Source of the DNA: Flectonema sp. DT1601
Lineage: Eukaryota
Assembly (NCBI GenBank): GCA_964019425.1
Contig: OZ025799.1
Location: 930,001-994,000 of the forward strand
DNA length: 64,000 bases
Direction: 5' to 3'
Positions 1-64,000 of the stretch are shown in pieces (positions within the stretch are counted from its first letter, which is position 1; the number at the start of each line of letters is the position of its first letter). Below the pieces are notes generated by a model that made no database searches, was not told the DNA's origin, and saw nothing but the letters and a program-made list of their open reading frames with translations. Made by a program: the position numbers and the translations under genes.

Positions 1-213
1 TGTTTTGTTTTTCATTACAATGAACAAACTGAAATATTAAAGAAACTAGTTAGCATTAGAGAGAATCATCAAAATAAATAAATAAATAAATAAAAACCAT
101 TTCTGTAAAACCATACTTCCATCCAGCCCTCTTCAGCGAATACTTTTTTTTTTTTTTTTTTTTCCCCTTTCAATTTAATCAAACATTGCGCGTATATTAT
201 GAGTGCTCTAGGG

Positions 214-282
214 AGTGCACAGCAACAGAGGACCCAATCCGTAGCCGTTTTCAAAGACTAGTTTAGATTGTTGAATTACCTT
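214..282 (+). repeat. Short dispersed repeat (other pieces at ~530-555, ~13480-13535, ~14200-14235)
   Basis: CACAGCAACAGAGGACCCAATCCGT is shared with 14200-14224. CAATCCGTA...AAGACT...GATTGTTGAATTA is shared with 13486-13536. Confidence 0.6.
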
Positions 283-2817
283 TAATTGAAGAGACGCAAT
301 AAACAACTAATCTTCAGCTTTCCACCTTGCCTGGCTCATATAAGACTTTCTTGAATTGAACCACCGTGTGAATCAAACTGTTGGTTTTTATCTGAATTCA
401 GAAAACAATATATCCATACTCCCACCTCTTTAAATAGAATATATAAAAAAAAGGCTGTTTAACAATGTATAATAACAACTTAATCATCAAGTCCGAATGA
501 TCTGTTTTCAGGAAACCCAACACTGATGTACAATCCGTAGTCGTTTCTAAAGACTTTTTGTGTCCGAATTTTTATCTGCATTCTCCTTTATATAAATCAG
601 AAAGCAAAGAGAAGGTACGATCCCAAATAAAAGGGAAACCCCACTTAGGTGAATGAATTTCGTGTATCAGGTCTCCAATAGGTGACGATATGAAGTTTCT
701 TTGAAATTCTCAAAATGGCACTAAAAACAAACAGGTACGTGGGTAGGGTCAATTCGAATGATGAAAAAAAAAAAAAAAAAAAAAAAAGGAAATGATCAAG
801 GAATTCACCAAAAAGAAAAAAAGAATTTCACGTCGTCTCTGTATTAAGCAAAGAGAACACGAAAACCATCTTTCTTGCAACCGCCATTACTTACTTTCCA
901 AAGGCGGGCAAAATAGGGAAAAAAAAAAACGGTCTTTGATAACCTACCCGTAAGAGAATTAGCATTCGTTCGTGTAACAGTAGTCTATTAGAGTTAGTCA
1001 GTTGGAAAAGTCCAACAAGCCACTGAGGACCCGTCGGTTACTATATTAGTAGATTGAACCTAATCCCTGAAAGGATTACTTTATTAGTTTCCGCACACAG
1101 GGCATACTGGATCTGTAGAAGAGATCTGTAACGTTGTCAATAGAGTTTTCAAGCTTCGGTAAAAAAGAAGTATCCTTCACATTCAACAGCAAACAAACAG
1201 TCAGTTTGATTTGCTAACATAGACAGCAAATAGGATACTTGCTGTGATTATTGTTTTGGATTCTCATTTTGGATTGTTATGTTGTGGTAAGGTTTTTCAA
1301 AGAAATGAAAAAAAAATAAATAAAAATAAAATAAAATAAAATAAAATAAATAAACTATCCACTACATAAAGTAACGATTTCTGTTGTAAAAATGCAGTCT
1401 CATCCTTGTGATGGAAGCATGAAAAAGAAAGTTGCCGGGGTGATTGCCAGACTTATCCGAGACATTAATTCCTAATAAATAAAAAAACAGCCTTAAGCTG
1501 TCAATACAGGTTCGGACACAAAATCTGTTCGATAGCGGTTATCGCGCCCGTCAGGACGATCAGTTTCGTGTCCGCATACTCTGTCTCGAAAACTAATGTG
1601 AACGGTCACGCAGTAAACGCGGCTCACAAACAAAAAGTAGCTACGAGAGAACAAAAAAAAAGGAACACAAAAATAAAAACTTAAAAAAAACGAATTAAAA
1701 AAAAAAACATGGATATGTCATAGCTAGTTTCCGACTAACTTAACGCATCCAAAATAATCAAAAAATAAAAAAAGGGAACTGCGTATTATTATTATTTTTT
1801 CAACTCACAATTTTCTCCTCATCTCCCTCCACAAACTAAGAGCGGGTGAAGCAGAGGGAGGAAATAAGAAACAAAAAAAGAAAAAGAAATACACACATAC
1901 AAAAAAGAAAAAAGAAGAAAAAAAACGCTCTAATCGCAAAAGATAAAAAAGGAAGGTTTCGTACCTTAACTACTCACTTGTTCGAAGAAGCGAACAGAGT
2001 AACGGAAGTACTACTAAGAGGAAAAAAACGAAGGAAAAACAGAAGAATAATACCAAAGGGCACTACTTTTTTTACTCGTTTGTACTGTGCACCTTGGCAT
2101 AGAGGATTAAAGAAACAGGGGGGTGAGATGCTCTCATTTTTCCAAAGGAAAAGGTGTATACTCGGAACTTCCCGAGAACACGTGAGGGAAGTTTTTTTTT
2201 TTTTTTTTTTCCCGCAAAACAGCACAACAATCTTCGTATCTACGAGTTTACAACTTGCCAACAGCACACCCGCCGTATTCATAATAAATAACACCACCAG
2301 AAAAGATTCATTTTTTTTCTTTTCAAACTACCAAAAGCTTGAAAGAGAGGTAAACCCAACACCACATCATTTCTTTGATACAAAATCTTAAAAGAAGATA
2401 CGTGCAGTGAGAATTTATTACCATTGCTGGTTGAATAGAACATAAAAAGATTTTTTTTTTTTCAACGGTTCGCTCTATCGCTTCACCGCACGCGCGCGCA
2501 AACTGACGTCGCAGCAGTCGCCTGAACACTCGTTGACGGGTGAGTCGAACACCAGGAGGCACAAATAAATAATGGGGAAAACAAATTCTGTCCAGAGAAA
2601 AGTAAGCCAACGGAAAGGGAAACAAAAAAAAAAAAATAGCTATTCCAAAACATAAAATATTTCAACCACCTCATAGAATCGGAGGAGAGAGCGTTCGGAA
2701 TGATAAAAAACAACATAAAAAATGATGACTGAACTTAACCCCCGCATACGGAATTGTAACTGAAGGAGCAGCACAGATGTCTACATGTCTATCAATTTAT
2801 TAATAAATAGGATCTCA

Positions 2818-4359
2818 TTAAACATTCACATGATCAGATTCCAGATGATCAATTTTAGAACTACAAAAAAAACATTCTTCCCTACTCGCAATCGAACATA
2901 TGTGGAACCTTTTTGGAGCATGCAAAAATGATCTCTTGGGCGACTGAAGAGTAACACCATATCGACTACAACTACTAAAGAGGGGCTCTGATAATGTACT
3001 CGCCACAGTAGGCTGATCAAATGCTGGTGGGAGAGGTGTCATAGGAATCTCAACATCAGAGCTGCATGGCATTGTTAGTGTTTGGAGTTGTCCAAAAGAA
3101 ACAGGTTCCATATTGTCATCCTCACTGTTTGAGTTATCGTTTTCCTCGATAGGAATTATCGGAAGATATTGATACATTATTTTAAAACGAATAACTTCAA
3201 AGATAACTTTACACAACAACAACACTCCTGCACAATACCAACAAATAACACCCACATTACTTGCCCAATGAATAATGATATTTTCCTTTACGGGATCGTA
3301 TGAGATAGTCTGATGTACAACTCCAAAGAGAGTTAGAACAGCACACACCACATTCAAATGAACCATAAAAAGTGAATTATGAATTTCATACATGAATTCC
3401 AATATTATTTGAGTCGCGAGAACGATTATTATTATTATATTTTTATCAGTGCATGTTCCGAAAGAAGTGTTTTCTACTGACGTAACGCCACTGATAATTA
3501 AAACGTGAGTAAGCTCATATAAGACATACAATCCTCGAGTAGGTTTTATATCTCTATAGTCGGATATAAGAGGCTTCATTTTAGATAAATAATGTCCACT
3601 ATCACCCTTTCCATGTTGTTGCCGGATACTGCACCAAACTCCATTTCCAAAAAAATATTTTTGGATTTTTAAAAATCCAGTTGAGCAGTACACTAAGTCA
3701 CCAGTCGGATCTGATGGTAGCAGTACAGATGGAAATCGTTTGAATATTGGATAGGCGATAAGATTACAAGGTGATAATTTTATTAAAATAACAAGCAAAC
3801 AAATCCACATAAGCACTTGAAATACGACAGCCACAGCGATGTCAACAGACCCGTGATTCTGTAACGTATTACGAAAAACATGTAAAGATGCCTCGAACAT
3901 CGCAGGAACATAAAATAAAAATAACGAAATTGCTGAACCCGGACAAGCCACCAGTGAGGTCCCCGGAAGATACCTCGAAACAGCCATATGAATTCCGTAC
4001 AGCAACACAAATGAAACTGATAATAGAATCATGTCTCCGACTAAGAGGTTTGTTTTTGCATTAGATATTGAAAGATCGATCGGAGAGAATAAATGTTTTA
4101 TTTCACCAGAGAGATCATCTGAACAGTATGATGACTTCACGATTAAAATCTGTCTCGTTACTACGGGAAGTCCAGCACCGTTCCCATACAATACAATACT
4201 TGAAGCAATTGATGTGTACGCGACAATAGTATGAAGTGTTTGAAGTCCACTCAAATCATCTCTCAAATCAATCTCTGCAGGTGTGACATCCGTAACGTTG
4301 TTATCATCAGCGAGACAAGTCAAAAACAACAGCTGGAATACCAGCAGTAAGATTACCAT
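2818..4359 (-). CDS. Multi-pass membrane protein with signal peptide (513 aa), function unknown
   Basis: Long ORF with hydrophobic N-terminus MVILLLVFQLLFLTCLA, many hydrophobic segments, and an acidic/Pro-rich tail ending in a Cys/His cluster (HICSIASREECFFC). Confidence 0.7.
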   Translation of the reverse strand: MVILLLVFQLLFLTCLADDNNVTDVTPAEIDLRDDLSGLQTLHTIVAYTSIASSIVLYGNGAGLPVVTRQILIVKSSYCSDDLSGEIKHLFSPIDLSISNAKTNLLVGDMILLSVSFVLLYGIHMAVSRYLPGTSLVACPGSAISLFLFYVPAMFEASLHVFRNTLQNHGSVDIAVAVVFQVLMWICLLVILIKLSPCNLIAYPIFKRFPSVLLPSDPTGDLVYCSTGFLKIQKYFFGNGVWCSIRQQHGKGDSGHYLSKMKPLISDYRDIKPTRGLYVLYELTHVLIISGVTSVENTSFGTCTDKNIIIIIVLATQIILEFMYEIHNSLFMVHLNVVCAVLTLFGVVHQTISYDPVKENIIIHWASNVGVICWYCAGVLLLCKVIFEVIRFKIMYQYLPIIPIEENDNSNSEDDNMEPVSFGQLQTLTMPCSSDVEIPMTPLPPAFDQPTVASTLSEPLFSSCSRYGVTLQSPKRSFLHAPKRFHICSIASREECFFCSSKIDHLESDHVNV

Positions 4360-5188
4360 AATTTATACATTGTGACTGTTTTAGAGAGAGTGTGAGAATT
4401 GAGAAGGTAAGATCAGACCCGTCAACACAGAGTTATGATAAGTGATGTTGTGCGTCCAACTGTAGAATGAGATTATTAAACTAATTAACACATCGAATCA
4501 GAATTACTCTAACAAGGCAACCTTGAACCTCAATATAATAACAGGGTTTCGTTTATTGAGTACCTTAAACACTTTTTTTTTTCGTCTTTTTTTTTTTTTT
4601 TTTTTTTTTCTTTTGGTATTCCTCACCCTTAATTCGAAACCCAGAAACCTGCTATGTGGTAAACCTACACCACAATAACTGAGAGAGCTAGCTGCGTACG
4701 GAGCTATCCCTTTTTGAATGGTAATTGCTGTAGGCTCACCTACGGCGACCTTTTGCTTACTTGCTGAGAAAAACTTCCAATACAGAGAGGAAACGCATGC
4801 CAACAATAGATTAAAAATATCAATAAAATGAAACACGATAAACTTTATTTATTTGAGCAGATGGAACCCGCAAAACGCAGAAATGCGTAACTATCAGAGT
4901 AAAGAAAGCGTATTAAATAATAACTTTAACTTTACATGATATGCCACTGAGGCGATCAGGGCATTAAGATGACCCCGAACCTCAAAAAAAAGGAGAGTCA
5001 AGCTGTAATATTGTGAAGGATGAAAGAATGATAAAATATTAAGTGGATATGACTCTCCACTGGATCACAATAAAACCTTCAAAGCATTGAAATAGCAAAA
5101 AAAAAAAAAAAAAAAAAAAGGGAATCGATTTTCGACTGAGGCAGCTTACGCTATGAATCCGTGTTTTAAAAGAGATAGAGAAGGCGAT

Positions 5189-6472
5189 TTACTGTTTGGT
5201 ATCCCTGTGGGTCTGACATGCATTAACGATACAACAGATAGCATTAGAGAACGAAAAGGTATCTCTTCTGGAACAATGAATGTGAATTGGTTTCTCACTG
5301 TCGCTTTCACTCTTAAAGTGGGATATGAAAAACGGTTCCGCTTTGGTGTGAAATTCACATCCATTTTCATACCAACAAGGGATCTCGTGAATCCTGGCTA
5401 CTTTAATAGCAAATTCCGGTTGAATATATTTGTGAGGAATAATTCGATTGAAAAACCCATCGTCATCCATGTCGCTAAAAAGTCGTTGTTTATACGAATC
5501 ACACTTGTTCTTCAACTCCTCCTGATCTGATCCAATGCCTAACAGTATCGGTATATTCTTCACTGTCATTACTCTCTTATCGAATGAAGGAAGTAAAGGT
5601 GTGGCTTTTGGTTTTGGCATAACAGGTCGTCCACATACTCTCGGTAGGAATTCAGTATAAAAACTTTTGTATGCATCAAAAGAACCGACTACTGTATAAG
5701 GAAGTACATTGGGAAGAGTAGGACAACTCTCTCTTGCTTTGTGTAAAATCCATGCGAACATCTTTGGATCAAAAGTACTTCCTTTTGTTAAAATGATATC
5801 ACAATTGTTATCTGAAAGCAGTTTTTCAATTCGATTCCACACATCAAGATAGTCGTCTGTTGCATCAGTGACTGACATCCCTCCCAGTGATAAAGGTATA
5901 CCGTGAATTCTACTGATGTTAAAGCCAAGAGTTAATCGTGAAGTGGAATACTTTTCTGCTTGTTTTTTATGGTCTTCTTTTGAAACAGCTAACGGTGAGC
6001 AATCGAAATGGGGTTCTATAAGAAGTTTTCCAGGAGTCTTGAAATGAAAGTGATAACATTCACCATTCTCATACTTCATACTTTCTGTACTAAAATAGTT
6101 CACCAAAACTGTTCCCTCCAAACAGGTCGCCATTCCTCCGGCGTCGATCCCTTCAAAGTCAACAACTGCGAATGAAGGAAGTTGTTTATCGCTGCGGAAG
6201 TTATCAGTGTCTTTTAAATAACTTTTTAGAATATCATTTTTAACATAAATCATGTCAGCTGCTATCTTATCACTTCCTAAAGGAGCGTTCTCATGAACTA
6301 AATCAACATCACTTAAAGTCTCAACGTATCGTAAACACTCTAAAATCTTTCTATCGCATCTGAACTCTTCACTGTCAGGATTGGTGAGGACGTCATCGAC
6401 ATAACGATCTTCATCAATATCACATATTACATCTTCTTCTGATTCAGTATCAGATTGGCTTAAGTAAGACAT
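5189..6472 (-). CDS. Maelstrom (MAEL)-domain / DEDDh RNase H-fold nuclease
   Basis: Motifs VVDFEG, CLEG, YHFHFKTPG, IHGIP, GSTFD, GCEFH and HCSRRD occur in MAEL order. Start moved from the GTG at 6493 to the ATG at 6472, which follows an AAACAG acceptor-like site. Confidence 0.7.
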   Translation of the reverse strand: MSYLSQSDTESEEDVICDIDEDRYVDDVLTNPDSEEFRCDRKILECLRYVETLSDVDLVHENAPLGSDKIAADMIYVKNDILKSYLKDTDNFRSDKQLPSFAVVDFEGIDAGGMATCLEGTVLVNYFSTESMKYENGECYHFHFKTPGKLLIEPHFDCSPLAVSKEDHKKQAEKYSTSRLTLGFNISRIHGIPLSLGGMSVTDATDDYLDVWNRIEKLLSDNNCDIILTKGSTFDPKMFAWILHKARESCPTLPNVLPYTVVGSFDAYKSFYTEFLPRVCGRPVMPKPKATPLLPSFDKRVMTVKNIPILLGIGSDQEELKNKCDSYKQRLFSDMDDDGFFNRIIPHKYIQPEFAIKVARIHEIPCWYENGCEFHTKAEPFFISHFKSESDSEKPIHIHCSRRDTFSFSNAICCIVNACQTHRDTKQ

Positions 6473-7849
6473 CGTACGGTGGGTAGGACTCACTGTTTAG
6501 GGTTAAGTATGAATTACAATACAGAAAAAAAAAAAACTTAATTTCTCAAACAACATAACAAAAAAAAAAAAAAAAAAAAAACGAGTCGGAGGTTCCCTCT
6601 AACACAGAGGTACACAGAAATAGTATCGAGGGAAGCTAGAATAAGAAATGACTGATACAAGTAGAATGAACAATTTCCCAACTTGTAGTTTTATATGCAG
6701 GATAGTATCCCATCTCTGATAAGAAAGAAGAGTTAATCAAATCGTGTGCACTGAAATCTTCATCCTGGTCAGACTGTGAGAGTTAGAAATCAATTATAAA
6801 GATTTCGTCATTTCCTAAAGAATTGGTTATAAGGGGGTGAAACTTTGACAATGTAAAAACAGTAACAACTTTAGGTATTAAAGAAAACAAAATTAATATC
6901 AAGTACTTGACTGAAAAATATTTGTAGTTGTTAATCAAAGAAAATTACCTTTAGAAGAAAGAAAAAATATAAAGAGATAACTATATTTTTTGTCTTATTG
7001 ACCAGAAAACGTTGTCGAATCTGGTAATTCGGGGACCACGTACTAACAGGTTAAGCATCCCATACCCTGTAGTCAGTTAAAACTTACATGGTTATAAGAG
7101 GGGGAAAAAAATGAAAAAAACAACCTTTATATAAAGTAAATTTGGATAGTTTTGGTAGATAGTGGAAGAAATGAAAAAAAAGAAAAGAGTACCTGGTCAC
7201 TGGATAAGACAACGACGTGTAAAGAAAAAAATAATAAATTGTAAGCAAAAAGAAACCACAAAAACCAACTTCTATTACTGTCATCCGTATTGTGTAGAAG
7301 TCAGTCAGTCAGCTACTGGCTCTGGAGGGGCAGTTGCCTTTCATTGTGTTCGTGGGTAAGAGAGGAAAGTGAGAGAGCTCCAAACTGTAGAACCTTACCA
7401 CATATTCCTGAAGTGTTTTACTTGATAAGAGTACTGACCCCGCAAGAAAGAAAAAAGAAAACAACTCCTCTGACTTTTATTCCTTATTTCTTTTTAAGAA
7501 CCAATCCACATAAAAAATAAATAAATAAATAAAAGAAGAGGGGGGGAGAAATCGAAACCTCGCTAAATAATTCACGAAAAAGTTAACACAAAAGGATGGG
7601 TGTCCTGCCTTAATCAAGCTTGAGCGGAACATCAATTTTTGGAAGTAAGTTGGCCAACACCTAAATCCTGCGTCTTTTCTTTTTCTTTTTCTTTTTTTTT
7701 TTTTGTTTCTTTCTTCTTATACAAACTCATTGCGTACCACCCCACCATCTGCTTATCTTAGTGACTTAATGTGTCTCGCTACGACAGCAAAAAAAAATGG
7801 TATAGCAGCAATGTAATATAAATATTTTCTTTTTAAAAAAAAAAGTGGA

Positions 7850-8941
7850 TCATGGGTTTAAAAAACTTTTTATTTTTTCATTAAAAAAATTAGGATTGTC
7901 TAAATAGATATGATGCCCGGCACCAGGGACAATGTCGTATGTTGAATTCCCTTTAAAGTCTTGACACATATCCCTACCTGTTTGCTTATCCATCCAGGTA
8001 TTTTCTCCAAATAAAAAATTAATTGGAATATCATGATTAGATAATGGTTGAAGTCGATTGACTAGAGGACGACTGGCCCATGCAAATGGAATTTGCAATT
8101 TCATAAACGCGATTTCACCCGTTGGAGGTGAAGCTGCATTACATTGATAAATATAAGACTCCATTTCCCCATTAGGATAATCTCGACCCCAATTTTTTGA
8201 TAAATCCTTACGAAATCTTGGAAGCAACCCTGGACCCAAAGGACCAATAGCTCTCAATAAAAACAACGGTGATGTCTTGGTAGCAATAGCAGCATACGCC
8301 CTAATAAACCACGGCAGGTTTTTCATACGATTGCGAGACTTTGCATCTTGTACAGAAAGACCCCAAGGATCACATAAGATAATTCTTTCAACCGTAGTCG
8401 GATATTTTAGAGCGAAACAAGCTGATAGATGACCTCCAAAAGAATGCCCAATTAATGTCGTTTTATTAATTTGATCAGATTTGTGATCTGGTTCGTCGAG
8501 TAGTAGCAGTTGGAGTTTGTGTAATTTTTTAATAAAATATTTCTCAGCTGCATCTTCATTCTTGAATGATGCACTTTTTCGACTGCTTCTTCCAAATCCA
8601 GGAAGATCAACAAAGTACGCCGTGTCAGAGGCTTCGATTATTTCAACTATGTTTTTTGCCCACATTGCACTTCCTCCAGCAAATCCGTGTAAAACCATCG
8701 ATACGCTCTTTCCTTTGTTAGGTTTACTCGATTGTCCTTTAATAACTGAAATAGTGTCACCACCTCCCAAATGAATTTGACTTGCCTTGAGTACAACACC
8801 GCGTTCATTTGCTCGTTCGCATACTGGTTTCATTACTGCTTTTTCAGCTTTTAGTGCGCGAGTTTGGCAGGCTGGAGTCCAGATTTGGCAGTCGTTCGAT
8901 CCTTCTTCAACTTTCATGTAGGATGTCCATGGAATCGGCAT
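7850..8941 (-). CDS. ABHD4/ABHD5 (CGI-58/Ict1/Cld1)-like alpha/beta hydrolase, lipase/acyltransferase
   Basis: LHGFAGG, DLPGFGRS, nucleophile elbow GHSFGG, DPWG and a C-terminal HHIYLD (HxxxxD) motif. Confidence 0.9.
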   Translation of the reverse strand: MPIPWTSYMKVEEGSNDCQIWTPACQTRALKAEKAVMKPVCERANERGVVLKASQIHLGGGDTISVIKGQSSKPNKGKSVSMVLHGFAGGSAMWAKNIVEIIEASDTAYFVDLPGFGRSSRKSASFKNEDAAEKYFIKKLHKLQLLLLDEPDHKSDQINKTTLIGHSFGGHLSACFALKYPTTVERIILCDPWGLSVQDAKSRNRMKNLPWFIRAYAAIATKTSPLFLLRAIGPLGPGLLPRFRKDLSKNWGRDYPNGEMESYIYQCNAASPPTGEIAFMKLQIPFAWASRPLVNRLQPLSNHDIPINFLFGENTWMDKQTGRDMCQDFKGNSTYDIVPGAGHHIYLDNPNFFNEKIKSFLNP

Positions 8942-11900
8942 CGTTGTTGTTTTTTAAGGAAGAGAAAACTGATAAATTAATGTTATTTAATAACCACACG
9001 CCGTGAGACTTCCTGTTTGAGTAATTATAAGTTTTAAAAAAAAAAAAAAAATTAAAAATTAAAAAACCAATAAACAATAACAAGTAGCACTGTTCAATTA
9101 CCTTTTTTCATTTTTATTTTATTCTATTTCATTTTTTTTTTTTTTTCCGGTTCGTTCCTCCCATTCGGAGGTAGAGAGGTCGACCCAAGTAAAAAAAAAA
9201 AATAAATAAATAAAAAAAGGAAAAAAAAGAACGAACGAACGAAAAAAAAAAAAAAGGAAATAAAATTTTTTTTTTTTGGGGCAAATGGGATTAAATAAAC
9301 TTTTTTTAAAAAAAAAAGAAAAAGTGAAAGGGAAAAAACGAAGAAAGCAGCACTGCGGAAAAAGTCAAGCCGCACATGCGTCCTTCAAATAATTTAATGA
9401 AACAGCCGATACACAACACATGCCGCCCTATTCTTTTTTTTTTTTTTTTTCCTTCTCCAAAAAGAATACTGACGGCATGTAAGTTCGATTTTTTTTTTTT
9501 TTTTTTTTTTACTCATTTTTATCTCCTGACTAGCAAATGGTTTTTTTTTTTTTTTTTTTTTAAATTTTTCCGTTCCAGCGTCCATGGGAAATTACTATTC
9601 TCGAAAGGGAGAAAGAAAGAAAAAGAGGAAGGGAATTGAAGAGAGAGAGAGAAACAAAAAAAAAAAAAAAAAAAAAACCAAAGCCAACGGGGGGATGTAT
9701 GTTCGATTTTGTAACCAAAGCCAACGGGGGGTTTGCACTGAAATTATTATACCAGTAAAAATGAAGACGAAAGAGGCATCAATTTTGCTATCAAAATAGC
9801 AAACCAGAAGGAAGCTTAATTCGTCTACAATTTTTTTTTTTTTTTTTTTTTAAAAATTTTTCCCTACAGGTATTGTTCCCAGCGGGGATCTCTCCACAAT
9901 TGAGAATTTCGCCCACCAACATAGAAAAATGCGCTCGGTCCAATACGATGGAAAAATACTTACTTATGATTCATTTTGCTTTTTCATCATTTTTTTTTTT
10001 TTTTTTAAATCTCTTTCAAAAAGTTGTCTATTACTGCAATTTCAATAATTGACTATGGCTTACACAAAGAGACTTTTTTGCTTTAACAAAACAATGCAGA
10101 AAATGGAGAACGAAAATGCTAAAACGGGGAAAATGGAGTGAAATAGATGGAGTGAGCGCAAGCGTAAAATAAAAAAAAACCAAAATACGGGAATGGTAGA
10201 GGGAAATGAAATTATGAAGTGAAGTAAGGGAAGGGCAGATAAAACAACTATAGTAGTACCGAACTTAATAAAGACAAAGAAAGAAGAAAATAACAAATAC
10301 TATTCTGCACCACGTCGCACATGAATAGCTGTAAGGCCAAACGTAGGGTACACAAGTCAATACCGAGCAATACACACGTTTAGCACCATAGCACTTTTTC
10401 TTTACCGCTGGTGACCGCTGTTGACAACATATTTTTTTTTTTTTTTTTTTTTTCCCCTTATTCGTATCTACAGAGAATTTCTGATTTTTGCCATACTTCA
10501 TAAGGAGAAAAGTTTAAAAAAAACCTTCGAACATATTATAACAACAACAGTGCCCAACGTATACTGAACAAGTACGCATCATGTTGTAAGGGAAAAGAAA
10601 CATAAATTGTGTTTTCTTTTGTTTTGTTTTTTAATCTCAACAAGGGATGAAAAAGTGCACACGACATAGACAAACAACCAACAGCAAAACACTGAAATCA
10701 GGGAAAATAGAAATAAAAAGAGAATCGGACAGACTGCTGAGAGAAGCCCGATTCGGCACGCGTAGATTTAGAAACTCACAAAACATGAACACCACGTGAT
10801 TCTGGGTCACACAAACAACGAAGAGAATAAGTCAGACGATTAGAAAACTAAATTCATAACGTCAAGGAACAAGGAAGAAAAAAATTATGAAAACACCGTC
10901 ACATGTGTAGTCATCTTTTAGTGTTTTGCTGCGATTTGATAATAAATAAGAAGAGAAAAGAAATTGAAAGGTGGGGGAGAGAGGGGGGAAAGAAGTCTTG
11001 ACCTGAAATATACCTACCACCATTACAGCTAGCCACGCGACAAGGTCCCAGAGAGCCTTTTATTAACTAGTCGGGTGAAAACACTACTTGCTTAAGTATG
11101 TGCATTGTAGCAGCGAAAGAAAAAAAAACTAGAAATACGCCGTATTACCCTTTTCGGACGAATGAAGAGAGAGAATTAAAAAAGAAAATTCAAAGTTGGC
11201 ATTATTCGCTTTGAACTACTTTGCTGAAGTACTGAATAAGGTGCCGAGAAACTTCTCATGGAGAGAATTCTTCAAAGTGGGCAATACGGACACAGGGAGG
11301 TCACTAGGGGGGCATGAAAGGGTAGTGACCTCCCACCTCCCCTAAGGGATGAAGGGATGTTCGATTGAAAAAAAAAGAAAAAACTCCACCCTCGCAAATT
11401 CATTCCAAGACTAAAAAAAATTAAAAAAAAAAATAGAAATAAACAAGCATAGGCAGTCGGTAAAAAAGAATATTGCAAAGGTAACGTGTGTGGAGGTGAA
11501 AAAAACGAAACAGAGAAAGCACAAAATACATAACAACTTCTTACTCATCGTTGGTTTGTTCTCAGTTTATCTCTCTTCTGTTTTCAATATTTAGGAAACG
11601 AAAGAAGGGACGAAAGCAGGGAAGGAAAAGACGCATGCTATAAACACTTCCCTTTTATTCTTCTTTTTTTTCCCCTCCCAAACCCACTAACGAAACACTT
11701 GGAAGGCATAATGCCGGAAAAAATATAACCCAAAGCAGGTAATTCTACAACACCTTAGACTTGCGGTGTAAGATGAATGATATCTTAGTTTACAAAAAAA
11801 ATAGAAAAATTTTCTTTTCTTTTTTTTTTTTTTTTTGTCAGCTTTTTACACCTAAACCTGTCCCAATTCATAAGCAAAAGACTACCTGAAAAACTTTTCA

Positions 11901-13662
11901 AAAAAAAAAAAAAAAAATGGAAAAAAAATATCCAAATAATTCACTCAGGGGGTATACACAATAATTGCTATTAGTAAACATAGCACGATTCAATTCAGGG
12001 CAGAAAAAAAAATTAGCATTGCCACGCTAATATACTGCATCGTTCAGTAAGGTATGAACACACTTGTCAATATCTCTTGATGACTGCGTAGGAGTCGGAC
12101 TGCACGGTATCCAATACAATAAATAGAGAAACTTCAACTTAAGTGTAAAGGACTTGTTTTTTAATATAATTATCAAAAAAAGAAGAAAAAAAAAACAGGA
12201 GGGGGTGAAAAGTTTCAATTCAGGATTCTTTAAGCTTTGACTGGAACAGGAATGATGTAAAAGCAAAATTTCACAACGACACGCGGAGAATCAAATAAAC
12301 AAAATCTCAAAGAGAATAGCATCTCCTACTTAAGAAATCTGAGAAAAAAAAGCAGGAGACAATAATGAAAAAAAAAGGGAAAAAAAAAAACAATAATGTC
12401 GGATCCGATACCTTCTAAGTGGGAAACATTAGTGAGAACATTACACCACAAGGAAGGTCATTCTCCTTCTTTGTATCTCTTAAGGTTCTTATTGTGTGTT
12501 CACCGCATTGGAAAAAAACATTCTTCCAAACTAATCAACAAAAGTAAGAATACAGAGATGAGGTAGGCTATCAGAAAGCAGACCAACAGGAAAAAAAAAA
12601 AAAAAAAAGTGAAATATTACACGCACCAAGCCAGCTTTAGGGAAAAAAAAAAAAAAAAGAAGAGGCAATTGCTGACCGATTCTTTTTTTTTTTTTTTTTT
12701 TTTTTTTTCAATGTTACAACTCAGAAAGCAGACGGCTACACGTACTAAACAAGTCCTTAAGTAATGAACTTTGTTCTTTTTATACGCGACACTAGTCGCA
12801 GTTAATTAAACGAGAATATTAAAGACGAAAATAATTTTCGTAAAGAAGTTTTGTTAAAATGTAATTTGACGAGAAGTGGGAACGGGGAACGAGCCTTAAG
12901 AGGGTGATCAAGTTGCTGTTGTTGTGTTTTCCTTCCTTTCTTTGAATTCAGTTGAGTTTCTTAAGTATAATAATAATGTGGACAACAACAACAAAATAAA
13001 TAAATAAAAATGTGTATTTGAAAATAACTGTTCAAAATAAAAATAAAAATGTGGGGAAAAGTGAGTCAGATAGTGCTACAATTGTTGCCAGAAATTTGCT
13101 TTTTTTTTTTTTTCAAAAATAAGGATAAGAAAAAAAAAGGGGGGGGGGAAATTGTTTTGCGTAGAAAAGCGATTCTTTCTCGTTGATGTTTTTTTCAATT
13201 TCAACTTCAGAGGGTAATTTTGCTTTTACAGGGTTTTTTTTTTTAGAAAAGAATATTGTCCTTCAAGTATACCACCTGCGGCAAAGACTAAAGAGGGCCA
13301 CAGGCGTACCTTTGAAAACAAATGCAAAGAAAAAAGAGGGGAGAATGAGATATAACCTTTACCTAAGACCTAAATTTAAGAAGACTTTGCGTACACTGCA
13401 TTCCTGCAAAAAAAAAAAAATTCAATCAAATGCAAAAAAAGAAATTCGTAGAATTGTCTAACTTAGTATGTAATCCACTCACAGCAATCCGTAACTGTTT
13501 CCGAAGACTCAACCATGGATTTGATTGTTGAATTAGCGCCAACTATCCACGACAATCAGAATTATTTTTTTATTTTTTTTAATTTTTTTTTTTATGCATC
13601 AACAGAAATGCTTGAATCACAACAGTACTCTTCAGGGTGATGATGAAAGAAGTTTAAGAAAT

Positions 13663-13693
<31 letters not shown>

Positions 13694-14057
13694 CCCCCTC
13701 CAAACTGGTTTTTAAAATCAAAAAAAAAAAAAAGACGTATGAATCGGACTTTCTTAGAAACAGACCCTCACGAAAGATAAGATTTCGAAATGCACATCTA
13801 TCTAACGACACCATCAATAAAGTAATAAGGTTAATACGTAACTAGGGTAGGCGGTATTTTTTGTACATGAAATAGAGAAAAAAGGAAGAAGGGGAAAAAA
13901 AAAGAAAAAAAATACGTCATTCACTTTTTCGTCCTTCTGAAGTCCGAGAGGACCATTTGCTAAGACGCTCAATGAGTATAGAGATCCCCAATAATGCGGC
14001 AATAACATACAGTGGCGCTAATAAAAAGAACGATGACGGCAAAGATTGAACCGAATA

Positions 14058-14091
<34 letters not shown>

Positions 14092-15820
14092 CCCGTTTAG
14101 TTAATATAAATGGTTATCAGTCAATCAAAAAAAAATCAATTTTCCTTTCAGTTAGGTAACCCAACGTTACTGTTTGTTAATGTTCCGAGGAAAATAACTC
14201 ACAGCAACAGAGGACCCAATCCGTGTGTTTCCTCAAAAAATAGAATAAATTTATTAAAAATAATAATAATAATAATAATAAGTGCACAGAATTTATGCGA
14301 CGAAATTTACCAAAAAAAGTAGAGGTTTTGTGGCATATTACTGTTTTTTTTTCAAAAAAAAAAAAAAAAAAAAAATCATCATAGGAGAGCAGTCACCATG
14401 GCGGCAGAACATAAGGTAAAAGGTTAGAGTTGACGGTGGCAAGTGGTTTTTTGAGAAACAATAATAGACTAAAATAAAACATACCACAATTTGAACACGT
14501 CCCCATGTCAGAATCACTTCAAAAAGACAAACTCTAAAACTAGAGGCAGTCAGTTCTCTTAAATTTCTCAAATGAGAACAAAAAAAAAAAAAATGGTACC
14601 AAACTAATATTAATACAGTAGGTATTTGAATAAAACAACCCACTGCCATCAAAGACCAGAAACGCAAATAATAGAGACAGGAATAAGCAAGATCAATAAT
14701 AAGATTTCTTTTTATTTTTTAAAAACCAACAACACAAATTGTAATTAGCTGCCCTTATCAAGAAAATGTGTTGTGGTAGTTGTTTTTTAACATTCCGTCA
14801 AAGAACTTAAAGAGAAAAAAAAAGGGTGAAAAAAAAGTTTTGCAAAAAAACTGGCAACAATTGTTGTAGAGGGGATTAACAAAGAAGCAAACGATCTCTG
14901 AAGGGAAAGATTACGAAACCTCCGCCAAGATCAAAAGGACAACCTATGAGCTACATCTAGCATTCGTGCGGTCTGAAAAACGAATCAGTGCCAAGGGAAA
15001 AAGAAAAAAAAGAAATGAGATGCAGCTGCAAAAGGTTATATTAAAACAATAAAAAAAAAAAATCGACAAACGCATGCGTACCTGAAGAAGAAATCAAACA
15101 GACAAGAAAAGATCAGAAAACTAAGAAATTCGACATCGTTGATAAAAAGTAAGCAACACGAGAAGTGTCAATTACCACAATCATCAAAGTCAACTAGTTT
15201 CCCTTTTTTTTTTTTTTTTTTTTTTCCACTTTTTTTTTTCTTCCTGTCTCTCCTTCTGCTTACTGGATACGTACATCAGACAAGGAAGGAATAAAACAAA
15301 AAAAAAAGTGAACCAAACAACAATAAACAACAAACAGCTAAAATAACAGCTTCTCACGTTGTTAAATAAAGGGAATATGTAAAGAAAGGACTAAAAAAAA
15401 AAGAAAATGACAAAAAAAAAAAAAAAAAAAAAAACTCATCAAGTTCGAACCTCGATGGATTTTCTTTTTTTTCTTCCTCAGCGTGGGGTGGTCAAATGAC
15501 CTCACTATGCTGATTAGAATTTACTTTTCTTTTAAAATAGGAAAACAGACATTACCAATATCCATCCGTCCTTGGAAGCCGAAGTCAAAACATAACTACA
15601 CACCTAAAGCAAATCGGCTTACAAACAACGAATCAAGATCGTTTGGAAACAAATGATTTTTTTTTTTTTTTTTTTTTTTTTAATGCACGAAAACGGTATC
15701 AAAATAAAAGATGTAATCCATTTACGTAGCGTTTCAAAAAATCTTTTTTTTTTTTTGTTTCTTTTTTTTTTTCCATTTTTCATTCCTAACTTTGGGGAAG
15801 TATTCAATATGACAACAGTA

Positions 15821-16992
15821 CTACTGTTCAGCACGTTCCCACAAAGTGTCGTATGCAAGGATGCTTGAGAGAGGGGATCTGCCCCTGTAGCCAGAAAAGC
15901 GGCCATCAAGCGACCACTTCGCTAGTGTGTTGGCACACGCCTGGCAAACAGCGTTGACTTGGGCAGTTTTGGTACAGTCAGCAGTGACATTGTTTTGGTC
16001 GTCAAAATCCAACACGTGAAGAGCTGACTGACTGTTTGCAGGTTTTTCATCCGTTACTTTCTGAGCTGAGATTGCAATGGTTTGCTGCACTGAGAAGATC
16101 GTAAAAAAGTCAACCAAAAGCTGTCCCTTGTCATTCGGTTTCTGTGACTTCATAGCGACATGCAACAACATTAACAAGATAGCATACGATGGAAGACCTC
16201 CAACACCAACATCTGTACATCCAGACTGTCTGAATACCATTCTAATTGTTGTGTAGACATCTCTAATGGCTGGGTATTGAGCTAACTTTCTCTTTACAAC
16301 TGAAACAGTTTGTCTGGCAGGTGATTTTCCCTCAAAGAATGTAACATTAGCAGTCACACCTTGAGTATCACGAAACTTACAGAATGATTGATTCTCTCCT
16401 CCAACAGCACAAGAGAAGATGTGTTCAACTGTTAAATGAGCGTTGGTGGCGATGTTGTAAATCGATGATTCGAAGTTTCTGAGATCACCGCAGTCTTCAC
16501 AAACTAAATCTAAACCCGACTCTGGTAGTGAGCACACATAGGCAAAACTTCCGTAGACTTTTACAGTCACGTCAGGCCACCAACGAGTTGCCTCACCCTG
16601 AAGGGCTGATCTAATACTGTGTCTAGCACTGCTTTCTTTTGGAGATAACTCCATTAGTCTACTTAAAGCCTCAATCTCATCAGTTAGAGTAACCATTTCC
16701 TTAACTGCTCCATCAGGATACCATGGAGTTGTAACAACTGACATTTCAGCTCCTTTTCTGTTTCTTCTCTTGCTGCTAAATAGTGAGCTCTGCCCTCTCG
16801 AGATCGATCCAGTCGTTGAAGAGAACTGATCTTCAGATCCAGATGACCAGCTGTTTTGATTGCGTTGATGATGTTATTATTATTAATGATAATAAACAGT
16901 AATGTTAGATAGCGAGTGATAACACGTAATACATACCACATACTGCTGCTGTGTCCTGAATACTCAGCAGCTTGGTTCTGAACCTTTGACAT
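15821..16992 (-). CDS. TRF4/PAPD5-like non-canonical poly(A) polymerase family protein, probably catalytically inactive; two exons (16992-16937, 16850-15821), 361 aa
   Basis: YGSF...LPESGLDLV, GGLPSYA and LLVDFF motifs. A GT-AG intron joins an upstream ATG exon in frame. Confidence 0.8.
16851..16936 (-). other. Spliceosomal intron (86 nt)
   Basis: GTATGT donor, CTAAC branch-like site and AAACAG acceptor. The intron has in-frame TAA stops, and its removal gives a continuous frame MSKVQ...SMC-WSSGSEDQ. Confidence 0.75.
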
Positions 16993-17270
16993 AGTGAAGG
17001 AAGGTGAGGAAGTGTTTACAATAATATCTGTCGAGAGGAATAAATAAATAAATAAAAAACTAAATGCATGCGGCTTTAATATAATATATTCAACAAGTCT
17101 AAACATAGTCTTATACAGCTCGGTAATGAATGTTAAAAAGATTTAATCTTCTATTAGCTGGTCAGGTCACAAGAAGAAGAGGAAGAGTTAATTAATAAAC
17201 AGAAATAACAAAAATAATAATTCTAACAGAAATCTACAAAACATAAATACCTAAACAAGTCCTTGTTTTA

Positions 17271-19808
17271 CTAACCAAGAGCAGATGCAAATGGCGGAGT
17301 TTCAGAGCGACCAACGTGAAGAACATCAGGACTTTGATCATCTGAAAGGATAATTATAGTTTCAGAATTAAGATCACCTGATCTCTTTAATGACATCGGA
17401 GTTAATTCAGTAGCAGCGCGGAGCTTCTCTTCACCGTTCGGGAGACGAGCCCACCAGCAATCTCGAGATCGGAGACGCTGATCTGATCCACTGTACCGTT
17501 CAACAAGAACTGCAGGACCATCAGCAGAATGAACATCCATACCAGGAAGTAGTAATGGAGACACAGATTGTGATGAGGGCTGCAGTAAAGTTCTACTCAC
17601 AGATGAGGTTTCTCCCGCTTGAGTTTCAACTGACGGGTCTCTTGTTGGTGGCGGTGGAGGAGATGCTCTCAAGTACCCCAAGTCACTTAGAAGTGACTCA
17701 GACTTTAATAAACCTCCACCAACACCCATCGAACTGTTCATTTCATAACTACTATCAATTCTACTGATCGATGAATTACTAACAATCTGTTGCTCTTGTT
17801 GAAGTGGTCGACCTGTTGGAGGTCGACTTCGAATATCATTTCTGGGTTTCCCACTCCTCGCCATCTTCTCAGTTATCAGCTGCAAATTATACTCCGCATT
17901 ACTTTTCTGTTGTGAAATTTCAGCTATTTTCTTTTCCAGTTCGATTCTCTCCGCAGTTGATTTTTTAGTTGAATCGTCAATTAATCTATCCTGATCAGAG
18001 AGTTTTTGTTTCAATTCTCTAACCTCTCTCTCACTGCGATATTCGGAGTTTCGATCTTCGGTTTGGAGAAGACGTAAATTGGTTTCCGATTCCTCCACTT
18101 TGATTAATGCTGCAGTAAGTTGTTTATCTAAACAACCCGCTTGTTGATCTCGTGTTTGTAAGTCACGATGTGTTGAGCTTAGTTTAGATTTGTACATATC
18201 AATACTTCGAGTTGCTGTGGTTAGTTGTTCTTGTAATGAAGTAATCTCCTTTTGATGATCTGTTGTGATTGCGTCTGTGATATCAAAAGGATCTCCTTCA
18301 GAAGTAAATGATTTTCTTCCACCTGACTCGTATGTTATAACACCTGGAATCTTCCATCCCGATAGTTTTGGTATCGCTGGAAGTTGTCTTGCGACTTCAC
18401 TTGACACGCTGGGGTTGATATCTTTCTTTTTTGAAACAGAATTGAGTCGTTCCACTAACGAAGCATTCTCTATTCTAAATGACTCTTCTGCTTCTTCTCT
18501 GATAGATAAGGCTAGACGAAGACGGTCAATCTCTTTATTCGATTTCACAAGCAGCTCTTCATCACCTCCCTTCTGTTGACTGGACACTAAATCATTGTAC
18601 TTGCCGGACACAGAATTAAACCGTTCCAGGAGGGATGAGTTCTCCAGACGAAGATCCTGTTCAGACTCTTCTTTAAGAGATAATATCAATCGAAGTTGAT
18701 CAATTTCTTTATCAGAAGTATTCGTCTTATCGTCTACTGATAAGTGTTTTGTTTGTTGTACATTAGCGCCACAGCTACAAGAATTAAGTCTGATACGAAG
18801 GTGTTCAATCTCGTTATCTTTATCTGCAGCCTGTGATGTTAATTGTTGAAGTGTTTGATCGTTGTTGTCGAGTTGTTGCTGTTGATCTTCAACACGTTCT
18901 CGCAGTTTGCTGCATTCTGTTGACGCTGTTTCAATACTTTGCTCATATAATTTCAGTGTTGCTTTTAGTTGGATTATCCCGCTTGTGTTTTCAGTTCGAG
19001 AATCTATTCTCTTTGCGAGAGATTGCTGCAAGTCCTGGAACTCTGTCGATAACTTCTGTAGATTCCCTTTGTATAGTTTAACTGTAGACTGTAAGGTTTC
19101 GTTGTGTAGCATTAGTTCTCGTTGAGTTGTTTTTTCTTCTTCAATCTCCAGAGAGTGGAATTCCTTGTCTCGATCTCTAGCAAGACGCTCGTTTGAAATG
19201 ATTTCTTCGTATCGATTACGGTGTTCGTCTCCCCATCGGCCGGACATCTTTTTCTGAAGTCGATTGTTTTCATCTGTTAGAATGACGTTCTTTTCTCGAG
19301 TGTTGGAAAGTTGTTTTTTAGTTTTCTCCAATTCGACTGACAGAGCTGAACCATCTGCTGAGAGAGATTGACTGCGTAGGCGCTCACGCTCTAGGTTTGA
19401 TTTGTGCTTTTTGATAGCAGCCTTAAGACTATCAACCTCCTTCAATTCACTAACTGTTTCTAGAGATGGTTTTCGACTACTGACAGATGTACTTCGACGT
19501 AGTCGTAGTGAATGATTTGGTTTAGATGCCGTTGTTGTAGACAATTGTTTCTTTTGTAGTTCAGTATTAAATTCATTAGCAGCCTGCAACTGTTGTTGAA
19601 GATTAATCAAATCAGTTGACATCTCTTCTAATTCTACTTCGCTGATGTTGGCTTCGTTTCGTAAACGTTTTACTTCATTTTGTAACTCTAATTGTAATGG
19701 GTCGGTAGCATCACCTTCCGATGTCGCGATTTCAATTTCATCAAGCCATCGATCACAATTAACTGGAGATGAGACTGTGACCTGAATGCTATCAACACCA
19801 ATCGTCAT
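17271..19808 (-). CDS. Long coiled-coil protein (845 aa or more; probably the last exon of a longer gene)
   Basis: Extensive E/Q/K/L heptad-like content. The frame stays open upstream (RCVKDYLVHNE) to an AACAG near 19846, suggesting a missing 5' exon. Confidence 0.75.
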   Translation of the reverse strand: MTIGVDSIQVTVSSPVNCDRWLDEIEIATSEGDATDPLQLELQNEVKRLRNEANISEVELEEMSTDLINLQQQLQAANEFNTELQKKQLSTTTASKPNHSLRLRRSTSVSSRKPSLETVSELKEVDSLKAAIKKHKSNLERERLRSQSLSADGSALSVELEKTKKQLSNTREKNVILTDENNRLQKKMSGRWGDEHRNRYEEIISNERLARDRDKEFHSLEIEEEKTTQRELMLHNETLQSTVKLYKGNLQKLSTEFQDLQQSLAKRIDSRTENTSGIIQLKATLKLYEQSIETASTECSKLRERVEDQQQQLDNNDQTLQQLTSQAADKDNEIEHLRIRLNSCSCGANVQQTKHLSVDDKTNTSDKEIDQLRLILSLKEESEQDLRLENSSLLERFNSVSGKYNDLVSSQQKGGDEELLVKSNKEIDRLRLALSIREEAEESFRIENASLVERLNSVSKKKDINPSVSSEVARQLPAIPKLSGWKIPGVITYESGGRKSFTSEGDPFDITDAITTDHQKEITSLQEQLTTATRSIDMYKSKLSSTHRDLQTRDQQAGCLDKQLTAALIKVEESETNLRLLQTEDRNSEYRSEREVRELKQKLSDQDRLIDDSTKKSTAERIELEKKIAEISQQKSNAEYNLQLITEKMARSGKPRNDIRSRPPTGRPLQQEQQIVSNSSISRIDSSYEMNSSMGVGGGLLKSESLLSDLGYLRASPPPPPTRDPSVETQAGETSSVSRTLLQPSSQSVSPLLLPGMDVHSADGPAVLVERYSGSDQRLRSRDCWWARLPNGEEKLRAATELTPMSLKRSGDLNSETIIILSDDQSPDVLHVGRSETPPFASALG

Positions 19809-22800
19809 TTCATTTATGTACTAAATAGTCTTTAACACATCTGTCTGTTGTGATGAATAAATTACAATATAATAATCAGGTTGGCTCTAATTACAAATTA
19901 AGGTCATTGGTTTTTTTTTTTTTTTTTTTTTTCCCTGTATAACGAAATGTAATAATAACAAAAATAATAAATAAAATAAGATCTTTCTTTCCTTTAAAAT
20001 CAGTCGAAAAGAAGCCACTAGCATTTCCTTTGTTCGTTATGGGGTTATTGTTTTTTTTTTTTTTTTTTTTAAATCAAAAAAGAAAAGATGGAGAGGGACA
20101 GAAATCGTCTAGGTGCCTTTCAACCAATTCTTTGGATTGAAACTTTTTTTTTTTTTTTTTTTTTTTTCATAGTTTTCTTGAAGTGAGGGGAAGAGTTGAT
20201 TTGTGCAAGAGAGGGAAAATAAGGGAACCACCCGGCGTAAAGAGAAAAAGGGCGAAATCGGGACTGAACACGTATGCCTTTCTACACCATATAATCAAGT
20301 ATCGACGCAACGCTTTAGACATCAGTCAGCACACAACATGTTCAGGGACACGAGTTGCTTGTTTTTTTTTTTTTTTTTTTTCCCATTTTAAAAATACTCA
20401 AAACGCCTATGTGGTGCAAGAAAACATTGAGGGAGGGTGGAGGATATGCGGAAGGATAAGGAGATAATGGGCTGGGAGAGAATCGATATAAAAAAAAAGT
20501 TTCGGGGACTTGAGGGCAGGATGCGGATCATTAAGAGTTTTTTTGTTTTGAGAAAATGGTTGATGTACTTAATATTTTTTTACGCTTTTTTTTTTTTTTT
20601 TTTTTTTTTTGGTTTGACTTTTGATTGAGAAAGAATGAAGAAAGAAAGCGAACGAATTAATTCTTATCTACGTGTTCCTTAACCTCACGTAAGAACTACA
20701 CAACACCACGTCATTCCACCAATTACGACTATGTCTGTATGTAATCATGGCACAAAAGCATGAATAAACGTGAAGGAAAGCTGTGGAATATTGGGTGAGT
20801 GAGATAGTGGGAGTTAGTCCCAAAGGACTTTTTTACTGCTTTTTCTTTTTTTCTTAACAGGAAACCAAGTCCAAGAAACAAACAACGAGACAACAGGGGG
20901 GTGTCTTTTGTCCGCGATGTCCTTCTTCTCTCTATGTAGTTAAGAAAGACATAAAGAGAAAGAACACAAAGCAGCTTCAAAGTGGCATCAGCCACTTGGA
21001 ACGCCTCTTTTTATTGGATTTGCTAATCTTTGATTTGTTTCCTTTTTGTTGTGAAAAGGCAATCGTTTCGGTCTATCCTGACGTCAACTCATTTGTGATC
21101 TTGCACAGTGAGAATGGGACAGAAACGAACGGCGATAAGGAAATAAATGAAACAATGAGGAGTACGAAAGGAATAAGAAAGAGAGAGAACACCTTCGTTG
21201 AATTCGGTACGAAAGCTCAAAAGTCCAGCAAAAGGACAAGCAAATGAACGTCTGGTGATAAAAAAAGTAAATTATGTCAAACCGTGTTTATTTTTTTTTA
21301 TTTTTTTTCAGCTCGAAGATGATCTTCAAGCGAAGGCGCGCTTACCAACATAATGTTCTTTTGATTTTAATTGTAGCTAACTCAAGTGAGATTTTCTTTT
21401 TTTTTTTTTTTTTTTTTTTTAAATCCGGTTACCAACTCTTTACCCTACCATTCGACAACTACCTCAATGACACGTCTTATTCAGACGGTGGCAAAGACAC
21501 AACATCGGTCGAAGATTCCCAAGTTGTAAAAAAGGTACCACAGATAAGACAACCGGGTAATCAACGTGAGAAATTACAAAAAAAAAAAAAATGAACAAAA
21601 ATGGGCAGGAGAATAAGATAGATTCTAAAAAAAGTGTCTACTGGTATTAGAAACAAGAGATTGTCAAAAAAAGAGATTTTTTTGCATAGGAGTAAAAAAA
21701 GAAATTGATAATTCCAATGTTTGCTTGACACTTAAGAAAGATCATCTCAAGCGAACATACTTTTCATTTTATGATTTTAATTGAACGAAAGAAGAGCAGG
21801 AAATCTAACAATTGTTTTCCCATTATTGGTTGTTTTTTTTTTTTTTCCCCAACAATGAGAAAATAAGCTAAATCAACACTAAAAAGTGGTACACAATAGT
21901 ACTTTTTTTGAAAAAAAAACTACATGGCGACCACCAATGCGTCATGTCAAAGTGGAAAACAGAGGAGGGCGAGCACGTAGCTCAAAAGCCTTAGTTGCAA
22001 CAGCACAAACCTCATGTACTGATATCGTAAGTAAATATAAAAGGGAAAAAATAGAACAAAACGAGTCGTTCACAGAGATCGAAGGGACCGGCTGGATATG
22101 TGAGAAGAGCAGGGGTTTTTTTTTTTTTTTTTTTAAAGACATCCAAGGGATAGGATGCTACGTAGTAAAGAATAAAATATTTTAAATAAGAAAAGATAGA
22201 GGGAGGGGAGAAAAAGAGAAATAATTCGGAACTTATTAAAAAGTAAGAATAACTACTACCCTCGGAGGACAAGTCACACTTTTTTTCAAACACAACCGCC
22301 CCCTTTAAAGAAATTACTTTAAGGTAGAAATGCCAAAATAAATGGCAAAAAACAAAAACAAAACAAAAAAAAATTGTGTCAATAAGCATATTTTTTTTTT
22401 TTTTTTTTGGTGAGAGAGTTATTTATTTTTTTAGTTAGTTGAAAATAGAAAAGACTTCCTTTTTTTTTTTTTTTTTTTTTTTTTTTCCCATTTCCCACCC
22501 AACTGCTGAAGTGAATTCCGATAGAAACTGATACACGCTCCGTTGAAGGAAATAGTCTGCTCTAAGAGGTGGGTAATTCCACCTACTAACTCACGTTTTA
22601 TCATAAGATTTCGGTCCACTTACAACAGCTAAACAAACGGGAAAACGATCCGGGGGAAAAAAATATTATTAAAAATAATGAAAAGAAGAAAATCATAACT
22701 TACATAATAACAACACTTTACGAGCATTCCGAGCATGCAACGATGAGGTTAAGAAGGGAGTTATATTACTTCCGTTTGATGTGTCGTTATCATTATTATT

Positions 22801-24784
22801 TGTTTGTTGTTTTCCGCGTCATTCATTTTCGTTTAATTTTTTTTTTTTCTCTTCAAAAGAAAATCTTTTTTTTTTTAATAGTACATTTGCTACAAAGAGA
22901 AATAAAGAAAACCGTGCACAATGCATCCCCGGGTAGGGGAAATGCGACGAAAGTGCAAACTAAAATTAAAAAAATAAAAATAAAAATGAGATAATTTATT
23001 CTTCCCCCCAAAATAAGGCAAGAATAAAAACTTCAGGAAAAAAAAGATGTGCTGGCGATCCTATAATAAAAGTGTAGTAAAAAAATTAAAAACAAAAAAT
23101 AAAAATAAAAATAAAAACAGATGTGGGACGGGTGAGTCTACTGACTCAAGTGGGTTTCAAAGAATAAAATAGAAGGGTAAAAAATAGCAAGGCGAAACGG
23201 TATTGGCTGCACTGCAATCGCAGATATGCCAAATCACTTTCCGTATTCTGCTTGTTTTACAGGTTGGAGATACGTAGACAATCCCAGATTATTTTCGTTT
23301 GTTCTTATTTTTTTTTTTTTGATAATTATGCTTCTATCGCCGGGCCGGTCTTCCAGAAAAAATAAAAACGACCGACTTTTCTGTAAGAGAAAATCAAGAT
23401 GCTACACAAGATGCTTTCAATAATCAATAAAGAACTATTTTCTTCAGTCATCCAAGCAGGGCTTCTCTACATCATTGATATTCCAGATTTCAGAAAAGAA
23501 TGCGCTCATGCGAGAAAGCCACGAAGAACAACTACTTTACTAGAGGATGGAATTTAAATGGATTATCTACGTCTCCCGTGAGTGAGGAAAAAAATTCAAA
23601 GCGCTTTCATAAAGGAACAAGTATGCACACGCGAACACATAAACAAAAATTGAACAAAAAAAAAAAAAAAAAAAATGAACTGAAATCCAACAGTGAAATA
23701 AAAAAGAAAAAGAAATAAAGGAATTAAGGCTGACTCACAATTGCCATCTAAAAAAACACTCGAAATGTTTTTAACACATAAAAAAAAGAACTCTTATCTC
23801 AACGACTATCAAGCAGAGCCTTCCAGTGTCCTCAACATTAATTAATCGTGTGTCACGAGGATCAATTTAATTGTCAAAACCAACTCCTTTGTTTTTTTTT
23901 GTTTTTTTTTTGTCATCACTATTTAGAATCTTCAAAAAATAAAGAAGAGAATTTAAAACTTTAAAAACAAAATAAGAGTTCAGCTTCGATACCCTGCAAA
24001 GCAACTAAAAATAACAGGCGAAAACAGGGAAAGCAACATGCGATCACCGATGGAGTGAAACATCAGGTAAAGCGTGCAAAAGAGAGGAATTCTGAATACC
24101 TTGTACGATCACAGAATGATCTACAACAGATTTTTTTTTTTTTTTTTTTTTTTTCCTCCCGTTTCTTCAAGAATTCATACTTCGAAAAAAGAAAAATTGA
24201 AATTGAAAGTGCCACAGACTGCTACAACAAACAACTCGTAACTAAACTAACATACAGAGGTTAACTCTTTTAGGACAACAACCTGAAACACCCGTACACG
24301 GAATATTCCTGCGCAAGCGGGCTTGTCACACAGTCTCGTAGTTGGGAGTTTTTTTTTTTTTTTTTTTTTCCATCGTCGTCAACAGGAATACCTGAATTGT
24401 CTTCTCTTCTTTTTAGTGGAAAAAGAAAAAATGAAATGAAAAAAATAATAAAACTCATATTATCTCTGTGGATTGTTCTCTCCCAAAATCGCGTCACCCT
24501 CTTTCCTTAATTCAGGTGTTGAGTGTTTAGAGGAGAATGAACAGATTCTTTTAATTTTCTTCCTTTTTTTTTTTTTTTTAATGGCATGTTAATGTTGGTT
24601 TTTTTTTTTTTTTTTTTGTTCGTCAGTGATGTAAACGTAAATAAGTACATCGAGGAAAGTCTCGTGATTAACCACTAGCTCGATTTTAGTTTGTTTGTTT
24701 ATTTATATTTTATTTCATTTTTTCCCCCCTCTTCTCAAGATATCCAGCCTTGAAAATAAAATTACATTACTGAAAAAGAATGAT

Positions 24785-27700
24785 CTACAGAATTGCCTTC
24801 TTGACAGTTCCCATGATGCCCTTAAAGACCTCAGCAAAACTGAGTTCAGCTGAAAAGTCAAGTCTTTTGGCCTTACCAAGAATAATAAGGTCTGCGTGAA
24901 GGTCTAGTTTAGTTGTCTTTGATGTGAGAACAGACTTGAAACCTAGACTTTGAATAGAAAACACTTTACTGAGGGAACCATATTTCTTGATGAGGCCGCT
25001 AAACTTCTGCGCTCCAACCTTTGCGATCTCCAGACCCTTTGCCGCGACTTGCATTGCTTTCTCTGCAACATAAAGAAAACCCTTTGCGACATCAATGGCT
25101 GCGTGTGAGATATGTTCTGCAACACCCAGGGCCTTCTCAGCAACAACCAAAAGCTTTGAGAATTGCTTCATAATCCAACACCTGAATACTCCCCAACAGA
25201 TACGAATACCAAACCATCCTCTTCTGCACTTCTTAGCACATGCTGCACGTTGCTTACGAATTCTGTAATCACGAACTCTGTTCTGGGCAGAACGGATTGC
25301 CTTCGATGCCTTGTCCTTCGCCGCATCAAGTTTACGCTGAGCATCGCGAACCTTGGAAGCTGCCTGTTCAAACTTTTTCTGCTTATCTTCCAAGAAGACT
25401 GCCGCTTTGTCTGCGAGTCCAGCAAAGAAGTCTCCAGCCTTGTCTAGGATATCGTTGACGAATCCGACAGACATACTTCCTTCAATTACGTTCTTGAAGT
25501 CCTTGTCACCTGGCTTACCTTGAACAAGAAGCAAGACATCAACCTGAAGTCCTAATAAACTCAAATGAAAGGTACCTCTTGATCCCATGGTACCAACTGA
25601 TAGATCCAACATGGTAGTCAGACCGAGAAGCTTGATCTCTCCACGAACATCAAACTGTTGCTTTGTCAATGTTAAGGCAAGCTGGAATCCAGGACCCTGT
25701 GTTGGGTCTCCAGGAGCAGTAATAGTCAGAGGCCCCCAGTTCACTGGCGCCAATTGCAAACCGGCTTCAATACCAGTGACGTCAAGCTTGAAGTTCGCAG
25801 ACTCAACGTGAAGGACTCCCAATATTTTAAGGTTCTTAATATTAACACTCATACCTGCATCAATTGTCTCAGAAGCTGCTCCAGCGTGAATAACAACAGC
25901 GTTGATTGGATCAGGATTGAATGAACCCTTTAATAATTCTAATGCAGTTCCGTCAACAATGTCTTCAACTCCAACGATGCACTTTTGACAGCGTCCAACG
26001 TCAACGATCAGAGTTCTCATACTGAGGCCTCCGATTTCACCCTTGAAAGCTGTCTTAGAGAAGTCAACGATGTCAATTCCGATAACAATTCTACCGTGTG
26101 CTCCTCCAATCTGCATTCCTCCAAAGAAGGAGAAGCTAGTTGGTGATCCAGAAACGTGAATACCCATTTCAATTCCGAGAGGGAAGAGTACTTCAACACC
26201 TCCAATTCCAAATGGGTTCTTCCAAGGCTTTGGTGAGTCGAGTGATAAACCAATTGAGATGGTACCACCTGCATCAAGTCCGATAAATCCACCAGCAGTC
26301 AAGACCTGTTGATTGACTCCCTTTCCAACAGTGAAGTCGATCTCTGCCAAGAAACCAATTTCTGGAACAGTTGAAATCTTGAAGGCGAGAGCTAACGTTC
26401 TGAAGTATGTTCCACCTCCCAAGTGAATATTACCCGCAAGCATTGCGAAGACAGTAATCTCCTTAGTGCTCAAGATGTCTGCCTGAAGTACGAATCCAGT
26501 AATACCAGTTTTTGACGGTGTCTTCGCTCCATCAATCTGCGACCTGAAGTCGGAAGGCGCTGAGGTCATCATCTTCTGCATCTGATCGTTAGTTTCTCCC
26601 AACACAATTCTAATGGATAAACCCTTTCTTACTTGAATACCTTCAATTACCATTTTAGAGTTCGCAATATTGATCGAAAGTTCACTTGGTTTCAATCCAT
26701 CTAAAACCTTATCAACGATACCTGGCATTCCTGTGCGACCATTGAAGTCTGATGTGAGGAAGTAGGCTCCGAACTTCCACTTCCCTCCGTCGAATTGGAT
26801 TCCGATGGCAGACTCGAACTCAAGTCCGTAAAGGGAACCGACAGCACGTACAGAGAGGTACTTCTCACTAAAGTTAATCTTCAAAGTGATGGTGTCCAAA
26901 ACAGCTGAACTGAGTGAGGATTGCATTGCTGGGTTTCCAGAGCTGCTTGCGAACGGTGAAGAAGTCGTCGATTTTGAGTACCACTTCGAAGTGAACGACG
27001 CAATAGAAATATCCGTCTGTGATTTCTTCTGTCCGATAAAGATCACATCAGTTAAAGGTTGAACACCAAATGATAAACTCATTGTGAAGTCACCATCCAT
27101 AAAGTCTCCTCTGATCTCAACAGTCTTCTTGTCGTTGATGTCGTTTTCAACAACAACTGAAACCTCATCGATTACGAGATTCTTTCCGTGGAATGGAATA
27201 GTAAGTTTTTTAATTGATCCTTCAACTCTCCACATTGGGGCCTGGCAGCCTGGTCTTGAGAATGAGATGTCAATTTCTACGGCAGGAATCTGATGAGGAA
27301 GTTTCTTCAGAACGAGTGTTCCCTTACCAGTGCAGTTTGATGTGCCAACAGCGACCTTGACGTCAACGTTATCATCTTCGTACTTAACCATTCCGTCAAT
27401 AGTTCCGTTCTTTGTGTCAAATTGGAATAGAGCGCTCACACCTGAGGTAGACATTCCTGCGATGGAACCTGTCCAGTCTCTAGTACCTAATTTAGCATTT
27501 GGATCACCTCCATTGTCACTTGAAGTCAATGCTACAGTAAGGGAGTGGTATGAAGTTCCTGTTGGTCCATTCCATCCAAGTGCAGCGCTTCCAGCGATTT
27601 GAACGACACCTGAGCATTTGTTGTATGAGACCTGACCAGTAATATCTAAATCAGCGAGATCCTTAATTCTGATAGTAGCGTTTGCGGTACCTTGAGAAGC

Positions 27701-30700
27701 GACGTTGCAGTCGTCAACGTAGTTAAGTTCCATTGAGGCACTAATTAATCCATTCGCTGTTGTGAAAGCAGTGTCAAGATGAGCCATCGTTACTCTGCCG
27801 TTCTCCCACTCCAAAGAAGCGTGGGAGGACGCACCAAACAAATTCGCAGTTCCTTGAATGGATGCCTTCCAATCATTTCCTGCTTGTGGAGTTGCTGGGA
27901 CACGAGTTTCAACATCAACAGCCAAGTCGGAAACACTGAATCCTGGAAAGATATCAACAGTCGATACAACAGTTGCTTCCATTGAGTACAGAACTTCTCC
28001 AGCAACAGCGCAACCATTGTACAGAGAAGTTGCCTCAAAGTTGATTGTCGAATTCTTAGCCAATCCTGTGATATATAATTCTCCTTCAGCCTCTACAGCA
28101 GCACACTTGTTGTTTTGATGATCACTTGTGATCTCAGCCTCACCAGAGAATCTAATGTTTGATCCCATAACAGTAATATTTGCCCACAAGGATGAGAATT
28201 CATCGTTCTCAATTTCGGCACGGAATACAGCGCGAGAGTTATCTAAAAAGTGACCTTCTGCTGCTACTGTTCCGGTCCATGAAACATCTCCCGCAGAGTT
28301 TGAAGAGTTTGTGTACATTCCTACGAAATCAACAGTTGCGGTGTCAAGTGCGATGCCGTGGATATCTAACTGTGAAATGGATCCATTCACAGACCACAGT
28401 GGGAGGTGAGCGTTCATCGCATCGTACGTTGACACATGTTCGAACTGAGCAGACATCTTTGGGATAATTCCATTCTTCAAGTCTACATCAAACAAACCAG
28501 ACCCAGTAATAACACCGCCAGCAATAGAAGCATTAATAGATGCGGAGATCGGTCCCAGATCGAATGTTCCTGAGGCGTCAAAAGTTTTAACTTCGTTTTC
28601 ATCAAATGTCAGCTTTGCGGTCATTGTGGCCTGCGCACCAATAGAGATACCTCCACTGGCCATACCTGACCAAACTCTAGAAACAGTTCCTGACGTGTTT
28701 ACAGCTGTTTGTGAAAGAGTGAACTCAGGAGAGATAATGGTGACTCCATGAAACGTGGTGTCACTGGCTGAGACTGCGATGTCGTACTCAGGTTCGTTGT
28801 CGAGACCGCATGAGGCCCTTTGTTTGATCTCACCGTCAGCAATCATTGCAACCGATGGGATTTCTAAATTTACGACACCAAAGTTCGAGGCAGAACACTT
28901 GTCAGCTGTGTATCCAATCTCTGCTGACAGGGTGAAGAACTTCTGGTGAAGAGTACAATCAGCTACCAAGTTAGCAAGTCCCCAAGTTGTGTCCATCTCT
29001 GCCTTTGCACTACAAGCGATACCAAAGACAGTTGTGTTTGCTTCAATGCTTCCATTCCAGAATGTGGAACCAAGTGCCAAAAGCTCAATCGCTCTATCCT
29101 TTGTGGTTGATGAAAAGTAACCAGCGGCTTCTAAACGTAATCCCTCAATCGCTAAGAAGTTAACATCAAGAACATCAGTTGCGTGAACGGCTAACTCCAA
29201 AAATGGTTCAGTAGAATCCTTTGATGCCATAACACATGGATCAACATTCAGTGCGTCAATCTTAATAGTTCTGTTGGCAACGGTAGAGACTCCACCGATT
29301 GTTAATAATTTCTGGTCAGGTTTGAGCAGGTTCATAACAGTTGAAATGATATTCAAAGGACATGAGTCAGGTAGAGACTCGTTGAACATGTTCAAAGTAT
29401 CTTCAATTGCGTCAGCGGTAAACGCAGTCTTGCTATCAAGTACGAAAGGAACAGAAACTAATCCGGTAGTTGTTTCAAGCTCGAAGTCAATTACAACATC
29501 AGTAGCAAGTGCTCCAACTTCTGAAGATTGACTAAGAGACACGGCAACAGGGAAGTCTTCAGATGTAACACGCAATTTTGGTGAGACATCATCGAACAGG
29601 TTGTCATCAGTGAGAGAGACAACAACAGGAGATGGAAGAATTGGAAGTCTAACTGGAACATTCACCTTCACGTCAGATGTTAACTTAATGGCATCCCAAA
29701 GAGAGCTCAATGAGAATTTCAATCCATCCTTTTCACTGATAACAACAATCGGGTGGTCAGCATCGATGTCTGCAACCAAATCGAAAGAAATCGCAAATGA
29801 CGCGTTCTCGACACCAAAGCTAAGTCCTGGTCCGAAGTCCAATGATGCAGACAGATCCTTTGTTGAAACTTCCGACAGAACTTCCACCTTTGAGATATTC
29901 AGGAATATCTCTGGCAGGCCAATAGCTCCTCCCGTTCCTACATTCAAAATTGGATCCAAATTTACTCCCGCCTCAACATTCAGGAATAAATCAGCGGCGA
30001 TTCTGGTGCCGTCAGGGAGTAGAGAAAAAGCTCCCTCAATAGTTGACTCCAACTCCTTGAGACCCAACTTCTCCAAAGCAAAGTCAAGTGAAGGGTTTAC
30101 GAGGGAACCTGACACAAGGTTTGGAATAGTGAAGTCGAGAACCAGTTCAATCATAAGGTACCTCGCGCCATTCTTGCTGACGATTCTTCCTTCGAACTCA
30201 AATGGCAGATGGGCACACAAATTATTGCCGAAGTAGTCGCTCATGGTGTCGGCGAAGATGTTTTTAACAAACGACATAAGTCCCTGAACTGTTGGTGTTT
30301 TTCCGAAAATAGTTTTCAAATCATCAGCCAATTCAATACCTGTTGTTCCCATTCCCAAGACAGTGGACACTTCCTGAAGGTAGTTCGACCAGTCAAATTT
30401 ATCTCCAGTAAGAAGATCGGTTGGGAACAGAGTAGTCGCGTTGGTTTCAAAACGAGATAACACCGAAGGAAAGCGACCCTTTAATAAGTCGAATAGCGCC
30501 ATCTGAAATTCATCGTTCTTTCCAAAAGTTTGCGTGATACCAGCCAGCTTACCAGCTAATCCCATGATGGAAAAGGTTCCGTTGGCACCAAGAACTGATG
30601 AGATGTCTGGTAGGTATGCGCTGTTCGTTGGGTCAAAAGAATTTCCCAAAGAATCAATAGGGAATCCAACAGGATTGCTGAAGGCGAACTTGCTCTTTAT

Positions 30701-33700
30701 GCTGTCAGGTAACAACTTCAAAATAGCATGCGCGTTTGATCTAGTTAGCGCGTATTCCGGCTTCAATGCGAGATACTCACCAAGTTTTTCAAAGCCAAAG
30801 TCTGGGTCGGCTGATGCGAGATCCGCTGCAAGGCCCAGGTGAACCTGAATTTCACTGAACTTTTCTGATAACTTGTCAGTCTTCGGATTTAAACCCATGG
30901 CCTTCAAGAGCGTGTTCTGAAATTGGTCGGACTGCGCAAGCCCGACACCTGCTGAAGTATCCAATTTCAAGGCAGGTGAGTAATCACCAGACATCTTACG
31001 GTACTTTGAAAGCAGAGAGACGTACTTATCGAGAGTTGACGTGAAGTTCACGCGACCGTCGATTCCATGAAGAAGATCATCGCTCATCGTTGACGCAACT
31101 TTGTTAATCAGATTCTGGTCTCCGGAGCTTGTGATGCTCGATACAATGGAATCAAGAGAGTCAGTAATTTTACTAATGAAACCGTTTTCCAGAAAATAGG
31201 TCAGATCCACATCGAGGTCAAAAATGTGGAATTTGCCATCCAATAAGTCAGAATCACGAAGTTCAATGATTGGAGTAAAAACAGCTCCACTTGGAGCAAC
31301 AGTGTCCTTAAACTGAACAGGAAGCTCGATGTTCAAGCTTGCGTACGGCTTTGGTGACACCTGATGGAACAAGAGGTCAGACATCGCCATATTTTCGAGA
31401 TCAGCAAATGAAAAAGTTGCTGGCGAAGCAAACTGAGTAGTATTTGGCTTCACACCTAAAGCCAGTGAAAAGATACCATCCTTCACAGCTACCTTACCAA
31501 AATCAAATTCCAGAGGGTCGATCGTGACCTTAATTCCTGCTTCGTACATGTTAATTCTCAAGAACGCTCTGTCCAATAGGTCAGCAGTACTCATTTTGCG
31601 GGTTGCAGCAATATCAGAAATGTTGATACCAATGGCAACATCCAAAAGCGCATTCGCTTCAAAATGAACCTTGTCTGACAAGTCTGGAACTGGAATGGCC
31701 ATGCTTGCGGTACCAATAAAGTCAAATAGAGCGTCAAGACCACTAATGTCCTTTAATACTCCCTGGATTTGTTCAGCAAAAAACAGGAGTAGGTTGGACT
31801 TGTGAGTGTTGCAGCTCAGTTGTAATTTTACAATCAACTCATCATCAAGGACATCAAAAGTACCTCCGTAAACGTCAGAAGGCTGAAGATCAAACTCAGA
31901 TGACGGCATTGGAATATTGTTTTGGATAACTTCCGCAAGCCCATCCAAGGTAGGCACTCCCTGCAAGTGACCACTAAACAGATCGAAATATCTTTCTACC
32001 GAACTGGTCATCTGCACCAATCCCTTAAGACCCGGAACAAGATTCTTGGCATCAATTGGACTTGGAAGATCTGTTTGTCCTAAACCGTAGTCGGCTAAGT
32101 TAATATCAATATTAGAAAGGTGCTTGAATAACTTCATAAAGACTGGTTTCAGATGAGAAATGTCATCAGGGTCAGTCGTAGTTTGGGAAGGCGGGTTTGG
32201 TCCCGAAGGGGTTGTTCCGGTTCCTGCAGTAGCCACACCTCTCGAAGTAGTGCTGTCATTAATCCACTCAAAGAGTGCAAGCCCATCAGTCTTTACGACG
32301 TACAGCTTGTCACCAACAACATGAAACGACAGGACATCTGTTGGCTCTAAAATCGTTACGGAGAGTTCACCGTCATCTACATTACCGCTCTCTTCAATAC
32401 CGACAAGTTGTAATTGTCCGTTGCATGCCATAAGAGCTCCATGAGAAACAGGAAAAGTATGACAATGTGGCTTCGATTTCACAGGACCAGCAGGTGCAGA
32501 ACCCGGTGCAGGGGTATCAACTGCTGAGATAACCTTATCTCCATCATGTCCAGTAAAGTCAATTGCTACATCAACAACCAAGGCAGTTGGATTAGACACA
32601 TTTACAACATGAAGCTGACCTATCTCATCAATAATGTATGCAATCTTCTTTGTGCCAGTCACCTTAACGGCAACGTCCACACCCCTAGCATAGATTTCAG
32701 CAGGAGGTGAAACAACCAACGGGTTAGTCTTTACTGAAATGTCAAGACTCGATAACTGTCCATCTCTCAGGACGTAAGCAATACCATCGGTTCCTACGAA
32801 TGTGTCAACTGGTGTGCCGACAGACTTTCCAAACTTCAAAACATGACGATTTGGTTTCGATGGGGTTTCGATATCATAAATCTGTAATCCCGTAGCCTCA
32901 TCAGAGATGTAAAGCGTATTGTCGTAGATCTGCAGGGTCAACGCATCATTCATATTTTCTTCATTTCTGGCACCAGTAAGGATGCTATTCACACGCGCCG
33001 GTGCTGCTGGGTTTGAAACATCAATGATGTGAACACTTCCAGCACTGCTGTCGGTAACGACCACAGTCCTTCCGTCTTCGCTGACTGCAATTTCTTCAGC
33101 TCTGATCGCAAGATAACCCACGTTGGCAAAGGTTTCAATGTTTAAAATATACAACCCATCTGTTCCCTTCGCAGCGTAGACTAAGTTACCGGACGTTGCA
33201 ACGTTCTTTGCTCCAGCGAACTCCTTGGACTGCGATTTCTTCGAATAGTAAGGACCACTACCAGGTGCTCTCGTATGAGGACCTGGAGCTGGAGTAGGTG
33301 TTCCCGCTGGAAGAGGAGTTTTCATAGCCGGTGACGTTGTTTCATCAGCAGATGAGTCATCATCATCACTTCTCAAGAAAACAAACACTACCAGCAAGGT
33401 GCAGATCAATAAAATGATAACGGCACATGCGGTGTAGCTTTTGCACTTGGATTTCTTTTCCTTAGTTGGTGGTTCTTCATTGTTCTCCACTGCAATCAAA
33501 CCCTCATCCATTTCATCCATAAATCCGGAGTTTGCTAAAGGCTGAGTTAGATACCCAGAGTCAGCGGCACTTGACTTTGGACTAGCTGGACTCGATTTTG
33601 GACTCCCAGCAGGGCTGCTTGATCTTCTTCTAGCACCCCTTGATTTAAAAGATGCCTTGTGAGAGTGATCCCCAAGGCCAAAATCATCTTCCTTCGACTC

Positions 33701-33766
33701 CTTTGGAGCCATGTCGTAACCTTCATCGAAGACCTCCGTGTCTTCAAAGTAACCCCCTCGTGGCAT
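24785..33766 (-). CDS. Giant type II membrane protein with LVIVD-repeat beta-propeller and long beta-rich ectodomain (~2990 aa)
   Basis: Uninterrupted 9-kb ORF with first ATG at 33766 (MPRGG). One TM segment (AVIILLICTLLVVFVFL), a Pro/Thr stalk, and repeats GLYILNI, SVHIIDVSNP, GLQIYDI, LSSLDIS, LHVVNVSNP. Confidence 0.85.
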   Translation of the reverse strand: MPRGGYFEDTEVFDEGYDMAPKESKEDDFGLGDHSHKASFKSRGARRRSSSPAGSPKSSPASPKSSAADSGYLTQPLANSGFMDEMDEGLIAVENNEEPPTKEKKSKCKSYTACAVIILLICTLLVVFVFLRSDDDDSSADETTSPAMKTPLPAGTPTPAPGPHTRAPGSGPYYSKKSQSKEFAGAKNVATSGNLVYAAKGTDGLYILNIETFANVGYLAIRAEEIAVSEDGRTVVVTDSSAGSVHIIDVSNPAAPARVNSILTGARNEENMNDALTLQIYDNTLYISDEATGLQIYDIETPSKPNRHVLKFGKSVGTPVDTFVGTDGIAYVLRDGQLSSLDISVKTNPLVVSPPAEIYARGVDVAVKVTGTKKIAYIIDEIGQLHVVNVSNPTALVVDVAIDFTGHDGDKVISAVDTPAPGSAPAGPVKSKPHCHTFPVSHGALMACNGQLQLVGIEESGNVDDGELSVTILEPTDVLSFHVVGDKLYVVKTDGLALFEWINDSTTSRGVATAGTGTTPSGPNPPSQTTTDPDDISHLKPVFMKLFKHLSNIDINLADYGLGQTDLPSPIDAKNLVPGLKGLVQMTSSVERYFDLFSGHLQGVPTLDGLAEVIQNNIPMPSSEFDLQPSDVYGGTFDVLDDELIVKLQLSCNTHKSNLLLFFAEQIQGVLKDISGLDALFDFIGTASMAIPVPDLSDKVHFEANALLDVAIGINISDIAATRKMSTADLLDRAFLRINMYEAGIKVTIDPLEFDFGKVAVKDGIFSLALGVKPNTTQFASPATFSFADLENMAMSDLLFHQVSPKPYASLNIELPVQFKDTVAPSGAVFTPIIELRDSDLLDGKFHIFDLDVDLTYFLENGFISKITDSLDSIVSSITSSGDQNLINKVASTMSDDLLHGIDGRVNFTSTLDKYVSLLSKYRKMSGDYSPALKLDTSAGVGLAQSDQFQNTLLKAMGLNPKTDKLSEKFSEIQVHLGLAADLASADPDFGFEKLGEYLALKPEYALTRSNAHAILKLLPDSIKSKFAFSNPVGFPIDSLGNSFDPTNSAYLPDISSVLGANGTFSIMGLAGKLAGITQTFGKNDEFQMALFDLLKGRFPSVLSRFETNATTLFPTDLLTGDKFDWSNYLQEVSTVLGMGTTGIELADDLKTIFGKTPTVQGLMSFVKNIFADTMSDYFGNNLCAHLPFEFEGRIVSKNGARYLMIELVLDFTIPNLVSGSLVNPSLDFALEKLGLKELESTIEGAFSLLPDGTRIAADLFLNVEAGVNLDPILNVGTGGAIGLPEIFLNISKVEVLSEVSTKDLSASLDFGPGLSFGVENASFAISFDLVADIDADHPIVVISEKDGLKFSLSSLWDAIKLTSDVKVNVPVRLPILPSPVVVSLTDDNLFDDVSPKLRVTSEDFPVAVSLSQSSEVGALATDVVIDFELETTTGLVSVPFVLDSKTAFTADAIEDTLNMFNESLPDSCPLNIISTVMNLLKPDQKLLTIGGVSTVANRTIKIDALNVDPCVMASKDSTEPFLELAVHATDVLDVNFLAIEGLRLEAAGYFSSTTKDRAIELLALGSTFWNGSIEANTTVFGIACSAKAEMDTTWGLANLVADCTLHQKFFTLSAEIGYTADKCSASNFGVVNLEIPSVAMIADGEIKQRASCGLDNEPEYDIAVSASDTTFHGVTIISPEFTLSQTAVNTSGTVSRVWSGMASGGISIGAQATMTAKLTFDENEVKTFDASGTFDLGPISASINASIAGGVITGSGLFDVDLKNGIIPKMSAQFEHVSTYDAMNAHLPLWSVNGSISQLDIHGIALDTATVDFVGMYTNSSNSAGDVSWTGTVAAEGHFLDNSRAVFRAEIENDEFSSLWANITVMGSNIRFSGEAEITSDHQNNKCAAVEAEGELYITGLAKNSTINFEATSLYNGCAVAGEVLYSMEATVVSTVDIFPGFSVSDLAVDVETRVPATPQAGNDWKASIQGTANLFGASSHASLEWENGRVTMAHLDTAFTTANGLISASMELNYVDDCNVASQGTANATIRIKDLADLDITGQVSYNKCSGVVQIAGSAALGWNGPTGTSYHSLTVALTSSDNGGDPNAKLGTRDWTGSIAGMSTSGVSALFQFDTKNGTIDGMVKYEDDNVDVKVAVGTSNCTGKGTLVLKKLPHQIPAVEIDISFSRPGCQAPMWRVEGSIKKLTIPFHGKNLVIDEVSVVVENDINDKKTVEIRGDFMDGDFTMSLSFGVQPLTDVIFIGQKKSQTDISIASFTSKWYSKSTTSSPFASSSGNPAMQSSLSSAVLDTITLKINFSEKYLSVRAVGSLYGLEFESAIGIQFDGGKWKFGAYFLTSDFNGRTGMPGIVDKVLDGLKPSELSINIANSKMVIEGIQVRKGLSIRIVLGETNDQMQKMMTSAPSDFRSQIDGAKTPSKTGITGFVLQADILSTKEITVFAMLAGNIHLGGGTYFRTLALAFKISTVPEIGFLAEIDFTVGKGVNQQVLTAGGFIGLDAGGTISIGLSLDSPKPWKNPFGIGGVEVLFPLGIEMGIHVSGSPTSFSFFGGMQIGGAHGRIVIGIDIVDFSKTAFKGEIGGLSMRTLIVDVGRCQKCIVGVEDIVDGTALELLKGSFNPDPINAVVIHAGAASETIDAGMSVNIKNLKILGVLHVESANFKLDVTGIEAGLQLAPVNWGPLTITAPGDPTQGPGFQLALTLTKQQFDVRGEIKLLGLTTMLDLSVGTMGSRGTFHLSLLGLQVDVLLLVQGKPGDKDFKNVIEGSMSVGFVNDILDKAGDFFAGLADKAAVFLEDKQKKFEQAASKVRDAQRKLDAAKDKASKAIRSAQNRVRDYRIRKQRAACAKKCRRGWFGIRICWGVFRCWIMKQFSKLLVVAEKALGVAEHISHAAIDVAKGFLYVAEKAMQVAAKGLEIAKVGAQKFSGLIKKYGSLSKVFSIQSLGFKSVLTSKTTKLDLHADLIILGKAKRLDFSAELSFAEVFKGIMGTVKKAIL

Positions 33767-33867
33767 TTTTTTGTTAGTAGTGATCTGGGTGTGAGTGAAA
33801 AATAAAAAACAAAGAGACACGTTTCACAGAAGATCAACTAATTGTACACACAATATCTAATCACTAA

Positions 33868-34255
33868 TGCAAAAGTATACCTGGGGAAACACCTGACGAA
33901 AAAGATGCGATTATTAAAGGTATACAGGAATCGATCACAAACAAGTTTCCAAACACAGAACTACATCTACCCGTGCTAACAGTAGACCCTTCAAAGGGTC
34001 ACCTTGGCATTGACAAGGCTTCGTTTGCTGGACCCAGGACTAACCTAAACAAGCAGATAAAGAACCTCGATGCTAACATAGCTACAGGGTAAGGAGATAC
34101 CCGATGAGGACATTATAACCAAACCCAAGTCACGCTTCGATAAGCTCGCCATGCACCACGACCTCGCATATGCTGGAGCTGAGAGAGACTATAAAGATGA
34201 TAAGAACGTGTGTACGAAGACAGAAGCACAAGGCCGACTGGAAACTAATAAAAGG
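33868..34255 (+). pseudogene. Frameshifted Polinton/adintovirus- or parvovirus-type phospholipase A2 domain remnant
   Basis: Three frames read ELHLP...SFAGPRTNL, then KPKSRFDKLAMHHDLAY, then RRQKHKADWKL, matching the GPG / D..A..HD..Y / AD signature. Confidence 0.7.
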
Positions 34256-34284
34256 GAACACAAAACACACGAGCTCTCTGGCTC

Positions 34285-35030
34285 TTATTTTGTCACTCAT
34301 TCTCCATTGGTCACGCTCCCCTCGGAGCTGCCTCAGAGTAGAATACTAGTATCGCCTTCTGTACAAACGATACGAGAAAAAGACAGTGCGGCGACCTCAT
34401 TCACAGAGGAATCACCTATTGTGAGGCAATGGTCTGAAGGTAGGCTCGATCTGGATAACTACTGTCAAGCAGTAAGTGACTCTCTTCAAACAAATGAGAA
34501 AGCGGCGCTGCTCTCAGAAAAACTGTTGGAAGCACAATATCGTCACACGGAGTTGAGCTACCAACAGAAGACTGTTCACAAAGAACAATTGGATCAGTCG
34601 ATATTGTTGACGGATGGCCAGTGAGCTCTCTGAACAACTCTATTTGGCCAAAGACCAAATCAGAGCTCTCAAGTTTCAATTACAAACTTGGGCAATTGGT
34701 TTAAATCCTCCAGGAAAGGAAGCGCAAGAAGAGAACGAGACACCTCCACGTCCAAAGGAGCGTTTATCTCAAAAAAAGCGGATTCTGCCCTCTACCAACT
34801 TTCATAATCGCAGGAGAATCTTTCCAGATGACGATTGCTAAGTTTTAGATATTATTAGTATTTATTTATTTGTATTAATTTATCGGTATACTTATGTCTG
34901 TCGAGTCATGACGCTAATCAGATTAATTGTAAATGGCTTAAACCCCAATCCAAGTTCCCAAGGCTTGGCATAGATATGAGTGACGCCTTATTGGCCTCCT
35001 CATCCGTGAGGGGGCCAGCAATGGTTTTTT
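34285..35030 (+). mobile_element. 5'-truncated 3' end of a relative of the NeSL/HERO-like retrotransposon
   Basis: Encodes ESPIVRQWSEGRLDL-NYCQAVSDSLQTNEKAA, homologous to the end of ORF 60994-63741. The 3' UTR closely matches 63850-64000. Confidence 0.85.
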
Positions 35031-35219
35031 CTTTCCTTTTTTTCTTTTACCTTGATATGAATATTTTTTTGTTCAAAATGTGATTACTAAAAAAAAAAAA
35101 AAAAATACTGTAATTATAAATATGAGGACATGTCAAAAGTCTGGTACCGTTTTGGTCAACGGTAAACTGTGGGCATGTACAACTCAATCGAGACCCAACC
35201 CCGTCTGAAACATGCCCCC

Positions 35220-35540
35220 TCCGTCAACATTATCGACTGATCCAACTGTTCTTTATGAACAGTCTTCTGTTGATAGCTCAACTCGGAGTTGCTCTTCCAA
35301 CAGTTTTTCCGAGAGCAGCGCCACTTTCTCATTTGTCTGAAGAGAGTCACTTACCGCTTGGCAATAGTTGTCCAGTAAATCGAGTCTACCTTCCGACCAT
35401 TGCCTCACAATAGGTGATTCTTCCATCGATGAGGTCGCCGCACTGTCTTTTTCTTGTTCCGTTTGAGCAGAAGAGGATACCAGTAGTCTACTTTGAGACA
35501 GTTCAGAAGGGAGCGTGATCAATGGAGAATGAGGGATAAA
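35220..35540 (-). mobile_element. Second, inverted fragment of the same retrotransposon C-terminal region
   Basis: Minus-strand translation HSPLITLPSEL...ESPIVRQWSEGRLDLLDNYCQAVSDSLQTNEK. Confidence 0.8.
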
Positions 35541-35666
35541 AAAAAAGGAAAGACAGGGTTTGGGAGTCCAGGAGCAATGAGTTGCTGCGATGAGAGGGAG
35601 TCGGTAATTTATTACCGTGGACGTTGATTCAAAGGGTGTTGGGGGAAATTGTTGGGAAAAAGGGAC

Positions 35667-36186
35667 AATGCTTCGGACCTCCGTCGACCTTCGTTCTTCC
35701 GGCGGCAAAGGGAAACAAGAAAGAACGGGCAATGAGACAAACCTGTTAGTTGGTGTTGTGTTGTTGTTAAAAACAAAAACATAAACGCCAGGAAGTTCGA
35801 CAATGAAGACATCGACATCGATCGCTGCTCTGCAGATGTCCGGCGGGTGTTTGTCTACACTGTGTTTATTGTTTGTTTTTTTCCCAAGGTTCAACCTTGG
35901 GAAGAGAAGTAAAAAATTCCGTCAATGTTGGCCTTCCTGTTCGAAGGTGCGCACCAATGACGATAAATAGAGTGGGGGGAGAAAACCTTTGATCCAACTG
36001 GATCCCTTCACGAGCTGACATTGCCATGTGAAGTTAAATATTCTGGCGATGCCAGCTCAGGCGACTTAGCCTGCTTTTTTCTTTAAATAAAAAAAATGAA
36101 AAGATACCAACAGGTGGGGTGATGGGTTGCGCCACTGCAATCCAGTCACAAAAAGAAACAAAGGTAATCTCAAGGGTTCTCGACCC
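35667..36186. mobile_element. Element A, internal fragment
   Basis: Near-identical to 54338-54860 and 60478-60986. Confidence 0.85.
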
Positions 36187-36612
36187 AAAGAATAAGGTCA
36201 GAAAAGTAGTGTGTCAAAAGTGTCCAAAAATAAGTGTGGAAAAGTGGTTAAAAAATACTGTAGTAAGCTGACGGCTACCCCACTGTACAAGAATCAGTTT
36301 ATGATATTTTTGCTCGATTTTTTTTTTATTTAATCGGGCTGACCCCCATCTACGCGAATAAGCACTTCGATTTATTTCCAGGTGAGAGACTCATCCATGG
36401 TTGACCGTAAAGAGGAAACTGCGAAATCTCGGTTGTGAGTTTGAAGGATGCTCTTCAGATTTAGGAATTCCGACTATTAGTCGGGCAGGATCACATGTTT
36501 CCGCGCATTTAAATGCAGCTTTGGTCGGCACATTTACTCCTCACAGCAATTTTGTGGTCCACTTTTCCGTTTTTGCCTATTTCTGATAAGGAAATAAAAT
36601 TTTGACTGATAT

Positions 36613-37391
36613 ATCAGTCATTCCTTTTTTTTGCGAACAAATTTTGGACATTGAAAAAGATTTTCAAAAAAAAATTGTAAAAATTTCGATCGAAGCGGCA
36701 TTTTAATGCGCTGCATCGTTGGGTTCATTTCCGTCCGAAATCGGGAGGTTGGCATCACATACTTGTCACCCGAATTGAGAAAAGAGATTTTGTGGTTTAC
36801 TAAATCAGCTCAGCCGTGGACAAGTACCAAAACTAAAAATTAATCGAAGGGTCTAATTTTACACTGCTGGTCCAGCGGGATCCAGAGAAAAAATAATCGA
36901 GCAAAAATATATTAAAGAGTACTAAGCATGTGCCGGTGAGGCAGATTGTTACTACCTGTCTTTTTGGACCTACTTTGATACTTAATGATCATTATCACCA
37001 CCACAGATGCAACATTTTCCTTACATAATTGCTACCAGGGTTGATTTGTTAGTAAAAAGGTGCATATCTCTTGAGTGCGGGAGAAAGAAAAAAAATAGTA
37101 AAAAAAAAAAATTAGGGGTGTTTTTTACTCAGATTTTCTCGATCTTTCCATTCCAGGTCTGGGATTAATATTTATCATTGAGTAGTACCAAGGAAATCTT
37201 GCAAAGAGACGTTTATCTCCTTTTAGCAGCACTTACCATGTTTAAAAGTATATCCCTATGCCTAATTTTACAGATCGCACCCTCCCCGATTCCAAAAAAT
37301 AAAAAATCTAGCAAAAGTAACATATCGTGTAACCTTGCTCAGGCGGTGAGAAAATGGTGTTTTTTGTTCGCAAAAAAAAGGAATGACTGAT
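36613..37391. mobile_element. Tc1/mariner-like MITE
   Basis: About 28-bp inverted termini ATCAGTCATTCCTTTTTTTTGCGAACAAA (36613-36641, reverse complement at 37363-37391), embedded in TA runs; no ORF. Confidence 0.65.
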
Positions 37392-50884: not shown

Positions 50885-51814
50885 CAGTTGCAAATTTGTT
50901 TTTTCAGGTTGGACTTTGTACGGAACAGGCGGGCTTTTATTAGGGGCTCCCCCCCTTGGGGGGGGAGCTTTGATACGATACGAAAAGATTTATCTGGGAA
51001 GAATACTGCAGGTCTTTGGGGGGGGGGGGGTGAGGGCTTGCACTCTTCCCAGCTTGGTAGGCTAAAAAACAAAAAACCCGCCGCAAGCCAAATTTTTGGG
51101 TCAAGTTCGAGTCCTGGTGGACAACTTTTTTTTGTAGGGAGTTGGCGATTTCGCAAACTATTTTTGTTGAATTAGAGGTTTTCCCTTTATTTTTTAAAGA
51201 AAAAAAAGGAAAATAGAAATTAGTCAACAAAGTCGAACGATAAAAAAAACAATGATAACATTGTTTATTCTTTTTTTTTTTTTTTTTTTTTTATATTCTT
51301 TTTTATTAATTTTGAAAAAAAAACAATCAGTTTAGCGTCTTGACCAGGACGGAAAATAGAAAGTGATCGACATAGTCGATCGATAAAAAAACAATGATAA
51401 CATTGTTTATTCTTTTTTTTTATTTTAAATTCTTTTTATTTATTTTTTAAAGAAAAAAAAAACGGAAAATAGAAATTAGTCAACAAAGTCGAACAATAAA
51501 AAAAAACAATGATAACATTGTTTATTCTTTTTTTTTTTTTTTTTTTTTTTATATTCTTTTTTATTAATTTTGAAAAAATAATCAGTTTAGCGTCTTGACC
51601 AGGACGGAAAATAGAAAGTAATCGACATAGTCGATCGATAAAAAAACAATGATAACATTGTTTATTCTTTTTTTTTATTTTAAATTCTTTTTATTTATTA
51701 TTTAAAGAAAAGAAACGGAGAATAGAAATTAGTCGACAAAGTCGAACGATAAAAAAAAACAATGATAACATTGTTTATTCTTTTTTTTTTTTTTTTATAT
51801 TCTTTTCATACTTG

Positions 51815-52030
51815 TACCCCTTTAAAGGGGGCAAAATAAAGGGGAAATTAAAGGGCTTTTAATGCCCTTTAATTTCCGTAATTCCAAAATAAAGGGGAAA
51901 TAAAGGGCTTTTAATCCAAATAAAGGGCTTTTTTCCCTTTTTTTCCAAAATAAAGGGGAAATAAAGGGGAAATAAGCGGAATAAAGGGGGGTGGGAAAGC
52001 CCCTTTATTTCCGCTTTATTTATTAAATCC
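51815..52030. repeat. AATAAAGGG(G) minisatellite with direct and inverted copies
   Basis: About 8 forward TAAAGGG units plus inverted CCCTTTA units. Confidence 0.7.
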
Positions 52031-52420
52031 CAAGGCACCCACCACGCTGCGTCATCCTAAGCCGGAAAGGAAAATTACTCGAAAGTCGGGGCAGTTCGAA
52101 CGTCAGCATTCACATCAGCAAGCAACCAGTCCTGAGTACTTAAAGAACCCAACCATTACGTGTATCAGCCACAGTCACACTTAGTATAGCGTTAGTACAG
52201 AGGACACGGATCTGCTATGCAGGGAAGTGACTTGAACTCGTTCAACTAATTAATGTGTGTAGATATAAGCGCCGCGAATTGACGGGTCTGAAGTTATGCT
52301 TTCCGAAGAGAGCAACCACCCACGCGAGTGTTATTTTGACGCTATAACCTGTGACTTTCAACACGTAACAACCAGGGATAATTCTCAGTAAGGCCGCCGT
52401 CACCGTGAAGCTGCTACGTA

Positions 52421-54013
52421 GTGGGATCACTCAGGGTCTAGTAGAGACCACCAATGTTGTGCGTTGATAGGCAAGGTGACCAACCTTGACATTCTTTCTT
52501 TTCTCTCCTGTTGTGACAAACACAAAATACACACACAGCTTACAGTGTGTTCTTTGTGTATGTTTTCTTCAGGTGTGAGTAGTTTTTTTGTTCTTGCTCT
52601 TCAGGGAGGGCCTTAGCCAAAAGCTAACAGTCCAAATCTCACCTGGAAATTCAACTCAGTCCTTGTCAGTTTTGGCATCAAACTTGTAATGGTTTAATCA
52701 TTACAGGTTATTTACTGAAATATTTGTTCTAAAAGTTGCTAAGTATTTCTCACTTAGAAATTTTTTATTTTTTTATTTTCAGCTTAATTAGCTACAAATT
52801 GTTTCTACTAAGTGTTTCTCACTTAGATTTTTTTTTTGCTTTTCAGCTCCTTAAAAGCTGCTAAGTGTTTCTGCTAAGTGTTTCTCACTTAGAATTTTAT
52901 TTTTATGTTCGTTTTCTATCCCTTCTCCTATCCCTTTTGTTCAAAATGAGCGGGAGGAAATTCTCTCATTCACGCTAAGATGCACTCTGAACTTTGATTT
53001 TTTGATCTGAGTGTGAGGGAATGACCTGTTAGTGCATTGGGCATAGGCTGGGCTGCAGTTTAGATGTCTTAGGTGTTAATAGGGGGTTCCTCTTAGCATT
53101 TTTCTTTGTTCCCACCTTATGATTTTCTTGAAGAAAAAAAATAGAAGTCATAATGGTGCTTCCCTCTGGAAGGGTTGTAAGCCATGGTGTCCAACTAAAT
53201 TAAAGGACAAGTCTGGGATAATCCCTGCCAGAGGGGCGAGTATTCTACCATGGTTGAAATACTCTGGCAACTGATCTTCAATTTTATGTTGTTTGTTAGC
53301 TGCTGGTGTATCCTGATCATGTGTTGATACTTGCATTTTTTTATTTGTAATCTTCTATTACAATTCTCTTTCTGTTCTGGTCTGTTACTTCATTTGTCTT
53401 GTTTAACTTCAGTTATATCCATTTTACTTTTTATTGTTTCCCATCTACTTTTTATTTTCTATTAGTTCTGGTCAGAAACTCCTGGGCAGCAAGAAGGAAA
53501 GCAGTTAAGTACTTCTGGGTGTTTGGCATCACCCCCCATAGTGAGCAAGTACAACAGGTAGCATTGGTAGTCTGTTGATCCTGAGTGATCCCAGCTACAG
53601 TTTTGTTTTTCTTTCTTTTTTTTAGAAGAAGATCAGGACATCCAAGCACTGCTGGATAGTTGCTGAATGCAGGGCCTGCCTGTGGCATTATAATAACAGG
53701 CTAAGTCATTTGTAGTTCATAGTTTACCTTTGATTTTATAACTTCACACAGGGTACTATGAACGATGAGAGATCCAGTGGGATCACTCAGGGTCTAGTAG
53801 AGACCACCAATGTTGTGCGTTGATAGGCAAGGTGACCAACCTTGACATTCTTTCTTTTCTCTCCTGTTGTGACAAACACAAAATACACACACAGCTTACA
53901 GTGTGTTCTTTGTGTATGTTTTCTTCAGGTGTGAGTAGTTTTTTTGTTCTTGCTCTTCAGGGAGGGCCTTAGCCAAAAGCTAACAGTCCAAATCTCACCT
54001 GGAAATTCAACTC
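52421..54013. mobile_element. Element B: 238-bp partial copy (52421-52658) followed by a full ~1355-bp unit (52659-54013)
   Basis: Both parts end in GGAAATTCAACTC. The insertion splits CTGCTACG|CATAACCCAAC, a junction seen near-intact at 57042-57062. Confidence 0.88.
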
Positions 54014-54182
54014 ATAACCCAACAAACTAGCAATTCCTCCAACCTTTTTCGTCAGTCGGGATTGTTACACGCCGGAAAAGGAAACTACTCGAAAGTCGGG
54101 GCAGTTCGAACGTCAGCATTCACATTAGCAAGCAACCAGTCTTGAGAACCCAACCATTACGTGCATCAGCCACAGTTAACCT

Positions 54183-55175
54183 GAATAAGAAATTTGGGAG
54201 AGGAATAGGGGCAGTGAACTTTTGATTCAGGCCCTTCCCAACGAACAGGACGAAGACTTCTAAAACCTGAGATGAACCAATTGAGTTGAAACAAACAAAT
54301 AACAGAGACGCAACACATACCGGAACATCATCGCAAGCAATGCTTCGGACCTCCGTCGACCTTCGTTCTTCCGGCGGCAAAGGGAAACAAGAAAGAACGG
54401 GCAATGAGACAAACCTGTTAGTTGGTGTTGTGCTGTTGTTAAAAACAAAAACATAAACGCCAGGAAGTTCGACAACGAAGACATCGACATCGATCGCTGC
54501 TCTGCAGATGTCCGGCGGGTGTTTGTCTACACTGTGTTTATTGTTTGTTTTTTTCCCAAGGTTCAACCTTGGGAAGAGAAGTAAAAAATTCCGTCAGTGT
54601 TGGCCTTCCTGTTCGAAGGTGCGCACCAATGACGATAAATAGAGTGGGGGGGGAGAAAACCTTTGATCCAACTGGATCCCTTCACGAGCTGACATTGCCA
54701 TGTGAAGTTAAATATTCTGGCGATGCCAGCTCAGGCGACTTAGCCTGCTTTTTTCTTTAAATAAAAAAAATAAAAAGATACCAACAGGTGGGGTGATGGG
54801 TTGCGCCACTGCAATCCAGTCACAAAAAGAAACAAAGGTAATCTCCAGGGTTCTCGACCCTTGGCTCTCCCTGCGCAAGCATCGCATGGAGGGTGACGCT
54901 AAGCACCCGGGGGGTACGAAACAAACTTTCCCCCTGCTGTCCTGTTTGAAATAAAAAAAAAAAAAAAAAAAAACAAAGGGATAGAAGTAAACAGAATACA
55001 TTACACCTCAACAGGTGACGCTAAACACCCAGGGGATACAAACCAAACTTTCTCCCTGTTGCCCAAACTTTCCCTGGAATACAATACCTAACAATCAGTG
55101 CGTTCACTGGCCTTAGGGCTGTTCGGACTTATGCTTTGGACTGTTCCCTTGCAGAAAAAAAAAAGTAAAATAAAC
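54183..55175. mobile_element. Element A, longest copy (~990 bp)
   Basis: Starts GAATAAGAAATTTGGGAG and splits GTTAACCTG|CAACTTTC, which is intact at 56974-56990. Confidence 0.88.
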
Positions 55176-55268
55176 CAACTTTCAACATGTAACAACCAGG
55201 GATAATTCTCAATAAGGCCGCCGTCACCGTGAAGCTGCTACGAATAACAGTTCGAACGTCAGCATTCG

Positions 55269-55788
55269 AATTTCGATAAGTGGGAAGTAACGGACTGGGA
55301 GCTTTTGGCTCCTGCCCTATTCCCGATGTAAACTTTCTTTTTATTTTTATTTTTTTTTTTAACAGGCCCAAAGGGCGACAATGATGGTTGCTGACCAAGG
55401 AATAATATTCAAATGAATTTTCGTTTCAAAGAAACGAACAGAATTGAGAGAGAGGCAGAGAAAAAAAAAAAAAAAAAAAGAAAGAATAGAAAAAGAAAAA
55501 TATGAAGAGGAAATAATCAAACATGAAAAAAAAAAAAAAAAAAATATAAATAAAAAACGTTGTATGAAAAAGGAAAAAAAGAAAAAAAAAGACCAGAAAA
55601 GGAAAGAGAAAATGAAAAGGTATAATATTATTGTGGGGATATGAGGATAGCAGGGAGATGCTCTTTTTTTTTTTTTTTTTTTATTATTTAAAAAAAGGAA
55701 ACAATCAGTTTAGCGTCTCGATCAGGACGGAAAATAGAAATTAATCGACATAGTCGATCGATAGAAAAAAAATGATAACATTGTTTAT

Positions 55789-55827
<39 letters not shown>

Positions 55828-56082
55828 CTTTTAATTATTTTAAAGAAAAAACAATCAGTTTAGCGTCTTGACCAGGACGGAAAATAGAAAGTAATCGACA
55901 TAGTCGATCGATAAAAAAAAAACAATGATAACATTGTTTATTCCTTTTTTTTTTTTTTTTTTTTTTGTTCTTTTCATTTATTTTTAAAGAAAAAACAATC
56001 AGTTTAGCGTCCTGACCAGGACGGAAAATTGAAAGTGATCGACATAGTCGATCGATAAAAAAACAATGATAACATTGATTAA

Positions 56083-56117
<35 letters not shown>

Positions 56118-56229
56118 TTTTAATTATTTTTTAAAGAAAAAACAATCAGTTTAGCGTCTTGACCAGGACGGAAAATAGAAAGTGATCGACATAGTCGATC
56201 GATAAAAAACAATGATAACATTGTTTATT

Positions 56230-56261
<32 letters not shown>

Positions 56262-56920
56262 CCTTTTTAATATTTTAAAGAAAAAACAATCAGTTTAGCG
56301 TCTTGACCAGGACGGAAAATAGAAAGTGATCGACATAGTCGATCGATAAAAAAACAATGATAACATTGTTTATTCTTTTTTTTTTTTTTTTTTTAAATTC
56401 TTTTTATTTATTTTTAAAGAAAAAAAAACGGAAAATAAAAATTAGTCGACAAAGTCGAACGATAAAAAAAAAACAATGATAACATTGTTTATTCTTTTTG
56501 TTTTTGTTTTTTTTTTTTATATTCTTTTTTATTAATTTTGAAAAAAAAAACAATCAGTTTAGCGTCTTGACCAGGACGGAAAATAGAAAGTAATCGACAT
56601 AGTCGATCGATGAAAAAAAAACAATGATAACATTGTTTATTCTTTTTTTTTTTTTTTAAATTCTTTTTATTTATTTTTTAAAAAGAAAAAAAAACGGAAA
56701 ATAGAAATTAGTCAACAAAGTCGAACAGTAAAAAAAAAAACAATGATAACATTGTTTATTCTTTTTTTTTTATTTTTTTTTTATATTCTTTTTTATTAAT
56801 TTTGAAAAAAAAAAACAATCAGTTTAGCGTCTTGACCAGGACGGAAAATAGAAAGTGATCGACATAGTCGATCGATAAAAAAAAACAATGATAACATTGT
56901 TTATTCTTTTTTTTTTATTC
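55269..56920. mobile_element. Element C copy (head plus tandem units)
   Basis: Starts GAATTTCGATAAGTGGG and splits CAGCATTC|ACATTAGC, which is intact at 54114-54129. Confidence 0.88.
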
Positions 56921-57271
56921 ACATTAGCAAGCAACCAGTCTTGAGAACCCAACCATTACGTGCATCAGCCACAGTTAACCTGCAACTTTCAACATGTAAC
57001 AACTAGGGATAATTCTCAATAAGGCCGCCGTCACCGTGAAGCTGCTACGAACATGACCCAACAAACTAGCAATTCCACTCACTTCGAACACACTCAGCCA
57101 GAGAGCTTGCCAACAGAACAGAACGCAAGGTTACTTTCGGGTCCAATCTTCGCCGTGAGCCTGGTGTCTTGTGCTGGACTGGGTTTCCAGAGGGCCTCAC
57201 CATGCACACAAACTCCTGGATGGGACGATCGAGGGAATCAACCAAGCCGAGAACTGAACCGGAAGGATAGG

Positions 57272-57982
57272 CAGGGAGGGCCTTAGCCAAAAGCTAACAG
57301 TCCAAATCTCACCTGGTAAATTCAACTCAGTCCTTGTCAGTCTTGGCATCAAACCTGTAATGGTTTAATCATTACAGGTTATTTACTGAAATGTTTGTTC
57401 TAAAAGTTGCTAAGTATTTCTCACTTAGAAATTTTTTATTTTTTTATTTTCAGCTTAATTAGCTACAAATTGTTTCTACTAAGTGTTTCTCACTTAGATT
57501 TTTTTTTTGCTTTTCAGCTCCTTAAAAGCTGCTAAGTGTTTCTGCTAAGTGTTTCTCACTTAGAATCTAATTGTTATGTTCGTTTTCTATCCCCTCTTCT
57601 ATCCCTTTTGTTCAAAAAAAGCGATGAGAAATTTCTCTCATTCATGCTAAGATGCACTCTGAACTTTGATTTTTTGATCTGAGTGTGAGGGAATGACCTG
57701 TTAGTGCATTGGGCATAAGCTGGGCTGCAGTTTAGATGTCTTAGGTGTTAATAAGGGGTTCCTCTTAGCATTTTTCTTTGTTCCCACCTTATGATTTTCT
57801 TGAAGAAAAAAAATAGAAGTCATAATGGTGCTTCCCTCTGGAAGGGTTGTAAGCCATGGTGTCCAACTAAATTAAAGGACAAGTCTGGGATAATCCCTGC
57901 CAGAGGGGCGAGTATTCTACCATGGTTGAAATACTCTGGCAACTGATCTTCAATTTTATGTTGTTTGTTAGCTGCTGGTGTA
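57272..57982. mobile_element. Element B: 57-bp partial copy plus the start of a full unit, cut off by the retrotransposon at 57983
   Basis: Matches 52602-53310, including the AATTCAACTC|AGTCC tandem junction. Confidence 0.85.
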
Positions 57983-59413
57983 ATTAATTCTATAGAGAAC
58001 GCTGTCAAATGGAAAGAGGCAAGAACGAGAATGAAAAGGATTTTCCGAATGTATCGGAATTTAGAAAAGAAAAATTTATTCAAAAAATTACAAGATAAAT
58101 TTCGTCAAAATCCGTTTTCTGCCATAAAAGAAGAACTCCAAAAAGAAGATCCTCAACCCCCCTCCCTTGATATTCCAGAGGAAAAAATAATTGAACATTT
58201 TAAAAACAATTATTGTGACAATGAAAAAAAAAAAACTGATTTCACCCATCCCTCTTTTTTACCTAAGTCTGACTACAAGACAATGGATGATATCCAGTTC
58301 CCGAGCTTCGAACAGTTTGGTATTCTCTTATCAAAGAAAAAAAACAAATGTGCCCCTGGTCCCAATTGCATACCTTATGTTGTATGGAAAAAGGTCCCAA
58401 CTTTTATGGAAGCACTTTACAAGGTATTAAAGAGAATTTTCGAACTCAAGGCCTATCCGGATAGTTGGGGCTTAGCATTTGTAACAATGCTCCCAAAGCC
58501 CAACTCCGATGGGAAAGACATCTCGAAAACGAGACCGATAGCTGTGGGCAACTGCGACGGGAAAATTTTTAATACGGTTATTCAGGAAGCCGTCGCAAAC
58601 CACACTCTTTCTAAATTTAATTTTCAAAAAGGCTTTAGGAAAGGTGTCTCTGGGTGTATCGAACATGCCACAATCACCTCAGAGATTTTTAAAGAAGTGA
58701 AAGCTCTCCGGAAAAACCTAACAATTGTCTGGGTGGATTTGGCAGATGCTTTCGGCTCAGTCAAACATCAATTAATTTTCTTTGCTTTAAAATATTTCGG
58801 AATTCACGAAAGAATAATCGGTTTCTATAAAAGGTATTATTCCTCCATGCGCGTCCAAATCAGAGTTGGAGAAGGCCTGACGCCCACTATCCCTTTTGAA
58901 GTTGGTGTCTTTCAAGGCTGCGTTTCCTCCCCAACCCTTTTTAATTTGGTATTCCAACTACTGCTCTTTTCCTTAGCAGTTCATCAACAGGAAGCCTACG
59001 AGTTTAACAATAAATCCCTCCAACTATTAGTTGCAGCTTTTGCTGATGATTTACAACTTACCACGTCATCAAAGGCGGGGGCAAAATTGCTAATCAAGTC
59101 GCTCGAACAGTTTCTTTCCTGGTCTCGTGGTATGAAAGCGAAACCCCAGAAATGCATTGCCCACAGCTTTGTACAAGGGAAACCAGCTAACCCGGACCTG
59201 AAGATTAACAATGTTCCGATTACGAATCTCCAGGAAGCTGGAGAGTTCAAATACCTCGGGCGTTGGTTTGAGCCGAACGCCAAAGAACAGAAATTGCGAG
59301 AGCGCCTGACCACTTTTACCAGGAATTTTTTAAAAAAAGTCGACGCCATGCCACTATATGGGTCTCAGAAGGCTTGGTCTGTCCAACACTTGTTATTGTC
59401 AAGGTTAACATGG

Positions 59414-60078
59414 GAATGACCATCTTCATCCATTTTGTATTGTTAAACTAATTAAGACAAAATTAAGAATTAAACTACTTAGAATAAGTGATTAAACATA
59501 TGAAACTGACGTCGGGGTGATGTTACATCTTCAAGAGGTCGTTTAGACAAAACTTTGAAACGCACCGAGGCAAGAGCGGTGCAACAAGCCAAATAAACAA
59601 GCAAACAATTCGCGAACCTCAAGAAGAAACACCCAGGGTGGGTTGGGTGGGAAAAAGTTTAAAGTTTTAAGTAAATAAGCAAAATTTGCTAAGGAAAGGA
59701 ATATAATGTTAAATGTTTAGCGAATAGATAAACAAACGGCTTCCAGAGCACAGAGCAAATCATCGCAACAGAGCCGTTCAGTCCAAGCATTGCACAGAAC
59801 CCGAAGTATTAAGTTCAGAGTGCATTTTAGTTAAGGGAGGGATATTTTTCTTTCCGTTCCGATAGGAGCGGGAAGAGAGAATGTAATAAAAGATTTTCGA
59901 CGTACCAGAGCAGGCATAGCCGAGTGGTTATGGTCGTCGACTATAAATCGCTTGGGTAGCCGTGGTCACGGGTTCAATTCTCGGTCACGGCAGATTTTTC
60001 GCGTTTTTCCTTCAGGAAACTGAAGGACTAAAAAGACACAGAAATGGACTCAGTGATCATTCCCTGAGTAAACTGAGA
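59414..60078 (+). mobile_element. Element F inserted in the retrotransposon ORF (665 bp)
   Basis: Ends GAATGACC...GTAAACTGAGA coincide with those of the 40343-41030 copy. Removal gives in-frame SRLTW-SLMIHDL. Confidence 0.88.
59910..59992 (+). pseudogene. tRNA-derived sequence within element F
   Basis: TAGCCGAGTGG A-box, GGTTCAATTC B-box and TTTTT downstream; imperfect cloverleaf. Confidence 0.7.
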
Positions 60079-60323
60079 AGTTTAATGATCCATGACTTAT
60101 CTCTCCCTTTTGCCAAAAAAATGGACAAAATTATTAAACCTTTTTTGAAGAAATGGTGGGGATTTGTCCGCTCTGCGAACACAGTCATCCTTTTTACCGG
60201 TTCAAAGAACACTGTTGGTCTCAGACACAAAAGAGTTGAGACGCTATATAAACAAGCGCAATCAATTAAACTAGACATCCTCAGATCCTCACAGGACTCT
60301 GACATGCACGGTGTCTACAAGGT

Positions 60324-60986
60324 GAATAGAAATTTGGGAGAGGAATAGGGGCAGTGAACTTTTGATTCAGGCCCTTCCCAACGAACAGGACGAAGACTTC
60401 TAAAACCTGAGATGAACCAATTGAGTTGAAACAAACAAATAACAGAGACGCAACACATACCGGAACATCATCGCAAGCAATGCTTCGGACCTCCGTCGAC
60501 CTTCGTTCTTCCGGCGGCAAAGGGAAACAAGAAAGAACGGGCAATGGGACAAACCTGTTAGTTGGTGTTGTGCTGTTGTTAAAAACAAAAACATAAACGC
60601 CAGGAAGTTCGACAACGAAGACATCGACATCGATCGCTGCTCTGCAGATGTCCGGCGGGTGTTTGTCTACACTGTGTTTATTGTTTGTTTTTTTCCCAAG
60701 GTTCAACCCTGGGAAGAGAAGTAAAAAATTCCGTCAGTGTTGGCCTTCCTGTTCGAAGGTGCGCACCAATGACGATAAATAGAGTGGGGGGGGAGAAAAC
60801 CTTTGATCCAACTGGATCCCTTCACGAGCTGACATTGCCATGTGAAGTTAAATATTCTGGCGATGCCAGCTCAGGCGACTTAGCCTGCTTTTTTCTTTAA
60901 ATAAAAAAAATAAAAAGATACCAACAGGTGGGGTGATGGGTTGCGCCACTGCAATCCAGTCACAAAAAGAAACAAAGGTAATCTCC
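60324..60986. mobile_element. Element A inserted in the retrotransposon ORF (663 bp)
   Basis: Near-identical to 54183-54846. Removal gives in-frame HGVYK-V-IIMEKS. Confidence 0.88.
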
Positions 60987-63900
60987 TATTATTATGGAGA
61001 AATCGTCCAACTGGTCGAAAAAGTTTTCAGCTTCTGCTGAGTGGGAGCGCCTTATTAAGTTTTTTTCTTACCGTTCTCTTGCGAAGCAATCAGCTGGTCT
61101 TGGTCACCGATTGCGCGATCTACGTACTACTCGCCCCGATCTCCTTAAGCGTTTTGAAGTGGAAGCCACAGATGAACTACTGAACTCTTTGAATAAATTA
61201 CAAGTCCAAGGTCAGTGGAAGGAGTGGTCTAAATGTATGATAAACGATTTCACCTGGAATAAGGTACTTAGGGAGGGAAATCCTGCCTATATCTCATTTC
61301 AACTGAAAGCGGTTACAAACACCCTCCCCTCACAAGATAATTTAAAGAGGTGGAACATCACCAATGTGGACCAAAATTGTGTTTTGTGTGGCAAAGTGAA
61401 TCCTACCCTCAGGCATGTCTTAACAGGCTGTCCTGTCTCTTTAACACAAGGGAGGTTCACGTGGCGTCACGACAGCGTTCTAAAACGCATTGTTATCTTC
61501 TTGGAAGAGTTGATAATAAAAGCCAACAAAAGAAAAGAAAACCTCCCGCCTCCCTCTCAAACTTTTTTAAAAACAGGGGAAAATAAACCCCTAGAAAGAA
61601 TTTCTAAAGAGACAGGCGAACTTTCACTAGCGAATGATTGGGTCATCCTCGACGATGTCGGTGATAACCGCCTAATTGTTCCTCTTGAAGTGTGCCATGT
61701 CTCGTCCTCTCTAAGACCAGACATTTTTATTTATTCTTTTTTTGCGAAAAGAGCACTGATTCTGGAGCTGACGTGTCCAAATGAAGATCGTTTCGAAACC
61801 TCTCATGTCTTAAAGGAAAAGAAATACCTAAAGCTAAGAGACTCGATCATCGCTAATGGCTTCGACTGTAACATTTTTACTATTGAAGTTGGCGTACGAG
61901 GAAACATCTGCATGGACCAGCTGAACATCTGGACACGTCACATCGGTTCACCTTTAGCACCAACAAAAGCTTTATTTTGTGAATGCACCAGAATCGCCAG
62001 ACAGTGCTCATATGTTCTGTTCCAGACGAGGAACCTCCCCACGTGGCATTCAAGACCACTAATGCGCAGCATTAAAGAAGAACCTGCCACTGCAAGTTTT
62101 ATAAAAGATGGTAAAGAAATCTTCCCTGTGGAAGAAGTCAAAATCCACAAAGTAACAAAACTGAAAACGATCGAAAAGCTCACCATTGAAAGATCGTGGC
62201 TTGAGAAATGTTTTATCTGGCAAACTTGTTACGCATCGGCTCTTTCTATTCTACTTATTGCCAATGGTTCTTCCTCCCCGGCCCCTTCTGTTTTGTTAGA
62301 TGAGGATGAGCTCACTGGACTCTCCTTGTCATTCTCTTCTATTTCTTCCATCTCTTTCCAGACTCCCCCACCTGAACTCATGTCAACGGGATCGCAAACA
62401 CTTCCTGCTGATTTCGCTATAGTGATAAGAACTCAATCTGACATGGGTTCTCAAACCCCCATGTACAAAAAAAAAGAAGGAAAATTAAGGCTGAAACTTT
62501 CCTTGAAATGCCAGATTTTAGAAAACGAATTAGAGCAAATGAAAGAACGAATTTTTTATGTTCTATTTTTATTTTACTTTAATGCGATGTCAGCCTCCCT
62601 CGAGAAAGACAAGCAGTTACTAAATGGATTACCTGTTGAGATCAAAGCTACCAACCAGGATCCATCCTCACTTCCTCCTGCGCCCCCTGTTTTAATTATT
62701 GAAAAAGATAGAAAAGAATATGAACTTCTGGAAGGAGTAATTCAACGGTTAACAGCAGAACGCGATGAATCGAAGACTTCTCTTTCTGCACTAGTTCGAC
62801 AATATGACTTAGTGGAAGATTACAGGAAACGTGAGCTCGCAAATCTGACTCAGAGAGCAGACCTATCGGAAATGGCGCTCTTTAATTACCATCAAAGGTT
62901 TGTTCTTCTGTCGAACGAATTGGAGACCAAATGTAATGAGGAAAGAGAAAGTAAAATAAGACTTTTCTATACTCAACAGGAGGTCGAGAATTTGCGTGCC
63001 GCGCGTCCCCGTATGACCCACTTTAGTCAACAAGTTTCCCCCCGAACCCCCGTTCTGTATGAATCTGTTGCTATGATGAAGATAGCAAAGAACTACCTCT
63101 CGCTCTTTACAACTACGAGTAGTCTTTTTACTCCTCTTATTAAACCCCTTATCCCTACCCTTAATTATATCACCCCTCTTTGTCCTCTAGCCTCAATTCC
63201 TCCGACAATGCCGCAGAGTGAAGCTCTCGACCGCACGCCGACCAAGATTTTACGACAAGAGAGTCACGTTATCTCCGTTAGAGAGAATACACCTATTGCG
63301 AGACAATGGTCCGAGGGTAGGATTGACTTACTCGAGAACTACTGTCGAGCAGTAGATGACTCTCTCGAAACAAACGAGAAAGCGGCAGAGCTCTCAGAAC
63401 AACTTTTGGATGCCCAACTTCGCCTCTCGGAGCTGAATCACCAACGGTGTACAACTCACGCAGAGCAGCTTGAGCAATCCATGATGTTAACGGGACTGGC
63501 GAGCGATTTAAATGTTCAACTCGCCTTGGCACGGTCTCAAATTGCGGCCCTGAAGTTCCAATTAGCTTCATGGGCAGAAGGTTTGAGTCCGCCAGACACA
63601 GAAGAACATGAGGAAATTGAAACTCCGCCGAGAAAGTCTGAGCGTTCAACTCTGAAAAAACGGACCCCTCCATCAAGATATCGTTATAATCGAAGGAGAT
63701 GTTCTGCTGATGACGTTCACGGTGACTCCACCCCCTTGTAATTCTCTTTTTCCTTACTTTCACATCACTTTGTTTATTTAGTTTATTAGCTTATTTATTA
63801 TTTATTATTTATTGTTCGTTTTGTTTGTAATATTTTGTCGATATGTTTATGTCCGTCAGATCATAACGTTAATCAGATTAATTGTTAATTGTAAATGGTC

Positions 63901-64000
63901 TAAACCCCAATCCAAGTTCCCAAGGCTTGGCATAGATTTGAGTGACGCCTTACTGGCCTCCTCATCCTCTATGAGTGGTGAGGGGGCCAGCAATGGTTTT

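Follow-up and report, generated by a model that had tools for sequence, protein, structure and literature searches.

A CAAAA-loop hairpin marks the ends of three dissimilar mobile families and may serve as a handle for a borrowed reverse transcriptase

Stringent LINE proteins select their RNA through a 3' hairpin whose loop is fixed and whose stem can be exchanged as long as it pairs (PMC4176376, PMC1636434). The eel element UnaL2 and its SINEs have a common 3' pentaloop hairpin with a bulged hinge, and the likeness of this hairpin to the iron-responsive element has been noted (PMC1636434). In zebrafish ZfL2, the stems can be swapped and the loops cannot (PMC4176376). R2 jumps templates and mobilizes short non-Pol III elements (PMC3414825). 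Insertions of Penelope-like elements (PLEs) are marked by partial tandems, inversions, the absence of poly(A), and short or no duplications; the Naiad and Chlamys PLEs are without hammerheads (PMC8557442). For a purified PLE, the start of reverse transcription is internal and lies at a stem-loop rich in A and C (PMC11167929). The trypanosomatid elements RIME, NARTc, and SIDER (ingi clade) have a 77-nt 5' promoter/ribozyme signature, poly(A), and target duplications (PMC12278014). How retrotransposon proteins choose the template and the first base has been worked out in only a few animal elements. Repeats of diplonemids have for the most part not been curated, and their rigorous identification is still warranted according to PMC10161547.

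The window is the whole 64-kb stretch of DNA analyzed here. It contains a hydrolase gene (7850-8941) whose product shares 70% identity with a protein of Flectonema neradi and 40% with one of Diplonema ambulator. From these identities, the host is likely a marine protist of the diplonemids. The window also contains an intronless 3011-codon ORF (24785-33820) with just a weak LVIVD-repeat match. From 33850 on, it is a nest of mobile elements of the restriction-like endonuclease (RLE) type, CRE-like elements, and short families, among them A, B, C, and F. With A, B, and C taken out, the host DNA around them (52030-52419, 54014-54182, 55176-55267, and 56917-57271) is a ~250-nt unit in about three repeats. 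One copy of this unit holds a small insert with inverted ends. A short MITE-like element at 36609-37395 has 33-bp inverted ends and TA flanks. A two-frame remnant at 33990-34190 has no Pfam match; it resembles a phospholipase A2 motif of the parvovirus/Polinton type.

The pattern GGGC-N6-CAAAA-N5-CWGYCC was scanned over the whole 64-kb window with up to two mismatches allowed. It matched 12 times, always exactly: five times in B, five in C, and two in A. The expectation in shuffles was 0.33 +/- 0.57, and 12 matches were reached in 0 of 100 shuffles. Elsewhere in the window there was no further match, even at two mismatches. A covariance model built from seven hairpin copies with nine core pairs recovered the same 12 copies from the window at 65 to 75 bits; the next best hit scored 17 bits (E = 0.05). 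A preliminary description of this DNA had reported the hairpin in A, B, and C, and its sequences and coordinates were correct as written. It named 5 of the 12 copies. The other seven are B 39178(-), 39913(-), 53964(+), and 57278(+) and C 45059(-), 46290(+), and 46499(+). Outside the motif, A, B, and C are alignable only in A/T runs, which agrees with their having been called otherwise dissimilar.

In the seven-copy alignment, all 63 cells of the nine core pairs are paired. Three pairs vary on both sides, two vary on one side, four are constant, and none is broken. Slid registers of the same alignment are only 25 to 48% paired. The covariation score was reached by 0 of 500 shuffles, a control that is inflated by related rows. 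Random substitution at as many sites as are seen to differ keeps all five apical pairs in 0.9 to 1.6% of trials per family pair, for a motif picked post hoc. The covariation comes from only three independent sequences, A, B, and C. The CAAAA loop is invariant, as had been claimed; the GGGC/GYCC helix, for which the same had been claimed, has a G-U pair in B and C versus a G-C pair in A. The apical stem is paired in all families, but it is not wholly different in each of them, since B and C have the inner three apical pairs in common.

The strand that ends in ATTC had been favored as the functional one, and it is indeed the structured one. In each family it forms 9 of 9 core pairs versus 8 of 9 on the opposite strand. 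Both one-sided changes give G-U on the ATTC strand and a mismatch on the other. On the ATTC strand, A, B, and C fold as RNA into one common shape. Its outer stem of 5 to 8 pairs is followed by a lopsided loop and the GGGC/GYCC helix; beyond these come a 1x2 loop, a stem of 5 pairs, and, at the tip, CAAAA. The outer stem, the third, is predicted in all three families with a sequence that differs by family; that of B has an alternative pairing in longer context. No single RNA fold is common to A, B, and C on the opposite strand. Single hairpins are not unusually stable (z of -0.5, -1.5, and -1.9), and DNA folds of the hairpin are weak and inconsistent (-5.6 to -9.3 kcal/mol). From these three independent sequences, the hairpin is a real, selected RNA structure that marks the ends of three mobile families.

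Rfam gave nothing at gathering level over the whole window and five weak subthreshold matches in 52400-55420. A crude descriptor of HDV-like folds gave only spurious poly-T/poly-A matches. A motif scan of sequence collections returned 58 loci in viral contigs and 46 in metagenome contigs. In 24 of these 104 loci, at least 4 of the 5 apical positions are paired, and in 2 of them all 5 are. None of the 104 is BLAST-similar to the window and none has the outer stem and end, so they are taken as chance. The strict consensus occurred 0 times in prokaryote genomes. Literature searches listed no description of this motif, and a diplonemid intron paper (PMC12621601) yielded nothing on it.

The longest unit of B contains 1356 nt (52658-54013, +; core 53964-53989). 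A 5'-truncated 238-nt copy (52420-52657, +) lies directly upstream of this whole unit, in a pseudo-LTR-like arrangement. Its core hairpin (52608-52633, +), defined by fold, scan, and alignment, contains a 4-bp lower helix, a 1x2 internal loop, a 5-bp upper stem, and the CAAAA loop. With the outer stem predicted by RNA folding, it spans 52600-52647 (+). A 24-nt spacer (52634-52657, +), defined by end comparison, leads from the helix to the fixed end of B, which is ACTC. A 57-nt 3' piece (core 57278-57303) and the start of the next unit are found at 57272-57982 (+), cut by the RLE retrotransposon. Two 5'-truncated copies lie head to tail in the CRE-like element (39154-41407, -; cores 39178-39203 and 39913-39938), one of them with an F insertion. 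Lengths of B from the fixed end are 57, 238, 704, 832, and 1356 nt. B is broken twice at the same base (53310/53311 of the unit), at the RLE 5' junction 57982/57983 and at a tandem B 5' end, 39887/39888. This coincidence would be explained by a hot spot of cleavage or by an RNA end at that base.

The longest copy of A contains 993 nt (54183-55175, -; core 54209-54234), and its empty site is seen at 56970-56995. A 5'-truncated copy of 664 nt (60324-60987, -; core 60349-60374) lies in the ORF of the RLE retrotransposon. A fragment without the hairpin end is at 35666-36186 (-). Lengths of A from the fixed end are thus 664 and 993 nt.

C is built of a 430-nt head and a ~255-nt tandem array that is kilobases long in places. 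A 433-nt copy (41614-42046, -; core 41639-41664) meets an inverted copy (42047-45037, +) head to head at 42046/7; the inverted copy is without about its last 140 nt. A copy with a long ~255-nt tandem array (45034-51810, -; core 45059-45084) is interrupted by other insertions. Two 5'-truncated copies of 92 and 210 nt lie head to tail at 46248-46549 (+; cores 46290-46315 and 46499-46524). A 1649-nt copy (55268-56916, -; core 55292-55317) is flanked by a 4-bp duplication, and its empty sites are seen at 52100-52125 and 54108-54133. Lengths of C from the fixed end are 92, 210, 433, and 1649 nt and more, and the range over A, B, and C is 57 nt to several kb. Within the C array, the element at 49949-51185 has inverted ends of 57 bp and carries a piece of large-subunit rRNA in antisense, along with two tRNA-like pieces. 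It has no Rfam match at gathering level. The rRNA fragment presumably reaches the R2 site region.

A, B, and C encode no recognizable protein. In 52420-55700, 27 of the 40 listed stop-to-stop frames were scanned against Pfam, with 0 hits at the cutoff. The 136-codon frame of A matched five proteins that run into A copies and two weak, unrelated proteins, with no RT among them. For a Pol III head, there was no tRNA call in the window and no Rfam match in A, in B, or in the head of C, although A and C may lack their true 5' ends here.

The lower helix lies 24 to 26 nt from the element end in all 12 window copies. The terminal bases are ATTC in A and C and ACTC in B. The proximity of the hairpin to a fixed end, as first described, holds for these 12 copies and, with a few exceptions, for some 20 more junctions of A and C that predicted proteins reveal. 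No poly(A) or simple-repeat tail was found at the ends of A, B, and C in the window; ATTC or ACTC abuts the flanks directly. The bases beside the fixed end vary, with no target consensus across the window copies and the protein junctions. The absence of the hairpin from F, also in the preliminary description, was confirmed with the covariance model. Both F copies nevertheless end in ATTC. Family F (59414-60078 and 40343-41030) has both ends fixed in its two copies and inserted bluntly after GG. It contains a tRNA-like stretch at 59915-59990, antisense to the ATTC strand, that was recognized by eye and not called by ARAGORN. It also has a small hairpin at the end opposite ATTC and a 20-nt stretch in common with B.

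Further junctions were read from predicted proteins, apparently of the same assembly (97 to 100% identical to the window elements), because ORFs that enter an element reveal the junction. These outside junctions are inferred from the protein letters, and the target bases are those of the host element's copy in the window. The translated C end retrieved 14 proteins. Thirteen retain C as far as codon one or two of the end, with different residues ahead of it in each; P0238 is the exception. Extra C junctions are in P0161, P0156, and P0267, the last being the same junction as in P0242. In the commonest C type (8 of the 14 plus P0161), the residue before the end can end in G in 9 of 9 (chance 0.09), and the terminal base requires G. 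Among the C flanks are the RLE element, the CRE element, an RT fragment, and proteins that match MuDR and BED-finger domains weakly. A is joined exactly at the fixed end in P0257, P0271, P0272, and P0274. The exceptions are P0273, which falls 3 nt short; P0275, where A stops about 15 nt early and adjoins a trimmed C; and, in the window, C 46339 (1 nt short). A is seemingly 5' truncated in P0273 to P0275, and C is 5' truncated in P0121. Junctions mostly at the same end beside differing flanks make A and C dispersed, recent families. No extra sequence beyond the fixed end was carried along in the outside insertions of A and C.

The empty site was read from a paralogue in the window or from an intact member of the family. 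Where it is known, insertions are blunt, have lost 1 or 2 bases, or have a duplication of up to 4 bp (C 55268). Of the 14 fixed-end junctions whose empty site is known, 3 show an overlap of 3 or 4 nt between the target and the element end (P0156, P0161, and C 45034); 0.3 to 0.5 of 14 are expected (P of 0.003 to 0.011). The other 11 have 0 to 1 nt of overlap, three of them with extra bases. This count leaves out three B tandem junctions, one C tandem junction, and P0250, whose subfamily's exact end is unseen. Variable ends have overlaps of 2 or 3 nt or 1 to 3 extra bases. In five of the 12 copies, the end abuts another copy on its 3' side (B 39889, 52657, and 57328; C 45034 and 46339). In all five, this neighbor belongs to the same family. 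Two B tandem junctions are identical (52657/8 and 57328/9), and the other tandem junctions differ.

These junctions point to reverse transcription and not to a DNA transposase. The sharp 3' end, the spread of 5' truncation, the primer-like overlap, the tandems, and the inversion fit target-primed reverse transcription. We propose, with a probability of roughly 45%, that A, B, and C are protein-free retroposons that move by this route, the hairpin being an RNA handle for a borrowed LINE-type RT that starts copying 24 to 26 nt downstream. The ATTC strand would be transcribed, probably inside long polycistronic transcripts. A protein may read the invariant loop and the lower helix, and the upper stem would need only to pair. 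The fixed spacing would set the first copied base. A bound protein that measures a constant spacer in this way would explain why there is no tail and no 3' flanking DNA. The nicked target would act as primer, sometimes through 1 to 4 nt of pairing with the terminal AUUC. An early stop of copying would give 5' truncation, and a jump to a second RNA copy would give tandems.

The window contains two candidate partners. The first, at 57989-63741 (+), is a non-LTR retrotransposon that carries motifs of an RT, a zinc knuckle, and a restriction-like endonuclease and is interrupted by F and A. Past the endonuclease, its ORF goes on for ~570 aa and enters a region that resembles a coiled coil (62020-63741). 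Its cluster contains 235 predicted proteins; another non-LTR RT cluster contains 16. Two diverged relatives lie at 34 to 35 kb (34282-34833 and 35217-35665), and a GC-rich hairpin whose loop varies is preserved in their 3' UTR. The covariance model matches only the 12 copies, so the motif is absent from the visible 3' UTR of the RLE element in the window and from that of its relative at 34865-35107. This relative seems to end in poly(A). The four visible RLE-type 5' junctions (57983, 35665, P0156, and P0159) all join A, B, or C in the same orientation. The second candidate is a CRE-like non-LTR retrotransposon fragment (37682-41613, +), broken by B and cut by C, so that its 3' UTR lies outside what the window shows. 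Clade names such as CRE-like are our reading of the motifs. A protein of this family, P0261, has an ORF of at least 2510 aa. After the RT and endonuclease, it encodes long Pro/Ala/Thr repeats and a ubiquitin C-terminal hydrolase domain (E = 2e-13); it also has two RNase H1 N-terminal domains (E = 2e-28). We weighed an inversion between 39888 and 57983 and rejected it, as intact CRE proteins run directly from 39153 to 41408.

Neither RT element shows the motif in the parts that are visible, and no motif-bearing autonomous element was found in the data examined, which counts against the LINE-type reading. No RT relatives were found in the viral contigs. The preliminary description had asked whether motif hits mark element ends, and they do. 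It had also asked whether any adjoin an RT or transposase ORF; in the data examined, no copy terminates an RT or transposase element that could be called its own. Its reading of the hairpin as a cis recognition signal for a mobilizing enzyme is partly supported. Partners of the L2 type end in a short repeat, and A, B, and C do not clearly do so. The 0 to 1 nt overlap at 11 of the 14 junctions, the exceptions to the fixed end, and F with its ATTC end and no hairpin also sit poorly with a LINE-type partner.

The strongest rival has the same role for the hairpin and a different enzyme. A Penelope-type RT would start inside the RNA at the stem-loop, and A, B, and C would be non-autonomous Penelope-like elements. 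This is possible, if on the unlikely side. A partial B copy precedes a whole unit with the identical junction twice (52657/8 and 57328/9), and the same-family tandems, the head-to-head inversion at 42046/7, the lack of poly(A), and the short or absent duplications all agree with it. A tandem master of the Penelope kind fits the same-family tandems at least as well as template jumping does. However, the inversion could be a later rearrangement, the optional 30- to 40-bp tail is absent, and the C junctions share nothing past the end. A simple core search found no hammerhead core in A, B, and C. No PLE ORF was found in the window, and none was recognized among the flanking proteins, which is a weak test. 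Among the papers listed for Penelope-like elements in Euglenozoa, none dealt with such elements, judged by title or the opening of the abstract. We consider a LINE-type RT partner somewhat likelier than a Penelope-type one.

The hairpin could instead define or protect the RNA 3' end as a processing or termination signal, with no RT binding, and a relaxed RT would copy from that end. Precise cleavage would also give a constant spacing of 24 to 26 nt and no tail. Under this reading, the ATTC end of F without a hairpin suggests that the end motif may matter separately. The hairpin has no Rfam family match, no ribozyme core was found, and the covariance model places the motif in no host gene of 1-33800. 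A processing role is improbable in our judgment.

An HUH enzyme (Helitron, Replitron, or IS91-like) could move the families as single-stranded DNA, with the hairpin as a DNA origin and the variable end as imprecise termination. One fixed end with a hairpin nearby and the general lack of duplication agree with this. Hairpins are general in HUH transposons, and Helitrons, IS91, and Replitron-1 are target-specific (PMC10288648); Helitron-like ORFs have been reported in Diplonema (PMC10161547). The fixed end of A, B, and C shows no orientation-specific target sequence among the window copies and protein junctions, and the terminal direct repeats of the Replitron type are absent. Helitron ends are TC...CTRR. 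Such ends are also absent from A, B, and C. The DNA fold is weak and inconsistent, and the differently truncated tandems, the inversion, and the primer-like overlaps fit reverse transcription better. We rate this reading just as improbable as the processing signal. The motif might also have no function and merely descend from the end of a common ancestor. This would suit three sequences with unexceptional single folds, but it is very improbable, given that the surroundings have diverged past alignment while loop, helix, pairing, and spacing were kept; the pairing would be retained by chance in ~1% of cases per family pair.

Beyond the retroposon reading, an undescribed diplonemid retroelement lineage could be involved, either the first Penelope-like clade of Euglenozoa or a new tail-less non-LTR clade. 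Its RT would grip a 50-nt bulged CAAAA hairpin, measure 24 to 26 nt, and dispense with poly(A), with a ribozyme, and with homology to the target. Any RNA that bears the handle, up to several kb of satellite, would then be inserted almost anywhere with clean 3' ends. We think this rather unlikely. The three natural variants separate what is kept (the loop, the lower helix, the pairing, and the spacer of 24 to 26 nt) from what can change, and so provide a ready mutagenesis plan. The motif can be used as a probe for the autonomous element. A compact, tail-less loading signal is of interest for RT-based writing of RNA into genomes.

The iron-responsive element has a bulge five pairs below a C-starting loop, with the loop consensus CAGUGN. 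The hairpin of A, B, and C is like it in the bulge position and the C-starting loop; unlike it, the loop is not CAGUGN, there is no Rfam match, and the hairpin sits in mobile repeats. The split direct repeats and two defined ends of the tyrosine recombinase elements VIPER, TATE, and SIRE, as given in PMC6681497, were not seen in A, B, and C, which have one variable end.

RIME, NARTc, and SIDER are, like A, B, and C, short euglenozoan retroposons with one terminal signature across dissimilar families (PMC12278014, excerpt). The signature of these known euglenozoan retroposons is common to their 5' ends, whereas A, B, and C carry theirs at what we take to be the 3' end. A, B, and C also differ in having no poly(A) and a duplication of 0 to 4 bp. 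Non-autonomous PLEs (Chlamydomonas MRC1) and non-LTR retrozymes have partial tandems, inversion, 5' truncation, no poly(A), and a stem-loop start, as do A, B, and C (PMC8557442; 10.64898/2026.07.22.740005; PMC11167929; excerpts). Unlike them, A, B, and C show no tail extension, no hammerhead, and no PLE partner.

The R2 SIDEs, together with the hybrid SIDEs of R2/R1, are likewise non-autonomous and non-Pol III, with a 3' structure that has compensatory changes, variable 5' junctions, and template jumps (PMC3414825, excerpt). A, B, and C differ from the R2 SIDEs in that they are not site-specific, have no HDV-like ribozyme that we found and no poly(A), and show no sequence likeness to an autonomous element that we saw. 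The pairs UnaL2 and UnaSINE1/2, and ZfL2-1 and ZfL2-2, have, like A, B, and C, a 3'-terminal pentaloop, upper stem, bulged hinge, and lower stem across dissimilar elements, in the parts of the sources that describe them. The loop is GGAUA in UnaL2 and the UnaSINEs versus CAAAA here. In contrast to stringent LINEs and SINEs as described there, A, B, and C have no clear terminal repeat, no Pol III head was seen, and they are 1 kb to several kb long. With no tail and no Pol III head, they do not qualify as SINEs in the strict sense. They do have a fixed 3' end with variable 5' truncation and a 3' stem-loop with a fixed loop and a paired stem, in three sequences, as the non-autonomous partners of a stringent LINE do, and the hairpin would work like the 3' tail common to a LINE/SINE pair.
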